DNA from: Escherichia phage vB_EcoM_LNA1
Strand: one strand, 5' to 3'
Length of the DNA: 64,000 nucleotides
Sequence record: MZ311863.1
Shown here: in pieces, positions 1 through 64,000 of the stretch
Layout of the letters: the number at the start of each line of letters is the position of its first letter
Position numbering within the stretch: position 1 is the stretch's first letter
The notes under the pieces: generated by a model
The model's database searches: none
What the model was told of the DNA's origin: nothing
Seen by the model: the letters and a program-made list of their open reading frames with translations, nothing else
Made by a program: the position numbers and the translations under genes

Positions 1-52
1 TGATAAAACATGGTTCAGGATATTTTTGTAGCTTGTATCTGCTTGTGACATA

Positions 53-598
53 TTAAAAGTGCCCTTTTACTTGTGGAACATAAATTTCAAAGGTTGCTTT
101 ACCATCCTCTGATGGTTTTGACTGTACCTTTGTAAATACACGGTTATCATACAGCTTCTCAAAGAAGTTTTCAAAAGGTAAATACACAGTGGCCTCTTCA
201 GTAACTTTATGGAAAACAGTATGGAACACCACACTAGCATACGGTAAAGCATTGACAAGGATACCTGCACCACCAATTACAAAGACATCTTCATCAATAG
301 AGCTATCAAGATACTTCAAAAATGCTCCAAATGACTCTTTACTGGCTTTAGCATACATTACATCATCTTTTCCAAAGTCTATGCCTAAGTATGGTACAGA
401 ATTTGTTAAGATGAGGTTTGCACGTTCTGGTAAAGGTTTACTACCCAGAGTCTTAAAAGTCTCATTACCCATAACTACTAAGTTATTTTTAGTGAGTCTC
501 TTAAACTCTTGCATGTCCTGTTTGTGTCGAGGCCACGGCATACCAGTCGGTGTACCAAATTCACCGTTTTCACCACTTGCAAATATTAGTTTAATCAT
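53..598 (-). CDS. frd: dihydrofolate reductase
   Basis: 181-aa ORF; MIKLIFA N-terminus, GMPWP and IGGAGILVNALPYA segments resemble T4 Frd/bacterial FolA signatures (from memory). Confidence 0.75.
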   Translation of the reverse strand: MIKLIFASGENGEFGTPTGMPWPRHKQDMQEFKRLTKNNLVVMGNETFKTLGSKPLPERANLILTNSVPYLGIDFGKDDVMYAKASKESFGAFLKYLDSSIDEDVFVIGGAGILVNALPYASVVFHTVFHKVTEEATVYLPFENFFEKLYDNRVFTKVQSKPSEDGKATFEIYVPQVKGHF

Positions 599-855
599 TT
601 TGTAAACCCTTTCTTAATGAACCAGTTGATGACACTCTTCACAAATTTACTACGATGGTAGATAAAATGTGGAGAGGGTTGGTATGAACCATAAGCCCAG
701 AAAGCGATAATTTCATTACACCCTGTGCATCGGGTACTTTCTTCAGCAATATGACCGTTGACTATTTCACTTACCTCACCTTGTAAGTCTGTACACCCAC
801 AATGTGGACATCGGATAGGTGTTCCATCAGACTCATAGCAGTGTTCAATTTTCAT
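595..855 (-). CDS. hypothetical Cys-rich (zinc-ribbon-like) protein
   Basis: 86-aa ORF with CPHCGC and CTGC pairs; start overlaps frd stop. Confidence 0.4.
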   Translation of the reverse strand: MKIEHCYESDGTPIRCPHCGCTDLQGEVSEIVNGHIAEESTRCTGCNEIIAFWAYGSYQPSPHFIYHRSKFVKSVINWFIKKGFTK

Positions 856-1371
856 TTATTTAACCTCAAAAACTGGCTCAAGAACCAATATAAAGTCTAC
901 ACAGTCATCTTCTTCATCCAGAATACCATCAAAGTTCTTAGGAACGAAGTCGAAGAGGCTCATAACAAAGCAGTCAGAAGTGACCTTGATAGTCCCTCCC
1001 ATGTTCTCTACAGTCAACACTGTACGACTTTCTTTTACCTCCCTCAGAAGATTACCCACAAAGTCGTCTAAGAAGTACTTCATCAGTGACTTGAAACCTT
1101 TAGGGTAATCTGTACCAGAGTATGTTTCAATCTGAGGAACAAGCTCAACATTTATACTAGTCTTTGTTAAGAACGTTTTAGAGAACATACTATCAGGTAA
1201 CTTACAAACAGTCTTTCCAGTACCTTCATGCTCAATCTCAACAAAACCAGCTTCGTCGCCACATGTAACTATTTTAAAAGATGCTTCATTCTCATACTGT
1301 GAAGCCATAAACTTTTTAAGCATCTCTTTAAGGAAGTCTGCATGAGCATCTTGTAAGAAGATATCAATCAT
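856..1371 (-). CDS. hypothetical protein
   Basis: 171-aa ORF tightly packed in minus-strand operon. Confidence 0.4.
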   Translation of the reverse strand: MIDIFLQDAHADFLKEMLKKFMASQYENEASFKIVTCGDEAGFVEIEHEGTGKTVCKLPDSMFSKTFLTKTSINVELVPQIETYSGTDYPKGFKSLMKYFLDDFVGNLLREVKESRTVLTVENMGGTIKVTSDCFVMSLFDFVPKNFDGILDEEDDCVDFILVLEPVFEVK

Positions 1372-1384
1372 AGTTAATCACCTA

Positions 1385-1744
1385 TTATGGGAACAAACAC
1401 TTAATGTCATCGTTTTTGAAAACAAAACTTGTGTAATTATGACCATCAACATCCAGCCAAACAGCCTGAACATCTACACCATCAAGATTTTGGTAAAGCT
1501 CTTTGATGAAGTGGTCTTTTACAATCTGACTGCTAGTTGTTTCCAGCTTAATATTTGAGATTGCTGAACCTACAGCCATATAGCCCATGACACGTTTCTT
1601 CTCAGTATGCTTAATCTTACCATCTTTGTAAGCCATAATGAGATTGGAAAGAATCTTCACACCATAATACTTTTCAAGGTGAGTAGGTACACCATAAAAG
1701 CCTAATGCGAAGTTTTCAGAGTGGATAATGTTTTCACGTTTCAT
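1385..1744 (-). CDS. hypothetical protein
   Basis: 119-aa ORF in operon context. Confidence 0.4.
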   Translation of the reverse strand: MKRENIIHSENFALGFYGVPTHLEKYYGVKILSNLIMAYKDGKIKHTEKKRVMGYMAVGSAISNIKLETTSSQIVKDHFIKELYQNLDGVDVQAVWLDVDGHNYTSFVFKNDDIKCLFP

Positions 1745-1745
1745 A

Positions 1746-2078
1746 TTAATCTACCAGCCTTAAATTAAAATTAACACCAAATTTTTCACATACTTCCAAC
1801 ATATACTCAAGGGAGACATTGCCAGTGAGGTGGATTATGTTGGATACACGAGCCTGAGAGATACCACAAATTTTAGCAACTTGCTCTTGAGAAAGACCTC
1901 TTGATTTAATCTCTCTCTTAAAACGATGTGCAACGAAGTCTCTCATTTCGTCTACATCCATTGGACAAATATAACTCTCCATTTCAGCCTCTCTGTCAGC
2001 CTCCCAATCATCTTGTGGAGCATAAGGGTCAAAAACCTCATTCATCTTTCTTCTTCTTCCGTTTGCGTGAAGTATCAA
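1746..2078 (-). CDS. HTH (XRE-like) DNA-binding protein
   Basis: 110 aa; segment LSQEQVAKICGISQARVSNI matches helix-turn-helix pattern. Confidence 0.5.
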   Translation of the reverse strand: MILHANGRRRKMNEVFDPYAPQDDWEADREAEMESYICPMDVDEMRDFVAHRFKREIKSRGLSQEQVAKICGISQARVSNIIHLTGNVSLEYMLEVCEKFGVNFNLRLVD

Positions 2079-2254
2079 TTAATGAATCTATGTTTGTAGC
2101 CCTAACCTTTTCACGTTCATCATTAAGATAATCGTCAAGAGCCTTTTCAATCTGTGAATCATCTTGACAGATAACTGTAAAGACTGTAAAGCCGTCTGTA
2201 TCATCAATTATCTTACCATAACCGCTTCTGGGATGTAACTTTTTAAGAGCCATA

Positions 2255-2638
2255 TCAAATACCTGTGCAGCTTCTGTTTTCTAAGAAATACTCAACACCA
2301 TACATAGCTTTTTGCATCAAATCTTCTTTAAACTGGATACGATGGTTGAGCATAGCCTGTACATCAATATCATCACGGTGTTTCTCTTTAATGTTTGCAG
2401 ATTGCAGGAAATACTCTGCAAGAACACGATACTGGTAGTCAGTTACCTTATCAGTCATCTCTGTTAAAGACTCTTCAGAGGTTGGTTTAAGTAACTCACC
2501 ATTAGCCAGAGCAACACCTTTAACAATCTGACAAGTATCTTCTGGAACACCGGATAAGTCCACATTTGGGAGTTCTGTTGCATTGACTGGTAAATTCATT
2601 GCCATGACCATTGCAGCAGCTAATAAAATCTTTTTCAT
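2255..2638 (-). CDS. secreted protein with signal peptide
   Basis: 127 aa; N-terminus MKKILLAAAMVMAMNLPVNA is a typical Sec signal peptide. Confidence 0.45.
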   Translation of the reverse strand: MKKILLAAAMVMAMNLPVNATELPNVDLSGVPEDTCQIVKGVALANGELLKPTSEESLTEMTDKVTDYQYRVLAEYFLQSANIKEKHRDDIDVQAMLNHRIQFKEDLMQKAMYGVEYFLENRSCTGI

Positions 2639-2763
2639 AATGACCTCAAAGTTATATTAAATTTTGTATTACGTTGAGTATAAAAATAAGCTATAACACC
2701 TGACTTGTCAACAGATTTTATAGCTTATTTGGCAGATTTTTTATAAGGCTACTGCCATCCTTC

Positions 2764-2823
2764 CATACCAAACCACACCAAACCCTGCCAAACCAGAGCC
2801 TACTAGACCATACCGAACCAAAC
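2764..2823. repeat. cluster of CCAAACC direct repeats in intergenic region
   Basis: accaaaccacaccaaaccctgccaaaccagagcc...ccgaaccaaac; at least 5 copies of CCAAAC(C) within 60 bp. Confidence 0.5.
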
Positions 2824-2925
2824 ATCACTTAAAAACCCTTTTAAAAGGCTCTTAAGTGATGCTGGTGAGTACCCGTTGGTTTATGCTGCTCAGTATACTC
2901 ACCAGATTATCTATGTCAACAACTT

Positions 2926-4026
2926 TTATTCATAATCCCTAATAATTAGCCCTACAGGGAACTGTAAAGACCCCTTACGAGTCATCTTCTGGAACTGAAC
3001 CGTTAAAGGTTTCCCGATAAACTCTTCAGGGTGTTCAGCAAGATACTGTTTCTTCTCGTGAGTAGTCTTCCATGAGACATCTACAAAGACGTTAGGAAGA
3101 GTCTCTACAACGAACTTGCCATGACCACGTTTATCGGTCTTTACACCAGTCACTTTAAACTCTTCAGTGTGCATCTTCTTGTGCTTAATCAAGAAGTATG
3201 AACGGTGACAACACTCATAGAAGGAGTCTTCAGAGATTGAACGGTACATTGCACCTTCAAACTTAGCTTCAACCCACTTATCATGAGCTTCATCAAACTC
3301 TTCCCAAGAATTTACACGGATAGTCTGTACAGGAACCACTCTACAGGTATCCCCAAGCTCAACAATAGGTGAACTATCAATAACTTCACGACGCTCAGGC
3401 CAAGATTTTGAATTGTCACAGATATCATACCAGTAGAATTTAAGAAGGTGACGGTCTGGATTGTCAGCATTCTTAATCATAGAGACAATATCTTCTAAGT
3501 CCCAACCATGAGCATAAATCTCACCATCAAAGTCTTCAACTTGTGGATGTAATTTAAGCAACAAAAGTAAGTCTGGGATTAGTTCTGCTGGAACGTTGTA
3601 AACAGTATTCTCACGAGAATAAGCCGTGAAACTAACTGAATCATCATCTCTTGAAATCCTACAACGGACACCATCAAGTTTCGGTTGAGCATCAGCAGGG
3701 AACTTCAGATACTTTGCATGGCTAACCTTTGCAGCATCGTGAGCAAGCTGTACACCTACCTTCTCAGTATTCTGTGCAGACTCTTTTGTGTAAGCATAAC
3801 CTTTGCGGTCAACTTGCTTTTTATACTTAGCAGCAACTTCAAAGAGAGCTTGCTGTTCAGCGTTACGCTCATTCTTTTTACCGATGTTTTTAGGCTCTGC
3901 TGTGTACTCTTCAAACATCATCTTGCCATTTTCTTTACCGTAGGTTGTAATAACTTTGTCACCTACAGCAACGCATGACCAAACGTTGAAGGAACCATCT
4001 TTATTTTGTTTGTACAGAATTGTCAT
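2926..4026 (-). CDS. ATP-dependent DNA ligase
   Basis: 366 aa; KLDGVR adenylation motif (motif I KxDG) in PKLDGVRCRI. Confidence 0.75.
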   Translation of the reverse strand: MTILYKQNKDGSFNVWSCVAVGDKVITTYGKENGKMMFEEYTAEPKNIGKKNERNAEQQALFEVAAKYKKQVDRKGYAYTKESAQNTEKVGVQLAHDAAKVSHAKYLKFPADAQPKLDGVRCRISRDDDSVSFTAYSRENTVYNVPAELIPDLLLLLKLHPQVEDFDGEIYAHGWDLEDIVSMIKNADNPDRHLLKFYWYDICDNSKSWPERREVIDSSPIVELGDTCRVVPVQTIRVNSWEEFDEAHDKWVEAKFEGAMYRSISEDSFYECCHRSYFLIKHKKMHTEEFKVTGVKTDKRGHGKFVVETLPNVFVDVSWKTTHEKKQYLAEHPEEFIGKPLTVQFQKMTRKGSLQFPVGLIIRDYE

Positions 4027-4280
4027 TTTCTCTTACCACCAATCTCTACGTCGATAACTTGAACATCGCCAGCAACATCAAACTTATGAATGATGCTTTC
4101 CACAGTGTAAGTCCAACCCTCAATGCGAACCAACTCACCTTCTCGTGGGACGATTGGATTACGTTGAGCTACGGTTGTAGTGGAGTGAACAACATCATAA
4201 CAATAGATGTAGTTTACTAAGACTTCCATCGAGAAAACCTCACTCAATAACCGTAGTGTGTGATTGTCCATTTTTGCCAT
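4023..4280 (-). CDS. hypothetical protein
   Basis: 85-aa ORF, overlapping start/stop with neighbours. Confidence 0.35.
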   Translation of the reverse strand: MAKMDNHTLRLLSEVFSMEVLVNYIYCYDVVHSTTTVAQRNPIVPREGELVRIEGWTYTVESIIHKFDVAGDVQVIDVEIGGKRK

Positions 4281-4497
4281 AGTTGTAAGATGTTGTTGTT
4301 TGAGAATTTGGACATCTTACAACAACAATATCTCTGCTTATAGCATCACCATTGAGTTTGTAGATTTTGCAGTCTTGCATCTCTGGAGGGAGGCTGTAAG
4401 AAGCATCTTTGTTTTCATAAGATGGGTTGCATCCAGCCAGAAAAATTACTCCAAGTGCAACCATTGCTTTCACACAAATCTTAACCTTATTGTTCAC
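4240..4497 (-). CDS. putative lipoprotein
   Basis: N-terminus MVALGVIFLAGC has lipobox-like LAGC. Confidence 0.4.
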   Translation of the reverse strand: MNNKVKICVKAMVALGVIFLAGCNPSYENKDASYSLPPEMQDCKIYKLNGDAISRDIVVVRCPNSQTTTSYNYGKNGQSHTTVIE

Positions 4498-4629
4498 GAT
4501 AGTCTACCTCTCTGTATGTTTTTAAATAGTGAGTGATGAGTTCTGGTAATTCACTACGTTTAACGTTTGAACGAAGAAGTGTCCAGTCAAAACCTTTACC
4601 AACCCTTCCCCAGAGACTGTACAGTTTCT

Positions 4630-4863
4630 TCATATCAACTCCAGAATATCAATACGTTCACCCTTAAGGACTCCTGTACGGTCTCTTGCAATCTTACCGT
4701 CAACGATAAGGATATGCGCGACCTTTAAAGCCTCACGATTAAAACCTTTTAAGAACTTGCTAGGCATCACGACAATGGACATCTCCTGAATCAACTCTGG
4801 AGTATAGCAATTGTCATGAAGTTGCTGAATAACGTCTGCAAGTGTCATTTTTGGTGTCTCCAA
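4630..4863 (-). CDS. hypothetical protein
   Basis: 77-aa ORF. Confidence 0.35.
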   Translation of the reverse strand: METPKMTLADVIQQLHDNCYTPELIQEMSIVVMPSKFLKGFNREALKVAHILIVDGKIARDRTGVLKGERIDILELI

Positions 4864-5054
4864 TACTCAATGTCAATAAGTTCTTGTGCAATGCTTTTCA
4901 GATTACCTTTCAAGAAAACCTTCTCAGAACCTGAAAGAGATGAATTGTCAATTAACCTGTTCATTCTCTCAAACAACTTATGCTTACGGTTCTTGATAGT
5001 TTCCTTTGAAGCACCTTTCATCATCGCTGCATGGGTTCTTCCACGGTGGCTCAT
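4845..5054 (-). CDS. hypothetical protein
   Basis: 69-aa ORF. Confidence 0.3.
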   Translation of the reverse strand: MSHRGRTHAAMMKGASKETIKNRKHKLFERMNRLIDNSSLSGSEKVFLKGNLKSIAQELIDIEYWRHQK

Positions 5055-5105
5055 AAGCCCTCCTATACAAGATATAGTATAAGGTACTCTTCCCTGAGCA
5101 CCTTG

Positions 5106-5657
5106 TCAACTTAGTTTTGCAAACTCTCCGTGGAGTTTAATAGCAGCTTCACAGTAAGCTTTATGGGCTTCTTCAGGGGTGTCAAACATACCAAGATGAT
5201 AGTTTTTACCTTGTAAACGTATCATTGCTCGAAACCTTTTACTTATCTTCTGTACACCTTTTGGCAACCCAGATGGGGACTCTCTTGACCGATTGCAAGA
5301 GTTTTGTGAAGCTGTACAAACCCTTAAATTCAAGTACCTGTTGTCCCAACCGTCCCCATTCTTATGGTCAACCTGTAAGGTTTTATCAGGTAGATATCCA
5401 TCCATATACAAGATAACTAAACGATTTGCTTGGTAACCCCTTCCATCAATCAGCAACTGAACTGACTTGTGTCCATCAGTATTTGTTCTGTAGTTTCCAG
5501 CCCTCTTACCTCCAAATCTAGAGTTAAAGTTTGCATTACCTTCTCTAAACTTCCAAGTAAAGACCCCTGTTTCGGGGTCGTAGTCCAATAGCTCCTTAAG
5601 ACGAATTTCTGTAATCATTTCAACACCATCAATGTACCTCATACCAGCTCTTACCAA
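5106..5657 (-). CDS. HNH homing endonuclease with AP2-like DNA-binding domain
   Basis: 183 aa; HKNGDGWDNRYLNLRVCTASQN (HNH_3-like) followed by RFRAMIRLQGKNYHLGMFDTPEEAHKAY (AP2-like); starts 29 nt inside the end of DNA polymerase exon 2. Confidence 0.7.
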   Translation of the reverse strand: MVRAGMRYIDGVEMITEIRLKELLDYDPETGVFTWKFREGNANFNSRFGGKRAGNYRTNTDGHKSVQLLIDGRGYQANRLVILYMDGYLPDKTLQVDHKNGDGWDNRYLNLRVCTASQNSCNRSRESPSGLPKGVQKISKRFRAMIRLQGKNYHLGMFDTPEEAHKAYCEAAIKLHGEFAKLS

Positions 5658-6185
5658 CCTTTGCTGTACCAGTTACAAGTGTTTCTTTCCTCAAACCTAA
5701 GTTTTTTGAAGCTTGTCCATACATCCAGTCAGCAATTGCTTTCATATCCTGTGTCATACCCTCTGGACATTCCCAACTATTTTCATCGTGATATGCCAGA
5801 AGTAACCTTGCTCCGATAGCTGGTTTTCGAGCATTCAGTTTTGTCAGGCCATCTTCACAGGCTTTTCTTGCTGCTAGGTTGATGGCCTCATTCTGAATCT
5901 GTGCTTCCGAACTCATCAGGAGGTAGTTCAGGAGTTTATGTGGAGATTTGCACCATATCCATGCTCCAGCGACCCTGATATAACCACCTTTAGCAATTGA
6001 AGAATTCTTCCCAAAAACCTCTTCCAGAGCCTTTTTAGACGCCTTAAAATCGGCTTCTAAGCTGTCAAGTAACTTCTTAATCTTCGGTAGACGCATATAG
6101 TAAGTCTGCTTAGTCAATGCACCTTCTTCTGTAGATGATGCCTTGATAGTTTTTGCAAACTTCTCATCACCTGCACCGAACAATA
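5629..6185 (-). CDS. DNA polymerase (family A) exon 2: end of motif B through motif C
   Basis: begins (L)FGAGDEK matching T7 gp5 YGAGDEK of motif B; contains LLLAYHDE motif C; ORF track start is TTG, so not an independent start. Confidence 0.7.
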
Positions 6186-6453
6186 CATCTGGTCAATACA
6201 CTCGCAAGGTGTACCAGTTCTCTTATGAACTTCTCCGCATTTCTACGGAGTGTCGGACTATATCACGTAGTAGTAATACTACCGTTGCACTTGGGAATGG
6301 TCATTAGCTTACCACCCTACTCTACTCAGTTCATACATTAAGTATGCTTTTCGATAGTCTCTGAACGTTCCTCTCAAGAGGCTTCGCTGCTGATTACCGT
6401 ATCTTCTCAGACTTAGGCTTCCAGCAATTCACAACGTTTTACATGCGCCACTG
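6186..6453 (-). ncRNA. putative ORF-less group I intron in DNA polymerase gene
   Basis: splits motif B (KNGIYA / LLFGAGDEK); 5' exon ends in U, intron ends in G; intron start cagtgGCGCAtg can pair with exon end uGCGU (U.G at splice site); contains GATATAGTCCGAC resembling the Tetrahymena-type P7 core, then hairpin CTCCGTAGAAATGCGGAG (P9-like). Confidence 0.6.
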
Positions 6454-8596
6454 ACGCATAAATGCCATTTTTGGCTTTCTTACGACCTTTTGTAATCTCG
6501 TGAAGAAGTTCCTCGTCCTGTGTCCCCCTACAACGAACAATATCTTCTTCCTTGTTCAGACCAAAGTAAATACTGTTCAGTGTGTGTGCATCAGTACCTG
6601 TGTAGACTTCGTAGAGGTCATTCTCAGCATCATAACGAAGATACTTATCAGTTTCTGGATTGAGGTACTTATCAAGATGCTTGCAATAGTATCTCCCATC
6701 ATCTTGCTTAGTAAATTCTACAAACTCTTTACCTTCAGTTACCGCTTTGGTGAAGTCTTTATCACCCATAAAGTTACACAGTAAAACAAGCTGTGCAGAG
6801 TTCTGGTCAACAGAAACAATGTTAGTACCCTCTTCACAAATCCACACTTCCCTCATAGGTGCTCCATAGACAGCAGCACCAGATGGTACGTTTACAATAC
6901 CATATTGTGTCATACGTCCAGTTGAAGTACCAAATACCATTGCACCAGCACTAAGGCGACCATCGGGACGAATCTGGTTCAACCAACCTTTTTCATCATC
7001 CTTTGAGTTCTCAATAGTTCTGCGTCGGTGCATCAAAGTATAGTACTTAGCAATCTTCTGTCCAAGCTCACCTTCAATCGTATCATAAGATGATTCAGTA
7101 AGCTTTGGTGAAGTACGGATTAAGCAAGGCTCAAGCAAATCTGTGTATTTCTTCACAGACCAGTTATGCTCAATGTACTGTACACCTTCATGTTCAACAT
7201 AGCTCAAACCACACCGCTCAACCATTTCCTGCCACTTAGGATGTTTTGTAATCATCTTTTTATTGTCTTTGAAACGACAAACTTTGACAGGGCGACCATC
7301 TGAGTCTTTCTTGTAGTTCCAGTCATCTGGAATCCAACCAACTGATTTCAAGTAATCTTTAACAACTGCTACCTGAGTCATACGAGAAACTTCGAACTCA
7401 ATTGGTGTATAAGGTGCATCAATCAAACCTGTGTAGCGACTTGACTCAAGCTCAAAGTGATTAACAACATGGCTGTTATAGTACTTCACAGTTTTAACTG
7501 TTTTTACTGGCTTCCAGTCTTTGCATTTCTTACCAATCTTTGCATTCAACTCATTACAAATTGCACGAGCATCCTTCATTGCTACAAAACCTTCCTTGTA
7601 CTCTTCACCAGTTACAGAGTTGGTTGGTGTATAGCAATTTCTCTTTTCAATGTTAAAAATCTTTGTAGTTGGCTTACCAAATGGTTTGATTTCATAAGTC
7701 TGCATCTCACCATTACGTACCTGCTGACGATACTTTGTCTTAGGATACTTGGTAATTCTCTTCAGTCCATCTGCATGACCAAATGTTTCAACATACTCAT
7801 TCCAAGCTTTTGCAAACTCTTCTCCAGTGACTTTACCTTTAGTCTTAATAGTTGGAGGAAGATGTGGTTCAACTTCTGAAGCAAGCTCATTAGTCAACTT
7901 GTCAAGTTCCTTTACATGGAACTCCATAAGCTCTTTATCAGCTTTCCAACCATTGATAGCCTGTTGACTCATCCAGAAAGATGTTTCTTTAGCTCGCATG
8001 TAGGTTTCATAAGTATCTACGCCACACTTCTTTAGCTTGAGATATTCATTATCCAGTGCGCGTTTAGTTTTGGCGTTAATACGGATATCTTCCACAACAC
8101 GAGTGAAGATTTCTGCATTCCACACACCCCAATGTTCAATCTCTGGTTTACGTACACCAACACGAGCACCCCATGCAGCCAAGCCATGAGCACCTTTATA
8201 ACCTTTTGGAGTTGGTCTATCCATCCACTGAACACGGGACTGGATAAGAGAATCCTGAAAGAAATTACTCCACGGTTTACACTTTGGATTATCAAAGTTC
8301 CATAAATCCGGTGCAATGTGATTGAAAACCCACCAGTCATAACCGAGACCGTTATGGATACAAAGACGTTTTGCCTTTAACGCAAACTCAACACCTTCAC
8401 GTAAGCCACCCTTAATGTACTTAGTGTACTTGTGACCGAGGATAGGCTCATCTGTAAAGACCCATACAGGTGGCTCTTCATCGTCAGATTTATAGTCTGC
8501 AAAGGCCATTACGTGAACTTTAGTGAACTCAAGGAGTAAACCATCAGTTTCTGTATCACCAACCAAATGTAAGTTTTTAAAATCTACGTTTTCCAT
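6454..8596 (-). CDS. DNA polymerase (family A) exon 1: 3'-5' exonuclease domain through first half of motif B
   Basis: VGDTETDGL exo motif near N-terminus; VSVDQNSAQL motif A-like; ends ...RKKAKNGIYA before in-frame stop in intron. Confidence 0.75.
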
Positions 8597-8854
8597 TTTT
8601 TACTCCCTCTAAAACCATTAACCTCATACACTACTGCAAAAAATTATAAAAAGCAAGTTGACAATGCACTTGACAAGGTGTTAATCTTTGCGAAGTGGGT
8701 TTTTACTTAAAAGGTTACTTAACAGTTTAACTATACAGATACTTTAAAACTCTTAAAAGATTATTTAATAGCTTTTAAAAAGCTTTAAAGTATAACGTAT
8801 AGAATACGTTAAGATAAAAGATTAAAACTTAATAGTTACTTAAAAGAGGCTTAC

Positions 8855-9277
8855 ATGCAGAAAATGTTTGTTCACCCAGACATAGCTGACTTTGTTAGAG
8901 CTTTGCAGAAGTTGGAAGAACTTGACATTGCTGCTCAACGGGAATATGCTCACCATCACAGGAGAATGGTTGATATACAACATGAAATAGAGTTGTCTGA
9001 AAACTATGAAGATGACTTAAAATGCTCTGTATTTGAGCATATGAAAGATGTTGCTACAGCTAGACGTAAAGCTAAAGACACAGTTGCTTTACTAGATTCT
9101 CTTAAAAAGAGGTTGCAAAGTGGTACAGACCTGTGTAATCTAGCGTCACTGATTAATGATGTTGAAACTTCTTGGGATAGACATTACTATCCACGTTCTG
9201 AAAAGACACTTGACTTTTCTTCATCCGAAAACTTAAAATGTTCTAGAAAGAAACTTAACCAACTGAGAGAGAAATAA
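8855..9277 (+). CDS. hypothetical protein
   Basis: 140-aa ORF downstream of promoter-like TTGACA elements at about 8660-8690. Confidence 0.4.
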   Translation: MQKMFVHPDIADFVRALQKLEELDIAAQREYAHHHRRMVDIQHEIELSENYEDDLKCSVFEHMKDVATARRKAKDTVALLDSLKKRLQSGTDLCNLASLINDVETSWDRHYYPRSEKTLDFSSSENLKCSRKKLNQLREK

Positions 9278-9278
9278 T

Positions 9279-10091
9279 ATGAATACTACTGTAGACCAGA
9301 TGCTTGAAGAAAAAGGTATTGACGAAGCTTTCTTAATCAATGCCGTAGAAAGCATGGCTATGATTCTTCGTGGAAACAACTACACAGAACAGTTTATGCC
9401 TGCAAGCTATAACCTGCCTAAAGACAAGTCTGATAACGGTGCTTTTGCAGAACAGGTTAATATGATGCTGTGTGACAAAAAACTTGCTTTAGCATCTATT
9501 GTTGTAGGTGTTGATGCTCTTGCAGAGTTCATTTTTTATGAGATGCAGAAAAATGACTATATTGCCATGACCTCTGAAGAAAAAGACTCGCTATTGCTCT
9601 TAGATAATAATGAGCTAGTTGACCTGTTAATTTCGTCAACGAGTGCTGTTATGGCTGCTCTTGAGAAGCGCATGGAAGAGAAGCTGTCACGATATGAAAA
9701 ACTTGATTGGGGTGTAGAAGAGTTAAGCCCACGAATCAAAGAGATTATCCAGCAAACCAAAGACTCTTTAGCAGAAGCTGTGAAAGATGATTCTGTAGCT
9801 GATGTAGAACCACTACAGGTGAAGGTTGCTCTGATGATTCCAGCTATCTCTACGATGATGAATATCGTTGCACTAATCCAGCTTTCACAGATGATGGGTG
9901 CAAGCATTGAGTTCATTGAGAGCATGACTGGTGGTGTGAGTATGCAAGCAATCAATGATGTTTTGGTAAGCATCGGTGCTTCAATCATTGAAGAGAAGCT
10001 GCGCACTAACTTTGGTGATGATTTTGTGAAGCAAATCTCAGCTATGGCTGAAAAAGAACACTCACAGATTACCAGTGACCAACTGCACTAA
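9279..10091 (+). CDS. hypothetical protein
   Basis: 270-aa ORF. Confidence 0.4.
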   Translation: MNTTVDQMLEEKGIDEAFLINAVESMAMILRGNNYTEQFMPASYNLPKDKSDNGAFAEQVNMMLCDKKLALASIVVGVDALAEFIFYEMQKNDYIAMTSEEKDSLLLLDNNELVDLLISSTSAVMAALEKRMEEKLSRYEKLDWGVEELSPRIKEIIQQTKDSLAEAVKDDSVADVEPLQVKVALMIPAISTMMNIVALIQLSQMMGASIEFIESMTGGVSMQAINDVLVSIGASIIEEKLRTNFGDDFVKQISAMAEKEHSQITSDQLH

Positions 10092-10109
10092 GTCTTTATA
10101 AATCTTACA

Positions 10110-10137
10110 AGCCTCCTTAGTTGGGGGCTTTTTAGTA
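10110..10137 (+). terminator. putative intrinsic terminator
   Basis: hairpin agcctcc...ggggct followed by ttttt. Confidence 0.4.
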
Positions 10138-10152
10138 ATTAAGGGAGATAAA

Positions 10153-10896
10153 ATGAGTAGTATTATCGCATTTACTGGAAAGGCACGTTCTGGAAAAGAT
10201 ACCTCATGTTCTATTGTGAAGAACATCTTAGAGGATGAATACGGCTATAATGTTGAAGTAATGGCCTTTGCAGACAACCTTAAGCTATCTGCATCAAAGA
10301 TATTTGACCTGACTTGGAATGACCTGTATGGTGAAACTAAAGAGACTTCACAGGTTTTTGACTTATCATATCCTGAACTGATGTTCAAAGTCACAGAAGC
10401 TATGGAGTTTACGTTCAAAGATGAACGTTACCATATGGATTTTAAACTTATGTCAGAACTAACCGGACGATTAATCATGGAGCTTAAGAAGGTTGCTAAA
10501 CCGACTCTATTGACACGTCTAGGGTTTAGTAAAAAGTATAAATTCTCATCAAGACAAATTCAACAGATTTGGGGCACTGAAGTAATCCGTAAAGTTATGG
10601 GTGACAAATTCTGGGCTAAAGACCTTGAAAAACGAATGGCTCGCTTCTTTGAATCTTGTTCACTTATGAATCAAGAGGGTGTTGTTTTAATCAGTGACTT
10701 AAGGTTTGACTCTGAAGCTGAGTGGTTGAGCAGATTTGCACACCAAATTATTGAAGTAAAAAGAGACAATGTGGATAAGGTTTCATCACATGTTTCAGAA
10801 AATGGAATTTCTACCAAATATGCGCGTGACATTATCCATAATAATGGTACTCTTGAAGACCTTGAAAGCAAGCTAAGAGCTATCCTGAAGATTTAA
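10153..10896 (+). CDS. deoxynucleoside monophosphate kinase
   Basis: 247 aa; N-terminal P-loop FTGKARSGKDT and C-terminus IHNNGTLEDLESKLRAILKI resemble T4 gp1 dNMP kinase. Confidence 0.65.
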   Translation: MSSIIAFTGKARSGKDTSCSIVKNILEDEYGYNVEVMAFADNLKLSASKIFDLTWNDLYGETKETSQVFDLSYPELMFKVTEAMEFTFKDERYHMDFKLMSELTGRLIMELKKVAKPTLLTRLGFSKKYKFSSRQIQQIWGTEVIRKVMGDKFWAKDLEKRMARFFESCSLMNQEGVVLISDLRFDSEAEWLSRFAHQIIEVKRDNVDKVSSHVSENGISTKYARDIIHNNGTLEDLESKLRAILKI

Positions 10897-10904
10897 AAGA
10901 GAGA

Positions 10905-11105
10905 ATGAAGATGAGAGTAAAAGACAATTTTAAAGTTATTGACCACCGTTTAGTGGAACTCTCATCTCTTTCCAATGAGGTAATGATTGAACGTCTTAAG
11001 AGAGTTGAATCACGAAGGAAAGAGATTGCAGATGAAATTCATGAACTGGACAAGATTGAAAATGGATTGAAGGCAGAACTACAACGAAGAGGTGCTAATG
11101 TCTAA
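10905..11105 (+). CDS. hypothetical coiled-coil protein
   Basis: 66-aa ORF. Confidence 0.3.
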   Translation: MKMRVKDNFKVIDHRLVELSSLSNEVMIERLKRVESRRKEIADEIHELDKIENGLKAELQRRGANV

Positions 11106-13083
11106 AGGTCGTAAATTGAAAGAGGCTGGTCAGTTTATTGGTCATTGTGCATGTCCACGTTGTGGTTCATCAGATGCTGGTTCAATCTACCACCATGACG
11201 ATGATTCTTATTCGATGACTTGCTTTAGCTGTAACAAAGGTTTCCCAGAGTGGGATTTTGATAAAGGACAAATCGTGAGCACTTATTCTACTGGTTCAGA
11301 TAATAAAAACCGTACTTTCCGTGGGATGGATTTAGATGATGTAAAAGAAAACCTAGAAGCAATGGACTTGAAAGACAGGAAGATTCCTGCAAAAGTTCTT
11401 GAACGCTTAGGTATCAAGGTTGACATTGATAGTGATGGTGAAATTGATGCACATTTCTATCCAACTTACAAACGTAATGAAGATGGCAAGCTAGAACATG
11501 TTGGCTACCGTGTTCGTCACCGTTACCCAGAAGACCATCCAAAAGAACACCTACGTGGTAAGCTAAAAGACTTTTCAGGTGGTGTTGGAGATATTAAAGG
11601 TGAACTGGCAATGTTCGGTTCATGGATTGCTCCAGAAGGTGGTAACCGTCTATTCATCTGGGAAGGTGAGATGGAATGCGCTACAGCAATCTACATGACT
11701 TCTCTGGCAATTAAAGATAAGTCTCGTCGTAAGAATTACTGTCACGTATCTGTTCCATCAGGTGCAAACATTAAGTCTATCAAAGACAACTATCAGTACA
11801 TCACATCATTTGATGAGATTTACTTGTGCTTTGATAACGATGAAGCAGGTGCTAAAGCTACCAAAGAGGCTGCTGGTATCCTTCCTATTGAGAAGGTTCG
11901 CTTATTCCAGTACCCAGAGGGTGTAAAAGACCTTAACGAATGGTGGACAAAGTTCTATAAAGAGAAAGATACAGTTCTGGAAGGATTTAAGCAGCGTATC
12001 TACAACGCACCTCGTTACTGTCCTGCTGGTATCAAGAACTTTGCAGATGGTTTTGAGGCAATGAAGAATCGTGGTCAGATTCCATTGATTCCTTTCCCAG
12101 AATCTTTCGGAGACTTGAACAGGCTAACTTACGGTGGTTACGGTTTAGGTGAGATTACGACTATTGCAGCACCATCTTCAGTAGGTAAGTCAGCTTACAC
12201 CCGTGAGATGATTTATTCAGCTTGGAAAGAAACTGATTATAATATCGGTGTAATTCCTGTAGAAGATACCTATGAAGAGTTGATGGAGATGCTCTGTGCA
12301 ATCCACCTAAGCAAGCAGATTTCCGAGATTCCTTATGATGAACGAGATTGGGATGAATTAAAGGGAGCACACGCCGAGCTTTCAAAAGGTCGTCGCATTC
12401 ATATCGTTGACCATCAAGGGGCAATTGACCAAGATAACCTGCTGGAGTTTGTTGACTATCTTGTTAATAGTTTAGACTGTAAGATTATCATTCTTGACCC
12501 TATTACGTTGGCTCTGTCACGTTCAGATACGGATGAAGAGGAAGTTTTATCTGAGCTATTGCGTCGTTGCAAACGCTACCAGTATGCACAGGTGAACGTC
12601 TGTCACGTTCGTAAGAGTGCAGGTGGTCAGAAGGCTAACTCCGAAGGTGGAGATATCTCTGAAGAGGATATTAAAGGTTCTGGTGCGTATTTCCAGATTT
12701 CTATGAACAACATTCTGTTAATGCGTAACAAGGTTGACCCAGACCCTGTTAAGAAAAACTTGACAAAAATCAAGTTAACTAAATGCCGTCGTCACGGTAA
12801 GTCAACAGGTATTGCTGGTCATACTTGGTACAATCCAGATACAGGGCGTCTCATTAAAGCCTCTGGTTGTGGAGTTGACATTGATGGTGCAGCAGAAAAT
12901 ATTCGCCAACAGTTTGGTATTGGTGAAGCTGAAGACCATTACGATGACTCTTTGCCACATTATGAGGATGAAGTGTTTGACCGTGAGACTGGTGAAGTCT
13001 ATACTGAAGAGCAGCGTCAAAGCTCAACGATTCCACCTGTATTAAGTGAGGATGCAGATGACTGCCCGTTCGAAACTGAGTGA
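11092..13083 (+). CDS. primase-helicase (T7 gp4-like)
   Basis: 663 aa; N-terminal zinc-binding CPRCGS...CFSCNK, central TOPRIM-like region, C-terminal Walker A IAAPSSVGKSAYT. Confidence 0.7.
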   Translation: MLMSKGRKLKEAGQFIGHCACPRCGSSDAGSIYHHDDDSYSMTCFSCNKGFPEWDFDKGQIVSTYSTGSDNKNRTFRGMDLDDVKENLEAMDLKDRKIPAKVLERLGIKVDIDSDGEIDAHFYPTYKRNEDGKLEHVGYRVRHRYPEDHPKEHLRGKLKDFSGGVGDIKGELAMFGSWIAPEGGNRLFIWEGEMECATAIYMTSLAIKDKSRRKNYCHVSVPSGANIKSIKDNYQYITSFDEIYLCFDNDEAGAKATKEAAGILPIEKVRLFQYPEGVKDLNEWWTKFYKEKDTVLEGFKQRIYNAPRYCPAGIKNFADGFEAMKNRGQIPLIPFPESFGDLNRLTYGGYGLGEITTIAAPSSVGKSAYTREMIYSAWKETDYNIGVIPVEDTYEELMEMLCAIHLSKQISEIPYDERDWDELKGAHAELSKGRRIHIVDHQGAIDQDNLLEFVDYLVNSLDCKIIILDPITLALSRSDTDEEEVLSELLRRCKRYQYAQVNVCHVRKSAGGQKANSEGGDISEEDIKGSGAYFQISMNNILLMRNKVDPDPVKKNLTKIKLTKCRRHGKSTGIAGHTWYNPDTGRLIKASGCGVDIDGAAENIRQQFGIGEAEDHYDDSLPHYEDEVFDRETGEVYTEEQRQSSTIPPVLSEDADDCPFETE

Positions 13084-13339
13084 TAGCTATAAAAGAGAGG
13101 GGTTCACACCCTTATTTGAAGAAAAAAGTTTAAATAAATTTCATGAAGAGTGTTTGACAAAGATTGATAGGTTCTATAGAATGCTCCACATGAAATGCGA
13201 TGGAGAAGTTGAAATAGAACAGCAGTTCCATCAAAGTATGATTACAGTCATCATTACACTGCCTCAGCATAATATTGGTTGGCTGTTTATAATGAAAGAA
13301 AATGTGTTTGAATATCAAGTATATCGGAGAATATCATGA
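13046..13339 (+). CDS. hypothetical protein
   Basis: 97-aa ORF overlapping end of primase-helicase. Confidence 0.25.
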   Translation: MRMQMTARSKLSDSYKREGFTPLFEEKSLNKFHEECLTKIDRFYRMLHMKCDGEVEIEQQFHQSMITVIITLPQHNIGWLFIMKENVFEYQVYRRIS

Positions 13340-13492
13340 AACACTCTAAAGCATTTGAAAAAGTTTTTGGGGATTCCTTAAAAGCCACTGCTGGTAAACC
13401 AGCAAAATACTATGAAGAGAAGCGTGTAAGAACTGGAAAAACTGCACGTAAAGCAGCTTCTAAAGATAAGCACAACTTCCAGTAATTAATGT

Positions 13493-13521
13493 TTGACAAT
13501 AGAGTATCAACAAATTAGAAT
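13493..13521 (+). promoter_or_regulatory. sigma70-like promoter
   Basis: TTGACA-17 nt-TAGAAT upstream of 13558 gene. Confidence 0.5.
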
Positions 13522-13557
13522 TGGTACTCTTCATAAATTGAGATAGAGGTTTAAATA

Positions 13558-14415
13558 ATGTCTAAAGTTGTCAAAATGAAAGCTCCGGTAGAGAAGTACA
13601 ATGGTACTGAACGTCAAACTCTGCGTTACCTTCTGAAAGATGTTTGGTTCTATTACCTGAACACTTCACCACGTCCGGGAAAAGGTAAATCCATCGATAA
13701 GAAATTCCCAGGCAAAGACTGTAACTACAGTGTTTCAATTCTGGCAGAAGATGGTAACAAGCTGTTTAAAGAGTTTACTAAGTCTAAGAAAAACCCAGAA
13801 GGTTGGGATAAAGTTACCACTGAAGCAGTTGATGCAGATGACTTCGAAGAGAAGTTTGGTTGCAAACCACCATTTGAAGCAGACACTTACTACATCTTGA
13901 AAGTAAGTCGTGCAGCAGCTTATAAAGATGGTGCTGTGTGGACAGCTAAACAGTCATTCCCTGTAATGCTGATTGAAGAAGTAAACGGTAAGCGTGTAGC
14001 TGTTAAACAGCCGATGAAGAAAATCAAAGCTCAAGCATCTGACAAACATGAAGATGACAAAAACTATGATGTAATTCATCCAGATATTGCAGTTGGTAAC
14101 GGTTCTTTTGGTAGTGTGATTCTTTCTACTCACTTCTACACTTTTGAGAACAATGTTCTGACAAAACCTATTCAGGAACAGTTTATCATTGATACTCTTG
14201 TACCTTACACTGGTGGTAACGGTGCTAACGGTGAACCTGAACTGGATGAAGACGAACTGGCTATGCTTGGTCTTGATGGCGTTGAAGATAATGGTGAAAT
14301 CACTGAAGAAGACGCAAAAGACCACAAACCTTCGAATGATTCTGATGATGGTGACGATGAAGACTTGCCAGACCCAGATGACGAAGAAGATGAAGACTTC
14401 GATACAGAAGACTAA
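13558..14415 (+). CDS. single-stranded DNA-binding protein (T7 gp2.5-like), putative
   Basis: 285 aa; highly acidic C-terminal tail DDGDDEDLPDPDDEEDEDFDTED. Confidence 0.45.
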   Translation: MSKVVKMKAPVEKYNGTERQTLRYLLKDVWFYYLNTSPRPGKGKSIDKKFPGKDCNYSVSILAEDGNKLFKEFTKSKKNPEGWDKVTTEAVDADDFEEKFGCKPPFEADTYYILKVSRAAAYKDGAVWTAKQSFPVMLIEEVNGKRVAVKQPMKKIKAQASDKHEDDKNYDVIHPDIAVGNGSFGSVILSTHFYTFENNVLTKPIQEQFIIDTLVPYTGGNGANGEPELDEDELAMLGLDGVEDNGEITEEDAKDHKPSNDSDDGDDEDLPDPDDEEDEDFDTED

Positions 14416-14433
14416 TCTCTAAAAGTTACTTTA

Positions 14434-14461
14434 AAGCCCTGTACTTAGTATGGGGCTTTTT
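14434..14461 (+). terminator. putative intrinsic terminator
   Basis: agccc...ggggct hairpin followed by ttttt. Confidence 0.4.
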
Positions 14462-14477
14462 CATATGGAGAGTCACA

Positions 14478-15518
14478 ATGGAGAAGTACACGCTAACAAA
14501 ACTTCCCGATTCAGTTACACATGTCTTTATTGACTCTGATAGTATTGCCTATAAAGGTGCTTGTGTAGTTGAGAAAGCAAAATATAAGTATGTCAATAAA
14601 CTCACAGCAGAAGAATCTGAACCATTTGATAATGCAAAAGATGCGGCAAGATGGTTAGCAGACCAGAGAATCCTTGTGGAAGAACTTGGCCTGACATTTA
14701 ATGAAGATGAATGGGAAAGACAGACTTGGAAAGAAGCTAAGAGTGAAAAAGAAGCTATCATGGCTACTCAGCAGGTTCTTCAGGAATGGCTTAAGGTTGT
14801 TGGTAAAGAAAGAACTTGGGTAGGTTATTTAACAGAGAAGGGTGTACACAAACATAAAGACGTTAAAGGTCTTGAGCACCAATATCAAGGTAACCGTAAA
14901 GATGCTGTCACACCAACACACTTAGTTGCTTGTCGTGAATATCTTCTATCAAGACCAGAGTTCAAACTCTTAAAGGGAGGCTTCGAAGCCGATTCCATCG
15001 TAATTGCTAAAGCTGAAAAGATGGGTAAGAAGGCTGCTCTTATGAGTATTGACAAAGACCTTCGACAAGCTGAAGGGACTTATTGTATTGATATGACTTA
15101 TGAAAAGTCACCACTAATTTTTATTGCTGACAATAATGTTGGTGATATCTGGGATTGCCCTATCAAATCAAAACCAAAAGCTGCAAAAACAGTTGGTGTA
15201 GGTTTTAAATTTTTGTGTTATCAGGCTGTTGCTGGAGATAATGCAGACAACTACTTCGGCCTTAAAGGTGCTGGCAAAGTAGCTGTGATGAATGCTTTAG
15301 ATGGTAAAGAGACCTATAAAGAGTGTCTTGACGCTATCTATGAACTCTATGCTAAAAAAGAGTCTTACACCTATGTGTCATGGGATGGACAGACTGTCAC
15401 AAAGACACCATTAGAACTAATGGAACAGCATTTCTGGATAGCATATCAAGAGAGAAATCCAAAAGATAATTTCTCTTTTAAGAAATATAATTGGGAGCCG
15501 TGTATGAATGAAGATTAA
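14478..15518 (+). CDS. flap endonuclease / 5'-3' exonuclease (RNase H-like)
   Basis: 346 aa; HVFIDSDSIAYKG (PIN-like motif) and GLKGAGKVAVMNAL (H3TH-like) resemble T5 D15 / T4 RNase H. Confidence 0.55.
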   Translation: MEKYTLTKLPDSVTHVFIDSDSIAYKGACVVEKAKYKYVNKLTAEESEPFDNAKDAARWLADQRILVEELGLTFNEDEWERQTWKEAKSEKEAIMATQQVLQEWLKVVGKERTWVGYLTEKGVHKHKDVKGLEHQYQGNRKDAVTPTHLVACREYLLSRPEFKLLKGGFEADSIVIAKAEKMGKKAALMSIDKDLRQAEGTYCIDMTYEKSPLIFIADNNVGDIWDCPIKSKPKAAKTVGVGFKFLCYQAVAGDNADNYFGLKGAGKVAVMNALDGKETYKECLDAIYELYAKKESYTYVSWDGQTVTKTPLELMEQHFWIAYQERNPKDNFSFKKYNWEPCMNED

Positions 15519-16005
15519 AGGATTTGGCAATTGTCCCACCTATGGTCATTGGGTATCTTTATGTGGGGAAGTTGACCCCACTAAACATTTTGGTTTTGTC
15601 TATTTAGTACACTGTAAGAAGACCGGACAATATTATATTGGAAAGAAACAGCTTAATAGTGTGACCAAAAGAAAAGTTGCTGGTAAGACTCGGAAGAAGG
15701 TAGTCACTAAGGAGAGTGATTGGATGACTTATGAGACATCTTCTGAGTATATCAAAAAAGATATCGAGAACTTTGGAAAAGAATTTTTTGACTTTTACAT
15801 TATCCAAACCTACTACACAAAAGGTGGTCTAGTTTATGGCGAAGCAAACCTTCAACATAAATTCGATGTAATGACAAAAAGAATTGACTCAAAGCTCAGA
15901 CTCTTCTACAATGCCAATATTGCAGCAATTAAGTTTATCACTAAAGAAACTTATGAAGATGCTGAAAAAAGAATCCATAAGGTAATGAAAGCAAATTGTG
16001 CTTGA
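15508..16005 (+). CDS. GIY-YIG endonuclease-like protein
   Basis: 165 aa; FGFVYLVHCKKTGQYYIGKK matches GIY...YIG motif spacing. Confidence 0.45.
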   Translation: MKIKGFGNCPTYGHWVSLCGEVDPTKHFGFVYLVHCKKTGQYYIGKKQLNSVTKRKVAGKTRKKVVTKESDWMTYETSSEYIKKDIENFGKEFFDFYIIQTYYTKGGLVYGEANLQHKFDVMTKRIDSKLRLFYNANIAAIKFITKETYEDAEKRIHKVMKANCA

Positions 16006-16011
16006 TAACTA

Positions 16012-16275
16012 TTGAGAGAGAATAAAATGTTTAACAAAAGTAAAGCTGTGAGTCATGTAGCAAAGGTTGACAGCAAGATTGAAGAACTTGAGCGCACTCT
16101 TGCAAATGCCAGAGAGTCAATAATTAAAGAAGTTGAAGCTGTTGAATCTCAAATGCAGCACCTAATGCTTAAACGTCAAGAGTTACGTGAGCATCTGGAA
16201 TATATTGAAACACGAGAGCTAAAGGTTAACAGATATTTTAAGGAGTCCAAATGTTTAACTCAAGAGAATCAGTAA
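16012..16275 (+). CDS. hypothetical coiled-coil protein
   Basis: 87-aa ORF. Confidence 0.3.
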   Translation: MRENKMFNKSKAVSHVAKVDSKIEELERTLANARESIIKEVEAVESQMQHLMLKRQELREHLEYIETRELKVNRYFKESKCLTQENQ

Positions 16276-17006
16276 AAAACTGGAATCTTCGTTGTGGAAA
16301 CACTCAAAAGCAACCCTACAGCAATGAGTATTGGGAATCTTTGAAATCTCAATCTCTATGTATGCTTGAAGAAGCAAAAGAGCTTGTAAAAGCAATTGAA
16401 GAGAAAGACCCTATTGAGACACTGGATGCTCAGGCAGATTTGCAATATGTTCTTGACGGTCTGATTTATCTGTCACAGCATGACCACAATGGCGCTATGG
16501 AAGCCGTTTGCCATAATAATGACCTGAAGTACACAGACGACTATGAAGAAGCTTTAAAACGTCTTGCAGACATTGAAAAGCGTACTGGTCAAGAGTGTAT
16601 TATCAGAATGTCAGTAGTTGATGGTAAAGAGTGGTATGCTATTGTTCGTGCAGACGATGGGAAGATTATGAAGCAATCAAATCTCCCTAAAGTACAGCTT
16701 GGTGAATACATTGTAGAACTTGAAAGCCAAGAACTTTTTGTGGTAGTATCTGAGACATGCGTTATCTGCAAAGGTATTGTAGGTAGCTTAAAGGATTTGG
16801 GTGTAGATGGTTTTGTAGAAGTTAATCCAATTACCTCTAAAGCAGATAAAGACTTCTGTAAAGAGAACGGACTATGGATTGCAGATATTGTCTACTATGA
16901 TGGTGAGCAGTTCCATGTAACCTCATACCCGAAACTGAATTATGATGCTAATAACCTGAAGTGCTGGTTAAAAGGGGTTGGTTATAATGGATTCACAGAA
17001 CATTAA
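16251..17006 (+). CDS. hypothetical protein
   Basis: 251-aa ORF. Confidence 0.35.
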   Translation: MFNSRESVKNWNLRCGNTQKQPYSNEYWESLKSQSLCMLEEAKELVKAIEEKDPIETLDAQADLQYVLDGLIYLSQHDHNGAMEAVCHNNDLKYTDDYEEALKRLADIEKRTGQECIIRMSVVDGKEWYAIVRADDGKIMKQSNLPKVQLGEYIVELESQELFVVVSETCVICKGIVGSLKDLGVDGFVEVNPITSKADKDFCKENGLWIADIVYYDGEQFHVTSYPKLNYDANNLKCWLKGVGYNGFTEH

Positions 17007-17310
17007 TAAAGAGGGTGTGGCTCAGAAGAGCCACTTCTCAAACTACAATATTTCTATGACGGTGTTTATGAATGACCCGTTACTAGAAAAATATGGTGAG
17101 ACTCCAGATACACTTCTGGACAATGAACAAGTTTTAAAAGCAGTCCTGTACAAATACGGTATTGATATTGAGAAAGAGTATTCTTTTGAAATCTGCCAAC
17201 ACAGAAACACTTTTGGTAAAGTTGTGATGGCTCCACTCTTTATGGGCGTAGAAAGGACTGACTATGGCTGGTTGTATCTGAAAAGAAACTTGGAGAAATA
17301 CCGTGTCTAA
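16978..17310 (+). CDS. hypothetical protein
   Basis: 110-aa ORF. Confidence 0.3.
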   Translation: MVIMDSQNINKEGVAQKSHFSNYNISMTVFMNDPLLEKYGETPDTLLDNEQVLKAVLYKYGIDIEKEYSFEICQHRNTFGKVVMAPLFMGVERTDYGWLYLKRNLEKYRV

Positions 17311-17638
17311 AGCAAAAAAGCTATCTTATGATGACATTATCTCAGGTGCTAAGTTAGGTGTTGATAGTATCGGACAAGATGTTAAGCACGGAGACACAGT
17401 CATGTACTGTGATGACCGAAGAGGTAGAAGTGCAATCTTGTTTGGAAGAATTGTTTGCAAGATGAGAGGTAATTACGTTGTTGCAGACATGGATGTGAAC
17501 GTTACACAAAAACTTGAAACAATTATGGATGCTAGCGCACCATCATGGTTCCTAAATTGTATGCACACCTCGTCAGTCACAAAAGTAAGTGATAAGTTTT
17601 ACGATATGTGGCAGAATGAGCAAATTTTCAAGATTTAA
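17303..17638 (+). CDS. hypothetical protein
   Basis: 111-aa ORF. Confidence 0.3.
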   Translation: MSKAKKLSYDDIISGAKLGVDSIGQDVKHGDTVMYCDDRRGRSAILFGRIVCKMRGNYVVADMDVNVTQKLETIMDASAPSWFLNCMHTSSVTKVSDKFYDMWQNEQIFKI

Positions 17639-17643
17639 ACTAT

Positions 17644-17667
17644 GGAGCCTCTTCGGAGGCTCTTTTC
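17644..17667 (+). terminator. intrinsic terminator
   Basis: ggagcctcTTCGgaggctc hairpin plus tttt. Confidence 0.55.
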
Positions 17668-17684
17668 ATCTGTAGGATTCAAAA

Positions 17685-19919
17685 ATGATTAAGACAATTA
17701 AAAAATCAAACGGCACAGTAGTAAGCTTTGACCCAGAAAGACTGAATAAGTGGGCATCATGGGCAGATAAACGTGGGATTATCTGGTCAGAAGTCACTAT
17801 GGAAGCCATGAAACGTGTCTATGAGGGTTGCACTACAAAAGAGATGCACCAAGCCATGATTGATGTTTGTGTTGATAAACAAACTCAAGAGTACTCAGAT
17901 ATGGCTGGACGACTGCTTTTGGGTATTATCTACAAAGAAGCCTTTGGAGGCTTTACTAAGGTTCCTACGCTGGTTACCTTCGTTAAAAATATGGAGAGAG
18001 CAGGACTTTGGGAGAAGATGGATTATTCACAGGAAGAGCTTGAATACCTGCAAGGTTACATCGTACACTCAAAAGATATCTCTTACGGTTATGCAGTCTT
18101 GAAACAGTTCAGAGACAAGTATGGTATCCGTGATATTAAAACGGGAAGACTTTTTGAGTCACCACAATTTATGTTTATGGGTATGGCTATGAAAGCTTTT
18201 GAGAAGCAACCAAAGCACCGTAGACTGCAAGATGTTATCAAGCTGTACACTTATCTATCTGACCTGAAGATTAATGCTCCCACACCTTATTTAAACGGTT
18301 TAAGAGCTACTAAATCAGGTTATGCGTCATGCTGTTTGATTAAGGCGAATGATACTGCTGAATCTCTAGGTATTGCTGCAAAGGTTGCCTATGACATGAC
18401 CACAAAGCAAGCTGGTATTGGGATGCTGATGGAGACTCGCACTATTGGTGATGGCATCCGTCAAAATACTATTGAACACATGGGTAAGCTGCCTTATTAT
18501 AAGCTTGTACGTTCATCTGTAGAGGCAAACAAACAGAAGAGTCGTGGTGGTTCAGCTAATAACTTCTACACTGCTCTAGACCCGCAGATTGAAGATTTAC
18601 TGCGTTTGAAGCACCCTACAACGGTTCCTTCTAAACGTATTAATGAGATGGACTACTCATTCGGCACAAACGATTATTTCTGGCAGTGTGTTCAGTATGA
18701 TACAGATTGGTTGCTATTCTCTTACAAAGATGCACCAAAACTCTATGACATGTTCTACACAGCATCTGCTGATGAGTTTGCTATGGCAGTTGGTCACGCA
18801 GTACATACAGGAGTTAAGCACAGACGAGTAAAGGCTCGTGAAATTGCTAAGCTGTTTATTCAACAGCGTTATGCTACAGGTCGTGTGTATCCATTCTTCA
18901 CTAACAATGCAAACACACATACACCATTTAAAGAACCATTGAAGATGTCAAATCTTTGTATGGAAATTGTATTGCCAGTGTATGGTTTTGAGAAAGAGAC
19001 AGACCTTTACAGAGACGATGCTGTGAAAGAGGATGGTGAGGTGGCTCTTTGCTTCCTAGCTAGTTTGGTTGCAGGGAGAATTTCAGAAGATGAATACGCT
19101 GACGTTGCTTATTATGCTCTTGCAATGGTTGACTCCGTTATTGACCTTATGGATTATCCGTATCCGTCGATGCGTAACCATGTTCAGAAGCGTCGTTCTG
19201 TTGGGATTGGCCTTACAAATGTGGCTCATTACCTTGCGAAGAACTACGTGAACTACTCTTCACGAGCAGGTAAAACGAAACTTCATGAACTTGCAGAGAT
19301 GCACTCTTACTATCTGCATGAAGCCTCTCTGAGACTTGCTAAAGAGCGTGGCGTTCCAGAGTACATGAAGTTCACTAAGTATCCTGAAGGCTGGGTTCCT
19401 CCAAAGACAGCTAACAAGAAGATTGATGAAAAGCATGATGCAAAACTACGATATGATTGGGATGACTTAGCACAACGTATCAAAGAAAATGGTGGAATCC
19501 GAAACTCTGTATTAGAAGCTTACATGCCTAATGAGAGTTCTTCACTAGCAACTAATACGACAAACGGCTTGTACCCAATTCGTGACTTTATTTTAACTAA
19601 AAAGTCTGCAACCGGTAACGTACTGTTTATTGTTCCAGATTATGAAGAACTGAAGTATGTCTATGAAATTGCTTGGGATATTGACACCTTTGATATGATT
19701 GATTGTTATGCAATTGTTCAAAAGTTCACTGGTCAGGCTATCTCTTCAGACTTCTATGTTGACTATGCAAAGTCTAAGAAGGTATCATTGGCTCAAGCTT
19801 TGAAGTACATGATTTATGCCAACTCGGTAGGTATGAAAACCATGTACTACCTTAACAGTCGCATTGGTGTAGGTAAATCTGCACTGCAAGATGCTTATTG
19901 CGAGGGTTGTGGTGTTTAG
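17685..19919 (+). CDS. nrdA: ribonucleotide reductase class Ia alpha subunit
   Basis: 744 aa; N-terminal ATP-cone-like region, C-terminal CEGCGV cysteine pair. Confidence 0.8.
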   Translation: MIKTIKKSNGTVVSFDPERLNKWASWADKRGIIWSEVTMEAMKRVYEGCTTKEMHQAMIDVCVDKQTQEYSDMAGRLLLGIIYKEAFGGFTKVPTLVTFVKNMERAGLWEKMDYSQEELEYLQGYIVHSKDISYGYAVLKQFRDKYGIRDIKTGRLFESPQFMFMGMAMKAFEKQPKHRRLQDVIKLYTYLSDLKINAPTPYLNGLRATKSGYASCCLIKANDTAESLGIAAKVAYDMTTKQAGIGMLMETRTIGDGIRQNTIEHMGKLPYYKLVRSSVEANKQKSRGGSANNFYTALDPQIEDLLRLKHPTTVPSKRINEMDYSFGTNDYFWQCVQYDTDWLLFSYKDAPKLYDMFYTASADEFAMAVGHAVHTGVKHRRVKAREIAKLFIQQRYATGRVYPFFTNNANTHTPFKEPLKMSNLCMEIVLPVYGFEKETDLYRDDAVKEDGEVALCFLASLVAGRISEDEYADVAYYALAMVDSVIDLMDYPYPSMRNHVQKRRSVGIGLTNVAHYLAKNYVNYSSRAGKTKLHELAEMHSYYLHEASLRLAKERGVPEYMKFTKYPEGWVPPKTANKKIDEKHDAKLRYDWDDLAQRIKENGGIRNSVLEAYMPNESSSLATNTTNGLYPIRDFILTKKSATGNVLFIVPDYEELKYVYEIAWDIDTFDMIDCYAIVQKFTGQAISSDFYVDYAKSKKVSLAQALKYMIYANSVGMKTMYYLNSRIGVGKSALQDAYCEGCGV

Positions 19920-19974
19920 TTTTAATAACTATGAGGGTCGTAAAAGACCCTCTAAAAATAACTTTGGAGAGACC

Positions 19975-20232
19975 ATGAAAGATTTAATAGAAAAACATGA
20001 GCGACCTATATACTTGCTCCACAAGCCTCGGAAAACGATGTACTATGTGAGTAGCACAGACATGATGATAAAACAAAAGGATGACTCATGGGTTGCTGGT
20101 ATATCTTACATCTCTACAGCAGATGGTAAAATCTACGCAAGACCTTATGAGATGTTCAATGAAGAAAATTGGGAAGTTTTAGACAGAAAACAAGCCTTAG
20201 AAATGATAAAGAAAGGAGAAATCACACTATGA
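19975..20232 (+). CDS. hypothetical protein
   Basis: internal ATG of ORF 19891-20232 chosen so it does not overlap nrdA; 85 aa. Confidence 0.3.
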   Translation: MKDLIEKHERPIYLLHKPRKTMYYVSSTDMMIKQKDDSWVAGISYISTADGKIYARPYEMFNEENWEVLDRKQALEMIKKGEITL

Positions 20233-21302
20233 TTAACCAGCACCCAATCTTTTTAGGCGGTGAGAGAAAAACTTTTGACTCACTTAATAAGCACTACCCA
20301 AAAATCTTTGAACTTTATAAACAACAAAAAGCACAAGACTGGTCAGAAGATGAGTTCCCTTTTGAGCAATCACGTCTTGATTTTGAGAGTGTGCCAGCAT
20401 CAATGTCAGGTGTAATGCTTGAGATTCTTAAGTGGCAGTGGGAAGCAGATACCCAAGTTGCTAAGAGCTTGGCATTCGCCTTTGCACCATTCATCTCTGA
20501 TGATATTTATGCAACTGCAATTATGAAGCAGTCTGAGATTGAAAACCTACATGCTCTAACTTACTCGGAGATTGTAAGGCAATGTATTAAAAATCCTGAA
20601 ACAATCTTAGATGAGATTAACCAGAACGTTGCTGTACAAGACCGATTAAAAACTGTGAATCGTGTTCTTGAAGAATTACTAGATGAAGGTATAAACTACC
20701 GACTGAGTTATGTCCGTGGCTCACTTCTGGACAAAGACCCTTTACACTTCCATAAAGTGATTCTGAAAGGTCTATTTGCAGTGACTGCACTGGAAGGTAT
20801 ATCTTTTATGGCATCCTTTGCATGTACTTTTGCACTTGATGCTCAAGATAAATTTCAGGGTATTGCTCAAGCGGTACAGAAAATTATGCTTGACGAAATC
20901 CTTCACACTAAAATTGATATTGAAGTTTTAAAAGAAACTTTAAGAGATGATGAGTGGCAGAAAGCTTTTCAACAAATTCTTCCAGAGATTAAAGTAATCT
21001 TAGATGAAGTAGTTGAAAGTGAAGAGAAATGGTCGTATTATATCTTCTCCGAAGGACGTGCTGTAGTTGGCTTAAATACAAAGCTTCTTCATGAGTGGGT
21101 TTACTATAATGCTGCCCCGCTGTATGACATGTTTGGCATTCAAAGAGATTTTGTAGCTCCTAAAGAACCACCTTTGAAGTACATGATTAAGAAGATGGAA
21201 ATTGATAAAGAGCAGAATGCTAATCAGGAGCAACAGAACGGTGCGTACCTGTTGAATACTGTTGTAGACGATTTGAATAGTGGATTTTTAGAGGTTCCTT
21301 AA
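20229..21302 (+). CDS. nrdB: ribonucleotide reductase class Ia beta subunit
   Basis: start placed at MINQHPIF; ferritin-like di-iron helical protein directly after nrdA. Confidence 0.7.
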   Translation: MINQHPIFLGGERKTFDSLNKHYPKIFELYKQQKAQDWSEDEFPFEQSRLDFESVPASMSGVMLEILKWQWEADTQVAKSLAFAFAPFISDDIYATAIMKQSEIENLHALTYSEIVRQCIKNPETILDEINQNVAVQDRLKTVNRVLEELLDEGINYRLSYVRGSLLDKDPLHFHKVILKGLFAVTALEGISFMASFACTFALDAQDKFQGIAQAVQKIMLDEILHTKIDIEVLKETLRDDEWQKAFQQILPEIKVILDEVVESEEKWSYYIFSEGRAVVGLNTKLLHEWVYYNAAPLYDMFGIQRDFVAPKEPPLKYMIKKMEIDKEQNANQEQQNGAYLLNTVVDDLNSGFLEVP

Positions 21303-21544
21303 TGACTTATGTAATTTACTCCAAAACTGGATGCCCTCAGTGTGAGACTGCAAAGAATTTTGCAAAAGCTCGTGGTATTGACCACGTTGTGAGAATGTTA
21401 GGGCAGGATTATGAGCTATCAGACCTGATGGATATTGCACAGATGCCAGTTCGTCAGATGCCATTCATCATGAAAACTGATGGACAAAACCTAAAACCTG
21501 TTGGTACGCTACAGAATTTTATGGCAGAGGTGAATAATGCTTAA
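21302..21544 (+). CDS. glutaredoxin/NrdH-like redoxin
   Basis: 80 aa; CPQC active-site motif in YSKTGCPQCETAK. Confidence 0.65.
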   Translation: MTYVIYSKTGCPQCETAKNFAKARGIDHVVRMLGQDYELSDLMDIAQMPVRQMPFIMKTDGQNLKPVGTLQNFMAEVNNA

Positions 21545-21743
21545 ACGCCTTTGGGAAGGTTTGGTTGTTGATGCACCAGCTATTGTGATTGGTATGCTTA
21601 TTGTTAACCTATTTACTGACTTTGAACAAGGTTCATTGTTTGGAGCCATGTTACTATGGGTTATCTTTGAAATATTAGAGATACAGTTAGGTATCACTGA
21701 AAAACTAAGAGAACTCTTTGCGAAGTTTTCTAAAAAGATTTAA
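21537..21743 (+). CDS. small hydrophobic protein
   Basis: 68-aa ORF with hydrophobic stretch. Confidence 0.3.
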   Translation: MLKRLWEGLVVDAPAIVIGMLIVNLFTDFEQGSLFGAMLLWVIFEILEIQLGITEKLRELFAKFSKKI

Positions 21744-21750
21744 AATGAAA

Positions 21751-21772
21751 GGGTCTCTTCGGAGACCTTTTT
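21751..21772 (+). terminator. intrinsic terminator
   Basis: ggtctcTTCGgagacc hairpin plus ttttt. Confidence 0.55.
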
Positions 21773-21791
21773 AGCATGTAAAGGGGCAATA

Positions 21792-22988
21792 ATGAACAAA
21801 GTACAGATTATTAAAAAGAATGGCTCACTTGAAGAACCTGATATCAAAAAAGTTTTAGCAGCAGTCACTAAGTCAGCTAATAGGGTTGGGTATAAAGAAC
21901 TACCACCAGATGTTACCCAAGCTCTTGAGTCAGCATTTATGAGGATTCTGGTAAAATCCACTAAGCAGAATAATTTACTCATTTCAGTAAATGATATTCA
22001 CAGTATTGTTGAGGGTGCTTTGGCAGAAGTCAATCACGAGATTTATGAGTCTTACTCAACATATAGAAATTACCGTAAAGAAGTTGCTCAAAATTGGGAT
22101 GAACTCTACCAGAAGACCAAAGATACACTCTTCTTAGGTGACAGAGAGAATGCTAACTTTGACAGCAGTTTAATTTCTACAAAAGGCTCAATTATTCGTG
22201 GTTACCTGACTAAAGAAATCTTTAAACAGTACCATTTAACACCAGAGGAACTTGAAGCCATTGAAAAAGGGTTTATCTATATCCATGATTTAAGAGACCT
22301 GATTTTTGGTGGTATCAACTGTTGCCTGTTTGACATTGGCAAAGTGCTGAAAGGTGGCTTTGAAATGTCTGGCATTGAATACTGTGAACCGAAGTCTGTA
22401 CTGTCAGCCTTACAGGTTATTGGTGATGTAGTTCTTTCAGCAACTGCACAGCAATTTGGTGGCTTTACTTTAGCAGAGATTGATAAGGTACTTGTACCGT
22501 ATGCTAAAAAATCTTTAGTGTACCACTCAGAGAAAGCTGAAGAGTACGGAATCCCTAAAGAGCAACACTATAATTACGTAATGGAGCAATTACAGAATGA
22601 GTTAACACAAGGTTTCCAATCTCTTGAAATGAAACTTAACACTGTTCCTTGCAGTCGCGGTGATTTTGCATTTACTACTCTGACATTTGGTCTGTTGGAA
22701 CCAGATATGCACAATGAAGATAACCGTCTTCAGTTTATGATTGCCAATACAATCCTTAACGTAAGGATGAACGGGCAAGGAAAAAGCAAAAAACCTGTTG
22801 TGTTCCCTAAACTTGTTTATATCTATGAAGAAACGAGACATAAGCTTGATGTATGCCAAGCAAGGTTGTTTGAAAAAGCTATTGAGTGTTGCTCTAAAGC
22901 GATGTATCCAGATTTCTTAAGTGTGTCTGGTCATGGTGCTGTAGCAGAGGCTTTTGAGCGTTCTGGTAAGGTAATTTCACCGATGGGT
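21792..22988 (+). CDS. nrdD: anaerobic ribonucleotide reductase exon 1
   Basis: N-terminal ATP-cone (MNKVQIIKKNGSLEE...); ends ...VISPMG before in-frame TAA; the conserved PMGCR(A/S)FL block is split here. Confidence 0.75.
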
Positions 22989-23730
22989 TAACAAGCTCTA
23001 TAGCTCATCTAAAACGTGCCTAAACAGGGAAACTCTACAGATGTAGATAATCCTGTGCTAAATGATGTAAGATGTAAGAAACTATATAACATAGGAGTAT
23101 TACATGCCAAATTATCATGTTACTGAAGACGGAAGAGTCTTTAGAGAAAATGGTGTAGAGCTTACACAGTGGAAATCCAACACTGGGTATATGAAAGTAA
23201 AGTTTTACGGTAAGAAGAATCGTGACATGTATGTCCATAGGTTAGTTGCTGAGAAATATGTACCTAACCCAAACAATCTTCCAATTGTAAAACACAAAGA
23301 TGATAACAAACTGAACAACCATGCTTCTAACTTAGAATGGGGAACTCATTCTGAGAATGTTAAAGAAGGTTATGAGAACGGTTGCTACAAGTTTTGTAAG
23401 CGTTCATATGCTGTGAAGGCTACACACAAAGTGACAAAAGAAGTTATTGCTGCCAAGTCAATACGAGAGTTATCCAACATACTCGGATATAATCGCAAGA
23501 CTATCTCTTCAATATTGAAGGGTGTAAAAGAGCATAATAACTTTGAACATGAATTTGAATACATCTAAATGCCGAACGACTAACCGTGATGAATGTAGCG
23601 GTGTAGGGTCAAGCGACTCGAAATGGTACGCTACTTAGAAATAAGTAGAAGATATAGTCTGGACTTACTGGTGACAGTAAGCAGCTTGGATAAAGCGGGG
23701 TAAGCGTAGCGAACTTACCTGAACAACAAG
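22989..23730 (+). mobile_element. putative group I intron with HNH homing endonuclease ORF, inserted in nrdD
   Basis: exon 1 ends in U (ggt), intron ends in G (acaag); joining gives in-frame ...SPMG|CRAFLSPYHNEDGEEFYVGRANIGAVSLNLP; contains AGATATAGTCTGGAC (P7-like core) at about 23650. Confidence 0.7.
23104..23568 (+). CDS. HNH homing endonuclease (intron-encoded)
   Basis: 154 aa; HKDDNKLNNHASNLEWGTHSEN HNH-like motif. Confidence 0.6.
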   Translation: MPNYHVTEDGRVFRENGVELTQWKSNTGYMKVKFYGKKNRDMYVHRLVAEKYVPNPNNLPIVKHKDDNKLNNHASNLEWGTHSENVKEGYENGCYKFCKRSYAVKATHKVTKEVIAAKSIRELSNILGYNRKTISSILKGVKEHNNFEHEFEYI

Positions 23731-24678
23731 TGTAGAGCGTTTTTATCACCATACCATAACGAAGATGGTGAAGAGTTTTATGTAGGTCGTGCTAACATTG
23801 GTGCTGTATCTTTGAACTTACCAATGATTTACCAGTATTCTAAAGAGAATGGCTTAGATTTCTGGAAAGAGCTTGATAAGTACCTAGAAATGATTCGCAG
23901 CTTCCACAAGAAACGTTACGAAATGATTGCTAATATGCCAGCAAGTTCTAACCCTCTTGCATTCACACAAGGTGGCCTGTACAAAGGGAATAAGAAACCT
24001 ACTGACAAGGTTGGCTGGGATATCGTGAAGTCCTTCACAGCTTCTTTTGGGGTTACTGCGCTTGATGAGCTATCTGTTCTTGCTGAAGGTAAACGACTTC
24101 ATGAAGTTGGAAGCTGTAGTTTTGCATATGATGTTCTGGAATATATCAACATGAAGACTGAAGAGTTTAAAAATGAAGATGGCTTCTTATATGCAGTCTA
24201 TGGCACTCCAGCAGAATCACTTTGTGGAACTCAGCTAAAACAGTTCAGAGATATGTTTGGCGTTATCAAAGGCGTTTCTGACAAGGAATACTTTACAAAC
24301 AGTTTCCATATGAATGTTGCAGCAGACATTACACCATTTGAGAAGCAGGACTTAGAAGAACCTTTCTTCCATATCTGTAGAGGCGGCAGAATCCAGTATG
24401 TAAGAGTGGCTAATCCAGAAAACTTATCAGCACTTAAGAGTTGTATTACAAGAGGGATGTTGAAAGGTTTCTATCAGGGACTTAACTTTGACTTAGCAAT
24501 CTGTGAACATTGTGGTAACAGACCAAAGGCTGATGTTGAAGAATGTGATGTTTGCCATTCACATGATATTTCTGTGATTAACAGGGTGTGCGGATATCTG
24601 GGATGGACTAAGATTAAAGGTGAATCCCGAATGAACGATGCAAAAATCGCTGAGATTCGTGACAGAATTTCTATGTAA
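23731..24678 (+). CDS. nrdD: anaerobic ribonucleotide reductase exon 2
   Basis: C-terminal Zn-ribbon CEHCG...CDVCH and glycyl-radical motif RVCGYLG; ORF track start at 23812 is TTG within the continuous frame. Confidence 0.75.
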   Translation, partial: CRAFLSPYHNEDGEEFYVGRANIGAVSLNLPMIYQYSKENGLDFWKELDKYLEMIRSFHKKRYEMIANMPASSNPLAFTQGGLYKGNKKPTDKVGWDIVKSFTASFGVTALDELSVLAEGKRLHEVGSCSFAYDVLEYINMKTEEFKNEDGFLYAVYGTPAESLCGTQLKQFRDMFGVIKGVSDKEYFTNSFHMNVAADITPFEKQDLEEPFFHICRGGRIQYVRVANPENLSALKSCITRGMLKGFYQGLNFDLAICEHCGNRPKADVEECDVCHSHDISVINRVCGYLGWTKIKGESRMNDAKIAEIRDRISM

Positions 24679-24689
24679 AACTTGACAAG

Positions 24690-24965
24690 GTGATGCGGGT
24701 CTTGATAGGCTTGCATCACCTTTTTATTTGGAGTTACATTATGGACTTGTGGCTTTATGTAGCAGTTTGTGGGATTGTATGTCTGATAATCTTATTTATT
24801 CTTGGAGTAATGCGATTTAGAGATATTATACAGTCAGATTTTTTGCCTGAGTTTGCCATGATAGTTGGGGTTATTACCCTTTGTGTCTTGGCGGTGTTCT
24901 ATTCATACAAAACTGTGATATGGATGGAGGCAAACAATTGTGTAAAAAACTCATCAGCACCGTGA
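24690..24965 (+). CDS. small membrane protein (two predicted TM helices)
   Basis: 91 aa, hydrophobic segments LWLYVAVCGIVCLIILFILGVM and FAMIVGVITLCVLAVFY. Confidence 0.35.
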   Translation: MMRVLIGLHHLFIWSYIMDLWLYVAVCGIVCLIILFILGVMRFRDIIQSDFLPEFAMIVGVITLCVLAVFYSYKTVIWMEANNCVKNSSAP

Positions 24966-25064
24966 GGTTACTTATTATGTGAGTGTACTTAGTGGTAGCA
25001 CTACTATACTTGTCCCACAAACTTCTGTAGAGTATCTTTACACATGTGATAATGGTAAAACTAT

Positions 25065-25280
25065 ATGGTGGAATTAACAATGACAACACTCTTAAAAGTA
25101 TTGATACCCATACTACATATAGCAGTCTTCTTCTTTGGTGTTAGTGTTATGGTATGGGGCTTTTCAGACCCACAATGGAGTTTCTCATATCATGGTCAGA
25201 TGGACTTATGGTCATGCTTCAAACCATTTTTAGGGTTAGCTATAGCATTCAGTGCATTACCAACTAAGGTGAGATTATGA
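25065..25280 (+). CDS. small membrane protein
   Basis: 71 aa, two hydrophobic segments. Confidence 0.3.
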   Translation: MVELTMTTLLKVLIPILHIAVFFFGVSVMVWGFSDPQWSFSYHGQMDLWSCFKPFLGLAIAFSALPTKVRL

Positions 25281-25672
25281 TTAAGTTGAACCAAAAACAG
25301 TCAGAGTGGATTAAAGATTACGCCTCAGAGTGTGGCTCTTGCGAAAAGAATCACGTAAGATACTCAACATTCCATACGACCTTCACACTGTATATCAGTG
25401 AAAATGTTCTAAGTGATTCTGTAGAAGATGGTGTAGCATTGCCTAATGAATTACTTGATAAACTAGCTGTAGTCTATGGAACTTGGTCTGAGGAAGATGG
25501 TCACGAACTGTCTGATGATGTTGTCTTCTACACCCTTGAAAACATCATGAACCCAGAGTACATTATGCTAATGACTTGCGCACAAGATTGTGTACCTTTA
25601 CAAAGATTTATTAAAGAGCACTGTGAAGAGTTTATTACCAAACAGGTTCCTTGTCAGGTGGTATTTGAATGA
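25277..25672 (+). CDS. hypothetical protein
   Basis: 131-aa ORF. Confidence 0.35.
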   Translation: MIKLNQKQSEWIKDYASECGSCEKNHVRYSTFHTTFTLYISENVLSDSVEDGVALPNELLDKLAVVYGTWSEEDGHELSDDVVFYTLENIMNPEYIMLMTCAQDCVPLQRFIKEHCEEFITKQVPCQVVFE

Positions 25673-25968
25673 GCAAAACAATTCGAAGAAAAGGTTTAAA
25701 GAACGTTCATGGACTTTATGAGTGGAGAAATGAGGTACGTAACAGAGAAAATGCTTCAGAGGTCTACTACCACTCTGACATGATGTCTAGAAAAGGTGGC
25801 TCTTACGACTTCACAAGCCAGCCTTGTAGAGAGATTAAGAAGGCTACTAAACGTCTTACAAGAACACAAATAAGGCAGCTTCCTAAGACATCCTTCTTAG
25901 ATGAAGACTTTGACATTGATAGTAAGTCTCCAAAGAAAGCTGCTAAGAATACTTATATGTATTGGTGA
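25669..25968 (+). CDS. hypothetical basic protein
   Basis: 99-aa ORF. Confidence 0.3.
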   Translation: MSKTIRRKGLKNVHGLYEWRNEVRNRENASEVYYHSDMMSRKGGSYDFTSQPCREIKKATKRLTRTQIRQLPKTSFLDEDFDIDSKSPKKAAKNTYMYW

Positions 25969-25977
25969 GGTAACTAG

Positions 25978-26463
25978 ATGAATTACATGGAGATTAGACC
26001 ATTTGATACAGCTAATGGTGAAGGGGTTCGTGTAAGCCTCTTCGTAGCTGGTTGTAAGCATCACTGTGAAGGCTGCTTTAACAGGGAGTCTTGGAAGTTT
26101 AATGCTGGTAAAGAGTTTACTTATGCAAACCTATACGGAATCATCCAGTTAATGGGTGACGATGCTGTCAGTGGGTTGTCAATACTTGGTGGAGAACCTC
26201 TGGATGATAGAAATATTCAAGAGGTTACCGACATATGCAAACGTGTTAAAACTGTTTACCCAGAGAAGACTATATGGCTCTGGACAGGTTTTCAACTACA
26301 CGAAAAAATTCACCTAGATGTGATGAAATATGTTGACGTGGTGATTGATGGTAAGTATGATTCATCTAAACCAACAGTTAAACCATATCGTGGTTCTGAT
26401 AACCAAAACCTCTGGAGAAAAGAGTATGGGTGGCAAGGTGATTGTCAGTGGAGAGCCGAGTAA
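25978..26463 (+). CDS. nrdG: anaerobic RNR activating enzyme (radical SAM)
   Basis: 161 aa; GCKHHCEGCFN CxxxCxxC-type cluster near N-terminus. Confidence 0.7.
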   Translation: MNYMEIRPFDTANGEGVRVSLFVAGCKHHCEGCFNRESWKFNAGKEFTYANLYGIIQLMGDDAVSGLSILGGEPLDDRNIQEVTDICKRVKTVYPEKTIWLWTGFQLHEKIHLDVMKYVDVVIDGKYDSSKPTVKPYRGSDNQNLWRKEYGWQGDCQWRAE

Positions 26464-26500
26464 GTCTCGTCGTAAAGTAGGTTACGGAAAAGGTGAAATC

Positions 26501-26803
26501 ATGGTTCTTTCTTTTAACAGTGCTTTATTAGGTACTTACAAAGTTAAGACCGAACTACTTGATGAATGGAGAAAGTATACAAACTCACTTTTCGGTAATG
26601 TTGGAATGGAAGCCTTAGCAGAGATTGAGAAGGCTGGAACATTTGAAGTTGTCGGTAAAGGTAACTACACAATGTTCTACAAAACAAATTTAAACGTTGG
26701 CGACAGTATTGTTGGTGTCACTGAAGAAGAACTTAAAACATTTTGTGAAAAGATTGAGAGAGATACGAAATGGGACTCTGGAACAGTTTTAAATCAAAAG
26801 TAA
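26501..26803 (+). CDS. hypothetical protein
   Basis: internal ATG with aaaggtgaaatc RBS chosen to avoid overlap with nrdG. Confidence 0.3.
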   Translation: MVLSFNSALLGTYKVKTELLDEWRKYTNSLFGNVGMEALAEIEKAGTFEVVGKGNYTMFYKTNLNVGDSIVGVTEEELKTFCEKIERDTKWDSGTVLNQK

Positions 26804-27027
26804 AAGCAGCACTAGCTTCATTAGGTATGCTCACTGGTGTTGATGTGACTCATCTTATGCAGAACTTTAAGATGGATGAGGAGCTGACTAATGAGATTAT
26901 GAAAAGTATCTATGTAGGCCGTGGCAAAGGTGGTAAGAAACAAGCCCACCGCCCGTCTGGTGCAGCAGCTATTAAACGAGCAGCTAAGAAAGCTCGTAAC
27001 CGTAAACGTAATAAGAAGGCTAAATAA
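26770..27027 (+). CDS. hypothetical highly basic protein
   Basis: 85 aa; C-terminus AAKKARNRKRNKKAK. Confidence 0.3.
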   Translation: MGLWNSFKSKVKAALASLGMLTGVDVTHLMQNFKMDEELTNEIMKSIYVGRGKGGKKQAHRPSGAAAIKRAAKKARNRKRNKKAK

Positions 27028-27029
27028 TC

Positions 27030-27350
27030 ATGAGCAAAGTTTATAACACTCGCAAATTACAGATTTTCGTACTGTGTCAGTTTATGGCTAAAGAATATAA
27101 TTTCTACTATTGTGGCACAGGTTTCATTAGCGATGATGATGGCTCATACCTACCATTTAAAGAAGCTGTGAAGCTCTTTAATGAAGAGAAAAACTCTAAG
27201 AAAGATATTGAAAAGGTTAAGCTAACCTACAGCAAGAAAGATAAGAAGATTATCTGCCTAGATAACTTTGTAAAAGTTACTGGAGAAGCAAAAGAGTTTA
27301 TGGATGAGAGTGAGATTTCATTCACAAGCATCTTGAAAGTAGCTCAGTAA
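27030..27350 (+). CDS. hypothetical protein
   Basis: 106-aa ORF. Confidence 0.3.
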   Translation: MSKVYNTRKLQIFVLCQFMAKEYNFYYCGTGFISDDDGSYLPFKEAVKLFNEEKNSKKDIEKVKLTYSKKDKKIICLDNFVKVTGEAKEFMDESEISFTSILKVAQ

Positions 27351-27401
27351 ACAGATACTATAAGGGGACTGTAAAGGTTCCCTTTTTATTTTGGAGATAA
27401 A

Positions 27402-27917
27402 ATGTATCTGTCAAACCTGAAACGTTCGGCTGCAATGTCAGTTCTAAGACTCAGCTTTGAGGAACGTCAAGAGTTCATTGACTCCCACCAATACGACCCT
27501 TCTAACTCGAATCACATGGTTCTTTGGAATCGTGATAGTACTCGTGAAAGAGCACTATTCCGCTACTACCCACATTACACCGTAGACAACCTGTATGAAT
27601 GTTTTGTTGTGAAGAACACCATTACAGTACTCAATAAACTTTGCAGATACACAGGTAGTCAATCCTTCACATTAGGACATCACAAACCTGTTACAAAGGG
27701 TGGTGAGCATCACTGTGCAAACTGGTTTATCCAGACTAGACTCGATAACCAGAGGCAAGGTGATAGTCTTTTAAGTACCCCTAAGATGTCCTATGAAGAG
27801 CAAGAGAAATATATCAAAAATAATATGCCAGATGTGCTTGACAACAACTATACAGATTTGGCAATATCTCTCCTGTTGAAGTTCGAGACAGTTTATAGGG
27901 CAACTTATAATGGCTAA
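27402..27917 (+). CDS. putative HNH-like endonuclease
   Basis: 171 aa; GHHKPVTKGGEHHCANWFIQTRLDNQ weakly resembles His-Me finger. Confidence 0.3.
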   Translation: MYLSNLKRSAAMSVLRLSFEERQEFIDSHQYDPSNSNHMVLWNRDSTRERALFRYYPHYTVDNLYECFVVKNTITVLNKLCRYTGSQSFTLGHHKPVTKGGEHHCANWFIQTRLDNQRQGDSLLSTPKMSYEEQEKYIKNNMPDVLDNNYTDLAISLLLKFETVYRATYNG

Positions 27918-28188
27918 AGAGAAGTGGGAGATTTTACCATTAGTCAGTGAAGGCGGTAATGGTTGTGAAATGTACATGATACGTGGTCATGTTCCAGAAC
28001 CAATTGCACTTGAGATGGTAAACAACTTTACAGATGGCTCTTACAAAGACTTAGGGGAGCCAAATATAAAGCAGCAATGGGTAAAGCCTGTACCAGACAG
28101 CACAGGTAACTGTAGTGTACTTTATCACGTTGTAGACCCTGCAAAATGCAAATCTGCAATGGCAGTAACAAACGTAACTTTTGATTGA
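27910..28188 (+). CDS. hypothetical protein
   Basis: 92-aa ORF. Confidence 0.3.
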   Translation: MAKEKWEILPLVSEGGNGCEMYMIRGHVPEPIALEMVNNFTDGSYKDLGEPNIKQQWVKPVPDSTGNCSVLYHVVDPAKCKSAMAVTNVTFD

Positions 28189-29081
28189 GAGAGAAAACTA
28201 TGAAAACTGTTATTGAAGCCGTCGTCACCGCTCAAGAGAAATTCTTCCACACAGAAAAATTTAATATCATTCAATTCCCATCTGGAGAAATTGGTGGAAA
28301 CTTCTCTGAAGATTTTGTTAAGTTTACTGAGCGTAATGCTGGTAAGATTGATAATGTTATAATTACTGTACAGGGATATGACAAAGATACACTGTTTGCA
28401 TTAGCTTTGGCTAAGGATGCCGTTGACAGTCTTGTTCCCCAGAAATCAGCGATGAAAACCGTTGTTTTCGGGTTCTTACCAAATGCTCGATATGACCGCC
28501 ACATGTTCAAAGGTGATGCAGCAGCACTGAAAGTCTTTGCCAACCTAGTTAATGCAATGGGTTTTGATGCAGTATGTGCTCTTGACCCTCACAGTAATGT
28601 TGCAGAAAACTTATTTAAGTGCTTTCAAAGCATGAAGCAAAAAGATGTGGCAGTACACTTTGCAAGTGACCCACGCATTGATTTCTTGGTAGCCCCAGAT
28701 GCAGGTGCAGCTAAGAAGACTGAAGATACCGCTAAAGAGGTGGATAAACCGTATATCACAATGTCTAAGGTGCGCAATCTTAAGACTGGAGAAATCACTG
28801 GTATGCGAATCCTTGACGATGTTGATTTGACCGATAAAACTGTCATGATTCTTGATGATATCTGTGATGGTGGTCGAACCTTCGTAGAGGCAGCTAAACA
28901 CCTACGTGAAGCAGGTGCAAAACGTGTGGAACTCTATGTAACTCATGGTATTTTCTCTAAAGGTGTTGAAAACTTGCTTGACAACGGTATTGACCATATC
29001 TACACTACAAACACTTTAGGTGAAGCTAAAGACCGTGGCTTAACACATTACGCCCAAGTTACTGTAGCAACCATTGATTGA
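28185..29081 (+). CDS. prs: ribose-phosphate pyrophosphokinase (PRPP synthetase)
   Basis: 298 aa; PRPP-binding loop MILDDICDGGRT (consensus DDxxDTGGT). Confidence 0.7.
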   Translation: MREKTMKTVIEAVVTAQEKFFHTEKFNIIQFPSGEIGGNFSEDFVKFTERNAGKIDNVIITVQGYDKDTLFALALAKDAVDSLVPQKSAMKTVVFGFLPNARYDRHMFKGDAAALKVFANLVNAMGFDAVCALDPHSNVAENLFKCFQSMKQKDVAVHFASDPRIDFLVAPDAGAAKKTEDTAKEVDKPYITMSKVRNLKTGEITGMRILDDVDLTDKTVMILDDICDGGRTFVEAAKHLREAGAKRVELYVTHGIFSKGVENLLDNGIDHIYTTNTLGEAKDRGLTHYAQVTVATID

Positions 29082-29090
29082 AACTTTATA

Positions 29091-29111
29091 GGGGCTTGAA
29101 AGCCCCATTTT
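29091..29111 (+). terminator. putative intrinsic terminator
   Basis: ggggcttgaaagcccc hairpin plus atttt. Confidence 0.4.
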
Positions 29112-29126
29112 GAGAGAGATTAAAAG

Positions 29127-30908
29127 ATGACTAAATCGCTTTACGCAGTACCAGCAGGTTTAAACGCAGATGCTTACAAATCTGGTCATGTTTACCAGTA
29201 CCCTAGTGCAACAGAATACTTGATGTTCAACCTGACACCACGTAGTGACAAATGGTTTAACAGCCCCTTAGCAATTGATGGTGTAGTAGCTTTTGGTATT
29301 CAACGTTTCGTTAAAGATTACCTGATAGACCACTGGAACGCCACTTTCTTTGAACGTGATAAAAAAGAAGCAGTTGACGAAATCTTAGAAGTCATGAATG
29401 GTGTTCTGGGTAAAGATGCTATCGGTCGAGAGCATTGGGAAGCACTTCACGATTTAGGCTATCTACCAGTTGAAGTATACGCTGTAGAAGAAGGTACAGT
29501 TGTTCCTATGCGTGTTCCAATGATTGTCTTCCAGAACACTGTTTCAGGTTTCCATTGGGTAGCAGGTTATCTGGAAGATGCTTTCTCTGCTGAGATTTGG
29601 AAGACTTGCACCATTGCAACTATTGCATTGCACTACAAACGTATCTGTAAGAAGTGGGCTGACCTTACTTGCGACAATGACTTACATTTACCTTATCAGT
29701 GCCATGACTTTGCTATGCGTGGTATGTCCGGCTTTACCGATGACGCATTTAATGCTGTAGGTCACTTAACCAGCTTTAAAGGAACTGATAGCTTCCCTGC
29801 TGTATACACGGCTAAACGCATCTATGGACAGTCTTACCCAATTTCTGATATTGGTAGTTCTGTACCAGCCACTGAACACTCTGTAATGTGTGCAAACATT
29901 GCTTGGGAAGGTGGTAATGAATTGATTGAAGAGGAAAGACGCTTTAAAGGTGAGTTGCAAACCTTCCGTCGTTTCTTAACAGAAACTTACCCAACTGGTA
30001 TTGCAAGTATTGTTTCAGATACTTATAACTTCTGGAGAACTGTGTCAGAAATCTTACCAGCACTTCGTAAAGAAATTATGGAACGTGATGGTAAGCTGGT
30101 AATTCGCCCTGACTCTGGAGACCCTGTACATATTGTCACAGGCTATAAAGCAATCCACTTAGAGTGTGCTAAGAAGACTTATTATGAGCACCTAAGCAAG
30201 CTGGAAGCTAGTGACACAATGTTGAATGCTGTTCTGAACATGAAGCTTGAAAACATCAACTATGGTATTGCTGGATGGCTACTGTCAGAAGGCTACGAAA
30301 TGGTTGTTGACAGAGAAGACTTTGAAGTTGCTGATACAGTGATGTTGAAAAATGCTTATATGGTTGGCTCTGCAAACGTTGTAACACGTCCTGTAGCAGA
30401 GATTGATGGAGCTATTAAGACCCTGTACAACATCTTCGGAGGGACTATTAACTCTAAAGGGTTTAAGGTACTGGATGAGCACATCGGCCTTATCTATGGT
30501 GACTCTATCACGCTGGAACGTGCAAACGAAATCCTGAAGCGTCTGTATGAAATGGGTTTTGCAAGCTCTAACGTAGTGTTTGGTGTAGGCTCTTACACTT
30601 ACCAGTACATGACTCGTGACACCTTTGCATTTGCTGTCAAAGCAACTCTTGCAAGCATTGGTGGTAAAGAGATTATGCTTGCAAAAGACCCTAAAACAGA
30701 TAGTGGTGTTAAGAAATCTGCCTTTGGTGGTGTAGCACCTATGTGGGATGGTGATAAGCTGAAAGCTGTAGATGGCTATGGATTCCAGAGTTTTGCAGAT
30801 GTACTTGACCACCAAGCTTGTGCTTTACGTTTAGTCTTTAGCGACTCTGAGCAGTTCGGTTATACAACTCTTGGAGATATTCGAAATAATATTGACAAGC
30901 AGCTTTAA
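29127..30908 (+). CDS. nadV: nicotinamide phosphoribosyltransferase (NadV-like)
   Basis: 593 aa; directly follows prs; GHLTSFKGTDS and general NAPRTase-family architecture (motif-level call from memory). Confidence 0.6.
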   Translation: MTKSLYAVPAGLNADAYKSGHVYQYPSATEYLMFNLTPRSDKWFNSPLAIDGVVAFGIQRFVKDYLIDHWNATFFERDKKEAVDEILEVMNGVLGKDAIGREHWEALHDLGYLPVEVYAVEEGTVVPMRVPMIVFQNTVSGFHWVAGYLEDAFSAEIWKTCTIATIALHYKRICKKWADLTCDNDLHLPYQCHDFAMRGMSGFTDDAFNAVGHLTSFKGTDSFPAVYTAKRIYGQSYPISDIGSSVPATEHSVMCANIAWEGGNELIEEERRFKGELQTFRRFLTETYPTGIASIVSDTYNFWRTVSEILPALRKEIMERDGKLVIRPDSGDPVHIVTGYKAIHLECAKKTYYEHLSKLEASDTMLNAVLNMKLENINYGIAGWLLSEGYEMVVDREDFEVADTVMLKNAYMVGSANVVTRPVAEIDGAIKTLYNIFGGTINSKGFKVLDEHIGLIYGDSITLERANEILKRLYEMGFASSNVVFGVGSYTYQYMTRDTFAFAVKATLASIGGKEIMLAKDPKTDSGVKKSAFGGVAPMWDGDKLKAVDGYGFQSFADVLDHQACALRLVFSDSEQFGYTTLGDIRNNIDKQL

Positions 30909-30922
30909 AAGTATATGATAAG

Positions 30923-30945
30923 AGGCTCCTACGGGAGCCTTTTTA
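30923..30945 (+). terminator. intrinsic terminator
   Basis: gaggctccTACGggagcctc hairpin plus tttt. Confidence 0.55.
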
Positions 30946-30961
30946 ATTTCTGGAGAAGATT

Positions 30962-31297
30962 ATGAAAATCAAAGAAATGAACATTAACGTTGTCCTAGAA
31001 GAACGTTGGGAGAACATTAAGAAACCTGAAGATGGTAAAAAGTTCCTTAACAAAATTTTAGTAGCAGCTAAAGAAGAACTGACTGGCAAGATTGCAGCAG
31101 CAATCACAATAAAAATCTGTGTAAAAGGTCTTCCACAACATCACCAATTTGCACTTGACGAGTTTAAAGAAAGCTTCTACAATCCAAACAAACAGATGCT
31201 TGAAAGTAACTTTGCAGTGTCTACAAGTATCGTCCATGACAGAAGCTTTATCCTTTACAAGAATATGAGAGGTGAGTCATGCAAGCATATTGGATAG
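30962..31297 (+). CDS. hypothetical protein
   Basis: 111-aa ORF. Confidence 0.3.
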   Translation: MKIKEMNINVVLEERWENIKKPEDGKKFLNKILVAAKEELTGKIAAAITIKICVKGLPQHHQFALDEFKESFYNPNKQMLESNFAVSTSIVHDRSFILYKNMRGESCKHIG

Positions 31298-31483
31298 AAA
31301 TTTTACTGTCACTTGGTAGTGTAGCAGTATTTGTTTACCTTCTTTGCAAGTACTATGCAGAGCACAAGAAGTGTGATTACTGCAACGGGGAAGGGTACAC
31401 AAGAGCAGGTTGTTGCCCTATTTGTGGTGGTTCTGGTAAAATGTTTAATAAGTAATTTAACAGTAAACTAAGAGGAAAGTATT

Positions 31484-33850
31484 ATGCGCATGGTAAATGA
31501 CCACGCAGAAGTGATTAAGAGTTCAACTTCTTTAGAGACGTCTCAAGCACAGATTACAATGACACCTGAGATGTTCAGCCTTTTGAGTTCAGGTGTATAC
31601 ACATTCAAAGAAAGGGCAGTGATTCGTGAACTGTCATGTAACGCAGTAGATGCTCAAAAAGAAGCTGGAAAAGAGAACATCCCATTCCATGTGCATTTAC
31701 CTACTCGATTTGAGCCTTACTTTGAAGTCCGTGACTTTGGAACTGGTTTAACCCATGATAAAGTAATGAGTTTGTATCTGAACTATGGGGCTTCTACGAA
31801 GAATGACTCCAATGATTACATTGGTGCAATGGGTATCGGCTCAAAATCCCCATTTGCAATTGCTCAGTCATTCACAGTATCTAGCTATGTTGATGGTGTT
31901 GTTAATAAGTACTCTGTTTACCTTGAGAATGGTATCCCTCAAGTAACTAAGCTTACTACCAACCCAACAAATGAACCCAATGGTTTAGCTGTACGTGTGG
32001 CAGTTGCTGACCATCGTATTTCAAAGTTCTTTGAAGAGGCTGGTCACGTATACTCATACTTTGCTGTAAAACCAGAAAGTAACATTGTATATGATGATGT
32101 ATTAGCAGATATGAATGTCATTGCCCGTGAAGAGGGTGTTTATGATGCTATGATTCATAAGCAAAGCTGGCGTTCTAGTGGCAACAGGACAGAGTTTAAT
32201 GTGGTGATGGGTAATATTGCCTACCCAGTGAACATGGAAGCATTACTTGGTGATGATTTCTTCAAAGTCTTGCCAGAGTTTTTCCGTAGGAGCGTAGACC
32301 TTGTAAACATCTACATGCCTATTGGTTCAGTTGCTATTGCAGCTTCTCGTGAAGCATTGCAGATGAATGACACGACAAAAAATGTTATCATTGAGGCTAC
32401 TAAAAAGATAACTGAAGCCATTACAAAGGATGTTATCAAGAAAGTTAATAGCCAACCTACACTCATGGATGCTGCACAGGCCTATGCTGAGTTACGTTTG
32501 AACTCACGAGAGATGTTTAATGCTGTGTGTCCAAAGCTAGAGTGGGGTGGCGTTAAGCTTGATTCTCTGGAAGAAGAATTGCTAAACATTCGTCGTGGAA
32601 TTATCTACGCAGAAGACGGCTCAGTCATTTACGAACGTGACGGTAAAGGTAATATTAAGGTTGATAGGAACGGGAACAATATCCCTAAAGTAGATTATCT
32701 TTATGACCCAGTTGCTTATGTCAAGTTTAACTCTTTAGAGAGTAAGATTCGTGCAACAGCACTATCCTACACTCAAGAGGCGAGCATGTTCAACATCTTT
32801 GGTGCAATGCGCAAAAGCCAGATTGGACAGTTTTTGTTCGTGATTAATGACCGCCGAAATAAAAATGGCACTGAGAAGACTGTTGGGCGTAACCAAATCT
32901 TGCGTGGTGCATGTCGAGACTATGCAAGTGAGTCTAGTCTGTTTCACAGATACAATGGTATTGTCTTTGTATTCTCGACTGAAAAAGAGTTAGATGACTT
33001 AATCAATCTGCACAAACTTGATAAAAGCTTGCTAAAGATTGTGAAAATGTCTGATAAGGAACACCATTACCAGCGTAAAGAAGCTGTAAGAGGTGTTGTA
33101 AAACTCTGGAAAGCTGTTCCAGCAGAAGGTGTAGCCTCCTACAAAGAGGTGTCAGAGGACTTAGACACAATTGAAGAACCTCAGCTTTACATTAAGGCAA
33201 TTGGTGACACAGTTGATGGCGAATGTTTTTGCTCATCTCCAGAAGATGTAGCTAAGTCAGTTGCCAATGTCATTGAAAAGACAGTCTATGTTTTCCGAAA
33301 AGCAAATTGGAAAAAGATACCAGAAGACTGGATTGAAGTAGATGAGAAGCTCTTGAGCAACAGCTTAACTAATGTTCACTGGATTAATCATAACAGGTAT
33401 ATGACACGTATCTATATGAATGGTGTCCTAGACCTGACAAGCAGTTGGATTATTGCCAGAAACTTTACGTTCAATAACAGGAAGATTTCTCGTGGCTATT
33501 GCTATTCACGGGATACAAACAAAACTATCTTCCTAGAAGGTAATGAAGAGGCTGTAGAGGCAATGTTTGGTAAAATCCAGTATGTTGCTGCACCATTTGC
33601 ATACACTTACACTATTAGTGTGTTGAAAACTTTGAAAGATTGTCTTGACAACGATACAAAGCTTTACAAGAAAATTAAGAAAGCTGGTGACCGTATGGTT
33701 ATTAAGGTGACAAACTACCTTTCAAAAAGAAAACAAGAAAACTTCTTGCTTTCCCATTTAGATTGGAATAAAGTGTCACCCATCGAAGTGAGTAAGTTCT
33801 TAGGTTTTGATGTGAAGTGTGTTCCAGAAGGAACTACAGTTTACGATTAA
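31484..33850 (+). CDS. rIIA-like protein with GHKL-type ATPase domain
   Basis: 788 aa; N-box RELSCNAVDA, G1 VRDFGTGL, G2 GAMGIGSKSPF (Bergerat fold); size and pairing with downstream gene resemble T4 rIIA. Confidence 0.5.
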   Translation: MRMVNDHAEVIKSSTSLETSQAQITMTPEMFSLLSSGVYTFKERAVIRELSCNAVDAQKEAGKENIPFHVHLPTRFEPYFEVRDFGTGLTHDKVMSLYLNYGASTKNDSNDYIGAMGIGSKSPFAIAQSFTVSSYVDGVVNKYSVYLENGIPQVTKLTTNPTNEPNGLAVRVAVADHRISKFFEEAGHVYSYFAVKPESNIVYDDVLADMNVIAREEGVYDAMIHKQSWRSSGNRTEFNVVMGNIAYPVNMEALLGDDFFKVLPEFFRRSVDLVNIYMPIGSVAIAASREALQMNDTTKNVIIEATKKITEAITKDVIKKVNSQPTLMDAAQAYAELRLNSREMFNAVCPKLEWGGVKLDSLEEELLNIRRGIIYAEDGSVIYERDGKGNIKVDRNGNNIPKVDYLYDPVAYVKFNSLESKIRATALSYTQEASMFNIFGAMRKSQIGQFLFVINDRRNKNGTEKTVGRNQILRGACRDYASESSLFHRYNGIVFVFSTEKELDDLINLHKLDKSLLKIVKMSDKEHHYQRKEAVRGVVKLWKAVPAEGVASYKEVSEDLDTIEEPQLYIKAIGDTVDGECFCSSPEDVAKSVANVIEKTVYVFRKANWKKIPEDWIEVDEKLLSNSLTNVHWINHNRYMTRIYMNGVLDLTSSWIIARNFTFNNRKISRGYCYSRDTNKTIFLEGNEEAVEAMFGKIQYVAAPFAYTYTISVLKTLKDCLDNDTKLYKKIKKAGDRMVIKVTNYLSKRKQENFLLSHLDWNKVSPIEVSKFLGFDVKCVPEGTTVYD

Positions 33851-33855
33851 AGTGT

Positions 33856-33885
33856 TTGACAAGGGGCTTCAAAGCCCCTTAGAAT
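33856..33885 (+). promoter_or_regulatory. sigma70-like promoter with hairpin in spacer
   Basis: TTGACA-18 nt-TAGAAT; spacer contains ggggcttcaaagcccc. Confidence 0.45.
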
Positions 33886-33929
33886 ATCCTTACAAAATGA
33901 TTTATTAACTAACAAGAGAGAGTAATAAG

Positions 33930-35039
33930 ATGACTACTAAAACTAAAGCACAGATTGACGCAGAAATTTACAAACTGGTTAAAGAGGGTAAGCTGACTAA
34001 AACAGCTATTGCACAGAAATTTAACACTTCAACCCGTTCAGTTGGTCGTGCTGTAGAGCGTCATGAAGCAACCTTAAAAGGTAAGAAAAAGGTAGCTTCT
34101 AAACCAGCTACGAAGACTTTGAAGCAAGTTGCTAAGTCAGTTAAAAAGAAAGCTGGAAAATCAGTTGAAAAGGTTGTTAAAGAGCCTGTACAGAAGGCTC
34201 CGGTAAATAAACTACACGAAGCTATGCAGAATGGTAACCAGATTGAGTATATGATTACTGGCGATTCTGTTATCATGACTTTCGGTGCAGATTCTGAAAT
34301 CGTTGAGTCTACCCATCCGAACTACAAAGAAATCGTAATGGCTGTTGTAGGCGGTGAGTATAAGAAAGCTTTCGAACTGATGAACATTCGTAAGTCTATC
34401 GAAAACTTCACTCAGGGTGCTATCACCATCAAAGGTGACAAGTTATTCTACGGTGCTGTTGAGATGCGTTCTACTCTGGTTGACCGTATTCTTCACATGA
34501 TGAAGACTGGAGATAAAGGTTTCGAACGCCTTGTGATGTTCTTCGAAAAACTGATGGAAAACCCATCTAAAGATTCCGTAGAACAACTTTGGGGCTTCGT
34601 ATCTCACCTTGATGTTGAAATTGATGAAGAAGGCTACATCATTGGTTGGAAGAAAGTCTCTACTCGTGAAGGAAAGCTGGTTGACTCCCACACCTACAGA
34701 GTACCTAATGATTTGGGTAACATTGTAGAAATGCCACGTTGGATGGTTGATAATAACCGTAACGTGACTTGCTCTCAAGGTCTTCACGTTGGTGCTTGGG
34801 ATTATGTTCGTTGCTTCTCAGGTGATACAATCCTGAAGGTTCGTGTCCACCCACGAGATGTTGTATCTGTTCCAACTGATTACAACGATATGAAGATGCG
34901 TTCATCTCGTTATGAAGTTGCAGCAATCGTTGATAACCAACGTAAAGTGCTGAAAGAATGGGATGGCAAGACTGAAGCTTTGCATGTCATCGTTGGCACT
35001 GCTGGAGAACTTATCTCTCAGCGTAAACGTGAAATCTAA
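33930..35039 (+). CDS. rIIB-like protein
   Basis: 369 aa; N-terminal HTH-like TAIAQKFNTSTRSVGRAVER; immediately downstream of rIIA-like gene. Confidence 0.4.
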   Translation: MTTKTKAQIDAEIYKLVKEGKLTKTAIAQKFNTSTRSVGRAVERHEATLKGKKKVASKPATKTLKQVAKSVKKKAGKSVEKVVKEPVQKAPVNKLHEAMQNGNQIEYMITGDSVIMTFGADSEIVESTHPNYKEIVMAVVGGEYKKAFELMNIRKSIENFTQGAITIKGDKLFYGAVEMRSTLVDRILHMMKTGDKGFERLVMFFEKLMENPSKDSVEQLWGFVSHLDVEIDEEGYIIGWKKVSTREGKLVDSHTYRVPNDLGNIVEMPRWMVDNNRNVTCSQGLHVGAWDYVRCFSGDTILKVRVHPRDVVSVPTDYNDMKMRSSRYEVAAIVDNQRKVLKEWDGKTEALHVIVGTAGELISQRKREI

Positions 35040-35055
35040 TAAGTAATTTCTTAAA

Positions 35056-35078
35056 AGGCTGCTTCGGCGGCCTTTTTT
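35056..35078 (+). terminator. intrinsic terminator
   Basis: aggctgcTTCGgcggcct hairpin plus tttttt. Confidence 0.55.
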
Positions 35079-35139
35079 ATTTGTATTTTGTGCAGAGTGC
35101 TGTATAATTGTTGTCACGATAAACTAAACAGGAGAACCA

Positions 35140-35688
35140 ATGAAGAATTTGATTCTAGGTTTGTGCTTAATGTTTACAGCACACTTATCTTATGCAGTTG
35201 ACTGCCCAGAGCTATCAATTAGCCAAAAAGTAAACATGTTAAAAGCTTACCAGTATGGTGAGAATAATATGGGTAAAGGTTGGGGTATCACTCTAGCTGC
35301 TATAGCCTTACAAGAGTCAGAGTTAGGTCTGAAGGTAGAGAATAAAAAGACCCATGACTATGGTATTTTCCAGAATCACTTGAAGACTGTTGTAAAGCGT
35401 AACAAAATCAGCCCTAATGTGGCTAAAAAGAAACTCTTAAAAGACTTTGACTATGCTGCAAAAGAAACACACAAAGAGCTTGAGTTTTGGACGAAGGTGC
35501 ATGGTCACCCAAAGTCAAAGAAGGCTTTACAAAAAGTTTTAGCGTCATATAATGCTGGGTATTCGTACAAAATCCCTAAAGCTAAGAAATACTCTCAAGA
35601 TGTCTATAACAATATGAAAGTTATCGCTCAATGTGAATTTGCAACAAACATTTCTAAGGTAAATCATGAAAAAATTAAGAAAGTTTGA
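35140..35688 (+). CDS. secreted lytic transglycosylase-like (SLT/lysozyme-like) protein
   Basis: 182 aa; signal peptide MKNLILGLCLMFTAHLSYA; QESELG...YGIFQN resembles SLT catalytic Glu region. Confidence 0.45.
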   Translation: MKNLILGLCLMFTAHLSYAVDCPELSISQKVNMLKAYQYGENNMGKGWGITLAAIALQESELGLKVENKKTHDYGIFQNHLKTVVKRNKISPNVAKKKLLKDFDYAAKETHKELEFWTKVHGHPKSKKALQKVLASYNAGYSYKIPKAKKYSQDVYNNMKVIAQCEFATNISKVNHEKIKKV

Positions 35689-36361
35689 CGAAGTGCTGTG
35701 TCATGCTTATGACTTACATCCCCATGAATTAGGTATTGATACTGACATATGGACTCCAGAGCAGTGTAGAGACTTTGAAGATACTGCAAGGGAGGTTGTA
35801 TGCTCACTTGAAGAGTTCCACACACCGGAGCCAATTGTGAATGCTGTCGATAAAGAGACTGGGAAAGCCATAGGTGTAAGACGTGATAGCCTAGTCATAG
35901 TCAATAAAGACCTTGTAGAGAAAGGAAATCTTATCCTAGCAGATATTGATGGTGTTCTAACATATTTTAATCACGAAGCTTACTCAGCAGAGTTGACTGA
36001 TGGGTCATTTTCACAGTACACCAACTTACTTGATGCTGTAAGAGCAAAACCAACATATGTTTTCCACATCATTGATGCAATTGCAAATCATGCAGCAGTT
36101 GGGTTCTTGACAGCAAGAGGTGAGACTCAGAGAATACCTACTGAGATGTTTTTAAGACACAATATAGAACATGATTACTTGCTTTTTATGCGTGGCTTTG
36201 GAACAAATTCTCTAAGTGCAGAAAGTTTAAAGGTTAGGATGATTCAGTCTTGCATTCTTCCTTATTTTAATATAGTATGCTTTATAGAAGATACAGAGAA
36301 GAATGTGCAGAAGGTGAACAGAATCCTTCCACACATCAAAACCATGTTAGTTAAACATTGA
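35666..36361 (+). CDS. HAD-superfamily phosphatase (possible 5'-deoxynucleotidase)
   Basis: 231 aa; LADIDGVLT matches HAD motif I DxDGT. Confidence 0.45.
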   Translation: MKKLRKFDEVLCHAYDLHPHELGIDTDIWTPEQCRDFEDTAREVVCSLEEFHTPEPIVNAVDKETGKAIGVRRDSLVIVNKDLVEKGNLILADIDGVLTYFNHEAYSAELTDGSFSQYTNLLDAVRAKPTYVFHIIDAIANHAAVGFLTARGETQRIPTEMFLRHNIEHDYLLFMRGFGTNSLSAESLKVRMIQSCILPYFNIVCFIEDTEKNVQKVNRILPHIKTMLVKH

Positions 36362-36371
36362 GAGAAAACTT

Positions 36372-36836
36372 ATGAACAATATCATTACGGTAGCACTGGA
36401 CGTTACGGCAAACAAATCTGAAGTAGTTCGTAACATTATCAAGAACAACTTTGAGGGTAAAATCTTCCGTGCTGTCAACGTAAAAGCAGATGGTAACATT
36501 CGAGAGTATCGCGCTCTTTTGAATGTTAAGAAACACGTAAAAGGTTCTGGCTCAACGACAGCACACAAAGAAAACCTGATGACTATCTATGATATGGGGA
36601 TGGCTTCAGAATTAGGTGCTGAAGGTATTGTTAAAGAAGGTGCTCCGTATCGCTCTTTCAATCTGGAAACTGCTCTCATGCTTTCCTTTACAAGTGGTTC
36701 TAAAACAACTACTTATCTCTTTACTGATGCTGCAACGGTATCTGCTATCAAGGATAGCACCGTCAAAGCTGGGGTAGCTGCTGCTGCAAAAGCTTCTTCG
36801 ATGGCTGCAAATGTCCTTGCTAAAGTCCTCGGTTAA
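36372..36836 (+). CDS. hypothetical protein
   Basis: 154-aa ORF. Confidence 0.35.
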   Translation: MNNIITVALDVTANKSEVVRNIIKNNFEGKIFRAVNVKADGNIREYRALLNVKKHVKGSGSTTAHKENLMTIYDMGMASELGAEGIVKEGAPYRSFNLETALMLSFTSGSKTTTYLFTDAATVSAIKDSTVKAGVAAAAKASSMAANVLAKVLG

Positions 36837-36846
36837 GGTTAAGATA

Positions 36847-36870
36847 CAGGCTCCTTCGGGAGCCTTTTTA
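36847..36870 (+). terminator. intrinsic terminator
   Basis: caggctccTTCGggagcct hairpin plus ttttt. Confidence 0.6.
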
Positions 36871-36886
36871 AATTCAAGGAGTATTA

Positions 36887-37771
36887 ATGAAACCAATGTT
36901 TAAGTATCTTGGTGGTAAAACAAGAATACTGAAAGAATATGAGCGTTTAGGTGTCTTTCCAGACAAATGTGAAAACTTCTATGACCTGTTTTCAGGTGGT
37001 GGTTCAGTAGCTATTTGGGCTTATAACAGATACCCAGAGGCAAAAGTGTTTATTAATGAGATAAATAAACATATTATAGGTCTTTACACAACTTTCAGAG
37101 ATGACTATGAAAACTTCATGGAAGAATTTGAGTACCTGTCAAAAAGGTACTTAGCCTTACCTATGCAGGAAGAGTATGCCGTGAAAGGCCAGCGTCATAA
37201 CCGTCTACGCTATAAAATGTATTACAGTGTAAGAGAGGAACTTCTTTTGCTTGGTGAAGAAGGAGCATATGACTACAGGTACTATGCCAGACAGTTTTTC
37301 CTTCAAAAACTAAGTTTTGGTGGTGTATGGCAGACTACTAAAGAGATGAAAGGTCACTATGCAACACCTTGCGGGTATTTGCTGGAAGAAGAGATTTTCT
37401 TCACAAAAACTAAGAAGTCACTGTCTGAGTTCTACAGTTTTATCACTGATGAGAGGGTGATACTTAGCAGTGAACCTTATAACAGGGTTGACATAAAACA
37501 TGGAGAAGGCACAGTTATCTACTGTGACCCCCCGTATATCAACACCAACCAGAAATATGGTGCAAAGTTTGACATTGAGATGTCTGTAAAATTATGCGAA
37601 GATATGATTTCTTGGGGGGAGTTAGGCTCTAAAGTTTTGATGTCAAACTCTCAGTGGGATGGATGGGCAAACCTAATTCCTGAAAATTTTAACTTGACAG
37701 AGGTTAGCCATTCATACACAATACATGCACAGAGAAGCAAAGATATTAACGAAGTAATTATTCACAACTAA
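36887..37771 (+). CDS. dam: DNA adenine methyltransferase (Dam-like, N6-A)
   Basis: 294 aa; N-terminal FKYLGGK and catalytic DPPY in VIYCDPPYINT. Confidence 0.75.
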   Translation: MKPMFKYLGGKTRILKEYERLGVFPDKCENFYDLFSGGGSVAIWAYNRYPEAKVFINEINKHIIGLYTTFRDDYENFMEEFEYLSKRYLALPMQEEYAVKGQRHNRLRYKMYYSVREELLLLGEEGAYDYRYYARQFFLQKLSFGGVWQTTKEMKGHYATPCGYLLEEEIFFTKTKKSLSEFYSFITDERVILSSEPYNRVDIKHGEGTVIYCDPPYINTNQKYGAKFDIEMSVKLCEDMISWGELGSKVLMSNSQWDGWANLIPENFNLTEVSHSYTIHAQRSKDINEVIIHN

Positions 37772-37782
37772 GGTATCAAGTT

Positions 37783-38595
37783 ATGGCAAACAGCATCAAT
37801 GTAGCACTGAATGGCAAGGTTGTTAAAATTCACACTAAGATTATCAGTGTCGAGGATTTTCTTAATGAAAAACGTTACAAAGAAAACCCTCGTCAACGAA
37901 ATACACTTAAGCGTCTGAAAAGCAAACACCTTAATGGTGACGTATCACCAGACCAAACAGTAGTCCATGTGGCTAAGTTCGGGAGTTCACTGTTCATCAT
38001 TGATGGGCACTCACGTAGAGAGGCATGGAAAGTTGGTAACCTGACACGACCAGAAAACTTGATTGCAGTTATATACCATGTGAACTCTATATTGGATGTC
38101 ACAGATTTGTATACACATTTTGACTCTGAGTTAGCAAGAGAGAAGCCTTCAGAAGTTTATTACGGAAATATGAAGATGATTTCTTTCAACCCAGAGTCAG
38201 AACTGATGAAAGCATCTTGGGCAACTGCTATTAAATATGTTGCTGCATACTACGGTGTACAACAGGTCTCTAACACTGAAACAGTTAAATATCTTAATGA
38301 CTTTAAAAATGAGCTGGAACAAATTGATTCTCTTGAAGTACAGCTTAAAGGTGTAGTAAACGCAAAACGGAAATATTCTTCTGGGATTCGTGCAGCAATG
38401 TTAATTACACTACGCCTATATGGTGATGCTGCATTTTCCTTTTGGGAAGACTATAATGATTACTGTGAAGGTATGTCTAACAAATATGTTACAGAGGTAT
38501 ACCAACTGGCATTACAAGCTGGTCGCGGAGCACAGGCTGATAAGTTGTTGATGAATCAAGCGATTTCACTTGTCAACTATTACAGTCAAGAATAA
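37783..38595 (+). CDS. hypothetical protein, possible ParB/DGQHR-like nuclease domain
   Basis: 270 aa; FIIDGHSRREAW resembles DGQHR/ParB N-terminal motif; weak. Confidence 0.3.
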   Translation: MANSINVALNGKVVKIHTKIISVEDFLNEKRYKENPRQRNTLKRLKSKHLNGDVSPDQTVVHVAKFGSSLFIIDGHSRREAWKVGNLTRPENLIAVIYHVNSILDVTDLYTHFDSELAREKPSEVYYGNMKMISFNPESELMKASWATAIKYVAAYYGVQQVSNTETVKYLNDFKNELEQIDSLEVQLKGVVNAKRKYSSGIRAAMLITLRLYGDAAFSFWEDYNDYCEGMSNKYVTEVYQLALQAGRGAQADKLLMNQAISLVNYYSQE

Positions 38596-38599
38596 TACA

Positions 38600-38622
38600 C
38601 AGGCTCCTTCGGGAGCCTTTTT
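38600..38622 (+). terminator. intrinsic terminator
   Basis: caggctccTTCGggagcct hairpin plus ttttt; near-identical copy of the 36847 terminator. Confidence 0.6.
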
Positions 38623-38641
38623 CATTTCAGGAGATTGTTAA

Positions 38642-38989
38642 ATGACATTTAAAGAGTTCTGTCAAGCTACTTTCATAATTGTTTTCTTAGTTGGGGCAGG
38701 TGTCTGGGGAGGATACTCTTATAGAGACTACCAAGTTGCTGAAGCTGAGCTAAATAATGAGAAACTGATAAGTGTTGCTAAAGATGCTTATCAGGAAGGT
38801 TTAGTCACACTCAGCACTAATTACAAAAATGATTTGAAAGATGTGCTTGCTAAGAATAAGCATACAAAAGAGGTATTAACATATGAAAAAACTAAGCCAG
38901 AGTTTTATAATGTTTGTGTTACTGATAACTATGTCAGGGTGTTCAACGAACAAAGTGAACAGTACATTCAAAAACTCCCAAGTAAGTGA
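38642..38989 (+). CDS. putative i-spanin (Rz-like)
   Basis: 115 aa; N-terminal TM helix ATFIIVFLVGAGVWGGY then coiled-coil-like region; overlapped by lipoprotein ORF. Confidence 0.4.
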   Translation: MTFKEFCQATFIIVFLVGAGVWGGYSYRDYQVAEAELNNEKLISVAKDAYQEGLVTLSTNYKNDLKDVLAKNKHTKEVLTYEKTKPEFYNVCVTDNYVRVFNEQSEQYIQKLPSK

Positions 38990-39152
38990 GAGTGATAAGT
39001 ACACTCAAGAAGAATCACGGTATATCATCAAAGGTAACACAGGCAGTGATGTAGCAGCAGCACTTGAGTTCTACCGTGACGGCTTTTACCAGTGTACAAT
39101 TAAAGCTAATAACCTTATTGACATGATTTTATTAGGAAATAAACAGCAATGA
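38883..39152 (+). CDS. putative o-spanin (Rz1-like lipoprotein)
   Basis: 89 aa; lipobox-like LITMSGC; starts inside 3' end of preceding ORF in another frame. Confidence 0.4.
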   Translation: MKKLSQSFIMFVLLITMSGCSTNKVNSTFKNSQVSESDKYTQEESRYIIKGNTGSDVAAALEFYRDGFYQCTIKANNLIDMILLGNKQQ

Positions 39153-39418
39153 CAGAGCATGAAGATACTTTTTACGTAGAAGGGTACTTACTGTTACCGC
39201 GACCAAAAGAAACTTATATGCGAATTGACTTCATACCAACCATTATGGATAATGTGATGTGCCATATCTTTATGCAAGGTGTCACAGCGCAACTTAAGCA
39301 TGTTGGTAAAGAGTGCAAAATAAAGGTTGACACTCATCCAGAAATCAAAGAGAATCACTACACATGGTTCTTACCAGATTCTAAAGAAATCTTAGCAGTT
39401 CTCAAAACGAGGAAGTAA
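39149..39418 (+). CDS. hypothetical protein
   Basis: 89-aa ORF. Confidence 0.3.
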   Translation: MTEHEDTFYVEGYLLLPRPKETYMRIDFIPTIMDNVMCHIFMQGVTAQLKHVGKECKIKVDTHPEIKENHYTWFLPDSKEILAVLKTRK

Positions 39419-39420
39419 CT

Positions 39421-39744
39421 ATGCAGATTAATGGAAGAGATTTTGTAGCCGTTTACTATGAGAAAGATAAAGAGGTTGGTGTAGCACAAGTAACCTATGG
39501 CAACGGTAAGTGGTTATATGGAACAATCGCAGTAGTAGGCACAAGAAGTGATACAAAAACTTTTAAAGATTGTGTTGACCTTCTTGAAGAATCCATTCAG
39601 AATCATTGGTGTCTGATATGGATGACTGATAATGAAGTGATGGAGCGTTTCAAAAAGATTGACATCAACATTGACAGTATTGAGCATGTTGATTTATATG
39701 AGCTAACTGAGAAGGTAAACTATGAAAGCTCTAGAGGTAATTGA
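39421..39744 (+). CDS. hypothetical protein
   Basis: 107-aa ORF. Confidence 0.3.
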   Translation: MQINGRDFVAVYYEKDKEVGVAQVTYGNGKWLYGTIAVVGTRSDTKTFKDCVDLLEESIQNHWCLIWMTDNEVMERFKKIDINIDSIEHVDLYELTEKVNYESSRGN

Positions 39745-39949
39745 TAAAGACACTGGAGAAGTTACATCAGCATGTGTCTTCGTTAGTAACGACACAGTGA
39801 TACCATTTTACAATCTCGATAGTTTTAGTTTTACAGGGATAACTCCAGAAGAATACTTTGAAGACCTTACCTTTGCCAGAATCTCTATAGATACATTCTA
39901 TAAATGCTTCTATGATGAAGGTAAAGAATTACGAGAAACTGAACTATAA
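39722..39949 (+). CDS. hypothetical protein
   Basis: 75-aa ORF. Confidence 0.3.
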   Translation: MKALEVIDKDTGEVTSACVFVSNDTVIPFYNLDSFSFTGITPEEYFEDLTFARISIDTFYKCFYDEGKELRETEL

Positions 39950-39961
39950 GGTATATATTAT

Positions 39962-40162
39962 ATGGCTGACTTCTGCAAAGACTGTTCTATCGAAATGTTC
40001 GGACGTGATACAGGTGACTTAAAAGGTCTTATCACTGAAGATGACTTTAAAGCTGGTTATGCAATGCCAGTAATCTGTGAAGGTTGTGGGTGCATATGGG
40101 TAGACCACGAAGGACAGCGTGTAAAACCTTCAGAAGATAAAGAATCTTGGGAGAGATGTTAA
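39962..40162 (+). CDS. hypothetical Cys-rich protein
   Basis: 66 aa; CKDC ... CEGCGC. Confidence 0.3.
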   Translation: MADFCKDCSIEMFGRDTGDLKGLITEDDFKAGYAMPVICEGCGCIWVDHEGQRVKPSEDKESWERC

Positions 40163-40948
40163 ATGGGTATTGTAAAAATCATCAAAGGGGATATCTTTGA
40201 CGCCTTTGATAAAGGTAAATTTGATATCATCGGTCATGGTTGCAACTGTATGAATTTCATGGGTGCAGGTATTGCAGCAACTATTTCTAAGCGTTATCCA
40301 AAAGTGTATGATACTGACACAGAAGTTTACCTGTTTGCAGGTGGCATCCGTCACAAACCCTGTGAAAATTTACTAGGTAATTTCTCTGTAGCACGTTTAA
40401 AACAAGGTCGTATAGCTAACCTTTACACCCAACTTCATACTGGTAAAGATGCCCGATACAGTGCTTTAGAGTCATCTTTGAAACAGCTTAACAGATACTG
40501 TGAAGTTAACCAGTTGAAGAAAGTTGGCCTGCCTATGATTGGTGCAGGTATCGGTGGACTTGACCCTCAAGCTGTCACAGTTATCATCAATCAGGTGATG
40601 AAGAGCGTAGATGTTTACCTGTATGTCTACGAGGCAGAGATGTACAACAAGTTACACTCAGGTTGGAAGAACTACTGTGAACCAGAATACTTTGCGGGTG
40701 TAGTAGTGTTCACAGACAACACAGTTACCCTCTTCAGACGAAGAAAAGGTAAGATACATCAAAGTAACCCTCCGGTTGAAAAGATGTCTCTAAGTAACGC
40801 TCTAGTTACCCACCTGTCGAAGAGCAATCACAGGATTGCAGTAACATTTGGCAGCGATGCAGATGCTTACATCTATGCAAGAACTGATGAGGCTATCGAG
40901 ACGGTTTTCTCTTCACCGGAAGTTACCTTCTTAGACGCAAAGAACTAA
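40163..40948 (+). CDS. macro-domain (ADP-ribose-binding/processing) protein
   Basis: 261 aa; IIGHGCNCMNFMGAGIAATI resembles macro-domain N-x(5)-GGG-[VI]-x(2)-AI region. Confidence 0.5.
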   Translation: MGIVKIIKGDIFDAFDKGKFDIIGHGCNCMNFMGAGIAATISKRYPKVYDTDTEVYLFAGGIRHKPCENLLGNFSVARLKQGRIANLYTQLHTGKDARYSALESSLKQLNRYCEVNQLKKVGLPMIGAGIGGLDPQAVTVIINQVMKSVDVYLYVYEAEMYNKLHSGWKNYCEPEYFAGVVVFTDNTVTLFRRRKGKIHQSNPPVEKMSLSNALVTHLSKSNHRIAVTFGSDADAYIYARTDEAIETVFSSPEVTFLDAKN

Positions 40949-41020
40949 GAAAACTCTGTAGAATATTCACAATAGACTAAGCCTTTCTTATCTGGTAAAT
41001 TTTTCAGGTAAGGAGGGCTT

Positions 41021-41218
41021 TTTCATTTCAGGATTGTGCAGGTAGAGTTCTGGACAGAAATCTGTAGAGAGAATTTTGAACTCCAAAGAGAAAATTCATT
41101 TTCAAATTGTGCAGGTAATCTCCAAAGAGCTTTTTCATTTTCAAAACGTGCAGAGAAAAATCAGGTCGGGCAAGAAAAATCATTTTAGAATTGTGCAGGT
41201 AGGTGGGTGCAGGTGGGG
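41021..41218. repeat. iteron-like direct repeats
   Basis: four copies of about 25 bp CATTTTCA-N3-5-TTGTGCAGGTA (41021-41046, 41091-41119, 41130-41155, 41176-41203) plus gtgggtgcaggtgggg, followed by AT-rich stretch. Confidence 0.55.
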
Positions 41219-41377
41219 ATGTCGCCATTTCTCACAAGGCTACCACATCCGAAAAGAAAAGTCAACAGAAAAATTTGTAGCGGATTGAAAAATAATTCTT
41301 GATTTGTGTTCTGTTTTGTGGTATTCGCGCGCACCCGTTTCATTGCATTTTTGCCAAAAATATTTTTAAAATTTTTC

Positions 41378-41406
41378 TTGACTATTCGAACGGGGTTATC
41401 TAGTAT
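41378..41406 (+). promoter_or_regulatory. sigma70-like promoter
   Basis: TTGACT-17 nt-TAGTAT upstream of first small-gene cassette. Confidence 0.45.
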
Positions 41407-41411
41407 TTGCA

Positions 41412-41469
41412 TCAACGGGGAGGAAATGACTTCCCCACTAAATAAACCCTTAAACTAGGAGATTCTAAA
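41412..41469 (+). promoter_or_regulatory. leader cassette type A (copy 1)
   Basis: TCAACGGGGAGG(A/G)AATGAC(C)TTCCCCACTAAATAAA(g/c)cCTTAAACTAGGAGATTC(a/t)AAA-ATG; hairpin directly upstream of SD. Confidence 0.5.
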
Positions 41470-41658
41470 ATGGCATCAAGAAAAATTAAAGTTGGCGATG
41501 AGGTTAACATCAAGCACGAATATTCTTACAAAATGCTAACTATCCGCTCTTATAAGGTTTATCAGGTGGAAGCTATCCACGAAGATAACACTTTTTCCTT
41601 AAAAGGTTATAGCGAACGTTTCCCTGCTGAACTCTTTGAGAAATGGAGCGCGAAATAA
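41470..41658 (+). CDS. small hypothetical protein (cassette gene)
   Basis: 62 aa; preceded by type A leader. Confidence 0.4.
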   Translation: MASRKIKVGDEVNIKHEYSYKMLTIRSYKVYQVEAIHEDNTFSLKGYSERFPAELFEKWSAK

Positions 41659-41864
41659 TGCTATACGGTCGTGAATTGATGGTTACAACTAACGTTAACA
41701 CAAATGTAAAACGTTTTTACATGCGAATTTGTGGCGTATGGTCTAGAATATCAGAAGCTGACTACTGCAACTATGTAGAAACGGCAATCAACTCTGATTG
41801 TTATCTTACAAGGAATACTAAAAAATTTACGAGACAGACAGCGGTTTACTATTACGATATCTGA
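41658..41864 (+). CDS. small hypothetical protein
   Basis: start placed at internal ATG after ggag RBS. Confidence 0.3.
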   Translation: MLYGRELMVTTNVNTNVKRFYMRICGVWSRISEADYCNYVETAINSDCYLTRNTKKFTRQTAVYYYDI

Positions 41865-41867
41865 TAA

Positions 41868-41955
41868 AGTAATTTACAAGGGGCTTAAAAGTTGATATCT
41901 TAAGCCCCAGATAAAGAGTTTTACCACATCAACCCTTAAACTAGGAGATTCAAAA
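41868..41955 (+). promoter_or_regulatory. leader cassette type B (copy 1, divergent)
   Basis: ggggcttaaaagttgatatcttaagcccc hairpin then AGATAAAG...CTTAAACTAGGAGATTCAAAAATG. Confidence 0.45.
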
Positions 41956-42336
41956 ATGGCTTATCGTGCACCTAAATTCATCAATAAAGACAATTTCCGC
42001 AATGCACTGGAAAAATCACTTGATGAGAATTTTACAGGTCGGGTTATTGTTGTACACGCATTCAATTTTAAGTATGATATTAACGGGAATAAAATCAACC
42101 ATTACACGGCAACCATGTTAGATGGTGCACTTTCAAGTGAAAAAGCCATTCTTCATGCACTTGCAGGACGTGGTAAAAACCTGATAAAATGCAATAAGAG
42201 ACGTTATCAGGGCGGCGCATATGGTTACGATGATGCTGTTTATCATCTTGAGAATATGGGCTATTCAGTGGAAAAATCTGGAGTATCTCAAATAATCGGC
42301 AGTGATGGTTATGTGACAATCTTCAAAATTAACTAA
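41956..42336 (+). CDS. small hypothetical protein (cassette gene)
   Basis: 126 aa. Confidence 0.4.
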   Translation: MAYRAPKFINKDNFRNALEKSLDENFTGRVIVVHAFNFKYDINGNKINHYTATMLDGALSSEKAILHALAGRGKNLIKCNKRRYQGGAYGYDDAVYHLENMGYSVEKSGVSQIIGSDGYVTIFKIN

Positions 42337-42338
42337 TA

Positions 42339-42424
42339 AATTACTTTACAGGGGGCTTATAGTTCGATAAAATAAGCCCCAGATAAAGTGATTTACCACT
42401 AAATCCTAAACTGGAGAATCTAAA
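42339..42424 (+). promoter_or_regulatory. leader cassette type B (copy 2)
   Basis: TACTTTACAGGGGGCTTATAGTTCGATAAAaTAAGCCCCAGATAAAGTgaTTTACCACTAAATCCTAAACTGGAGAaTCTAAAATG. Confidence 0.5.
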
Positions 42425-42721
42425 ATGAAATTATCAAATAAAGTTAGGGAAAATCTAAGCAAGTTACTCAACAAAATCGATTTTATTGAGACCTCAAGAA
42501 ATACTCATGAGGTTATGGAATGGTTACACGGCAAGATAAAAGGCCGTCGTGTGGTGATTTGTTTATGGAACAGTTGCAGGGAGTATAAAAAACCTGTATT
42601 ACAAATTAATATTTATGATAATACTTTTAAAAGCCCTGTAAAGTCGAAAAGCGATTTATTAGAATCCTATGAGATAACTGTAAGTGGCAAGGTATCACGT
42701 AAAGAGGAAACACCATGTTAA
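42425..42721 (+). CDS. small hypothetical protein (cassette gene)
   Basis: 98 aa. Confidence 0.4.
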   Translation: MKLSNKVRENLSKLLNKIDFIETSRNTHEVMEWLHGKIKGRRVVICLWNSCREYKKPVLQINIYDNTFKSPVKSKSDLLESYEITVSGKVSRKEETPC

Positions 42722-43047
42722 TAACTGGCGTCACTGCAATTATAGCCATTATAGCACTTTATAAGGCATATAAAGCCTATAATCTGGCAAGTAAGGCAAT
42801 CACGCAACAGGTCAATAATAACCTTGTAGAGAGCTTTCTAGGGCGTTTAAGTGATGAGCAAATAAAGCGGCTAGAGATGAGCTTCAGATATAAAGCGAAA
42901 ACCTATCAGATAAGTGACATCTTCAAAGATGATTTTCAGTTAGTCGATGATTATAACGCTCTGATAAATGCTTTAAATATCAGTGACTTAAAAGACTACT
43001 ACGCTGTAATTGTTCAAGAATTGAGCAAACGAAAAAATTCCTCTTGA
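42715..43047 (+). CDS. small hypothetical protein with N-terminal TM helix
   Basis: 110 aa; LITGVTAIIAIIALY hydrophobic segment. Confidence 0.35.
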   Translation: MLITGVTAIIAIIALYKAYKAYNLASKAITQQVNNNLVESFLGRLSDEQIKRLEMSFRYKAKTYQISDIFKDDFQLVDDYNALINALNISDLKDYYAVIVQELSKRKNSS

Positions 43048-43077
43048 TTTTGATTTTAAAAACAAGTAAATTACTAA

Positions 43078-43137
43078 TCAACGGGGAGGGAATGACCTTC
43101 CCCACTAAGTAAAACCCTTAAACTAGGAGATTCAAAA
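43078..43137 (+). promoter_or_regulatory. leader cassette type A (copy 2)
   Basis: near-identical to copy 1. Confidence 0.5.
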
Positions 43138-43410
43138 ATGTACACTACTAACAACGGTCGCACCTTAAACGTAACCCTGCGCCACTACGTGAACGGTGTA
43201 ATGCACTTCGAGGATTTACAAGCTGAACAACATATCTTGGATTGGCAACTTGCAGGATTCCAAAAAACTGTTACAGGTTACGGGAAAAAGATTCCAACTA
43301 GTTGGAAAGTATACTACGAAGGACGTTTGCGCAGAATTTATCAGGATGTTTACAGTAATAGCGCATCAAGTTACATCATGGTAAAAGGTAAAAAGCTGCA
43401 TTTAGTATAA
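43138..43410 (+). CDS. small hypothetical protein (cassette gene)
   Basis: 90 aa. Confidence 0.4.
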   Translation: MYTTNNGRTLNVTLRHYVNGVMHFEDLQAEQHILDWQLAGFQKTVTGYGKKIPTSWKVYYEGRLRRIYQDVYSNSASSYIMVKGKKLHLV

Positions 43411-43496
43411 AGTACTTTACAGGGGGCTTATAGTTCGATAAAGTAAGCCCCAGATAAAGTACTTTACCACTAAATCCTAAATTGGAGATTCAAAAA
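43410..43496 (+). promoter_or_regulatory. leader cassette type B (copy 3)
   Basis: near-identical to 42339-42424. Confidence 0.5.
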
Positions 43497-43901
43497 ATGG
43501 TTATTAATAACCGTGAATTATTAATTTTAAAAGCACGTTTGACCGTTAACCGGATTAATGTTATTACGTCATCAGCACCAGACGAGACACTGCACAACAT
43601 TATTGGGAAGATTCAAAGTGTTATCTTAGACGTTGAAAACGTAAAAAACTCACTGATTGACGTTGCAGCAGGTATCACGCTAGACGGTGCACAATACGAA
43701 ATGGCTGACATGTTGGGCAAATCTAAGGTAATGAATAGGGAGTTAGATTTGAAAATGTTTAGATTTGCTGTTAAAGTATGGCTATCCGTCGAGTATGATG
43801 CTAATTATGCAATCGCTGACTTTTTCGCAACATGGTTACAACGTAATTTAACAAATCACGATTTTCGTAGTATCTGCGATGCAATTTATACAGAACTTTA
43901 A
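43497..43901 (+). CDS. small hypothetical protein (cassette gene)
   Basis: start at ATG (MVINN...) that follows the conserved leader. Confidence 0.4.
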   Translation: MVINNRELLILKARLTVNRINVITSSAPDETLHNIIGKIQSVILDVENVKNSLIDVAAGITLDGAQYEMADMLGKSKVMNRELDLKMFRFAVKVWLSVEYDANYAIADFFATWLQRNLTNHDFRSICDAIYTEL

Positions 43902-43944
43902 AAATTTTTGTTGACACTGGTTTCTAGATAGATTAAATTACACC

Positions 43945-43999
43945 TCAACGGGAGGGATGACCTCCCCACTAAATAAAGTCCTAAACTGGAGATTCTAAA
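43945..43999 (+). promoter_or_regulatory. leader cassette type A (copy 3)
   Basis: TCAACGGGAGGGATGACCTCCCCACTAAATAAAGTCCTAAACTGGAGATTCTAAAATG. Confidence 0.5.
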
Positions 44000-44203
44000 A
44001 TGGCTATTATTAACGGTTTAAACATTGAAACTACTCACATCAAAGACATCAAAGTTGGCGATATAGTCCTTTTTCACGGCGTAGAGAAAACTGTTACTGC
44101 AAAAGATATCAAAGAGGATTCATTCATGGGCCGGACCCTCTTCGGTGAGTCCTATTGCTTAGGTTACCTTGCAGTTTTAAAAGTTGTCAAAGGTAATCGT
44201 TAA
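44000..44203 (+). CDS. small hypothetical protein (cassette gene)
   Basis: 67 aa. Confidence 0.4.
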   Translation: MAIINGLNIETTHIKDIKVGDIVLFHGVEKTVTAKDIKEDSFMGRTLFGESYCLGYLAVLKVVKGNR

Positions 44204-44288
44204 AGTACTTTACAGGGGGCTTATAGTTCGATAAAGTAAGCCCCAGATAAAGTACTTTACCACTAAATCCTAAACTGGAGATTCTAAA
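44204..44288 (+). promoter_or_regulatory. leader cassette type B (copy 4)
   Basis: identical hairpin GGGGGCTTATAGTTCGATAAAGTAAGCCCC. Confidence 0.5.
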
Positions 44289-44831
44289 ATGAAATGCTTT
44301 CACGGTACTACTCAAGAAAACTTCCTCAATCTGATTAATAACGGCGATAAGCCATCAGGTGCATGGAATTGTTCGGATATGGACGGCAATTTTTACGTAT
44401 ATCCAGAAAATAAAATCTATGGCGACGATGAGCAAGAAATAATCTCTGAAGGTATCCAGCAAGCGTTAGGCAATGCCGCTATCACCGCAGCTTTCCAGAT
44501 GAAAACTCAAAACATTGTTATCTTGGAACTTGATATTCCAGAAGATGACCTGAATGATGATTATTCTTGTGATAATATGGCTGGCGTAGCAAGTTTTACA
44601 GAATACTTCGATTTGAATTGGATTAAAAAGGTTTACGTAACCGAGTTTAACGCTATGTATTCGCCTTTTTGTCTTCCTTCACTGGATAACCCAAATATGA
44701 ATTATCTTGATGAGACATTAGAGCTACTTGCTAAAAGTGTTCAACAGTCGGACAGTACTCAGGTTTTTTGTGACATCATGGAGACACTGGCAGGAAACAT
44801 CACAGAAGAGGATTTAAAGAGTTTTTTATAA
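44289..44831 (+). CDS. hypothetical protein (cassette gene)
   Basis: 180 aa. Confidence 0.4.
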   Translation: MKCFHGTTQENFLNLINNGDKPSGAWNCSDMDGNFYVYPENKIYGDDEQEIISEGIQQALGNAAITAAFQMKTQNIVILELDIPEDDLNDDYSCDNMAGVASFTEYFDLNWIKKVYVTEFNAMYSPFCLPSLDNPNMNYLDETLELLAKSVQQSDSTQVFCDIMETLAGNITEEDLKSFL

Positions 44832-44863
44832 AAACCTATACAATCACCTTATAAACACTATTC

Positions 44864-44883
44864 AGCCCCTTGTAGGGGCTTTT
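44864..44883 (+). terminator. putative intrinsic terminator
   Basis: agccccttgtaggggct hairpin plus ttt. Confidence 0.4.
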
Positions 44884-44897
44884 AAGGAGCTTAAATC

Positions 44898-45131
44898 ATG
44901 CTTACAACCGTTTACCTCATCCTTTCTATTTGTAATGGCCATTCATGCGACTTTAAAGGGCTTGAGGAGTTTACAGGAAGTAAAGAAAATGCTATTCAGG
45001 TTTGCCAGATAGCAAGGCAAGACTATCCCGCAAGTGATGATATACAATGTTACTTTAAAACAGAAGATGACGACGGAATCTATTTCGATAGTGTTGATGG
45101 CCAATATGAAATTATCATAGAAAAAGACTAG
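44898..45131 (+). CDS. small hypothetical protein
   Basis: 77 aa. Confidence 0.35.
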   Translation: MLTTVYLILSICNGHSCDFKGLEEFTGSKENAIQVCQIARQDYPASDDIQCYFKTEDDDGIYFDSVDGQYEIIIEKD

Positions 45132-45162
45132 ACAAGCCTGATAAAAGTCTGTAAATTGTCAA

Positions 45163-45222
45163 TCAACGGGGAGGGAATGACCTTCCCCACTAAATAAAGT
45201 CCTTAAACTAGGAGATTCAAAA
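45163..45222 (+). promoter_or_regulatory. leader cassette type A (copy 4)
   Basis: near-identical to copy 2. Confidence 0.5.
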
Positions 45223-45564
45223 ATGGCTTATGTAACCGTAATTACCGATAAACCGGATTCATCTTGGTCAACTCAAGTAAGTGATAAGATGACACCTATG
45301 CAGTGCCTAAAATACTTTGAGCAATGGAATAAAGGCGAGGAAACCAGCCCCTTTCAAGTAATGCAGATTATTCATGCAGACAACGAAGGGATTAAAACGG
45401 TTTTAAATAGTGAGCACTATACAACCCGATTTGAAACGAGATGTAAAACGATGAAGTTATTACGTGAGTCCGGTTATACCCATATTGCCGCACTAATCTG
45501 GGATGACCTGCTAAAAAATCAGCGTATCAGCTACGTAAAGCCTGAAAAAATATTCATCAGTTAA
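45223..45564 (+). CDS. small hypothetical protein (cassette gene)
   Basis: 113 aa. Confidence 0.4.
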   Translation: MAYVTVITDKPDSSWSTQVSDKMTPMQCLKYFEQWNKGEETSPFQVMQIIHADNEGIKTVLNSEHYTTRFETRCKTMKLLRESGYTHIAALIWDDLLKNQRISYVKPEKIFIS

Positions 45565-45727
45565 TCAATAACTTACAAAAAACTTTCAAAAAAGTATTGA
45601 CAATACCCCTTGACATTGGTAATGTTGTTCGAGGGGGTTTATCTAAAAGGGATTAACTTAAAAGATTCTTTATAGATAAACTGAAAAAATTGCTTGCAAT
45701 CAGATATCAAAACAAGTAAATTACTAA

Positions 45728-45786
45728 TCAACGGGGAGGGAATGACCTTCCCCACTAAATAAAGTCCTTAAACTAGGAGATTCATA
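45728..45786 (+). promoter_or_regulatory. leader cassette type A (copy 5)
   Basis: near-identical to copy 2. Confidence 0.5.
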
Positions 45787-46317
45787 ATGAACAAGTTCAA
45801 AGCTATCAACTTCATTCGTTCAAATGCTGTAATGTCTAAACCTGTTAAAGATACCTACGAATTTCGCTGCAATGGTGTACACTTCGCAACAATCACCAAA
45901 TCAGAAAACGGGGCTTATTACGTCCATCGTCGTAATGTTGCAACCGTTGTAGTCTCTCATTTTATGCAAGCCGTAGCGAAACTATTACCGCTATTCTTAG
46001 AAATTTACTTGGATGAGTGTAAAAACGTTCACAATCACGTTAAAAACCTTTTAAATAGTTATAAAATGGCTTATGAGCATTCAATCAAGTTTTTAAACAA
46101 GTTCTATAAAGCCCCTGTAAATACTGTTTCAATGGCTTACAGTGTAAGCGGTGAGTTGGTCAGTCTCTTCGAAGTGGAAGGAATCGAACTGCATGACTTG
46201 CGCCCTAGCGGTTACGCTAAGACACTGGGAGAAGGTTTATCTTTCAATATCAAAAACTTAGAAAAAACTTTGAGAGATATTGGAAAAGATATTGACGAGA
46301 CAATCAAAAACCTGTAA
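45787..46317 (+). CDS. hypothetical protein (cassette gene)
   Basis: 176 aa. Confidence 0.4.
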   Translation: MNKFKAINFIRSNAVMSKPVKDTYEFRCNGVHFATITKSENGAYYVHRRNVATVVVSHFMQAVAKLLPLFLEIYLDECKNVHNHVKNLLNSYKMAYEHSIKFLNKFYKAPVNTVSMAYSVSGELVSLFEVEGIELHDLRPSGYAKTLGEGLSFNIKNLEKTLRDIGKDIDETIKNL

Positions 46318-46325
46318 ATTGTCAA

Positions 46326-46380
46326 TCAACGGGGGATGACCTCCCCCACTCAATAAAATCCTTAAACTAGGGGCATCAAG
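46326..46380 (+). promoter_or_regulatory. leader cassette type A (copy 6, divergent)
   Basis: TCAACGGGGGATGACCTCCCCCACTCAATAAAATCCTTAAACTAGGGGCATCAAG-ATG. Confidence 0.45.
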
Positions 46381-46644
46381 ATGGAAAACGTAGAATTAAC
46401 CAAACTTTTACAAATTGCAACCGACAAAGAAGATGTAGCATTATTCCACCGTATCGAAAGCGATTTGTTCAATGGTGAAATCATCAAAGAATCTTACGAA
46501 GTTGTCGGATTCAAAGATGGTAAAGCGTTTGGCTTTTTTGACCTCGACAAAGGCAACGCGGTTGCAAAATATGATGTTTTATCTTGTGAGATTCTTACAA
46601 AATACAACGAAAAAAGGCTTGCAACATACGCCAACATGCAGTAA
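46381..46644 (+). CDS. small hypothetical protein (cassette gene)
   Basis: 87 aa. Confidence 0.4.
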   Translation: MENVELTKLLQIATDKEDVALFHRIESDLFNGEIIKESYEVVGFKDGKAFGFFDLDKGNAVAKYDVLSCEILTKYNEKRLATYANMQ

Positions 46645-46652
46645 ATTACTAA

Positions 46653-46709
46653 TCAACGGGAGGTAATGACCTCCCACTACATAAAACCCTTAAACTAGGA
46701 GATTCAAAA
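46653..46709 (+). promoter_or_regulatory. leader cassette type A (copy 7)
   Basis: TCAACGGGAGGTAATGACCTCCCACTACATAAAACCCTTAAACTAGGAGATTCAAAAATG. Confidence 0.5.
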
Positions 46710-46958
46710 ATGGCAACTATCCGCGCAACTGTTAACGCTTATGGCTGTTATACTCTGGACGTTAAATTTGATATTGGTGGGACTGATGAATGTTTTTCCT
46801 TAGTGAAGACAGTTATCAAGCAAGTTATTCCAGACTATAACCCTACTGATGACTTCTGGAAAGATGCCGTAAAAGAGGCCATAAACGATGAGCATCACTA
46901 TCACTATTGGGGCGATTTAATTGTTTCCCTGTACTACAGCAAACAAGGTTACAACTAA
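46710..46958 (+). CDS. small hypothetical protein (cassette gene)
   Basis: 82 aa. Confidence 0.4.
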   Translation: MATIRATVNAYGCYTLDVKFDIGGTDECFSLVKTVIKQVIPDYNPTDDFWKDAVKEAINDEHHYHYWGDLIVSLYYSKQGYN

Positions 46959-46968
46959 TCGACGCAAC

Positions 46969-46990
46969 GGGGCTAAATAGCCCCAGATAC
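46969..46990 (+). terminator. putative intrinsic terminator
   Basis: ggggctaaatagcccc hairpin after last cassette gene. Confidence 0.4.
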
Positions 46991-48640
46991 CTTCAAAGCT
47001 CCTTTTCATAGGGGCTTTTTTACGTCTTATCGAATCCCTATACAATCCCTTTCCCTTTCCTTTCCAGAATCTCTCCCACTGATTCGATAGAATCTATCTC
47101 AGACCTTAAAAAGCAATAACTCTGTAGCTTATCCTATAGCCTTTTATCAAATCAACTTAAATATAAGCCCATAACCCGAAAGGGAAGGGCAACCATTTAA
47201 ACGCCCTATAAAGCCCTATAACGGCCTTTTTAACCTAACTTAAGGGATTGCATTACCTCACCCTTAAAAGCCCTTTATAAAGCTTCCCAGAGCCTTAAAA
47301 GAATCTTATAAGGGTGTAAGCTTTATCATCTCGTTAGTATTCTTGTGAATAACTAAAAAGGGCTTGTCAGTGTCTTAAAAGTATGTTATAGGGGCTATAA
47401 AGTTACTTCAAAGTTACGTGATAGATAGCTTAAAAGTTACGTAAATGCTAGCCCCCTTAACATTTTCTTAACAATTTCTTAACAAACCCTACATAGTTAT
47501 GCTTGTTAGGGACTTGTTAGCAACTTGTTAAATCTCTGTTACAACCATGTAAAAGCCTTGTAAGAACCTTTGACATAGCCTTTAAAGCTCCTGTAAAGCC
47601 CTATAAAGGGCTATCCATACAGTTGAGGGGTAAATACTAGGGAGAGCCTGAAAAGAGCCTATAAAGGGCTATAGAGAGCTTTTAAAAGGGCTATTTAGAG
47701 AGTCACTAAGAGGGAAAGGGAACGATAAGAAAAGAATAGTGACCATGTTAATAGCCTGTTAAAAAGATTAAACACTTGTTAGGAACTTGTTAATTATCTT
47801 AACAAAATAACCCTTTAAAATTAACTTGTTAACTCTTGTTAGTCATCTGTTAAGACTCTGTAAAGACCATATAGCAACTGTTAAGGAACTGTTACCCTCT
47901 TGTTAAAACTGTTAAAAATCTGTTAATACCTCTGAAGAGATGTTAAAAAGATGTGAGAACTGTTGAGAGATTGTTAATGATATTTTAAAATTTTGCAAAG
48001 GGGGTGTTAAGGAGCTGTTAAGGGCTACCAAGCAGATATACATCTTCTACAGATATTTTTCAGTTCCTTCAAAAACCCTAAAAAATGACTTGATAGTCCT
48101 ATTTTATAAAAATTTTAAAAATCTGAATAATTACCCAGACAGTCTTTTAAAAATACAGGCATAAACAGGCTTATAAGATACCTTGTTAGTACCGTGTTAG
48201 ACCTTGTGAGATAAGGTCTGTAAAGATATTCCTGTTAAGTTTGTTAAAACAGTCTATATAGAGGCTTAGTAATACCTAGTGAACACCTATAGAGGGTAAC
48301 ATAGCTTACCTAGAGATTAAGAGGTGTATAGGAGCTTCTAAGAGGGTGTAGAGGTATGGTTAAGGTGATTGTATAGGTTGTTAAGAAGGCTTGTTAGAAG
48401 AGTGTTTAGAAGGACTATACAGAGGGGCTATTAAGACCACTAGATAGATACTAAGATGCTATATAGTACTATATAACTATATAGAGAGTAAGATTAAGAA
48501 GGTTGTTAAGAAGGATAGATATTTTATTCACATATGATGGTGACCCAGAGGTTGGGACAACCGATAAAATTTTATAAAAAATATAAATTTCGTAAATTTT
48601 ACTCAATAAAAAGCCCCCAATTAAGGAGGCTCTTAAGATA
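46985..48640. repeat. ORF-free region dense in short direct repeats
   Basis: no ORF of 60 aa or more on either strand across about 1.65 kb; more than 30 copies of YTGTTAR (cttgttag, ctgttaa, ttgttaa), plus recurring CTTAAAAG and TATAAAGGGCTAT words. Confidence 0.6.
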
Positions 48641-48642
48641 TT

Positions 48643-49236
48643 TTAAATCAGTGTTTCCAGAACTGTTTTTAATGATGACTTGGTTGTCTGATAAAAATGA
48701 GTAAATCCGTTGTTGTTATCGAATATCTGCATCATGATATCATCTCCCTTGATTGGGTACACTCGGATATCATAGTGAAACCCATTAAAGACAGCAGAAC
48801 CATTACAGAACACACTAAAGTCATCCACTGAGATGTACTCTTCATGACCTGTGATTTTTATACAGATGCCTTTACTCGGTCTCTTAGGGTTGATATCTTC
48901 CATCACAGACATACTCTGCCCACCAAGAGATACCATAGTGACCACTTTACGGTTCTTCTGTTTAAAGTACATCTTAACTTTCTGCAAAGTGTCTTCATAG
49001 AACGGATAAGACCTTTCTACAAAGATTCCTTCAAGTGGCTCTTTACCTTTTACAATACCTCTGGTATGACGTACTGCAAAGATAATTTGTTGGAACCAGT
49101 CAAGATTTTCTTCGGAGAGTGCTTCTCGAACATCACTCCAGTCAAGCACTAAGTAGTTACCTTCAACTTCTTTTAAGTTATCTTTTTCCATATCTATCAC
49201 ACCGTTATCGTAAAACTTGGTAGGCTGGTACTGCAA
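48643..49236 (-). CDS. hypothetical protein
   Basis: 197-aa ORF, first gene of minus-strand block. Confidence 0.4.
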   Translation of the reverse strand: MQYQPTKFYDNGVIDMEKDNLKEVEGNYLVLDWSDVREALSEENLDWFQQIIFAVRHTRGIVKGKEPLEGIFVERSYPFYEDTLQKVKMYFKQKNRKVVTMVSLGGQSMSVMEDINPKRPSKGICIKITGHEEYISVDDFSVFCNGSAVFNGFHYDIRVYPIKGDDIMMQIFDNNNGFTHFYQTTKSSLKTVLETLI

Positions 49237-49669
49237 ACTTGTTGCTGTTGTTCTTAATAAGGTCTTCTTCTGTTACTAAGAATGTAATCCCACATAAGTG
49301 CTTATAGCGGCTATCATACTCAAATATTTTAAGTAGGTATTTACCATCATGATAGACAGATTCTACTACACCTTTTGCAACAATCTTTCCAGTCTTGAAG
49401 TCTTTAAGACGGTATACATTACCAACTTTAGGGACTGTTTTCACTTCAGGTTCTTTTAGCTTCTCACCAAATTCTACATCACCTAGTAAGTGAGAACTTT
49501 CAAACGCTACATATTGCATATAAGCTTCTGAGCATTCCCAGATAAAACAATGTACAAGAACCTTAGCAGCATGTCTTGAACAATTCAAATTATCACAAAT
49601 CTCTTTGTACATTTCGTCTTTAGTTGAGTTATCAAGCATTGCTTTTTGAACGACTTCTTTAATTTTCAT
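49205..49669 (-). CDS. hypothetical protein
   Basis: 154-aa ORF. Confidence 0.4.
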   Translation of the reverse strand: MKIKEVVQKAMLDNSTKDEMYKEICDNLNCSRHAAKVLVHCFIWECSEAYMQYVAFESSHLLGDVEFGEKLKEPEVKTVPKVGNVYRLKDFKTGKIVAKGVVESVYHDGKYLLKIFEYDSRYKHLCGITFLVTEEDLIKNNSNKFAVPAYQVLR

Positions 49670-49721
49670 TTCGCTACCTTCTAAGTTTCTACAAAGGGGC
49701 TATCAAGTAACCCCTAAGTTA

Positions 49722-49946
49722 TTACTCAGACTTTTCAGTCTTCTTATCGGATTTCTTACTAGTCTTCTTCTCAGCTTTCTGCTCAGGTTCCTTCTCAGGA
49801 GTTGCCTTGATAACCATATCAAGAAGCTCTGATAAGTCACTCTTCAGCAAAGTAACAGGCTGCTCGTTGTAGAAGTTTTTGTCAAGATAAACTTTAAACT
49901 CTTCTATAGAAGGAAATCCAAAAATTGGTACAGGTGTCTTAATCAT
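49722..49946 (-). CDS. hypothetical protein with lysine-rich C-terminus
   Basis: 74-aa ORF. Confidence 0.3.
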   Translation of the reverse strand: MIKTPVPIFGFPSIEEFKVYLDKNFYNEQPVTLLKSDLSELLDMVIKATPEKEPEQKAEKKTSKKSDKKTEKSE

Positions 49947-50022
49947 TACTTAGTCTCTCCATAGGCATCTTTTAAGATTGCCTTGTTAATCATTTCAGCG
50001 ATTGCAAAACGAACACATACAG

Positions 50023-50556
50023 CTATAATTGTAGGTTGCATTCTTTACTTACCTCTTCAAGTTTAATCTCAGAGTCCTTAAGTCGTTTCTTATGAACTCT
50101 GAACCTCATTAGTGAGATGATGATACCAGCTAAAGGGACAGCATACAAGTACCATACATCATAAACCTTTGCAGTAATCTGTGTAATGGTCAAGTCTTGA
50201 ATTATGTAGCTGATTACTGATACTGCCAGTAACGTTGCTAAGAAGAATACCAGTACCATAGCAATACTTAGGCATCTTCTGGCATGGTGTTCATGCTTAA
50301 TGCACTTATTCTTTTCGTCAACAACCCTGTTGTAGTCGTTTGTAAAGTCTCTGTAGAAAGCTTTCAAGTATTCTTGAGTGTAGCCCTCAAAGCAACCTGT
50401 ACCGTACCAATAATCACCACCAAAATGTGCTATGATACCGGTATCTCCATTTGGTTTCGTCACTCTTAAAGAAGTGTGGTGGCGAGTATCCTGAAAATCT
50501 ATCTTATATCTTTCTTCGTAAATCATTTTCCAATCCCTCTCAATCGTTTGTTCCAC
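50023..50556 (-). CDS. hypothetical membrane protein
   Basis: 177 aa; two hydrophobic helices (LSIAMVLVFFLATLLAVSVISYII, YLYAVPLAGIIISL). Confidence 0.4.
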   Translation of the reverse strand: MEQTIERDWKMIYEERYKIDFQDTRHHTSLRVTKPNGDTGIIAHFGGDYWYGTGCFEGYTQEYLKAFYRDFTNDYNRVVDEKNKCIKHEHHARRCLSIAMVLVFFLATLLAVSVISYIIQDLTITQITAKVYDVWYLYAVPLAGIIISLMRFRVHKKRLKDSEIKLEEVSKECNLQL

Positions 50557-50741
50557 TCAAGGTCAACAAGCCTTTGCAGGACTTTCCCTCTAGGTGTTAC
50601 ACCTTTTAAATCTGCATCGTAGCAACGGTAAAAGTCACCTTCAGCGTGTTTACCATAGCATTTTCTGATATTCTGGCTCCTACGATACTGCTCTAACAGG
50701 GACAGTTTGTAGTAGTCTTCAACTGTAGTTAGTTTTTTCAT
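50523..50741 (-). CDS. hypothetical protein
   Basis: 72-aa ORF. Confidence 0.3.
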   Translation of the reverse strand: MKKLTTVEDYYKLSLLEQYRRSQNIRKCYGKHAEGDFYRCYDADLKGVTPRGKVLQRLVDLEWNKRLRGIGK

Positions 50742-50824
50742 TCTTTTACCATGTCTCTTATCTAGAAACTAAAAAGGGAACTACCTCTCGATAGCTCCCA
50801 TCATAGTCAATATTGTATACTCGG

Positions 50825-51406
50825 TCAAGAGTATTTTTTAGGCAGCAATGCACTGCGCTTGTTACTCTCTTCACTCAATAGTGCAATGAAATCATCACTT
50901 TTACCTTTCCACGGGCTGAATGAAGGGATATGTTCACGGATAGCCTCAATCACTGTTTTAAGTGCTGTGTTCTTCATCCACCAATCAGAATCTGCTGATG
51001 CTACCACGTAGTATCCACCGTCATCAGTTAAAATCGGCTCTGAAATACATGGTGAAATCAAAGTGGTGATGATTGAACCATTGTTCATGTAGTATGTACG
51101 CTTCATAACCTTTTCAAGAAGCTTGTGAAGGTCACCAAACAGTGCTACAAGTTCTTTGTGGTCAATGTCTTTTTCGAGGCTTGCTCGGTACTTCAATAGT
51201 GCAGCATCAACCTCTCTGTCATTAAACTTGAAGTACTGGACTTCATCAACAAGGCAAACACTGATATTGTTAACATTCATAGTCAACTTGCAAACTTTTG
51301 CAGGAGAGTTGATACTTGGTTGAAAAAGTGCAATACACCCTTCAATGTTTCCAAAATGTTGGACTAGTGTTACTTGTGGAGTGATATTCTGTTGCTCTTC
51401 GGACAT
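50825..51406 (-). CDS. hypothetical protein
   Basis: 193-aa ORF. Confidence 0.4.
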   Translation of the reverse strand: MSEEQQNITPQVTLVQHFGNIEGCIALFQPSINSPAKVCKLTMNVNNISVCLVDEVQYFKFNDREVDAALLKYRASLEKDIDHKELVALFGDLHKLLEKVMKRTYYMNNGSIITTLISPCISEPILTDDGGYYVVASADSDWWMKNTALKTVIEAIREHIPSFSPWKGKSDDFIALLSEESNKRSALLPKKYS

Positions 51407-51750
51407 TACAGTTTCCTCATTAAATACTTTTTAAGTTGTGTGTTAGGTTTCTCAAAAACTTCTATAGAAGATATCTTAACAGCTTCACCACGCATACCTG
51501 TATGTTTGAATATGTAGTACTCTAACATCCCTATGTACTTTGCTGGTAAGTCATGCTTGACATACACCGTCACAGAATCTTCAAATTCAACGACCTTTGT
51601 ACCATCTTTGTAGTTAAACTCTTTAGGATGGTTGTAGTTATCTATGTCGTACATTAAAAAGAGTCTTTTACGTTGTAAGTCAAGCTTATTTGTTAAAGAC
51701 TCTTTGATATCTGAGAAGTTTTTGTACACTGTGACATGGAGCTTACTCAT
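51406..51750 (-). CDS. hypothetical protein
   Basis: 114-aa ORF. Confidence 0.35.
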   Translation of the reverse strand: MSKLHVTVYKNFSDIKESLTNKLDLQRKRLFLMYDIDNYNHPKEFNYKDGTKVVEFEDSVTVYVKHDLPAKYIGMLEYYIFKHTGMRGEAVKISSIEVFEKPNTQLKKYLMRKL

Positions 51751-52036
51751 CGTTAAACTCTCTGACGAAGAAATAGTTGACTTTGTTATTACCTACCATA
51801 AGGTCAAAGCAGGTATTCTCAAAAGGTTTGTTGTAGGCATCATATGAAACATATGGGTCAGCTACTTGCTTAGTGCTTAACTTCTTACTTGATGGGTTTA
51901 AGAGGCCACCATACAGCTTCTTGATAGACTCTTCTACAACAGACCAGATGATTTCGTCAGTAATTTCTTCGTACAGGTCAAGTTCACGCTCTAGTGAGAA
52001 GTCACAAATAGGGAAAATAACCTGTACTTTACTCAT
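51743..52036 (-). CDS. hypothetical protein
   Basis: 97-aa ORF. Confidence 0.35.
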   Translation of the reverse strand: MSKVQVIFPICDFSLERELDLYEEITDEIIWSVVEESIKKLYGGLLNPSSKKLSTKQVADPYVSYDAYNKPFENTCFDLMVGNNKVNYFFVREFNDE

Positions 52037-52431
52037 TAGCGAATGACCTGTGTTACCTGAATAGCTTCAGTTACTGACAAATCACCAACCGTTTCTTCTT
52101 TGACGAAGGTGAAGGTAAGTTCAACAGGCTCTTGTTCTTCCTGCTCAACCGGAATACCGTTAAGCTCATCAAAGATTGATTGAGTTGTCCAGTCTTCTCC
52201 ACCATCTGGGTAGTGGATTGCGTAAAGTGGAAACTCTAAATTATACCAAGCAAAAACAGGGCAACCATCTGCATCATCTCGACATCTGTGGAGATATGTG
52301 TTTGTACCTTCAAAATGCAAATGGAGATTACCATTCTTCTCAAATAGAAGAGCATCTTGCAGGTCTAGTTCCTCATTTTCGCTGTAACGGCTGACATCAA
52401 CCTTAACATGGATATGACTGTTATTATTCAT
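52036..52431 (-). CDS. hypothetical protein
   Basis: 131-aa ORF. Confidence 0.35.
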   Translation of the reverse strand: MNNNSHIHVKVDVSRYSENEELDLQDALLFEKNGNLHLHFEGTNTYLHRCRDDADGCPVFAWYNLEFPLYAIHYPDGGEDWTTQSIFDELNGIPVEQEEQEPVELTFTFVKEETVGDLSVTEAIQVTQVIR

Positions 52432-52822
52432 AAAAACCTCTCTCTGCTTGTTCGATTTTTGCTCTTAAAATTTCGCAATGTTGTAAATGGTAGTTAGCTT
52501 CTTGTTCATGTGTTGCTAACTGCCTTTCAAGAACAGTTTTATAATAACCTGCAAGTTGCTCTTTTGTCAATGGGTGCTCTGAAATAATATCAAGTCCACT
52601 TTCACCAAGAGGATTGAATTGTCCATGCTCATTGACATTGTAAGTCTCAAACTTGAACATACCATTGTTCACAGACTCAATAGGTGACAGTTCAACAAGC
52701 TCTACAGTAAACCGTGTATACACCTTGTCGCCTCTTGAAACTACATTGTTTCCAATGATGCGTACAAGCGAACCATTACGAGTGTATTTAAAAGTCCCAA
52801 AATCACTAGCCCAAAGCTTCAT
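52424..52822 (-). CDS. hypothetical protein
   Basis: start moved to internal Met (MKLWASDFG); the upstream part of the ORF (GSFGSLFFFS) is translation of a terminator hairpin. Confidence 0.35.
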   Translation of the reverse strand: MKLWASDFGTFKYTRNGSLVRIIGNNVVSRGDKVYTRFTVELVELSPIESVNNGMFKFETYNVNEHGQFNPLGESGLDIISEHPLTKEQLAGYYKTVLERQLATHEQEANYHLQHCEILRAKIEQAERGFYE

Positions 52823-52840
52823 AGTTTTCTCCTTAGAAAA

Positions 52841-52866
52841 AAAAAAAAGGCTCCCGAAGGAGCCTA
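52841..52866 (-). terminator. intrinsic terminator (minus strand)
   Basis: minus-strand ggctccTTCGggagcc followed by a run of 10 T. Confidence 0.6.
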
Positions 52867-52874
52867 TGAAGATA

Positions 52875-53339
52875 TTACTTTGGATATACACTGTCAAGAT
52901 AAATGTTAGCTTCCATTCTACGTCTGTTTTTCAGTCCGTTTGAAGTAACCTTCTCACCTTTGACTGTAATCTTGTTCCACCACTGCATAGCTTCTGCACA
53001 ACCTACCTTATTACCAGCATTGTGGCGCTTGATAAATGTAGAGTCCTGCATAGCTGTGATACCGATGTTGTATGTTTCACTTACAAGTGCGTCGAACTCA
53101 TTCTGAGAAGTGGGAACCTTGATAGCTTTGTTCACTGCTGTAACAAACTTTTCAACATCTGCGAGAAGATACTGTTCAGCTTGTTCAGCCGTGATTTTCA
53201 TACCCATCTTAACAGGTTTTCCGTCAATACGGATTGTACCATACCCGATTGTTGGGATTCCGGCAGAATCTTTGTAAGCCTCTAACTTCAGACCTTCAAA
53301 GAACTTAATGGCTTCTAAGCCTTTTCTTGAGAGTTGCAT
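52875..53339 (-). CDS. endolysin, GH24 lysozyme family
   Basis: 154 aa; EGLKLEAYKDSAGIPTIGYG matches lambda R / P22 gp19 lysozyme catalytic region. Confidence 0.7.
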   Translation of the reverse strand: MQLSRKGLEAIKFFEGLKLEAYKDSAGIPTIGYGTIRIDGKPVKMGMKITAEQAEQYLLADVEKFVTAVNKAIKVPTSQNEFDALVSETYNIGITAMQDSTFIKRHNAGNKVGCAEAMQWWNKITVKGEKVTSNGLKNRRRMEANIYLDSVYPK

Positions 53340-54724
53340 TATGCCCCTCCTGCTGGGTTAACTGTAACCGTTGCCGCATTAGATGTTACAGAGCCACCTG
53401 CACCAGTTACAACGCAAGTGTAGCTTCCTGCATCAGCAGCGGTTGCACCTTCTTTGGTGTAAGTTGCAGTAGTTGCGTCTGGGATGTTTTCCTCACCCTT
53501 CTTCCACTGATAGCCTGTTGCACCTGTTGCCACAACATTCAGCGTTAAGGTCTCACCTTCAGTGATTTCTTGATTGGTTGGCTGTTGAGTGATTACAGGA
53601 AGAGCATTCACAGTAACTGTCGCTGCATTAGAAGTGACTGTTGTACCACCTGCACCAGTAACTACACAGGTATATGAACCAGCATCAGCAGGGGCTGCTT
53701 TAGCTTTCGTGTAAGTTGCACCAGTTGCGCTAGGGATGTTCACATTGTCTTTCTTCCATTGGTAACCTGTTGCACCTGTAGCCTCAACGCTCAGCGTCAA
53801 GCTACTACCTTCATTGACTGCTTGGCTGGTTGGCTGCTTGGTAATCACTGGTAGAGCGTTTACTACAACAGTCGCAGGGCTAGAAGTAACAGAACCACCT
53901 GCACCCGTTACAACGCAAGTGTATGAACCTGCATCTGCTGGCAGTGCGCCAGACTTGCTATAAGTAGCTTCTGTAGCTGAAGGGATGTCAGAGCCATCTT
54001 TCTTCCATTGGTAACCTGTTGCACCTGTTGCAGCCACTTCCAAGTTGATATTCCCACCCTCATTGATGGTCTGGCTAGAAGGTTGCTGTGTAATCACAGG
54101 TAGTGCATTAACAGTAACTGTTGCCGCGTCTGAAGTAACACTTGTCCCAGCCTCTCCAGATACAACACAAGTATATGAACCAGCATCGGCAGGTACTACA
54201 GATTGTTTTGTATAAGTTGCAGAAGTGGCACTGGAGATATCCTCACCACCCTTCTTCCATTGATATCCAGTGGCGTTAGTTGCAAGAACGCTTAGGGTAA
54301 GTGTGCCACCCTCATTAACTGTTTGGTTTGTTGGTTGCTGAGTAATTGCTGGTGGCTTAATAGCATCCTTCAGCTTAGCATTCAACATTGAGAACGGCTT
54401 AACTCTTGCCAACCATTCACAATACACTGTATCAACGTCTTTACCATTGATAATTGCATATTGTAAATCCATGAAGAAGTCAGAAGTTCTCATTTGAGCA
54501 CCGACGCTGTAAAGCAAATCATCACTAAAAGGAACTTTATAGTCTGGTTTGTAGTCAAACTTCTCAACTTCTGCGATATCAGCTTCAGGCCAATATGAGC
54601 TATAGGTTAGTGGTAAAATAGCCTCTTGATATGTTCTAAAATCATATCTCTTACCAGCCTTTACGTTTGCAATGAAGCCCTTCACAAACTCTTTGAAGTC
54701 TGGGTAAGTCTTTGCTTTAATCAT
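53339..54724 (-). CDS. protein with four tandem Ig-like repeats
   Basis: 461 aa; about 170-aa N-terminal domain then four ~95-aa repeats each containing ATGYQWKK...ADAGSYTCVV (Ig/I-set-like); underlying DNA 53357-54347 is tandemly repeated. Confidence 0.5.
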   Translation of the reverse strand: MIKAKTYPDFKEFVKGFIANVKAGKRYDFRTYQEAILPLTYSSYWPEADIAEVEKFDYKPDYKVPFSDDLLYSVGAQMRTSDFFMDLQYAIINGKDVDTVYCEWLARVKPFSMLNAKLKDAIKPPAITQQPTNQTVNEGGTLTLSVLATNATGYQWKKGGEDISSATSATYTKQSVVPADAGSYTCVVSGEAGTSVTSDAATVTVNALPVITQQPSSQTINEGGNINLEVAATGATGYQWKKDGSDIPSATEATYSKSGALPADAGSYTCVVTGAGGSVTSSPATVVVNALPVITKQPTSQAVNEGSSLTLSVEATGATGYQWKKDNVNIPSATGATYTKAKAAPADAGSYTCVVTGAGGTTVTSNAATVTVNALPVITQQPTNQEITEGETLTLNVVATGATGYQWKKGEENIPDATTATYTKEGATAADAGSYTCVVTGAGGSVTSNAATVTVNPAGGA

Positions 54725-55092
54725 TTCTTTTTAGCCTCTAAATGTGCGTTTAATCTAAAATAACCTTTATGATGTGAAGATACATCGCCGACAACAATAC
54801 CTTTAATCTCATAACCCTTACCAATCACATATTGGATATCCATAAGAAATCTACCAAGACCAACAATATGAAACATTGGATATAATAGATTTTCAGAATC
54901 TGGAATGTGCATTTCAGGGTTGTAGGCAGGTTGTTCACTTGTTGGTGTGATATCTTCTTCAGGCCATTTACTTAGTCTCCATGTCAAAGGTGTTGGGATA
55001 ACATCACTAAGATTGTACCTTTCACCCTTTTTCACAGAATTGATGTAGGATTGTAGGAAGCAGTAAAAGTCTTTTGCACTCTTAGCCTTCAT
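54721..55092 (-). CDS. paralogue of the N-terminal domain of the Ig-repeat protein
   Basis: 123 aa; shares KAK..F..F...I..VK.G.RY and FLMDIQY(V/A)I blocks with N-terminus of 53339-54724 product. Confidence 0.4.
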   Translation of the reverse strand: MKAKSAKDFYCFLQSYINSVKKGERYNLSDVIPTPLTWRLSKWPEEDITPTSEQPAYNPEMHIPDSENLLYPMFHIVGLGRFLMDIQYVIGKGYEIKGIVVGDVSSHHKGYFRLNAHLEAKKK

Positions 55093-55140
55093 TAAATATC
55101 CTTATAAATAGTAAAAGGGGTATCAACCCCCTATCTACAC

Positions 55141-55731
55141 TTAAGCCTTAGTCTTAAGTAGGTTCTTAAGTTTTTTGAGATTCATACTCTCATCGAACTT
55201 AAAACCAAATCCATTGACATAATCAATGAACTCGGATTTTTTGCTAAGTGATAGCGCATAATCCATATCAAAGCTGTTACTTGTTTCTGCGTCTGGACTA
55301 GAGTTCACATCAAATGAAATTTCTGTAGGCTCTTGTTTGCTTTTTCTCATATTATCCACTAATAAGCAGGTATAGTTTGCTGGATAGAAGTTCACACTCC
55401 CGTCAACGTAGCTATACTTATTATTGTGAATAAGGTTGGAAAATACCTTAAGAAATGTTTCTGAGTCGTGGCATACAAGCTTGAATTGACTAGACTCTCC
55501 AAGAGCAACTAATGAATATGGACTTTCACTATCAAAGGCATAGTTTGGATTCGATGCCGTTACTGTTACACGCATCAAATTATTAGCGATGGTTTTTTGT
55601 TTAAAAGAGTTTTGAACATAGAAAAGACCTCTGTCACACTGGTTGACTAACTCTTTCAAGAGGTCATTTGCATATGGTGAATTAATTGATACAGAGCCAT
55701 CACTATTGTAATTAAAAGTTACTGTTAACAT
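55141..55731 (-). CDS. hypothetical protein
   Basis: 196-aa ORF. Confidence 0.35.
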   Translation of the reverse strand: MLTVTFNYNSDGSVSINSPYANDLLKELVNQCDRGLFYVQNSFKQKTIANNLMRVTVTASNPNYAFDSESPYSLVALGESSQFKLVCHDSETFLKVFSNLIHNNKYSYVDGSVNFYPANYTCLLVDNMRKSKQEPTEISFDVNSSPDAETSNSFDMDYALSLSKKSEFIDYVNGFGFKFDESMNLKKLKNLLKTKA

Positions 55732-55958
55732 TTTTCAGTTCTCCTGCGATTTATAATTTTGCTGCAATAGAGAAACGAAGTAAACTCACTGGAAGAAACC
55801 ATTAAGTGTTGTTCACTAGATTGAGCCATTGCCCTGAAATACATTCCAGTCAAAGCATCATAGTGACTATTCTTTCCAATTGAGGTTATATAGCCATGAC
55901 TCTTTGCAGTTTGATATAAATCTATAATATCTGCGATTTCTAATTGGGAACTACACAT
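55725..55958 (-). CDS. hypothetical protein
   Basis: 77-aa ORF. Confidence 0.3.
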   Translation of the reverse strand: MCSSQLEIADIIDLYQTAKSHGYITSIGKNSHYDALTGMYFRAMAQSSEQHLMVSSSEFTSFLYCSKIINRRRTEKC

Positions 55959-56350
55959 AGATAATCCTCTTGTCTTCTGTAATTTTGAAAGAACAGGTAC
56001 AGACCAATTTCAGAGGATGAATAGTAGAGTAACTCTACCCTTTTTGATTCCTTACAGTGATTGGTGTTTTTACCTTTCTTCGGGTTATTTGATTTTCTCA
56101 TTAAGTCTCCTTTGTAGAACAAGGCAGACCTACAGCTTTAAGTAAGATGGTACAGTAATCCATACAACAAGTCAAGAACTATTACAAGTTAAAAAAGTTG
56201 TTGACAAAGTACTTGACAAGGTGTAGGCTTATAAATACTTAGAAGATAACTTAAAAGGTTCCTCTAAAAAGGCTATTTAAACAGATATCTTTCTGGATAT
56301 CTATCTTTTATCTTAAAAGCCTTTTAAGAGGTCTTATAAGAGGCATACCA

Positions 56351-56722
56351 ATGAAAAACAGAACAAACAAAGGCCAGTTTAAAAAAGGCCAATCTGGAAA
56401 CCCATCTGGAAGACCAAAAGGCTCTCGTAACAAAAGCTCACTTGTAAAAGCTCAACTGACCATTGATAATTCTGCTGAGTTTGCTGCAAAGCTGTTTGAG
56501 GCAATTGTTACAAGGGATGCTGCTAAGCTTGCAGAGTTCGGGTTAAACACAGATGACGTAACCATCAAGAGTATGATTGAGGTCGGTAAAACCATCTTTA
56601 CTCACTCAGCAGGTGAGATGAAAGCACTTGCAGCAGACACTAAGAAAACCCCTGATAATGGTGGTCAGCCACAGACAGATAACAAACCAACGTTCTCTGC
56701 TGTAGCGACTCTCAAAAAATAA
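56351..56722 (+). CDS. hypothetical protein with GNPSGRPKG motif (DUF5681-like)
   Basis: 123 aa; N-terminal KGQFKKGQSGNPSGRPKGSRN, a motif I recall from a phage/plasmid DUF family. Confidence 0.35.
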   Translation: MKNRTNKGQFKKGQSGNPSGRPKGSRNKSSLVKAQLTIDNSAEFAAKLFEAIVTRDAAKLAEFGLNTDDVTIKSMIEVGKTIFTHSAGEMKALAADTKKTPDNGGQPQTDNKPTFSAVATLKK

Positions 56723-56803
56723 TTTTAAAAGGTGTTGACAGACTCTGCAAAGTTGTTCTAAAGTCTGTCACATCAAACAACAAATGAGAGAAGAGAGTAA
56801 AAT

Positions 56804-58219
56804 ATGAGCGAATTATTCAAACATGCGCACCTTCATGCAGGTCGAACTGAAAATGGTGCTGTAAACCATACTTCATCAATGTCTGCTCTTGTGGACTTTT
56901 ACAAAGCTGCTGGTTCAAGCCGTAGCAATGTAGAAATCTTACCAGACTTGTTCTACAAAGCTTTGCGTGAGGATGTTGATGTTGCAGTTCGTATTTTGCT
57001 TCACATGCGAGATGTACGAGAAGGTATGGGTGAGCGTAAAGCCTTCAGAACTGTTTTACTTAAAGCAATCGAAGATAAAGTTTTAGAGCCTACACAGGTT
57101 CTTCGTATTATGGATAAGATTGCAGAACTTGGTCGTTTTGATGACTTCAAAATCTTTGTAGGTACTCGTTTCGAAACAGATGCCTTCAAGCATTTAGAAG
57201 CAGCATTACTAGACCCTGCAACAGCAGGTTTGGCAGCCAAGTGGTTACCACGAGTCAAACCACGTCATAAGCAGTTTGTAAAACGTTTCTGCAAGTTTGC
57301 CAACTTGAGTGAGAAAGAGTACCGCACACTGTTGTCTGCACTGTCTGATACAGTTGAGCAAAAAATCTCTGCTAATGAGTTTGGTAAGATTGACTACAGT
57401 AAGATTCCTTCACTTGCTGCTGCACGTTACCAAAAACTCTTTAACCGTAAAGATGGGGAACGTTACAAAGCTTACATCGAGTCCCTCTCAAAAGGTGAGG
57501 CTAAGATTAATGCTGGTGCTGTTTACCCATACGATGTGATTAAATCTATCAAGTATGGTAATGCAGATGTTGCTAATGAGCAGTGGAAAGCACTACCAAA
57601 CTGGATGGCAGAAGGTGAAAACATCCTGTGTATGACTGATGTTTCAAGCTCAATGTCTTGGGTGAATCTTGGCTCAATTACTGCCCTTGATATTGGTGTA
57701 TCACTTGCCTTGTATGTAGCAGAACGCAATACAGGTTGCTTCAAGGATGAGTTAATGGTTTATTCAACAAACCCTCACTTCATCGAACTGAGTGGTGATT
57801 TACGAAACCGTCATCGTCAGGTGATGCGACATGTTGAATATGGCTCAACTAACTTACAAGCAGCTTTTGACCGCATTCTTGAGGTAGGTAAGAGAAACAA
57901 CTTGACTCAGAAAGATATGCCAAGTAAGCTTATCATCTTCTCTGATATGGAGTTCAATCAGGTTGATGGTGCAAATGGTCGTACAAACTTTGAAGCAATT
58001 CAGAGTAAGTACAAAAAAGCTGGATACGAAATGCCACAACTAGTATTCTGGTACTTAGCAAACCGTAATGGTACTTGCGAAGTGTCTGTTAAGGATAATG
58101 GTGTAGCAATGGTATCGGGGTTCTCTCCAGCCACTTTAAAAGCTCTGCTTGGTGGTGAGAAGTTTGACCCAATCAGCGTAATGCTTAAAGCAGTAATGAT
58201 TGACCGTTATATCTGGTAA
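56804..58219 (+). CDS. vWA (MIDAS) domain protein, possibly TROVE/Ro-like
   Basis: 471 aa; C-terminal half has MIDAS motif DVSSSMS and downstream IIFSDMEFN; N-terminal helical domain unassigned. Confidence 0.45.
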   Translation: MSELFKHAHLHAGRTENGAVNHTSSMSALVDFYKAAGSSRSNVEILPDLFYKALREDVDVAVRILLHMRDVREGMGERKAFRTVLLKAIEDKVLEPTQVLRIMDKIAELGRFDDFKIFVGTRFETDAFKHLEAALLDPATAGLAAKWLPRVKPRHKQFVKRFCKFANLSEKEYRTLLSALSDTVEQKISANEFGKIDYSKIPSLAAARYQKLFNRKDGERYKAYIESLSKGEAKINAGAVYPYDVIKSIKYGNADVANEQWKALPNWMAEGENILCMTDVSSSMSWVNLGSITALDIGVSLALYVAERNTGCFKDELMVYSTNPHFIELSGDLRNRHRQVMRHVEYGSTNLQAAFDRILEVGKRNNLTQKDMPSKLIIFSDMEFNQVDGANGRTNFEAIQSKYKKAGYEMPQLVFWYLANRNGTCEVSVKDNGVAMVSGFSPATLKALLGGEKFDPISVMLKAVMIDRYIW

Positions 58220-58238
58220 AAAGTTTTAAAAAAGGGTA

Positions 58239-58267
58239 TTGACAATGTGTTTAATACCCTTTAATAT
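58239..58267 (+). promoter_or_regulatory. sigma70-like promoter
   Basis: TTGACA-17 nt-TAATAT; a second weaker TTGACA element at 58330. Confidence 0.45.
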
Positions 58268-58385
58268 GTTCTACATAGAGACGAAATGAGAGCTTTTCTA
58301 AGATACTGAAAAATATTTTAAAAAAGTTCTTGACAATCACTAAAAAATAATGTTAAAGTGGTTACATAGAGTTTGAAAAGTTTAT

Positions 58386-58462
58386 CTCTGTTTAGCTCAG
58401 CTTGGTAGAGCGTTCCGTTTGGGGCGGTAAGGCCGGAGGTTCAAGTCCTCCAACAGAGACCA
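58386..58462 (+). tRNA. tRNA-Pro (UGG)
   Basis: manual fold: acceptor ctctgtt/aacagag (C1-G72), D-arm gctcagcttggtagagc, anticodon loop tttgggg, T-arm ggagg-ttcaagt-cctcc, CCA encoded. Confidence 0.65.
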
Positions 58463-58469
58463 AATTAAT

Positions 58470-58547
58470 GTTCCAGTAGACAAAATGGTATAGTCACCAC
58501 TCTTTCAAAGTGGATATTTGAGGGTTCAAATCCCTTCTGGAACGCCA
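58470..58547 (+). tRNA. tRNA-Glu (UUC)
   Basis: acceptor gttccag/ctggaac, anticodon arm ccact-ctttcaa-agtgg, T-loop ttcaaat. Confidence 0.6.
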
Positions 58548-58552
58548 GTTTT

Positions 58553-58630
58553 GACAGAAGACCAATTACAGCAAACTTAATCTTATTCATCTGAAGGTAA
58601 ATCGGACAAAGAAGAGATTTGGTCTGGTCA
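58553..58630 (+). repeat. inter-tRNA repeated element (copy a)
   Basis: gACAGAAGACCaaTTACAGCAA ... tttGGTCTGGtca; same 5' and 3' motifs recur in 3 further units. Confidence 0.5.
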
Positions 58631-58638
58631 TTAAGAAT

Positions 58639-58715
58639 TGCGGGTATAGAGAAAGGGCGTCTCACATGTCTCATTAGCATGGTATCGGCAGGTTCGACTC
58701 CTGCACCCGCCTCCA
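58639..58715 (+). tRNA. tRNA with CAU anticodon (Met or Ile2-type)
   Basis: D-arm gaga-aagggcg-tctc, anticodon arm catgt-ctcatta-gcatg, T-arm gcagg-ttcgact-cctgc; acceptor pairing imperfect, exact ends uncertain. Confidence 0.5.
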
Positions 58716-58720
58716 AATTT

Positions 58721-58790
58721 TACAGAAGACCGTTTACAGCAATATTTATTAAATTTTTAGCGGAAAAATTGAAAGATACGGTCTGGTAAT
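58721..58790 (+). repeat. inter-tRNA repeated element (copy b)
   Basis: tACAGAAGACCgtTTACAGCAA ... acGGTCTGGtaat. Confidence 0.5.
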
Positions 58791-58799
58791 ACTAAATAT

Positions 58800-58876
58800 G
58801 GTTAGGAAGCACATAAGGTATGTGCGGTCGCCTGTTAAGCGAATGGCACAGGGTTCGAATCCCTGACTAACCGCCA
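58800..58876 (+). tRNA. tRNA-Asn (GUU)
   Basis: anticodon loop ctgttaa, T-arm caggg-ttcgaat-ccctg, acceptor ggttagg/actaacc, CCA encoded. Confidence 0.65.
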
Positions 58877-58885
58877 AATTTAAAT

Positions 58886-58973
58886 GTGTCGTTATCCCGT
58901 AGATGGTAGCGGTGGGGACTGTAAATCCCTTGTCATTGAGACTCGGTAGGTTCGACTCCTACACGGCACACCA
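58886..58973 (+). tRNA. tRNA-Tyr (GUA), long variable arm
   Basis: 88 nt; anticodon arm gggga-ctgtaaa-tccct, T-arm gtagg-ttcgact-cctac, acceptor gtgtcgt/acggcac. Confidence 0.6.
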
Positions 58974-58994
58974 ATTTTGATAGGGCTACTTAGC

Positions 58995-59030
58995 CCCTCC
59001 CTTAAAGGGTTCTTACGAGTATCCTTTAAA
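58995..59030 (+). repeat. palindromic element AAGGGTTCTTACGAG..TCCTT (copy 1)
   Basis: cccttaaagggttcttacgagtatcctttaaagg; second copy at 62443. Confidence 0.5.
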
Positions 59031-59032
59031 GG

Positions 59033-59112
59033 AGCAGAAGACCAAATACAGCAAGTTACTTAAAATTTCAAGCCAATTTAATTTTGAAAAATTTAAAACT
59101 TGGTCTGGCTCA
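59033..59112 (+). repeat. inter-tRNA repeated element (copy c)
   Basis: gagCAGAAGACCaaaTACAGCAA ... ttGGTCTGGctc. Confidence 0.5.
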
Positions 59113-59120
59113 ACAAATTT

Positions 59121-59258
59121 ACAGAAGACCGTTTACAGCAAAACTTAAACAATCTATTTCTCGGTAAAGAAAAGGCGAAGATTCGACTCCTTCACTCGGC
59201 AGATGTCGAGTTGGTGTAATGGTAGCACTTAAGATGATAAACAACGGTCTGGTAATTA
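59121..59258 (+). repeat. inter-tRNA repeated element (copy d) containing tRNA-like fragments
   Basis: ACAGAAGACCgtTTACAGCAA ... T-arm-like gaagattcgactcctt and hairpin actcggcagatgtcgagt ... acGGTCTGGtaat. Confidence 0.45.
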
Positions 59259-59401
59259 CCTTTGTAGGTGAGCTATTAAGCTTACCTGTGAGTATGCGAC
59301 CACAAAGGGTGAAAGGGTAAATTCTAGATTTAAACCCAAAAAGGCACATCACTACAGACCTTAAGCAAGTCTGGGTAGCTTATCTACAAAGATAATTTAA
59401 T

Positions 59402-59477
59402 GGAAGTGTAGCAGAATGGTGATGCGGCAGACTTTTAATCTGACAGGCGATGGGTTCGATTCCCTCCACTTCTACCA
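59402..59477 (+). tRNA. tRNA-Lys (UUU)
   Basis: anticodon loop cttttaa, acceptor ggaagtg/cacttct, T-loop ttcgatt, CCA encoded. Confidence 0.6.
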
Positions 59478-59481
59478 ATAT

Positions 59482-59558
59482 GGTTCAGTCGCAGATAAGG
59501 TAATGCAAGGGTCTCATAAACCCTATGAATGTGGGTTCGATTCCCATCTGAACATCCA
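59482..59558 (+). tRNA. initiator tRNA-fMet (CAU)
   Basis: anticodon arm agGGt-ctcataa-aCCct with three consecutive G-C pairs, and 1-72 mismatch (G.A): both are bacterial initiator hallmarks. Confidence 0.6.
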
Positions 59559-59560
59559 AT

Positions 59561-59636
59561 GCTGTGAAAGCACATATGGATGTGCATTCGGCTGATAACC
59601 GAAAGGCAGAAGGTTCGAATCCTTCTCACAGTACCA
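59561..59636 (+). tRNA. tRNA-Ile (GAU)
   Basis: anticodon arm ttcgg-ctgataa-ccgaa, T-arm gaagg-ttcgaat-ccttc, D-arm gcac/gtgc. Confidence 0.65.
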
Positions 59637-59651
59637 ATTTCAATAAAGTTG

Positions 59652-59680
59652 TTGACATTGAGATGTGACTACTTTATACT
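59652..59680 (+). promoter_or_regulatory. strong sigma70-consensus promoter
   Basis: TTGACA-17 nt-TATACT; followed by about 200 nt with no ORF before next tRNA. Confidence 0.55.
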
Positions 59681-59884
59681 AACCTTAGTTTTCGTTGCGT
59701 AGCGTCTATTTTGCAAATTTAAAATAAATGCAAACGACAATGTTTTTCTGGCAGTAGCTTAATAGGCTAAACACCAGTGAGGTCTTCCAATCCCTCATCA
59801 AAGAATTTGGCGTACTCGCCCACGGTATGGTTAATAAGGTGGGCATCTTTAAGGGCTTTCTAAGAGAGTCTTTAAAGATAATTA

Positions 59885-59966
59885 CGGGGCGTATCTCAGC
59901 TGTCTTCTAAACAGCCGTTAACCGAGTAAGTGGAGTATGCGGGTTCGAGTCCTGCCGCCTCGACCA
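59885..59966 (+). tRNA. atypical tRNA-like gene (possible Arg UCU-type hairpin)
   Basis: good 7-bp acceptor cggggcg/cgcctcg and T-arm gcggg-ttcgagt-cctgc with CCA, but internal arms non-canonical; hairpin gctgt-cttctaa-acagc looks like an anticodon arm. Confidence 0.35.
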
Positions 59967-60115
59967 ATTTAGTTAGCAGATTACTTAGACGACCTAAGCG
60001 GGTCTTCCTGTAGGGAGGTGGTCTGTATCTCATGTTTTCCAGAACATGTAAATAATCTGAGAAGGGGCTTTACAGTGTTGAGATAATACGGTAAGCTTCG
60101 AATTATAGTTTTAAT

Positions 60116-60186
60116 AGGGGTGAGCTATGGCAGCAATAGAGTCTCCAAAATTCTTGATTAGAGTTCGAATCTCTCCACCCCTGCCA
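60116..60186 (+). tRNA. tRNA-Trp (CCA)
   Basis: starts aggggtg, anticodon loop ctccaaa, ends caccccctgcca; closely parallels E. coli tRNA-Trp ends. Confidence 0.7.
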
Positions 60187-60200
60187 GAACAGGTGCTTGT

Positions 60201-60605
60201 ATGAAACTTTGTAGAAAATGTTCTCAAGAAAAGCCTTTAAGCTGCTTTCATAAAAGGGGTAATGGCTATCAGTCTGCTTGCAAAGATTGTAAAGCTAAGT
60301 ACTCAGCAAAGAGATACAAAGAAGACCCTACTTATAAAGCAAAAAGAAAAGTTAGGGCAAAATATGACAAAAAGAGGAACAGAGAGTTCCTTAGTAGATA
60401 TAAAAAGTTTTGCAAATGCAGGATGTGTGGCGAATCTGAGCCAGTAGCTTTGGATTTTCATCACTTAGACCCTAAAGAGAAAGATTTTGCTCCAAGCAAT
60501 CTTAAAACTTACTCTAGAGGCACTATTAAGCGTGAAGTCCGTAAGTGTGTTGTGCTTTGTTCAAACTGTCATAGGAAAGTTCATGCAGGACTGTTAAGTA
60601 TTTAA
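60201..60605 (+). CDS. HNH endonuclease inside tRNA cluster
   Basis: 134 aa; Zn-ribbon CRKC...CKDC and DFHHLDP...CSNCHRKVH HNH motif. Confidence 0.6.
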   Translation: MKLCRKCSQEKPLSCFHKRGNGYQSACKDCKAKYSAKRYKEDPTYKAKRKVRAKYDKKRNREFLSRYKKFCKCRMCGESEPVALDFHHLDPKEKDFAPSNLKTYSRGTIKREVRKCVVLCSNCHRKVHAGLLSI

Positions 60606-60618
60606 CAGTCTTATTAGG

Positions 60619-60706
60619 GGTAGGTAGCGGCTAATGGTAGCCAAACTGTCTTGAAAACAGTTGCCACTGTAGAGATACGGTGAGGGTTCGACTCCTTTAC
60701 TTACCG
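60619..60706 (+). tRNA. tRNA-Ser (UGA), long variable arm
   Basis: 88 nt; anticodon arm actgt-cttgaaa-acagt; long variable arm; T-loop ttcgact; CCA not encoded. Confidence 0.6.
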
Positions 60707-60962
60707 CCTAATAAGATTTTAAAGCCAAGCTTCATTCGGATGTCGCTTTGGTATCCCTCGTGTTGTCTAACACATTGATAAAACACCTAGTAGGTGTCAC
60801 GGAGAAGAGATAATATCAAGCTCTCCAAAGGTTCTAGTCGCCGGATTAAACAAGACTATGCAAAGACCTTTTTAGGTCTTTTTAGAGGGCTTCTAAGGTT
60901 ATTACAGCTTGTTGTGGAACCTTGTTGCTTAGGTTCTTAGAAGTTCTCTAAAAAGATTTAAT

Positions 60963-61040
60963 GGGAGATTGATGGTAATTGGTAAACCTATCTCGCTTAG
61001 AACGAGATGTTTGAGGGTTCGAATCCCTTGTCTCCTACCA
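60963..61040 (+). tRNA. tRNA with UAG anticodon (Leu-type) but short variable arm
   Basis: anticodon arm tctcg-cttagaa-cgaga; T-arm gaggg-ttcgaat-ccctt; discriminator A; class I length. Confidence 0.5.
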
Positions 61041-61047
61041 AATTAAT

Positions 61048-61123
61048 GCAGGTGTAGCAAAATGGTTATGCGGCTGACTCTTAATCAGTAAGACGATGGG
61101 TTCGAATCCCTCCACCTGTACCA
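61048..61123 (+). tRNA. tRNA-Lys (CUU)
   Basis: paralogue of 59402 tRNA; anticodon loop ctcttaa. Confidence 0.55.
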
Positions 61124-61129
61124 AACATT

Positions 61130-61205
61130 GGGGATGTAGTTTACATGGTTAAAACATAAGTTTTGCAAACTTAAGTACAGGGTTCAATTCCCTGCTTCTC
61201 CACCA
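61130..61205 (+). tRNA. tRNA-Ala (UGC)
   Basis: G3.U70 wobble in acceptor (Ala identity element), anticodon loop ttttgcaa, ends ctccacca. Confidence 0.7.
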
Positions 61206-61211
61206 ATTAGT

Positions 61212-61286
61212 GCATCCATAGTTTAAACGGGAAAATTACAGTCTTCCAAACTGAGGTTGAGGGTTCGATTCCCTCTGGATGCTCCA
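61212..61286 (+). tRNA. tRNA-Gly (UCC)
   Basis: acceptor gcatcca/tggatgc, anticodon loop cttccaa, discriminator U. Confidence 0.65.
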
Positions 61287-61292
61287 AATAAT

Positions 61293-61369
61293 GCTGCTTT
61301 CGTATAATTGGCTATTACACATCCCTTGTAAGGATGGAAATGCAGGTTCGAGTCCTGTGAGCAGCACCA
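61293..61369 (+). tRNA. tRNA-Thr (UGU)
   Basis: anticodon arm catcc-cttgtaa-ggatg, T-arm gcagg-ttcgagt-cctgt. Confidence 0.65.
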
Positions 61370-61371
61370 AT

Positions 61372-61462
61372 TCAGAGGTCAAGTGAAAGACCGCTGGTGT
61401 CAACTGAAGACCGTAACAAATTCCACGGAGTTGAGTTAGCGGCACAACTTCAGACCTCTTTC
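61372..61462 (+). ncRNA. candidate structured non-tRNA element
   Basis: terminal inverted repeat cagaggtc...gacctct; contains ctGAAGACCGTaACAaA related to the inter-tRNA repeat motif. Confidence 0.3.
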
Positions 61463-61464
61463 AT

Positions 61465-61539
61465 ACTCGCTTAGTTTATATGGTAAAATATCACCCTTAC
61501 AAGATGAAGAAAAAGGTTCAAGTCCTTTAGTGAGTACCA
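61465..61539 (+). tRNA. tRNA-Val (UAC)
   Basis: anticodon loop cttacaa, T-arm aaagg-ttcaagt-ccttt, acceptor actcgct/agtgagt. Confidence 0.55.
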
Positions 61540-61540
61540 T

Positions 61541-61618
61541 GTTCCAGTATCCCAATTGGCAGAGGATGCAAGCTCAAACCTTGTATTAGTGACGGTTCGA
61601 ATCCGTCTTGGAACACCA
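61541..61618 (+). tRNA. tRNA with CAA anticodon (Leu-type) but short variable arm
   Basis: anticodon arm gcaag-ctcaaac-cttgt; acceptor gttccag/ttggaac shared with the Glu tRNA at 58470; discriminator A. Confidence 0.45.
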
Positions 61619-61637
61619 ATTTTAAGAGGCTATTTAG

Positions 61638-62195
61638 ATGAGATATTTGAAGTATGCTTCATGGATTTTCCTAGCTTTACTAGAACCATTTGCAGCAGCC
61701 CTAGCAGTCATCTTAGCACCTTTCGTAGTTCCATTCTACAGTGAGAAGAAAGGGCATCTACCTTTTGGATTCAGATGGATGGAGACCTATGACAACCCGA
61801 TTGATGGTGATGAAGGCCACGTTAAAAGATGGGCTAAGATTAGAAAGATTGGTAAGCTGGGTGTCTACATGCAGAGAGTTGGATGGCTCTGGAGAAACAA
61901 AGCTTATAACTTCTCTTACCATGTATTAGGAAGAGATGTAAAAGGTGTGACTAAGTGGAAAGGTAATATCAACGTAAGTTCTGACCCTGAAGATAATCAG
62001 ACAGGTTATCTCCTAATGTGGAACAGTAATGCTTGGGGATTATTCGCTTTTATCCCATCAATTAAAGTCTTTGGTAAGCAGTTTTACTGGAGAATTTATG
62101 TTGGATGGAAACTAAAAAGCGTTGTCCCAGAAGAGAGAGCATTCTCAAGGGAAAGAGTTATGTTGGCATTCTTTATTCATCCACTGAGAAAGTAA
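61638..62195 (+). CDS. hypothetical membrane protein
   Basis: 185 aa; N-terminal hydrophobic helix WIFLALLEPFAAALAVILAPFVVPF; embedded in tRNA cluster. Confidence 0.4.
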   Translation: MRYLKYASWIFLALLEPFAAALAVILAPFVVPFYSEKKGHLPFGFRWMETYDNPIDGDEGHVKRWAKIRKIGKLGVYMQRVGWLWRNKAYNFSYHVLGRDVKGVTKWKGNINVSSDPEDNQTGYLLMWNSNAWGLFAFIPSIKVFGKQFYWRIYVGWKLKSVVPEERAFSRERVMLAFFIHPLRK

Positions 62196-62203
62196 AGATT
62201 TAA

Positions 62204-62279
62204 AGGGGATTAGTTTACAAGGTTAAAACCTCGGTCTTTGAAATCGAAGAAGTTGGTTCAATTCCAACATCCCCCGCCA
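62204..62279 (+). tRNA. tRNA-Gln (UUG)
   Basis: anticodon arm tcggt-ctttgaa-atcga, T-arm gttgg-ttcaatt-ccaac. Confidence 0.55.
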
Positions 62280-62281
62280 AT

Positions 62282-62360
62282 GCTCCATTACTCCAATTGG
62301 CAGAGAGGCCAGACTTAAAATCTGTGTTATGTATCGGTTCGAATCCGATATGGAGTACCA
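62282..62360 (+). tRNA. tRNA with UAA anticodon (Leu-type) but short variable arm
   Basis: anticodon loop cttaaaa, T-arm atcgg-ttcgaat-ccgat, discriminator A. Confidence 0.45.
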
Positions 62361-62365
62361 ATTTT

Positions 62366-62441
62366 AGCGGTATAGCATAACTGGCAATGCAGCAGTCTCT
62401 GAAGCTGTCCTATTAAGGTTCAAATCCTTATGCCGCTGCCA
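62366..62441 (+). tRNA. tRNA-Gln (CUG)
   Basis: anticodon arm gcagt-ctctgaa-gctgt, T-arm taagg-ttcaaat-cctta. Confidence 0.55.
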
Positions 62442-62442
62442 C

Positions 62443-62470
62443 TTCTAAGGGTTCTTACGAGAGTCCTTAA
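62443..62470 (+). repeat. palindromic element AAGGGTTCTTACGAG..TCCTT (copy 2)
   Basis: cttctaagggttcttacgagagtccttaaatg. Confidence 0.5.
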
Positions 62471-62471
62471 A

Positions 62472-62547
62472 TGTGGCCTTATCATAAATGGTAATGACCC
62501 ATGCTGTGAACATGGTCTATACGGGTTCAAATCCCGTAGGTCACCCC
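62472..62547 (+). tRNA. tRNA-His (GUG)
   Basis: anticodon arm ccatg-ctgtgaa-catgg, discriminator C, T-arm acggg-ttcaaat-cccgt; no encoded G-1 seen. Confidence 0.6.
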
Positions 62548-62552
62548 AATTT

Positions 62553-62629
62553 ATAGTCCAAGTAGCTTATATGGTTAAAGCGCGTGTCTGAAAAACATGA
62601 GAAGAGGGTTCAAATCCCACTGGACTACC
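62553..62629 (+). tRNA. tRNA-Phe (GAA)
   Basis: anticodon arm cgtgt-ctgaaaa-acatg, acceptor tagtcca/tggacta; 3' end assignment uncertain. Confidence 0.55.
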
Positions 62630-62646
62630 AATTTCAAAGGTGCTTA

Positions 62647-63381
62647 ATGAAAGAGATGACAGAACAAGGTAAGGAGATTTTTAATCTCTTAAAAACCGGT
62701 AAAGGGTTTTCTAACCCGCTTATTACTGGTGCAGCAGTTCTCGGTGGAACCGTAGCTGCCTCTACATCACTTGTAAGCTCTATTAGCTCTGTAACAGACC
62801 CTACAATAAAAGATAAGCTTGTTGCTGCTGGGCTTACAACAGTCCTTCTAAACAGCTTTACAACAAGCCTTACAAGCACTACAGCAACTACTAAGACCCT
62901 AACAGACTACGGTCAAAAGTCTATTGATGAGTTTTCATCACGTATGCAGGTAGCAAAGGGATACTCCAATGTTATGGGTGCAGCAGGGGAACAAGTTGGT
63001 TGTACACCATTCAGTGGTATTATGGGTGTTGCTACAGAGTATGGTCAAAAAGCTATTGGCATGATGAACAGTACACTAGATAGTGTTAATGGTGTGTTAA
63101 GTGACTTGCAAGACGCTATTGATGAGGGTCTTGATACTGTTTCTGATTTAGCTAATCAAGCTGTTAGTAAAATTAATGAAGGCATTTCAAAGATTACAGC
63201 TTATGCAGATGAAGTTGTGCAGATGATTGAAGAAGAAGCTGCCCTTATTGCAGAGTACCTTAAAACGAATATTAATGGGTTCTTAGCAGGTATCTTACCA
63301 GACTGGTTTGATGATGCCTGTAAAACTGGTGTAATTGACACTATTGCAACACCAGAAATGAAGAGCGCATTACAGAAATAA
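62647..63381 (+). CDS. hypothetical Ser/Thr-rich protein
   Basis: start moved to internal Met (MKEMTEQG) because the 5' part of the ORF overlaps tRNA-Phe. Confidence 0.4.
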   Translation: MKEMTEQGKEIFNLLKTGKGFSNPLITGAAVLGGTVAASTSLVSSISSVTDPTIKDKLVAAGLTTVLLNSFTTSLTSTTATTKTLTDYGQKSIDEFSSRMQVAKGYSNVMGAAGEQVGCTPFSGIMGVATEYGQKAIGMMNSTLDSVNGVLSDLQDAIDEGLDTVSDLANQAVSKINEGISKITAYADEVVQMIEEEAALIAEYLKTNINGFLAGILPDWFDDACKTGVIDTIATPEMKSALQK

Positions 63382-63382
63382 T

Positions 63383-63475
63383 GGAAGATTAACCCTAAAA
63401 GGTAAGGGAGCAGTTTGCTAAACTGCCAGTAGCTGAGAAATCGGTGTACCAGTTCAAGTCTGGTATCTTCCTCCA
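63383..63475 (+). tRNA. tRNA-Ser (GCU), long variable arm
   Basis: 93 nt; anticodon arm gcagt-ttgctaa-actgc, 21-nt variable arm, T-arm accag-ttcaagt-ctggt. Confidence 0.65.
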
Positions 63476-63480
63476 ATTTT

Positions 63481-63556
63481 GAATCCGTGACAGAAATGGA
63501 TATGTGCCTGTCTGCAAAACAGGTTTATAAGGGTTCAAGCCCCTTCGGATTCTCCA
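63481..63556 (+). tRNA. tRNA-Cys (GCA)
   Basis: anticodon arm cctgt-ctgcaaa-acagg, discriminator U, acceptor gaatccg/cggattc. Confidence 0.65.
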
Positions 63557-63778
63557 AGTTATTTTACTCTCTCTCAATTAAAATAATAATAATGCCCTGC
63601 TATAAGTATTCTTCCTTTCGCTACCGAAGAGTATTTTTAGACAGGGCTTTTTTACAGAGTTATACTTTATAAGAAGCCTTATACAGTATGTCTCTGACGT
63701 ACATTGTGGTTTCTCCTTGACGGTCTCTGTGCCGTCTTTTTTAAGGGGAAACAAGATTAATTATTTGGAGAAAACATA

Positions 63779-63979
63779 ATGAGCGAGAACGTTTATAAAG
63801 AACTTTATGAAGCTAACAAGAAGTTAGAGTTTATGCAGAATACTATCATGGCAATTGCAGATAGATTATCTGTAGCAACAGGTATTGATATTAAAGAAGC
63901 ATCTATGGATGCACTTCTTGATGCTGTTGATGCAAAGTTCGAAGTTAAGAAAGAAGAGACTGCTACAGACTCTGAATAA
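63779..63979 (+). CDS. small hypothetical acidic protein
   Basis: 66-aa ORF. Confidence 0.3.
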   Translation: MSENVYKELYEANKKLEFMQNTIMAIADRLSVATGIDIKEASMDALLDAVDAKFEVKKEETATDSE

Positions 63980-64000
63980 TTCTATTTGCGGAGGCGCTTA

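What the first reader, a model, noticed from the sequence alone, without database searches (positions are those of the whole stretch)
58553..59258. Family of repeated non-tRNA elements interleaved with tRNA genes
Four units start with ACAGAAGACC-N2-3-T(T)ACAGCAA and end 55-130 nt later with GGTCTGG; the ends can pair (GACC with GGTC). They occupy every gap between tRNAs 2 to 6 and a related motif (GAAGACCGTAACAAA) recurs at 61395. The largest unit (59121-59258) contains T-arm-like and acceptor-like fragments. These could be small structured RNAs (Y RNA-like or processing signals), degenerate tRNA genes, or miniature mobile elements that spread within the tRNA cluster.
Basis: seen in the sequence. 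Interest (0 to 1): 0.6.

Follow-up and report, generated by a model that had tools for sequence, protein, structure and literature searches.

The report
Small RNAs partnering a Ro60-like protein
The four unannotated repeats between the tRNA genes of this Felix O1-type phage look like genes for small structured RNAs that accompany a Ro60-like protein gene in many phages, and they carry the same sequence-and-structure signature as the unexplained Class I RNAs of social amoebae.

Summary
CAGAAGACC-N3-TACAGCAA occurs four times without mismatch (0.17 expected), and each copy is closed by GGTCTGG. The window is a Felixounavirus.

The gene just upstream (56804-58219; Pfam DUF2828 + DUF7788) folds like Ro60, a TROVE ring plus a vWA domain.

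In 155 other loci that encode relatives of this protein, a model of the short units gives 140 matches. All lie on the gene's strand and almost all beside the gene, including loci with no tRNA within 6 kb.

All units share one module: a 7-bp terminal helix, then UACAGCAA, then the 3' strand followed by G. Pair 2 of the helix is always G-C; the other pairs covary. The interiors vary. In unit 4 the interior is a tRNA-like domain (V, T, closed acceptor and D arms in YrlA order).

Best reading: these are Y-RNA-like partners of a divergent Ro60. This is a new variant of a known kind. A 2024 preprint saw the protein's Ro60 fold but not these RNAs.

The module is also that of Dictyostelium Class I RNAs, reported as unique to dictyostelids. 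A model built only from dictyostelid sequences puts its top 28 and top 19 matches on phage units. Protein-RNA binding, RNA expression and a dictyostelid DUF2828 protein remain untested.

The parts
56804..58219 (+). Gene for the 471-aa Ro60-like protein (Pfam DUF2828 + DUF7788; phrog_850 'RNA-binding protein'). It is the proposed protein partner of the units and probably the orthologue of Bas63 gp130.
   Evidence: - Pfam and PHROG assignment.
- AlphaFold2 model with pLDDT 85 and pTM 0.86.
- The top 11 PDB matches are all full-length Ro60/TROVE proteins (E 1e-8 to 9e-7, TMq 0.42-0.64).
- The MIDAS-type D-x-S-x-S motif (D279, S281, S283) is invariant in 20 homologues.
58239..58359 (+). Two sigma-70-like promoter matches (58239-58267 and 58330-58359) ahead of the first tRNA. 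They are the likely start of the transcript that carries the tRNAs and the units.
   Evidence: 10 of 12 hexamer positions match in each. The number found is no higher than in shuffles, so the evidence is weak. Co-transcription is inferred.
58559..58626 (+). Unit 1, short class: AGACCAA-U-UACAGCAA, a 44-nt interior, then UUGGUCU-G.
   Evidence: Model R1 scores it at 42.7 bits, but it is a training sequence of that model.
58727..58785 (+). Unit 2, short class: AGACCGU-U-UACAGCAA, a 35-nt interior, then ACGGUCU-G.
   Evidence: -.
- R1: 49.9 bits (training sequence).
- Rfam Dicty_Class_I_RNA: 20.1 bits.
- Dictyostelid-only model R2: 18.9 bits, E 0.08.
59039..59107 (+). Unit 3, short class: AGACCAA-A-UACAGCAA, a 45-nt interior, then UUGGUCU-G.
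   Evidence: R1 scores it at 45.6 bits (training sequence).
59126..59251 (+). Unit 4, tRNA-like class.

- 8-bp terminal helix, AGACCGUU with AACGGUCU
- UACAGCAA, 59134-59141
- V hairpin, 59157-59172
- T arm, 59177-59193
- Closed acceptor-like hairpin, 59194-59211
- D arm, 59214-59228
   Evidence: - Sequence.
- The minimum-free-energy fold gives the same four-hairpin layout as in divergent relatives L025 and L046.
- In orthologues from three Ounavirinae genera, 96.6% of cells pair. The acceptor-like helix pairs in 100% of cells, and 3 of its 7 pairs change on both sides.
- No Rfam YrlA match.
59354..59374 (+). Possible collapsed fifth copy, ACAGACCTTAAGCAAGTCTGG. Membership is uncertain.
   Evidence: Seen in the sequence only. 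Model R1 does not report it.

Best explanation
The four units are genes for small non-coding RNAs that serve as the RNA partners of the phage's Ro60-like protein (56804-58219). They are a divergent counterpart of Y RNAs.

Shown here:
- The protein has the Ro60 fold, a TROVE ring plus a vWA domain.
- The RNA module is a 7-8 bp helix made by the two ends, with an invariant G-C at pair 2 and R-Y at pair 3. The four inner pairs (4-7) covary freely.
- After one spacer nucleotide comes single-stranded UACAGCAA, and a G follows the 3' strand.
- The module is found on the coding strand next to genes of this protein family across phages and bacterial contigs, with or without tRNAs nearby.

Inferred:
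1. In this phage the units are transcribed with the tRNA cluster from the promoters at 58239-58359. They are released when the flanking tRNAs are processed, and trimmed back to the helix.
2. The protein recognises the helix together with UACAGCAA, as Ro60 recognises the conserved stem of Y RNAs.
3. The variable interior is an adaptor or gate. In unit 4 it is a tRNA mimic (T arm stacked on a closed 7-bp acceptor helix, plus D and V arms, as in bacterial YrlA). This could recruit tRNA-handling enzymes or nucleases, or act as a decoy for them. The short units would occupy or regulate the protein, as YrlB-type RNAs are thought to do.
4. The particle acts in RNA surveillance or decay during infection and helps the phage against host defence. 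The orthologue in phage Bas63 is reported to counter the Ppl system.
5. In relatives where a unit ends 13-25 nt before the start codon, just ahead of the ribosome-binding site, binding may also feed back on the protein's own translation.
For: - Fold. The AF2 model has pLDDT 85. Its 11 best PDB matches are Ro60/Rsr/TROVE proteins aligned over their full length.
- Linkage, viral contigs. Model R1 of the short units, run on 75 viral loci (888 kb, both strands), gives 75 matches at E<=1. All are on the gene's strand and nearly all lie within about 1.5 kb of the gene. 39 of the 75 loci have a match at E<0.01.
- Linkage, genome contigs. In 80 loci from an independent genome collection, R1 gives 65 matches, all on the gene's strand and mostly just upstream of the gene.
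- Motif and helix. Exact TACAGCAA occurs 84 times near the gene on its strand, and 68 of these have a closing helix of at least 7 bp in register. Elsewhere it occurs 51 times, and 6 have such a helix (Fisher p = 8e-16).
- Features that were not used for selection. G-C at pair 2 is present in 42 of 42 units, the pairs beyond it take 3-5 pair types each, and the 3' G is present in about 96%.
- Independence from tRNAs. Units occur in loci with no tRNA.
- Conservation pattern. The ends are conserved while the interiors are replaced among close relatives.
- tRNA-like domain. It is present in unit 4 and in distant units. Relatives L025 and L072 match Rfam YrlA below threshold (39.2 bits, E 4e-5; 26.7 bits).
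- Leader position. A unit sits in the leader of the gene in at least 10 loci.
- Published phenotype. Bas63 gp130 is Ro60-like and counters Ppl (preprint 10.1101/2024.10.10.617714). Canonical phage and bacterial Ro60 genes have adjacent Y RNA genes (PMC4201824; PMC12135203).
Against: - There is no expression or binding data for the units.
- The protein matches neither Pfam TROVE nor any Ro60 sequence. The relationship rests on fold alone, at about 13% identity.
- The canonical Ro60-binding motif (GNCGAAN0-1G, or CGAA) is absent.
- Unit 4 does not match Rfam YrlA.
- The single-sequence folds are not more stable than shuffled sequences (z -0.8 to -1.8).
- The '% paired' figure for the terminal helix is partly circular, because the units were picked by requiring a helix.
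- About 24 of the 80 viral loci show no unit with the tools used.
- The functional steps (effector recruitment, the link to Ppl) rest on analogy and on one preprint.
Confidence: 0.78

Rival explanations
1. The units act only in cis, within the long transcript. They would be operators or stability and processing elements, for example sites where the protein binds its own mRNA or the tRNA precursor. They would not be released as stable RNAs acting in trans.
For: - In at least 10 relatives a unit ends 13-25 nt before the start codon of the protein gene, directly ahead of the ribosome-binding site. Some of these are mini-hairpins of only 32-48 nt.
- In many loci the units follow the stop codon within 30-40 nt.
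Against: - In this window the units lie 340-1030 nt past the gene, beyond two promoter-like sites and between tRNAs that must be cut out.
- There are 2-4 copies with elaborate, conserved interiors, including tRNA-like domains and cores of 95-250 nt.
- This reading does not exclude the main one. It may hold for the copies that sit in the gene's leader.
Confidence: 0.1
2. The units are small RNAs that work without the Ro60-like protein, for example as decoys for host tRNA-targeting nucleases or as base-pairing regulators. They would be linked to the gene only through shared regulation.
For: - Unit 4 mimics the upper half of a tRNA.
- The cluster lies among phage tRNAs, which are often viewed as a counter-defence (own knowledge).
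- Binding has not been tested.
Against: - The linkage holds across protein relatives of only 33-48% identity, in unrelated phage types, in loci without tRNAs, and always on the same strand.
- What is conserved is a helix plus a fixed single-stranded octamer. That pattern is typical of a protein-binding site rather than of an antisense seed that evolves with its targets.
Confidence: 0.07
3. The units are decayed tRNA genes or fragments left by rearrangement within the tRNA cluster.
For: Unit 4 contains T-arm, acceptor-like and D-arm sequences. Some annotators mark pseudo-tRNAs in this cluster.
Against: - ARAGORN calls no tRNA in any unit, and Rfam's tRNA model does not match the window units. 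It matches only a 12-bit T-arm fragment in a relative's unit 4.
- Units 1-3 have no tRNA-like parts.
- The arms of unit 4 are in permuted order (T, closed acceptor, D). They are held by selection: the acceptor-like helix pairs in 100% of cells, with compensatory changes across three genera.
- The pseudo-tRNAs annotated in phage D1-2 are other genes, not the units.
Confidence: 0.02
4. The units are miniature inverted-repeat mobile elements that spread within the tRNA cluster.
For: They have terminal inverted repeats of 7-8 bp, occur in several copies, and their number varies (2-4) among Felixounaviruses.
Against: - In other genomes, copies within one locus have unrelated terminal helices, for example four different ones in L069.
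- G-U pairs occur in the helices, which implies pairing in RNA on one strand only.
- All 140 model matches are on the gene's strand and next to the gene.
- No target-site duplications were seen.
- No match to the unit model was found elsewhere in the 64-kb window at E below 0.05.
Confidence: 0.02

Closest known systems
Ro60/Rsr ribonucleoproteins with Y RNAs (YrlA and YrlB of Salmonella, Yrn1 of Deinococcus, Yrl1/Yrl2 of Thermus phage phiLo; Rfam RF02553)
   Same: - A ring-shaped TROVE + vWA protein, matched here by fold.
- One to several small RNA genes within a few kb on the same strand.
- RNAs closed by a helix made from their 5' and 3' ends.
- A modular build with a variable effector part.
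- One RNA per genome carries a tRNA-like domain with V, T, closed acceptor and D arms in the same order (PMC4201824; PMC12135203).
   Different: - The protein is not recognisable as TROVE by sequence; it is Pfam DUF2828/DUF7788.
- The binding-site candidate is a plain helix followed by single-stranded UACAGCAA. It is not the bulged helix with GNCGAA or GGUCCGA.
- Unit 4 does not match the Rfam YrlA model.
- In this phage the RNAs are interleaved with tRNA genes.
- In several relatives one unit sits in the leader of the protein gene, just ahead of the ribosome-binding site.
Class I RNAs of dictyostelid social amoebae (Rfam RF01414; Kjellin et al. 2021, PMC7919456)
   Same: - Length of about 60 nt.
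- A terminal helix of 6-7 bp whose sequence varies while pairing is kept.
- An invariant G at the 5' end of the helix.
- (U)UACAGCAA directly after the 5' strand, with the same invariant C, C, A, A.
- An A/U-rich variable interior.
- A 3' strand ending in C followed by UG.
- Genes in clusters.
- Occasional long members with inserted structured modules, including T-arm-like hairpins (asu_can_20, ppa_can_99).

Sources. A model built only from dictyostelid sequences retrieves the phage units specifically.
   Different: - The window units score 15-20 bits and the best phage unit 30.7 bits, against Rfam's gathering score of 41.5.
- The spacer between helix and motif is 0-1 nt, not 2-3 (CCU).
- They are encoded by phages with bacterial-type promoters, not behind the DUSE element.
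- The only protein shown to bind a Class I RNA is the RRM protein Rnp1A.
- Whether dictyostelids have a DUF2828 protein could not be tested here.
- Class I RNAs are reported to be restricted to Dictyostelia.
Bas63 gp130 (PhageMaP preprint, 10.1101/2024.10.10.617714)
   Same: It is the same protein family in the same virus genus, in the same position at the head of the tRNA array. The authors noted its structural similarity to Ro60 and proposed that Y RNAs exist nearby.
   Different: The authors guessed that some annotated tRNA genes are the Y RNAs. The repeated units in the gaps between the tRNAs, their module and their wide distribution are not described there.
Small stable RNAs encoded in the tRNA gene cluster of phage T4 (species 1 and 2, rnaC/rnaD). 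Cited from my own knowledge, not checked here.
   Same: Non-tRNA small RNAs that are interleaved with phage tRNA genes and released from the same precursor. Their function is unknown.
   Different: No sequence relationship was tested. As far as I know, T4 lacks a DUF2828 gene.

Membership tests
Y RNA / YrlA (partner RNAs of Ro60) | Encoded within about 4 kb of a Ro60 orthologue, on the same strand | tested here: met
   The units lie 340-1030 nt downstream of 56804-58219, on the same strand. This counts only if the fold-level Ro60 likeness is accepted.
Y RNA / YrlA (partner RNAs of Ro60) | The partner protein is a TROVE-domain Ro60 recognisable by sequence | tested here: not met
   Pfam gives only DUF2828 and DUF7788, even at E<=10. 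A profile search of PDB sequences finds no Ro60. The similarity is in fold only.
Y RNA / YrlA (partner RNAs of Ro60) | [quoted passage not shown] | tested here: met
   All four units have helices of 7-8 bp. The helix covaries across 42 units, with the caveat that the units were selected for having a helix.
Y RNA / YrlA (partner RNAs of Ro60) | The conserved Ro60-binding motif GNCGAAN0-1G (bacteria) or GGUCCGA (animals) in the 5' strand | tested here: not met
   The motif is absent from all four units. The conserved element is UACAGCAA after the helix.
Y RNA / YrlA (partner RNAs of Ro60) | A tRNA-like domain with V, T, closed acceptor (AS) and D arms | tested here: met
   Met for unit 4 only. 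Units 1-3 lack it, as YrlB does.
Y RNA / YrlA (partner RNAs of Ro60) | Reaches the Rfam RF02553 gathering score (69 bits) | tested here: not met
   No match at E<=10 for unit 4 or for its L003 orthologue. Relatives L025 and L072 score 39.2 and 26.7 bits.
Y RNA / YrlA (partner RNAs of Ro60) | Physically bound by the Ro60 protein | not testable with these tools
   Needs immunoprecipitation or in-vitro binding.
Dictyostelid Class I RNA (RF01414) | [quoted passage not shown] | tested here: met
   Units 1-3 are 58-68 nt. The G at the second helix position is invariant in 47 of 47 phage units. The true 5' ends are unknown.
Dictyostelid Class I RNA (RF01414) | The 11-nt motif CCUUACAGCAA next to the 5' strand, with U3, C6, C9, A10 and A11 nearly invariant | tested here: met
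   UACAGCAA (positions 4-11) is exact in all four units. Across phage units C6, C9 and A10 are 100% and A11 is 98%. Position 3 is U in 55%, and positions 1-2 are replaced by helix bases.
Dictyostelid Class I RNA (RF01414) | 3' end CUG(U), with the C pairing to the 5' G | tested here: met
   Across phage units the 3' strand ends C (100%) - U (83%) - G (96%). The window has GGUCU-GG.
Dictyostelid Class I RNA (RF01414) | Reaches the Rfam gathering score (41.5 bits) | tested here: not met
   Window units score 20.1, 19.7 and 15.3 bits. The best phage unit scores 30.7 bits.
Dictyostelid Class I RNA (RF01414) | Dictyostelid nuclear gene behind a DUSE promoter element | tested here: not met
   The window is a Felixounavirus genome, with sigma-70-like promoter matches.
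tRNA gene or pseudogene | A cloverleaf with an anticodon arm, detected by tRNA models | tested here: not met
   ARAGORN calls no tRNA in any unit, and the Rfam tRNA model does not match the window units. In the L003 orthologue of unit 4 it matches only a 12.4-bit T-arm fragment.
Miniature inverted-repeat transposable element | Shared terminal inverted repeats, target-site duplication, and dispersed insertion in either orientation | tested here: not met
   The helices differ between copies within a genome. All matches are on one strand beside one gene. No duplications were seen.

The most novel reading that the evidence does not exclude
The phage units and the Class I RNAs of Dictyostelia are one RNA family, or two that converged on the same protein-binding module. 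On this reading, the Class I RNAs are the Y-RNA-like partners of a DUF2828/TROVE-type protein. They are abundant, developmentally regulated, of unknown mechanism since 2004, and reported as unique to dictyostelids.

The protein family spans phages, giant viruses of protists and eukaryotes, so the RNA-protein pair may be ancient or may have moved horizontally. The parallel extends to the variable part:
- Some dictyostelid members carry a T arm followed by a closed hairpin, like the upper half of a tRNA.
- DdR-66 carries a stretch matching 23S rRNA (DdR-67 has a similar insert, not searched).
- Phage members carry tRNA-like domains or whole tRNAs.
Probability: 0.45. Interest if true: 0.9.

Novelty: new variant of a known kind. 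Interest (0 to 1): 0.78.

Why it matters
1. It puts a name on conserved, unannotated DNA in the tRNA clusters of Felix O1-type phages, which are widely used for typing and therapy.

2. It supplies candidate RNA ligands, with a defined helix-plus-octamer module, for a very large uncharacterised protein family. There are 8,648 clusters at 50% identity with E<=0.001, in phages, giant viruses and cellular genomes. One member already has a counter-defence phenotype.

3. It extends the Ro60/Y RNA principle (ring protein, end-helix RNA, modular mimic of translation RNAs) to a branch that sequence searches for TROVE proteins had missed.

4. It turns the long-standing question of what dictyostelid Class I RNAs do into a concrete experiment: look for a DUF2828/TROVE-type binding partner.

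Tried and rejected
- **Rfam.** Searches of the window and of 10 relatives found no curated family for the units, apart from sub-threshold Dicty_Class_I_RNA and YrlA matches.
- **The 61395 motif.** It lies in a separate conserved hairpin and is not a family member by model R1.
- **MAFFT on full-length short units.** It misaligned the 3' strands. I used the better alignment A3 for model R1, and a fixed-register alignment (A2) for counting pairs.
- **Single-sequence folding.** The energies are not significant and were not used as evidence.
- **A DUF2828 protein in Dictyostelium.** I could not test for one:
  - the AlphaFold-database fold library was unavailable;
  - protein searches list only the best 120-150 hits, and all hits that carry a source name are phage or viral proteins;
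  - Avesson et al. 2011 is not held;
  - motif searches in the truncated proteome files of Kjellin et al. found nothing relevant;
  - literature searches for DUF2828, PF11443 and UCP015417 returned only plant and tardigrade papers.
- **Prior reports.** No paper in the library links Class I RNAs with Ro60, TROVE or phages.
- **A fuzzy-regex search** timed out and was replaced by blastn.
Full report
**1. What is there**

The window comes from a Felixounavirus; 264 phage records match at 80-99% identity. It carries 24 tRNA genes on the + strand between 58386 and 63556.

The pattern CAGAAGACC-N3-TACAGCAA occurs at 58555, 58723, 59035 and 59122 without mismatch. Even with three mismatches allowed, only 0.17 matches are expected, and 0 of 100 shuffles reach four.

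Each unit ends in GGTCTGG, and the ends pair as AGACC(AA/GU/GUU) with (UU/AC/AAC)GGUCU. The helices are 7-8 bp, and their inner pairs differ between paralogues in a compensatory way. The units span 58559-58625, 58727-58784, 59039-59106 and 59126-59250.

They fill the Glu-Met and Met-Asn gaps, and two of them lie in the Tyr-Lys gap. The 9-nt Asn-Tyr gap is empty.

Public records leave these stretches unannotated, or cover them with doubtful 'hypothetical protein' calls.

**2. The neighbouring gene**

The ORF at 56804-58219 (471 aa) ends 340 nt before unit 1. Pfam assigns it to DUF2828 + DUF7788, and PHROGs to phrog_850, 'RNA-binding protein'. No TROVE model matches even at E<=10, and no Ro60 sequence in the PDB matches a profile of the family.

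An AlphaFold2 model built on 20 homologues is confident (pLDDT 85, pTM 0.86). Its 11 best PDB matches are all Ro60/TROVE proteins aligned over their full length:
- Xenopus and human Ro60;
- Deinococcus Rsr;
- Thermus phage phiLo Ro60;
- an entry titled only 'Trove domain'.

The E-values run from 1e-8 to 9e-7 and TMq from 0.42 to 0.64, at about 13% identity. Isolated vWA domains follow in the list. The MIDAS-type D-x-S-x-S motif is invariant in the family.

The family is very large: 8,648 cluster representatives at 50% identity reach E<=0.001. Its fold also occurs in giant viruses of protists, including a Pithovirus, a Marseillevirus, CroV and ChoanoV1.

**3. The units follow the protein gene, not the tRNAs**

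I fetched 80 viral contigs that encode relatives of the protein (39-100% identity). Exact TACAGCAA clusters on the coding strand right next to the gene, often as two copies about 60 nt apart.

| Location of TACAGCAA | Occurrences | With a closing helix of >=7 bp in register |
|---|---|---|
| Within 1.6 kb of the gene, on its strand | 84 | 68 |
| Everywhere else, both strands | 51 | 6 |

Fisher's test gives p = 8e-16.

A covariance model of 24 short units (R1) was run on the 75 loci that are not Felixounavirus (888 kb, both strands). It gave 75 matches at E<=1. All are on the gene's strand and nearly all lie within about 1.5 kb of the gene. 39 loci have a match at E<0.01. Many of those loci were training sources, but 21 were not. 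Some matches carry motif variants that the pattern search had missed: UUCAGCAA, AACAGCAA, UUCCGCAA and UACAGCAU.

An independent collection of 80 bacterial and archaeal genome contigs, encoding relatives of 33-43% identity, gave 65 matches. All are on the gene's strand, mostly just upstream of the gene.

Nine of the twenty loci checked have units but no tRNA within 6 kb. This rules out a by-product of tRNA flanks.

In the window itself, R1 finds only units 1-3, plus a partial match on unit 4.

**4. Anatomy of the module**

In a fixed-register alignment of 42 distinct units, the 7-bp helix behaves as follows:
- pair 1 is A-U or U-A;
- pair 2 is G-C in 42 of 42;
- pair 3 is G-C or A-U in 41 of 42 (one U-A);
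- pairs 4-7 each take 3-5 pair types, including three G-U cells.

The percentage of paired cells is partly circular, because I selected the units by requiring a helix. Not imposed by the selection were the invariant G-C, the conserved 3' G (96%), the A-rich 5' flank and the octamer profile U(94%) A(85%) C A G C A A (98-100%).

The interiors fall into three size classes:
- short, 46-68 nt and A/U-rich, often with one or two further AGCAA(U) repeats;
- medium, 90-135 nt, either tRNA-like or with the shared core CCUUUCUGGAGGGGAAAGCAAAAACUCGCC;
- long, 164-251 nt.

Among close relatives the ends stay identical while the interior can be replaced outright. Unit 1 of L005 against unit 1 of the window is an example.

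**5. Unit 4 is a tRNA mimic of the YrlA type**

Between the terminal helix strands lie, in order:
- a V hairpin (UUUCU-CGGUAA-AGAAA);
- a T arm (GAAGA-UUCGACU-CCUUC; relatives have the canonical GAAGG-UUCGAUU-CCUUC);
- directly after it, a 7-bp hairpin (ACUCGGC-AGAU-GUCGAGU);
- then UG;
- then a D arm (GUGU-AAUGGUA-GCAC).

This is tRNA geometry with the acceptor stem closed by a loop and the anticodon stem replaced by the terminal helix. Chen et al. described exactly this layout for YrlA (PMC4201824).

Minimum-free-energy folds give the same four-hairpin layout for the Felixounavirus copies and for the unrelated units of L025 and L046.

I aligned orthologues of unit 4 from Felixounavirus, Suspvirus and Mooglevirus. 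In that alignment 96.6% of cells pair. The acceptor-like helix pairs in 100% of cells, and three of its pairs change on both sides. The T and D arms are invariant, so they are uninformative.

Rfam's YrlA model does not match unit 4. It does match the tRNA-like parts of L025 (39.2 bits, E 4e-5) and L072 (26.7 bits), both below the gathering score of 69.

In L045, one unit encloses a complete tRNA-Thr.

**6. Most likely mechanism**

The units are best read as Y-RNA-like partners of a divergent Ro60.

*Shown:* the fold of the protein, the module, the linkage to the gene and the tRNA mimicry.

*Inferred:*
- the units are co-transcribed with the tRNAs from the sigma-70-like sites at 58239-58267 and 58330-58359 (the number of sites is not above chance);
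- they are released by tRNA processing;
- the protein recognises the helix plus the octamer;
- the interiors act as adaptors or gates, as Y RNAs do for Ro60. Examples are the tethering of PNPase in Deinococcus and the recognition of YrlA by tRNA enzymes (PMC4201824);
- the particle contributes to counter-defence (preprint).

In at least ten relatives a unit ends 13-25 nt before the start codon, directly ahead of the ribosome-binding site (..CCU-gaaAGGAaa..AUG). This suggests translational feedback by the protein on its own mRNA. It is also indirect support for direct recognition of the module by the protein.

**7. The unexpected relative**

Rfam's only other signal for units 1-3 was Dicty_Class_I_RNA (RF01414) at 15-20 bits. 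Units of other phages score up to 30.7 bits against a gathering score of 41.5.

The published description of Class I RNAs reads as follows (PMC7919456):
- about 60 nt long;
- a 6-bp helix joining the ends, with variable sequence and compensatory changes;
- an invariant 5' G;
- the motif CCUUACAGCAA adjacent to the 5' strand, with U3, C6, C9, A10 and A11 nearly invariant;
- a variable interior;
- a 3' end CUGU whose C pairs with the 5' G.

This matches the phage module feature by feature.

As an independent test, I built a model (R2) from 21 Class I RNAs of four dictyostelid species only.
- On the window plus 75 viral loci (952 kb, both strands), its top 28 matches are all on the gene's strand and all coincide with R1 units. 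The best scores 29.0 bits (E 1e-4), and ten have E<0.01. The first off-target match is at rank 29 (E 0.26).
- On the 80 genome contigs, the top 19 matches are again + strand matches close to the gene, 16 of them at R1 unit positions. The best scores 28.5 bits (E 7e-5).

Some dictyostelid members carry a T arm followed directly by a closed hairpin (asu_can_20) or a T-arm-like hairpin (ppa_can_99). The insert of DdR-66 matches E. coli 23S rRNA in all seven operons (25 nt at 96%). So the habit of grafting mimics of translation RNAs onto the module is also shared.

Kjellin et al. concluded that Class I RNAs are unique to Dictyostelia. No paper in the searched library links them to Ro60, TROVE or phages.

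Whether dictyostelids encode a DUF2828-type protein could not be tested with the tools at hand. The only demonstrated binder is the RRM protein Rnp1A. I therefore treat shared ancestry or a shared partner as a hypothesis (probability about 0.45), not as a finding.

**8. Verdict**

The tRNA-relic, mobile-element and processing-signal options are not.

The system is a new variant of the Ro60/Y RNA kind:
- the protein branch is invisible to TROVE sequence models;
- the RNA module is new and is not in Rfam as such;
- three size classes of partner RNA exist, and they are widespread.

Expression, binding and function remain to be shown.

Noticed in passing
window 59354-59374: ACAGACCTTAAGCAAGTCTGG looks like a collapsed unit: 5' ACAG-ACC, then AGCAA, then 3' GTCTGG, with no interior. 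The unit model does not score it.
   Followed up: partly
window 61372-61462: A strong hairpin between tRNA-Thr and tRNA-Val (-30.7 kcal/mol, z -3.5). It is 95-100% conserved in four other Felixounavirus contigs. Its function is unknown.
   Followed up: partly
window 59637-60115: Long non-tRNA spacers with weak RNA-model hits: tmRNA-like at 59694-59883 (17 bits), and a tRNA-like stretch at 59884-59963 (tRNA-Sec model, 23 bits). The second has a T arm and ends in CCA, yet ARAGORN does not call it.
   Followed up: no
window 60201-60605: An HNH endonuclease ORF (phrog_2255, E 6e-45) sits inside the tRNA cluster. Relatives differ in cluster content around it, which suggests homing-endonuclease-driven rearrangement.
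   Followed up: no
L045 5734-5833: One unit (AGGUUAG-U-UUCAGCAA ... CUAACCU-G) encloses a complete tRNA-Thr(UGU), which ARAGORN calls at 5753-5824. This is a tRNA nested inside the protein-binding module.
   Followed up: partly
L012 1764-1795, L018 2859-2890, L007 5954-5986, L053 5907-5943, L080 5739-5772 and others: Mini-units of 32-48 nt, and some longer units, end 13-25 nt before the start codon of the Ro60-like gene, directly ahead of the AGGA ribosome-binding site. This suggests autoregulation.
   Followed up: partly
L007 5276-5370, L008 3133-3232, L012 149-280, L018 1265-1373, L028 5734-5828, L033 5674-5777: These units of about 95-135 nt share the conserved interior core CCUUUCUGGAGGGGAAAGCAAAAACUCGCC. 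The units of 164-251 nt (for example L009 7471-7720) begin GGAUCG-N-UACAGCAAAAAGUAC. In the loci scanned against Rfam (L007, L028 and L009 among them), neither type matches a family.
   Followed up: partly
short units in L014, L015, L019, L022, L030, L052, L069: The interiors repeat AGCAA(U) once or twice after the main UACAGCAA. These could be extra contact sites for the protein.
   Followed up: no
L047 7924-7978 and L066 7928-7982: Matches to the cyanobacterial sRNA family NsiR1 at 37.7 and 38.6 bits (gathering score 39), overlapping the 3' end of the long unit and running past it.
   Followed up: no
L066 11715-12132, L067 9696-10185, L029 1317-1767: Phage-encoded tmRNA genes lie within a few kb of the Ro60-like gene in three loci.
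   Followed up: no
Dictyostelid sequences from PMC7919456 supplements (DdR-66; asu_can_20; ppa_can_99): The insert of the long Class I RNA DdR-66 matches 23S rRNA (25 nt at 96% to all seven E. coli operons). From memory this is the L1-stalk region. asu_can_20 has a perfect T arm followed by a closed 9-bp hairpin, like the upper half of a tRNA.
   Followed up: partly

Follow-up and report, generated by a model that had tools for sequence, protein, structure and literature searches.

A phage tRNA-like gene with a rewired core, probably a working tRNA-Arg(UCU)

The tRNA-like gene and its surroundings

We analyzed a 64,000-nt stretch of DNA (hereafter the window) from Escherichia phage vB_EcoM_LNA1 (sequence record MZ311863.1). 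The window belongs to a Felix O1-type phage, and its region 58300-63600 is 95–97% identical to Salmonella phage FSL SP-107, the Escherichia phages VpaE1 and wV8, and Felix O1. ARAGORN called 24 tRNAs in it, which form a plus-strand cluster and include neither a tRNA-Arg nor a tRNA-Asp; no tmRNA was called. Small ORFs lie among these tRNAs, one of them with a weak, sub-threshold HNH-like match. At 59885-59966, where ARAGORN made no call, direct reading of the sequence revealed a tRNA-like element of 79 nt, or 82 nt with its encoded CCA (Table 1). A sigma-70-type promoter-like site ∼205 nt upstream, whose sequence is conserved in Escherichia phage Ro111lw, may drive this part of the tRNA cluster, judging by its match to the consensus.

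Table 1. Positions in the window of the tRNA-like gene, its parts and the upstream promoter-like site
Feature	Position	Strand	Basis
tRNA-like gene, 82 nt including CCA	59885-59966	+	direct sequence reading
Acceptor stem, 5′ strand, nt 1-7, CGGGGCG	59885-59891	+	sequence reading, RF00005 alignment
Connector U8-A9-U10	59892-59894	+	family alignment
Helix X, 5′ strand C11-U12-C13, and A14	59895-59898	+	covariation
Anticodon arm, stem GCUGU/ACAGC, loop CUUCUAA	59899-59915	+	sequence reading, RF00005 alignment
3′-side bulge/linker CGUUAAC and C39, from anticodon stem to helix X	59916-59923	+	family alignment
Helix X, 3′ strand G40-A41-G42	59924-59926	+	covariation
D-loop-like single strand UAAGUGGAGUAU, in variable-loop position	59927-59938	+	pattern-free BLAST conservation
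T-arm, stem GCGGG/CCUGC, loop UUCGAGU	59939-59955	+	sequence reading, RF00005 alignment
Acceptor stem, 3′ strand CGCCUCG, discriminator A59963 and CCA (59964-59966)	59956-59966	+	sequence reading, RF00005 alignment
Sigma-70-type promoter-like site, TTGACA-17 nt-TATACT	59652-59680	+	consensus match 11/12

A preliminary description of this locus had reported a 7-bp acceptor stem, a T-arm with a UUCGAGU loop, an encoded CCA and a perfect anticodon-like hairpin with the anticodon UCU, and our reading of the sequence confirmed each of them at the same positions. The acceptor stem (59885-59891 with 59956-59962) has seven base pairs, one of which is G-U. The anticodon arm has a 5-bp stem (59899-59903 with 59911-59915) and a 7-nt loop (59904-59910) with U33 and a purine at position 37; its anticodon (59906-59908) reads AGA, plus AGG by wobble. 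The T-loop follows the canonical T54-Psi55-C56-R57-A58 pattern. The acceptor/T configuration is 7/5, and there is no covarying variable-arm hairpin. Both spacings that had made the core look unusual were also correct: 7 nt (UAUCUCA, 59892-59898) lie between the acceptor stem and the anticodon stem, and 23 nt (59916-59938) separate the latter from the T-arm.

The Rfam tRNA model RF00005 matched the element only marginally (31.2 bits, the gathering score being 29; E = 0.015 for a search of the whole window). It aligned the acceptor, anticodon and T-arms in the same way as the manual fold and deleted the D-arm, with 4 nt replacing 15 D-arm model positions and 20 nt inserted in the variable region. 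ARAGORN, which had been suggested as a further check, offered no standard fold for the element that it failed to call. Neither program found a D-arm (3-4 bp with a loop of 7-11 nt) between position 9 and the anticodon arm. A standard D-arm recovered by a covariance model had been named as the sign of a wrong manual fold; none was recovered by RF00005, and the manual fold stands. Models of tmRNA and permuted tmRNA scored 12.2–23.1 bits and the tRNA-Sec model RF01852 scored 23.3 bits, in each case against a cut-off of 47, and no other Rfam 15 family came near its threshold, snoRNA matches included. The hallmarks of tRNA-Sec and allo-tRNAs (the 8/5 configuration of bacterial tRNA-Sec, a long variable arm, an extended D-stem) are absent from the element.

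Family distribution and covariation of four helices

A BLAST search with the 82-nt unit found at least 80% of it in 251 of 50,697 deposited phage genomes. Felixounaviruses carry the unit at 95–100% identity; in unrelated phage groups the identity is 84–88% and confined to the 82 nt. These unrelated carriers comprise phi92-like Justusliebigvirus, Asteriusvirus and other jumbo phages, T5-like Klebsiella phages, Mydo/KNP2-like phages and Streptomyces phages, and the carrier phages infect Proteobacteria, Actinobacteria and others. With pattern scans of viral, metagenome and genome collections, the total rose to 118 distinct sequences from 180 loci; 111 of the 118 are exactly 82 nt long. False positives of the patterns (L014, L032, L046, L049, L073 and L084, 14 of 18 genome-contig matches and 103 of 105 UAU-pattern matches) were left out. 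In a set of 185,579 species-representative bacterial and archaeal genomes, the element was found on only four contigs, all from metagenome-assembled genomes, and none of 5,426 complete E. coli genomes or 72,556 plasmids had it. Given this near-absence from cellular genomes and plasmids, the family is essentially confined to phages.

The family covariance model gave the window element 98.8 bits (E ∼2e-24), far more than a chance match would reach, and members in general 81–103 bits, clear of canonical tRNAs, which reached at most 36 bits. Divergent members identified with the covariance model (L086:2103-2182, L079:13348-13429, L071:2689-2766 and L217:3849-3928) keep the architecture with shorter linkers. 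Most GenBank records carry no annotation of the element, a few say 'tRNA-OTHER' and others give a hypothetical protein. The latter corresponds in some records to a 45-aa ORF on the minus strand (59896-60033); we rejected this protein-coding reading, as conservation ends at the tRNA ends and the substitutions are compensatory.

In the connector, whose positions 8-10 were left free in the search patterns, U8 and A9 are invariant, and position 10 is U in 110 and C in 8 of the 118 members. The anticodon loop CUUCUAA is identical in 91 of the 118 distinct members, the T-loops read UUCGAnn or UUCAAnn, nearly all members have a G or, like the window element, an A as discriminator, and CCA is encoded in 88 of the 118. 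C32 of the linker is invariant, although it was fixed by no search pattern. The D-loop-like strand UAAnUGGAGUAU, which stands in for the variable loop, is invariant as well. Because the search patterns themselves fixed GUUAA, GUAA and UGGAGUAUG, these look invariant in the large set partly for that reason, but pattern-free BLAST matches show the same core, GUUAA included, and those from unrelated phages conserve the UAAGUGGAGUAU strand. One of the options raised in the preliminary description, a tRNA with an insertion, finds no support in these data: the family has a fixed length, and none of its parts is more conserved than the 23-nt stretch.

We tested a four-helix structure for covariation on 40 distinct sequences, in which 94.8% of the cells were paired and 17 of the 21 pairs had changed on both sides. 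The covariation score was 0.778, compared with 0.19 for shuffles, none of which reached it in 500 trials, and 0.10–0.14 with slid partners. All seven pairs of the acceptor stem had changes on both sides, with 99.3% of the cells paired; four of the five anticodon-stem pairs covaried; and three of the five T-stem pairs had changes on both sides, with 99% of the cells paired. The fourth helix, helix X, joins nt 11-13 to nt 40-42 and encloses the anticodon arm. Its columns were entered as N in the search patterns, and at least 11 different helix X sequences occur in the family. Across 111 sequences, pair 11-42 is invariably CG, whereas pair 12-41 is UA in 71, GC in 21, AU in 16 and CG in 3, and pair 13-40 is CG in 89, GC in 11, UA in 9 and UG in 2, with no mismatch at either position. 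The adjoining positions 14-39 (AC 64, CA 18, AU 11, CG 9, UG 4) are mostly non-Watson–Crick and recall the 26-44 hinge pair. In the same 111 sequences, the pairs of highest mutual information were exactly those of the four helices. In the alignment, then, all three classical helices and helix X covary.

Two GAG motifs could in principle pair with nt 11-13. The minimum-energy fold from ViennaRNA joins CUC (11-13) to the second one (nt 49-51; 59933-59935) and breaks the anticodon stem. We rejected this pairing, since G49, A50 and G51 are invariant and do not covary while positions 12 and 13 vary, and since the covariation is with the first GAG (59924-59926). RNAalifold recovered the other three helices only and did not predict helix X, which is energetically about neutral (∼+1 kcal/mol on average in nearest-neighbour models) and has only three reliable pairs. 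The support for helix X is for these reasons purely comparative; this is not uncommon among core helices that tertiary contacts hold in place, yet it is a weakness.

The comparative data also bear on the idea that the element is a tRNA pseudogene in decay or merely resembles a tRNA by chance. Such an origin would agree with the missing ARAGORN call, the marginal Rfam score, a single-sequence folding energy no better than that of shuffles (z = -0.14) and the missing annotation in most GenBank records. It does not agree with 118 distinct sequences of fixed length that share an invariant core, show compensatory changes in four helices and are spread over unrelated phage lineages and environments. 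These data refute decay or chance, to which we give a negligible probability.

Read from 5′ to 3′, the strand order is acceptor 5′ strand, U8 A9 U10, helix X 5′ strand, A14, anticodon arm, linker CGUUAAY(C), helix X 3′ strand, UAAnUGGAGUAU, T-arm and acceptor 3′ strand. This order puts the anticodon arm in the place of the D-loop, and a strand with GG and then A in the place of the variable loop. A D-armless tRNA, the closest of the three options first considered for this locus, was right about the missing arm but overlooked helix X: as nt 11-13 pair with nt 40-42 inside the 23-nt stretch, the molecule is not simply armless. As judged from the alignment, a D-stem-like helix is present but connected in another topology, and a D-loop-like UGGA strand comes after it. 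The lack of an ordinary D-arm, together with a short helix placed around the anticodon arm, explains why the element was missed by standard tRNA finders and genome annotations.

We propose that helix X, the non-Watson–Crick 14-39 pair and the 5-bp anticodon stem would stack as one arm of roughly canonical length, whose ∼10 layers, perhaps with U10-U43, would equal the canonical anticodon-plus-D stack. Within the UAAGUGGAGUAU strand, G48 and G49 (59932-59933) would be equivalent to G18 and G19 and could dock on U61 and C62 of the T-loop as these do. A50 (59934), as the presumed equivalent of A20, would sit where ArgRS reads that base. The molecule would probably adopt an L-shaped fold.

Arginine anticodons and competing explanations

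The anticodon was left unconstrained in the pattern behind the 118-member count. It is UCU in 106 of these distinct members, ACG in five, CCU in four, UCG in two and ACU in one, so that 117 of the 118 have an anticodon for arginine, and both arginine codon boxes are represented. On contig L159 there are three members, with the anticodons CCU, UCU and ACG, and other contigs have pairs. The ACU exception still keeps C35 and U36. Together with two relatives that have a UAU anticodon (L163 and L302), it indicates that the scaffold is not absolutely arginine-specific.

This repertoire can be set against a tRNA-like RNA with a role outside translation, such as priming, packaging, regulation or signalling the processing of neighbouring transcripts. 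Viral tRNA-like structures with primer, packaging or regulatory roles exist, and the small ORFs among the window's tRNAs, including the one with the sub-threshold HNH-like match, could be taken to point the same way. However, inspection by eye revealed no apparent neighbouring gene shared across the very different carrier phages, the limits of conservation coincide exactly with the tRNA ends, and the anticodons track one amino acid. We therefore regard a non-translational role as highly improbable.

C35 and U36 or G36 are known ArgRS determinants, and the window element has the ArgRS-type bases C35 and U36. The sequence UGGA (U47 G48 G49 A50) occurs in every member with an arginine anticodon, the divergent ones included, and is replaced by UGGU in both members with a UAU anticodon. 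A20 is a major ArgRS identity element (Shimada 2001, as cited in PMC12475279), and UGGA in the arginine members with UGGU in the UAU members is the pattern expected if A50 is A20.

Another possibility is that the element reads AGA and AGG but is charged poorly or with an amino acid other than arginine, because its altered core changes how synthetases recognise it; this would lead to phage-directed recoding or mistranslation. The part of a tRNA that is rearranged here carries many identity and anti-determinant features, and the ACU member and the two UAU relatives show that anticodon shifts happen on this scaffold. On the other hand, C35 and U36 or G36 are kept in 117 of the 118 members, and the A directly after GG is present in all arginine-anticodon members and lost exactly in the UAU ones. 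Moreover, the element is exchanged for a canonical tRNA-Arg in near-identical genomes, which would be lethal if the amino acid differed. Charging with another amino acid, or poor charging, thus appears very unlikely.

The exchange is seen in phage Ro111lw, which has a canonical tRNA-Arg(tct) in exactly the same slot. Its flanks are ∼99% identical to the window until ∼35 nt upstream of the element; identity resumes at the CCA, and downstream of it the two genomes are near-identical. At the sequence level, this is a clean allelic cassette exchange. At 82 loci, the canonical arginine tRNAs beside the element were acg, gcg, tcg, cct or ccg. Only once (L039, 77 nt, adjacent) did a UCU member have a canonical tct of standard length beside it, so the element and a canonical tct are not strictly exclusive. 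Further ARAGORN tct calls coincided with the rewired scaffold: those in L011 and L080 overlap the element itself, and a 98-nt call in L079 overlaps that contig's divergent rewired copy (13348-13429), its main-type member having the anticodon CCU.

The allelic exchange also weighs against a decoy or sponge, a molecule that is processed like a tRNA but does not take part in translation and instead titrates an anticodon nuclease, a modification enzyme or ArgRS. Phages are known to use their tRNAs against immune tRNases (PMC10264068, PMC12475279), the anticodon loop is identical to that of canonical tRNA-Arg(UCU), and the unusual core might block use by the ribosome. Yet sister phages have their sole tRNA-Arg(UCU) gene at this very locus, where the element takes its place, and in phages that encode 15-28 tRNAs it alone bears UCU. 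AGA accounts for 27.5% of the arginine codons (10.9 per 1000) across 52 long ORFs of the window, and no other tRNA-Arg is present there to read it. Four arginine anticodons occur on the scaffold, and the acceptor stem, discriminator, CCA and A after GG are retained, as expected of a charged molecule. Because the anticodons are restricted to arginine, the swap with canonical tRNA-Arg(UCU) is allele for allele and the UCU slot is otherwise empty, the decoy proposed as a third option in the preliminary description is unlikely.

Taken together, the anatomy, the arginine anticodons, the allele swap and the demand for AGA, one of the codons that enterobacterial hosts use least, are best explained by a tRNA-Arg(UCU) that takes part in translation. 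From sequence comparison, we consider it probable that the phage has here a functional tRNA-Arg(UCU) whose core departs from the cloverleaf; the alternatives (pseudogene, decoy, mischarged tRNA or some other RNA role) are each much less likely. We infer that it is expressed and charged. It would be transcribed together with the phage tRNA cluster, matured via its canonical acceptor/T-arm minihelix and encoded CCA, charged by the host arginyl-tRNA synthetase, and used to decode the abundant AGA codons of the phage. The strand UAAnUGGAGUAU, which runs to the T-stem, would supply both the GG for T-loop docking and the A for ArgRS.

Why the core is rewired is a separate question. The near-exclusive use for arginine, the restriction to phages and the movement between unrelated phages suggest pressure on the tRNA-Arg body, and in some phages several arginine isoacceptors are replaced by the rewired scaffold. 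Every tRNA-Arg isoacceptor is a substrate of tRNases of the colicin D type. Recent studies found that particular tRNAs are depleted by immune nucleases and that phage tRNAs differ from those of the host in the D-loop or anticodon loop (PMC10264068, PMC12475279, PMC12409363). We tentatively suggest that the rewired core was selected for escape from host or phage enzymes that recognise the tRNA-Arg body. The enzymes we have in mind are host immune tRNases or phage host-shutoff nucleases. The family might then be a phage-only chassis, charged by ArgRS and read by ribosomes, that has spread horizontally among unrelated virulent phages and whose core is invisible to enzymes recognising the D-arm or elbow, although we see this more as a conjecture than as the expected outcome. 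This chassis occurs with all four arginine anticodons and, rarely, with another identity (UAU). If the proposal holds, no other conserved class of elongator tRNA without a cloverleaf would have been known before it outside organelles. If the family is charged and used, its arginine-restricted, phage-only distribution points to selective pressure on tRNA-Arg. Natural pairs of canonical and rewired alleles exist in near-isogenic Felixounaviruses.

Relation to known tRNAs and tRNA mimics

To our knowledge, the cloverleaf is treated as universal for cytoplasmic-type translation, and the known exceptions are organellar and depend on co-evolved partners. If the phage element is charged and used, bacterial ArgRS, EF-Tu, RNase P and ribosomes accept a different core strand order, which would bear on how the L-shape is specified and on orthogonal tRNA design. 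Hundreds of phages, among them relatives of Felix O1, wV8 and phi92 as well as therapeutic candidates, would then have an unannotated tRNA-Arg, so that the tRNA complements and codon-adaptation analyses of the carrier phages would be wrong and tRNA finders would need a new model. Neither Rfam nor the openly searchable full-text literature (subscription-only papers being outside our scope) describes this architecture, and the rewired tRNA-Arg family is apparently undescribed. Phages and viruses go unmentioned in a review of non-canonical tRNAs from 2020 (PMC7609411). According to its entry in a viral RNA catalogue (PMC10690425), the candidate 'DNAVirus_2961' sometimes overlaps ARAGORN tRNA-Arg calls, and it may be this family.

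The closest relative in function would be canonical tRNA-Arg(UCU), as represented by the Ro111lw allele and E. coli argU. The genomic slot (in Ro111lw), the CUUCUAA loop and UGGA are shared, the anticodon stem and T-arm are very similar, and both have a 7-bp acceptor stem, a G or A discriminator and an encoded CCA. By contrast, the phage element has no D-arm between position 9 and the anticodon stem, the strand that completes its D-stem-like helix lies 3′ of the anticodon arm, its UGGA is in the variable-loop position, and the family length is 82 nt with CCA.

The nearest structural analogues are mitochondrial tRNAs that lack a D-arm. Animal mt-tRNA-Ser(AGY/UCU) has no D-arm and still functions as an elongator tRNA (PMC7609411). 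In these tRNAs, as in the phage element, there is no conventional D-arm, and the D/anticodon domain is extended or substituted by means of the connector and of sequence 3′ of the anticodon stem. They are, however, organellar, shortened (∼55-65 nt) and flexible, have often lost the contact between D-loop and T-loop, and work with adapted partners. The phage family is longer than a standard tRNA and has a perfect T-loop, a GG strand and a conserved core, with a covarying 3-bp helix and a 12-nt D-loop-like strand, and it would have to function with the usual ArgRS, EF-Tu and ribosomes of bacteria.

In nature, tRNA-Sec, tRNA-Pyl and allo-tRNAs also depart from the standard tRNA plan in ways that covariation supports; some of them came from phage or metagenome data and were missed by tRNA finders. 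These have 8/4, 9/3 or 9/4 acceptor/T configurations (PMC5389517, PMC7609411), that is, they keep the order of the arms and change stem lengths, whereas the phage element keeps the 7/5 configuration and changes the strand order of the core. Phage tRNAs that evade tRNases, such as those of T5 facing retron or PARIS effectors and those of mycobacteriophages, resemble it in being isoacceptors that duplicate a host function with a different body, a likeness that provides a plausible selective rationale. Their changes are point substitutions within a cloverleaf (PMC10264068, PMC12475279, PMC12409363), while in the phage element the whole core topology differs. Finally, plant-virus tRNA-like structures and the tRNA-like domain of tmRNA also build a tRNA-like acceptor/T-arm and elbow through a non-standard strand topology. 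These mimics have no decoding anticodon arm or are embedded in larger RNAs; the phage element, in contrast, is free-standing and tRNA-sized and has a standard anticodon arm.

Annotation of the element and its neighbours

In most of the ∼250 deposited genomes, including the GenBank records EU877232 (wV8), FR775895 (phi92) and JF461087 (FO1a), the rewired element either lacked annotation or lay under a CDS labelled 'hypothetical protein' or 'HNH endonuclease', and its tRNA-Arg(UCU) is left out of the published tRNA counts for these phages. Other members of the same tRNA cluster were also unusual. Compared with the allele of the sister phage Ro111lw, the alignment diverged at ∼60110, at tRNA-Trp(cca), which lies 150 nt downstream of the rewired element and is another atypical, variable tRNA gene. 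For tRNA-Met(cat), no match to the Rfam tRNA model was obtained with E up to 1, and the sole match of tRNA-Tyr was a weak one to the tRNA-Sec model (29.6 bits). These odd model scores indicate that several tRNAs of the cluster depart from the consensus.

Features in the window and at loci carrying family members
Feature	Location	Strand	Remarks
tRNA-Met(cat)	window 58639-58715	+	ARAGORN
tRNA-Tyr	window 58886-58973	+	ARAGORN
tRNA-Trp(cca)	window 60116-60186	+	ARAGORN; 71 nt; only 29.8 bits on Rfam tRNA model
Protein ORFs interspersed with tRNA genes	window 60201-60605, 61638-62195, 62584-63381	+	
Canonical tRNA-Arg(tct) and adjoining rewired UCU member	L039:1522-1598 and 1611-1692	-	viral contig
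Interrupted member, insert and second copy	L086:1458-2182		L195 likewise
Member with anticodon loop CUACUAA	L154, OGWC01005896.1:121-202	-	metagenome contig; otherwise typical
Three rewired members	L159, Ga0255783_10000721:4102-4183, 8598-8679, 11201-11282	-	one metagenome contig
Rewired relative, anticodon UAU	L163:3368-3451		family architecture, UGGU for UGGA
Rewired relative, anticodon UAU	L302, IMGVR_UViG_3300002856_000088		viral contig; same architecture, UGGU for UGGA

Possible endonucleases and insertions

One of the three interspersed ORFs gave a weak, sub-threshold match to an HNH endonuclease (17.6 bits; cut-off 21.4), the other two matching DUF7338 and DUF7217 strongly. HNH endonucleases are annotated in the corresponding region of related records, and such enzymes near tRNA genes could explain the turnover of the tRNA cassette. 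Elsewhere in the window, distant from the tRNA cluster, we detected a group I catalytic intron (6233-6516, minus strand; RF00028, 61.5 bits, cut-off 50). At two loci, L086 and L195, a family member was cut off within the T-stem by an insert of ∼570 nt with a Cys-rich ORF on the reverse strand, after which followed a divergent but complete second copy. This arrangement looks like a putative homing-endonuclease-type insertion with duplication of the target.

Anticodons on the rewired scaffold

The canonical tRNA-Arg(tct) beside a rewired UCU member in L039 demonstrates that both forms can coexist, and they may not be fully redundant. The non-cloverleaf chassis is not restricted to UCU: the L159 phage used it for the whole arginine isoacceptor set found there (anticodons CCU, UCU and ACG). 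The ACU anticodon of the L154 member would be expected to read the Ser codon AGU, and more codons if A34 were deaminated. This tRNA could thus serve in recoding, but the change could equally have arisen by mutation or through an error in sequencing. Finally, two relatives carried UAU, the anticodon of an Ile AUA reader. Compensatory changes in every helix separate the pair, and a main-type Arg(UCU) member lies 10 nt downstream of the L163 copy. Together with the altered D-loop-like motif of both relatives, these observations suggest that the rewired scaffold may carry a second tRNA identity besides Arg.

Follow-up and report, generated by a model that had tools for sequence, protein, structure and literature searches.

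[quoted passage not shown] They lie in a window of 64,000 nucleotides from Escherichia phage vB_EcoM_LNA1 (MZ311863.1) and carry the anticodons UAG, CAA and UAA. In textbooks, and in the logic of most annotation, a long variable arm identifies bacterial tRNA-Leu, and the preliminary description of this DNA offered three readings of the genes: unusual short-arm leucine tRNAs, misassigned anticodons, or tRNAs that are charged with another amino acid and reassign leucine codons. Its premise that bacterial tRNA-Leu has a long arm is correct for the host (leuZ, leuX and leuW measure 87, 85 and 85 nt), but not universally, as type I tRNA-Leu occurs in Streptomyces and in many genomes of Actinomycetota. 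The first reading is supported by two gene finders, published tRNAscan-SE runs, the identity nucleotides, family-wide covariation and a codon-level test.

The window belongs to a Felixounavirus (FelixO1-like) and is 98.4% identical to phages L27 and REP8-12. A T5-like origin is ruled out by this Felixounavirus match of 98% and by the single 85-nt Leu(UAG) of T5, and the T5-like tRNA sets suggested earlier for comparison come from the wrong family; by coincidence, a homologous short Leu(UAG) is present in some T5-like phages. The array is interrupted by a few small ORFs and has spacers of typically 1–9 nt, CCA is encoded in 23 of its 24 tRNAs, and a TTAAT leader precedes Leu(UAG) and other members. 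Long arms are kept in the same array by Tyr (88 nt) and two Ser tRNAs (90 and 93 nt), as called by ARAGORN. Judged from its motif, a promoter-like site upstream of the array (Table 1) is a possible start of array transcription; the number of promoter-like sites in the region is not above shuffle expectation. The three Leu genes have been annotated, correctly, as tRNA-Leu for years, and the published tRNAscan-SE sets date from 2010 for Felix O1 (PMC3185647) and from 2025 for Sf14 (PMC12482277).

Table 1. Features of the tRNA array region, in positions of the window.
Feature	Coordinates	Strand	Source and remarks
Promoter-like site (TTGACA, 18 nt, TG-TAAAGT)	58330..58359	+	~27 nt upstream of first tRNA
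tRNA array, 24 same-strand genes including three Leu	58386..63556	+	ARAGORN
tRNA-Leu(UAG), 78 nt with CCA	60963..61040	+	ARAGORN; Rfam 44.7 bits
tRNA-Leu(CAA), 78 nt with CCA	61541..61618	+	ARAGORN; Rfam 44.0 bits
tRNA-Leu(UAA), 79 nt with CCA	62282..62360	+	ARAGORN; Rfam 47.5 bits

ARAGORN finds exactly three tRNA-Leu, with the anticodons and at the positions given in the preliminary description, and draws all three as cloverleaves; Rfam agrees, placing each in family RF00005 (gathering score 29). Lengths of 78–79 nt, variable regions of 4–7 nt and discriminator A73 had been read by eye, and all of these hold: the lengths include the encoded CCA, segmentation gives variable loops of 5, 6 and 7 nt in the order of Table 1, and A73 is followed by CCA in every gene. 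Perfect 5-bp anticodon stems had also been claimed, which is true of UAG with its five Watson-Crick pairs, but not of CAA, where there is a G27.U43 wobble, or of UAA, where a C27.U43 mismatch tops four pairs. With these loops, all three genes lack the stem-loop arm of at least 10 nt that marks class II (type II) tRNA-Leu; for comparison, the variable arm is 13–15 nt long in leuW, leuX and leuZ, and 13 nt long in T5.

Leu(UAG) has the variable loop UGUUU, a G1.U72 pair and the anticodon loop CUUAGAA, and its D arm displays the type II-like core G9, G12:C23 and G13.A22 within an 18-nt D region that includes one extra U (before A14) and a U11.C24 mismatch. The type I core A9, C12:G23 and C13.A22 is found in both Leu(CAA) (variable loop AUUAGU, G1-C72, anticodon loop CUCAAAC, D loop AAUUGGCAG) and Leu(UAA) (variable loop GUUAUGU, G1.U72, anticodon loop CUUAAAA). 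For Leu(UAG), Rfam favours a register shifted by one base, which starts at 60964, shortens the acceptor stem to 6 bp and reads U73 before ACCA. The ARAGORN register is preferred for three reasons: it leaves no base between A73 and CCA, which holds for 23 of the 24 array tRNAs; its start follows the TTAAT leader; and a relative has G1-C72 where the window has G1.U72. The anticodons were not misassigned, as the 7-nt loops (C/U-U-NNN-A-N) are placed alike by ARAGORN, Rfam and tRNAscan-SE (Felix O1; PMC3185647, Table 1). Thermodynamic folding is uninformative for such AT-rich tRNAs: Leu(UAG) folds as a cloverleaf except that the anticodon helix is extended to 7 pairs, Leu(CAA) does so except for the D arm, the minimum-free-energy fold of Leu(UAA) is not a cloverleaf, and the z-scores are modest (-1.6 to -2.2).

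Leu(UAG) and Leu(UAA) are 100% identical to positions 26975-27052 and 28906-28984 of Felix O1, and Leu(CAA) is 100% identical in wV8, Moogle, Sf13 and others. Published tRNAscan-SE runs on these identical or near-identical genes report the same anticodons with leucine as the top isotype. In Felix O1 the three genes reach Cove scores of 52.2 (UAG, 52.24), 46.2 and 57.9 with none marked as pseudo (PMC3185647), and in the near-identical set of Sf14 the isotype models of tRNAscan-SE 2.0 rank Leu first at 67.4, 49.1 and 60.2, all being 'Consistent' (PMC12482277, Tables 2-3). The pseudogene call that the preliminary description had named as damaging to its proposal did not occur in the published runs. 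About 250 genomes from Felixounavirus, Mooglevirus and Suspvirus retain the three genes, with CAA and UAA at 95–100% identity, and Kolesnikvirus phiEa21-4 also keeps short Leu tRNAs. Across the genus Leu(UAG) varies more than the other two, with only 15 records at 99% identity or above and 91 at 80–90%, and two alleles exist within the genus which differ by 8 nt in the anticodon stem, where three pairs are flipped by double changes. Across 178 unique short viral Leu tRNAs, canonical pairs make up 98.9% of the acceptor, 96.1% of the anticodon-stem and 98.7% of the T-stem positions, compared with 56%, 52% and 69% in a shuffled-partner control; 14 of the 17 stem pairs occur with 4–6 pair types, and the invariant G53:C61 with one. 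The genes do not look like pseudogenes: their stems are intact save for single mismatches, CAA and UAA are conserved, and the changes in UAG are compensatory.

The leucine identity set of E. coli LeuRS consists of A73, U8:A14, A15:U48, G18G19, A20a and the T-loop partners, and the long arm is absent from it (PMC9976931, PMC6614811). Segmentation finds every one of these elements in all three genes: beside A73, they have U8, A14 and A15, U48 is the last variable nucleotide, G18G19 and A20a sit in the same 9-nt loop geometry as in leuZ, leuX and leuW, and the T loop reads UUCGAAU (U54, U55, C56, A58). The elbow contacts G18:U55, G19:C56, U54:A58, U8:A14 and A15:U48 are predicted from these nucleotides for each of the three. 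Furthermore, A73 is present in 175 of the 184 unique short viral Leu tRNAs among the matches listed. As summarised in PMC9976931, studies of arm-less substrates (Larkin et al. 2002; Asahara et al. 1993 and 1998) indicate that E. coli LeuRS leucylates and edits RNAs without the arm if A73 and the D/T-loop tertiary contacts are intact. Those engineered minimal tRNAs were laboratory constructs derived from a type II body, and the phage tRNAs look like natural versions of them. Leucylation of the three tRNAs by host LeuRS is what their sequences suggest.

Several observations call for caution. According to PMC6614811 (Fig. 1A text), E. coli LeuRS leaves the type I tRNA-Leu(CAA) of Streptomyces coelicolor entirely uncharged, and enterobacterial charging of a type I body should therefore not be presumed. 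The Streptomyces tRNA has C48 as opposed to the U48 needed for the E. coli A15:U48 element (PMC6614811), which may account for this failure. In addition, the C-terminal and leucine-specific domains of E. coli LeuRS contact or favour the long arm (PMC3643597, PMC6614811), and kcat/Km for short-arm tRNAs may therefore be lower. The irregular D arm of Leu(UAG), and the C27.U43 mismatch and non-cloverleaf fold of Leu(UAA), also count against host-charged, functional tRNAs.

We infer transcription, processing and a benefit to the phage along the following lines. The three tRNAs would be co-transcribed with the rest of the 24-gene array and excised by host RNase P and 3' nucleases, CCA being already encoded. 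Leucine would be loaded by the LeuRS of the host (E. coli, Salmonella or Shigella), which would read A73 together with the elbow and core (U8:A14, A15:U48, the position of G18G19, A20a, G18:U55, G19:C56 and U54:A58), and neither the anticodon nor a long arm. The UAA and CAA tRNAs would then decode UUA/UUG as leucine, and the UAG tRNA CUA/CUG and possibly CUU, supplementing the three single-copy minor Leu isoacceptors of the host; the need for a supplement would arise from an AT-rich phage genome in which UUA and CUA are commoner than in the host. In 21 long ORFs at 38.9% GC, the shares among Leu codons are 21% for UUA, 16% for UUG, 10% for CUA and 19% for CUG, and in Sf14 the RSCU values of UUA and CUA are above those of the host (PMC12482277, Table 3).

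The CAA and UAA genes belong to an old and widespread type I tRNA-Leu lineage, which is defined here by the core A9, C12:G23 and C13.A22 plus a 4–7-nt variable loop ending in U48; UAG falls outside it by its core. Among the matches listed, 139 of the 184 unique short Leu tRNAs from viruses have the core signature, as do 89 of the 106 short ones from GTDB. Viral contigs with this core number at least 120, as do bacterial genomes, most of them of Actinomycetota; the viral and GTDB scans were motif-selected, and the counts are hence lower bounds rather than frequencies. In IMG/VR, 119 of the 122 tRNAs with the D-arm word CCAATTGGCAGAG among the matches listed carry a Leu anticodon, from both codon boxes (UAA 44, UAG 36, CAA 30, GAG 4, AAG 3 and CAG 2), and all of those listed are 74–79 nt long. 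Of the matches listed for the type I D-arm word, 124 of 126 viral ones and 121 of 122 from GTDB have a short loop, and of those listed for the type II word GGAATTGGTAGAC, 120 of 123 are long-armed. The D arm that the CAA and UAA genes have (xCCAAUUGGCAGAGGx) also recurs in many Actinomycetota type I tRNA-Leu of the GTDB scan. Type I tRNA-Leu has been published for Streptomyces (PMC6614811), and no description of phage type I tRNA-Leu was found in the open-access literature; the lineage is widespread but little discussed. The survey suggests that it is much commoner in phages and Actinomycetota than the statement that almost all bacterial tRNA-Leu are type II implies. The 6–7-nt loops of CAA and UAA were also considered as an enterobacterial adaptation, an idea that finds no support, as loops of this size are also present in viral contigs with no such relation, and a number of the seeming examples come from register shifts by ARAGORN.

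Leu(UAG) combines a short arm with a type II-like core, and this form of the tRNA is shared with T5-like coliphages. Its core is that of long-arm tRNA-Leu (19 of 33 long ones), here with a 5-nt loop, and this combination forms a minority class (10 of 184 among the matches listed) shared by T5-like and Aeromonas phages. The short Leu(UAG)/(UAA) of Tequintavirus IrisVonRoten and Aeromonas phage AhP_Mru1 are 77 nt long, with U-rich 5-nt loops (GUUUU, GUUCU), and have the same core and A73-CCA; moreover, the IrisVonRoten Leu(UAG) shares its T arm, anticodon loop and D-stem start with that of the window. The T5-like short tRNAs differ in belonging to another virus family (Demerecviridae) and in their D arm, which is regular and lacks the extra U. 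The 85-nt Leu(UAG) of T5 itself lies at the same Ala-Leu-Ser position, and an origin of the short gene from this long-arm gene by simple deletion was discarded, as the two sequences differ throughout.

It is extremely unlikely that the tRNAs are charged with one or more other amino acids and that, in phage proteins, UUA, UUG and CUA have lost their leucine meaning in part or altogether. The absence of the class-defining long arm would suit such a reading, as would the UAG-anticodon tRNAs of yeast mitochondria that have other identities (Thr, Ala; PMC7609411) and the Leu score of the Sf14 Leu(UAG), which at 67.4 is just above Ile2 (65.7) and Lys (63.4) (PMC12482277). Nevertheless, the features of codon-reassigning tRNAs such as mitochondrial tRNA-Thr(UAG)/tRNA-Ala(UAG) are missing from all three genes: there is no G3:U70 (the pairs are G3-C70, U3-A70 and U3-A70), and the anticodon loops have 7 and not 8 nt. 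A73 and A35 exclude synthetases that read position 35 or 36 differently, by the rules in PMC9976931, and SerRS requires a long arm and G73 (PMC9976931). The same body bears all six Leu anticodons and almost nothing else among the matches listed. When phage NrdA was compared with 59 homologues, Leu was the consensus at 6 of 7 CUA, 5 of 6 UUA and 6 of 11 UUG positions, compared with 12 of 16 CUG and 10 of 16 CUU positions for host-read Leu codons and 0–2 positions per codon for I/V/F codons; these are few counts per codon, and low-level misincorporation is compatible with them. In a second test against E. coli NrdA and NrdB, UUA/UUG/CUA aligned with Leu in 16 of 42 cases (38%), other Leu codons in 19 of 52 (37%), and I/V/M/F codons in 37 of 220 (17%). 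Because UUA, UUG and CUA fall at Leu positions as often as the other Leu codons do, the reassignment raised in the preliminary description is supported neither by these alignments nor by the identity nucleotides, and there is no sign that the three tRNAs alter the phage genetic code. It is very unlikely, too, that one or more of the genes, most plausibly Leu(UAG), is decaying or non-translational, serving as a decoy, processing signal or recombination remnant that is not aminoacylated. The extra D-loop nucleotide and the U11.C24 mismatch of Leu(UAG), its shifted Rfam register, its greatest variability across the genus, a U30.U40 mismatch in one allele, the modest fold z-scores and the rearrangement of tRNA arrays in the genus (the FG1m chimera) could all be read in this way. 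However, the variation of Leu(UAG) is compensatory (three flipped pairs, and G1.U72 alternating with G1-C72), the gene encodes A73-CCA and has the leader context of its neighbours, a full-length homologue with a regular D arm exists in T5-like phages, and tRNAscan-SE gives it no pseudo flag, yet flags Tyr and His in Felix O1 (PMC3185647).

A further proposal concerns only why the tRNAs are short, namely that loss of the long arm is itself adaptive and that the type I body escapes host factors which recognise a type II arm; this is unlikely. Defence nucleases, toxins or modification enzymes would be evaded, and Leu decoding would continue when host tRNA-Leu is attacked. Differences from host tRNAs by which phage tRNAs evade anticodon nucleases are known (PMC10264068), defence effectors that cleave tRNAs, including bacterial Schlafens, keep emerging (PMC13056530), and human SLFN11 selectively cleaves type II tRNAs according to work cited in PMC13056530 (PMC10359600). 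Short Leu tRNAs recur in unrelated families (Felixounavirus, Tequintavirus IrisVonRoten, Aeromonas Shenzhenvirus) whose hosts have type II tRNA-Leu, the UAG and CAA anticodon loops are also unlike those of the host (segmentation; PMC12482277, Table 8), and Ser and Tyr tRNAs, whose synthetases use the arm, retain it. Against this, a bacterial nuclease with specificity for the tRNA-Leu arm is not known and did not emerge from the literature searched, the target of the bacterial Schlafen that has been studied is the anticodon arm (PMC13056530), an 85-nt Leu(UAG) suffices for T5 itself, and the authors of the Sf14 study saw no support for nuclease evasion in the Sf14 set (PMC12482277). The same type I body is also found as a normal-looking lone tRNA in the chromosomes of many Actinomycetota, and since it is ordinary in their chromosomes, an arms-race explanation is not needed. 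The broader idea that type I tRNA-Leu is a portable arm-less adaptor, spread by many phage families and invisible to arm-using host factors, is likewise improbable. If it were true, any bacterial LeuRS whose recognition is limited to A73 and the elbow would accept the adaptor, tRNA nucleases or toxins specific for type II would, for example, miss the phage tRNAs in hosts with only type II tRNA-Leu (E. coli, Salmonella), and the missing arm would be a counter-defence trait and not an accident of ancestry.

The genes show that arm-less Leu tRNAs are routinely carried by well-studied coliphages and Salmonella phages, whose hosts possess no such tRNAs. Among these phages are Felix O1 and the REP phages with which recoded E. 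coli has been challenged. Nyerges and co-workers (2023) used a phage tRNA-Leu, reportedly from a T5-like phage (OSYSP), as an efficient leucine inserter in E. coli; later papers of that group leave out its sequence. The phage tRNAs offer a natural test of the requirements of E. coli LeuRS, sharpened by the reported rejection of the Streptomyces type I tRNA-Leu, and a compact, possibly nuclease-resistant leucine tRNA scaffold would be of interest to genetic-code engineering.

The S. coelicolor tRNA-Leu(CAA) (Fan et al. 2019, PMC6614811) resembles the phage tRNAs in its short variable loop, its own being of 5 nt, and in the importance of U8:A14. It coexists with type II tRNA-Leu and one LeuRS and, compared from the publication, the length of its loop matters and not the sequence (PMC6614811). 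It differs in being a host chromosomal gene with a co-evolved LeuRS that has a special leucine-specific domain, with A73 unused; it has C48 and is not charged by E. coli LeuRS, whereas the phage genes have U48 and loops of 5–7 nt and enter hosts with Leu tRNAs of type II only. E. coli leuW (UAG), leuX (CAA) and leuZ (UAA) have the same three anticodons as the phage genes and are alike in A73, U48 and encoded CCA. These isoacceptors share the 17-nt D-region geometry (3-bp stem, 13.22 mismatch, A14 A15 Y Y G18 G19 N A20a N), and the G1.U72 of phage UAG and UAA is also found in leuZ. The host genes have 13–15-nt arms and the core G9, G12:C23 and G13.A22, whereas phage CAA and UAA have A9, C12:G23 and C13.A22 and no arm. 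The anticodon-loop flanks differ as well (A37 A38 in phage UAG versus G37 U38 in the host; C38 in phage CAA versus A38), and the phage Leu genes have no blastn similarity in 5,426 E. coli genomes. The human mitochondrial tRNA-Leu(UUR) is alike in its type I shape and in having A73 and A14 as identity elements (PMC9976931), but it is served by a dedicated mitochondrial LeuRS and is floppy, organellar and unrelated in sequence.

ARAGORN detects 24 tRNA genes in the interval 56000-64000, all on one strand, and three of them are leucine tRNAs whose scores exceed the gathering score of the Rfam tRNA model (29 bits). When the arms of each gene are delimited from where ARAGORN places the anticodon and from the 3' terminus, all three end in A73-CCA and have short variable regions, which agrees with the preliminary description of short leucine tRNAs carrying A73. 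The perfect 5-bp anticodon stems also described there are confined to Leu(UAG), where all pairs are Watson-Crick; Leu(CAA) contains G27.U43, and Leu(UAA) combines C27.U43 with four pairs. The array's tRNA-Tyr measures 88 nt and the two tRNA-Ser 90 and 93 nt, which indicates that, within the array, the long arm is lost in leucine tRNAs only.

Leucine tRNA genes and other features of the window (tRNA-Leu lengths include the genome-encoded CCA)
Feature	Position	Strand	Details
tRNA-Leu(UAG)	60963-61040	+	78 nt; ARAGORN; Rfam 44.7 bits; variable region UGUUU (5 nt)
tRNA-Leu(CAA)	61541-61618	+	78 nt; ARAGORN; Rfam 44.0 bits; variable region AUUAGU (6 nt)
tRNA-Leu(UAA)	62282-62360	+	79 nt; ARAGORN; Rfam 47.5 bits; variable region GUUAUGU (7 nt)
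tRNA-Trp	60116-60186		71 nt; Rfam 29.8 bits
tRNA-Ser(UGA)	60619-60708		3' end GCC, then taat
tRNA-Phe	62555-62630
Gap before tRNA-Trp	59637-60115		480 nt
Hairpin	61370-61464	+	~90 nt; MFE -30.7 kcal/mol
DUF7338 ORF	61638-62195	+	185 aa
DUF7217 ORF	62584-63381	+	265 aa
DUF2828 + DUF7788 protein	56804-58219	+	471 aa
Promoter-like site	58330-58359		perfect -35 and extended -10-like
NrdA	17685-19919
Ig-domain-rich protein	53339-54724	-

Over the 1.5 kb that contain the three genes, identity to Felixounavirus and close relatives is 97-98.4% in 254 records of Escherichia, Salmonella and Shigella phages, including L27, REP5-12, tootiki and VpaE1. This identity excludes a T5-like assignment of the window, so the T5-like phages proposed earlier for comparison are not its own group. 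Related phage records label the same genes tRNA-Leu, and Leu(UAG) and Leu(UAA) match their Felix O1 counterparts at 100% identity. The published tRNAscan-SE set of this phage lists Leu TAG at 26975-27052 (Cove 52.24), Leu CAA at 27976-28053 (46.15) and Leu TAA at 28906-28984 (57.88), with exactly the lengths and anticodons found here, and places a pseudogene flag on Tyr and His and on none of the three Leu genes (PMC3185647, Table 1). Similarly, in the Moogle-like phage Sf14 (2025 study), the isotype models of tRNAscan-SE 2.0 score Leu highest for all three (67.4, 49.1 and 60.2), and each is classed there as agreeing with its anticodon (PMC12482277, Tables 2-3); its relatives Sf13 and Sf17-19 hold these genes at 98.7-100% identity. 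tRNAscan-SE had been named as the program that might move the anticodons or call pseudogenes, and the published runs do neither. Together with the detectors and the identity nucleotides, the Leu-top isotype scores support real short-arm leucine tRNAs, the first and correct one of the readings originally offered. Since the word 'variable' is absent from both PMC3185647 and PMC12482277, the missing arm is undiscussed in either paper.

The short arm occurs on two different cores. Leu(CAA) and Leu(UAA) have A9, C12:G23 and C13.A22, the type I core, while G9, G12:C23 and G13.A22 are common to host tRNA-Leu, T5 tRNA-Leu and Leu(UAG), so that Leu(UAG) unites a short arm with a type II-like core. The D arm of Leu(UAG) reads U8 G9 A10 U11 G12 G13 (U) A14 A15 U U G18 G19 U A20a A A22 C23 C24 U25 in the ARAGORN register. 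The Rfam register, shifted rightward by one base so that the acceptor stem has 6 bp and ACCA comes after U73, was rejected, because the ARAGORN register places N73-CCA identically in 23 of the 24 array tRNAs, its position +1 follows a TTAAT leader also present before several neighbouring tRNAs, and a related contig shows G1-C72 in place of the window's G1.U72.

The nearest relatives of Leu(UAG) outside the genus are the 77-nt Leu(UAG) tRNAs of many T5-like phages (~77% identity over the full length); compared with a regular homologue of this kind, its D arm contains an additional U and the mismatch U11.C24. With the Leu(UAG) of Tequintavirus IrisVonRoten it has the T arm, anticodon loop and first part of the D stem in common. 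In the Ala-Leu-Ser position, IrisVonRoten carries this 77-nt gene (record L250, 8997-9073), whereas T5 carries an 85-nt, long-arm Leu(UAG) (record L006, 7625-7709). The two differ throughout, and the short form within Tequintavirus thus looks like a replacement rather than a deletion. The two Leu tRNAs of Aeromonas phage AhP_Mru1 likewise combine a short arm with a type II-like core. In Salmonella phage FG1m (L005), positions 4999-5076 hold a chimera in which the 5' two-thirds of Leu(CAA) pass, within the T loop common to both genes, into the 3' end of Leu(UAA); the intervening DUF7338 ORF and tRNA-Gln are deleted and the acceptor stem has mismatches. The chimera shows recombination between the two type I genes.

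The type I core is widespread. Scanning IMG/VR for the CAA/UAA D-arm word followed by the T loop 24-52 nt on (CCAATTGGCAGAG...GTTCGA) yielded at least 120 contigs, a figure that, like those from GTDB, is a motif-selected lower bound and not a frequency. Among the matches listed, a Leu anticodon is present in 119 of 122 word-bearing tRNAs (UAA 44, UAG 36, CAA 30, GAG 4, AAG 3, CAG 2), all 122 are 74-79 nt long, and the gap between D word and T loop is 28-31 nt, corresponding to a 4-7-nt variable loop, in 124/126. With the control word of type II tRNA-Leu (GGAATTGGTAGAC), the gap is at least 33 nt, hence a long arm, in 120 of the 123 matches listed, so the core signature is tightly coupled to arm length. 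In GTDB, represented by one genome per species (L130-L249), the matches listed are mostly from Actinomycetota (Nocardia, Mycobacterium, Gordonia, Rhodococcus, Corynebacterium, Amycolatopsis, Arthrobacter), with some Planctomycetota and others. At least 105 of the word-bearing tRNAs are Leu, all of 74-78 nt and most alone in their 8-kb locus, and at least 100 species-level genomes carry a type I tRNA-Leu that combines the D arm GCCCAAUUGGCAGAGGC with a 5-nt loop (anticodons UAA, CAA, UAG, GAG and CAG among the matches listed). Type I tRNA-Leu was thus not invented by phages. The published Streptomyces coelicolor tRNA-Leu(CAA) (PMC6614811) agrees with these genomic copies, and from the scans the type appears much commoner than that paper implies. 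Short Leu tRNAs with a type I D arm are also found in Erwinia phage phiEa21-4 (CAA, AAG, UAA) and Lactobacillus phage LpeD; the 5,426 complete E. coli genomes contain nothing resembling the CAA gene.

The family bears marks of selection. In the 178 unique short viral Leu tRNAs that passed a pairing filter, from 184 before it, canonical pairs make up 98.9% of the acceptor stem (56% with shuffled partners), 96.1% of the anticodon stem (52%) and 98.7% of the T stem (69%). Four to six pair types occur at 14 of 17 stem pairs, three at 52:62, and an invariant G-C at 53:61. Across all 184, A73 is present in 175 and the final variable-loop U in 174, and A14, A15, G18, G19, A20a and A22 are near-invariant. 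Furthermore, two Leu(UAG) alleles in the genus differ at eight anticodon-stem positions, three pairs being flipped by double substitution and one becoming U.U.

E. coli LeuRS relies on A73, A14, A15:U48, G18G19 and A20a and on the contacts G18:U55, G19:C56 and U54:A58, the anticodon and the long arm being dispensable (PMC9976931; PMC6614811); truncated tRNA-Leu without the arm are still substrates, according to the summary of Larkin 2002 and Asahara 1993/1998 in PMC9976931. Aligned beside the phage genes, leuZ, leuX and leuW of E. coli K-12 share with them a 17-nt D region (18 nt in phage Leu(UAG)), a 3-bp stem with a 13.22 mismatch, the D loop A14 A15 Y Y G18 G19 N A20a N, a U ending the variable region, the T loop UUCRAxU and A73; leuZ also begins with G1.U72, as do phage Leu(UAG) and Leu(UAA). 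G3:U70, which would specify alanine, is in none of the three genes, SerRS requires the long arm and G73, and the other synthetases differ in how they read position 35 or 36 (PMC9976931), which by elimination leaves LeuRS as the only plausible charger. Fan et al. report a complete lack of charging of the S. coelicolor type I tRNA-Leu(CAA) by E. coli LeuRS, and a requirement of type I charging for a Streptomyces-specific leucine-specific domain (PMC6614811). That tRNA has C48, whereas the phage genes have the U48 required by the A15:U48 element of E. coli (PMC6614811), and this difference may be the reason why E. coli LeuRS would reject the one and not the others. Taken together, the sequence comparisons strongly suggest that enterobacterial LeuRS leucylates all three. 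One Leu(CAA) copy, in a Felixounavirus-like IMG/VR contig (L127), has G at the discriminator, which, if real and not a sequencing error, should abolish leucine identity.

Reassignment of leucine codons, another of the early readings, finds no sign in NrdA/NrdB alignments, whose counts are small and blind to low-level misincorporation. Among 59 NrdA homologues (48-59% identity), Leu is the consensus at 6/7 CUA, 5/6 UUA and 6/11 UUG positions of the window's gene, at 12/16 CUG and 10/16 CUU codons, which host tRNAs read, and at 0-2 positions per Ile, Val or Phe codon (Val GUU 3/23). Against E. coli NrdA and NrdB, UUA/UUG/CUA align to Leu at 16/42 positions (38%), compared with 19/52 (37%) for other Leu codons and 37/220 (17%) for Ile, Val, Met and Phe codons. 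Across 21 long window ORFs with 38.9% GC, leucine codon use is UUA 21%, UUG 16%, CUU 30%, CUC 4%, CUA 10% and CUG 19%. The phage set consists of exactly the isoacceptors (UAG, CAA and UAA) that in E. coli K-12 are minor and encoded by single genes, leuW, leuX and leuZ. In Sf14, UUA and CUA use is significantly above the host's (PMC12482277, Table 3), and Leu(UUA) is listed among the Felix O1 tRNAs likely to aid translation (PMC3185647). In the simplest reading, the three tRNAs would compensate for codon usage.

As to why the arm is missing, the conservative reading for Leu(CAA) and Leu(UAA) is ancestry, a type I lineage that would move among phages, combined with tolerance by bacterial LeuRS, which does not need the arm; on this view, tRNA-Ser keeps its arm because SerRS needs it. 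That an arm-less body instead evades host factors recognising type II tRNAs seems improbable, since T5 retains the long arm, the same type I body is an ordinary-looking lone chromosomal tRNA in Actinomycetota, and no bacterial effector is known to single out the arm of tRNA-Leu, even though evasion of anticodon nucleases is described for phage tRNAs (PMC10264068), tRNA cleavage is a defence activity of bacterial Schlafens (PMC13056530) and human SLFN11 prefers type II tRNAs (cited in PMC13056530). The three tRNAs offer a clean biochemical test of LeuRS recognition and may be linked to tRNA-targeting defence, with coding unchanged. Hundreds of records already carry the tRNA-Leu annotation for these genes, and the type I form has precedents in mitochondria and Streptomyces; in the open-access literature, no description was found of enterobacterial phages bringing it into type II-only hosts, of two structural routes to a short arm within one array, or of the wide spread of the type I core in viral contigs and Actinomycetota.

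Several other features of the window deserve mention. CCA is encoded by 23 of the 24 array tRNAs (58386-63556), the exception being tRNA-Ser(UGA), and in most cases TTAAT or AATAT stands before the gene and AATT after it, a recurrent context that may steer processing. The promoter-like site lies ~27 nt upstream of the first tRNA; promoter-like sites in the array region are no more numerous than expected by chance, so transcription and processing of the array stay a matter of inference. The tRNA-Trp gene barely exceeds the gathering score, and the gap before it, where phage tootiki has an HNH endonuclease gene, gives tmRNA-like and tRNA-Sec-like matches, all below threshold. Between tRNA-Thr and tRNA-Val, a long imperfect hairpin (z -3.19; 1 of 200 shuffles equally good) matches no Rfam family and could be a small stable RNA or an array processing element, comparable to the annotated stable RNAs of the tRNA region of T5. 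Two conserved ORFs annotated without function (DUF7338, DUF7217) lie within the array, the start of the latter overlapping the 3' part of tRNA-Phe. The DUF2828/DUF7788 protein is encoded directly upstream of the array, and the FG1m record labels its homologue 'RNA-binding protein'. Elsewhere (17685-22991 and 29127-30908), the window encodes NrdA, NrdB, an NrdD-like protein with an ATP cone, a NAPRTase-family enzyme, a Dam-like methyltransferase and a primase-helicase, and such nucleotide-metabolism cargo is typical of Felixounavirus.
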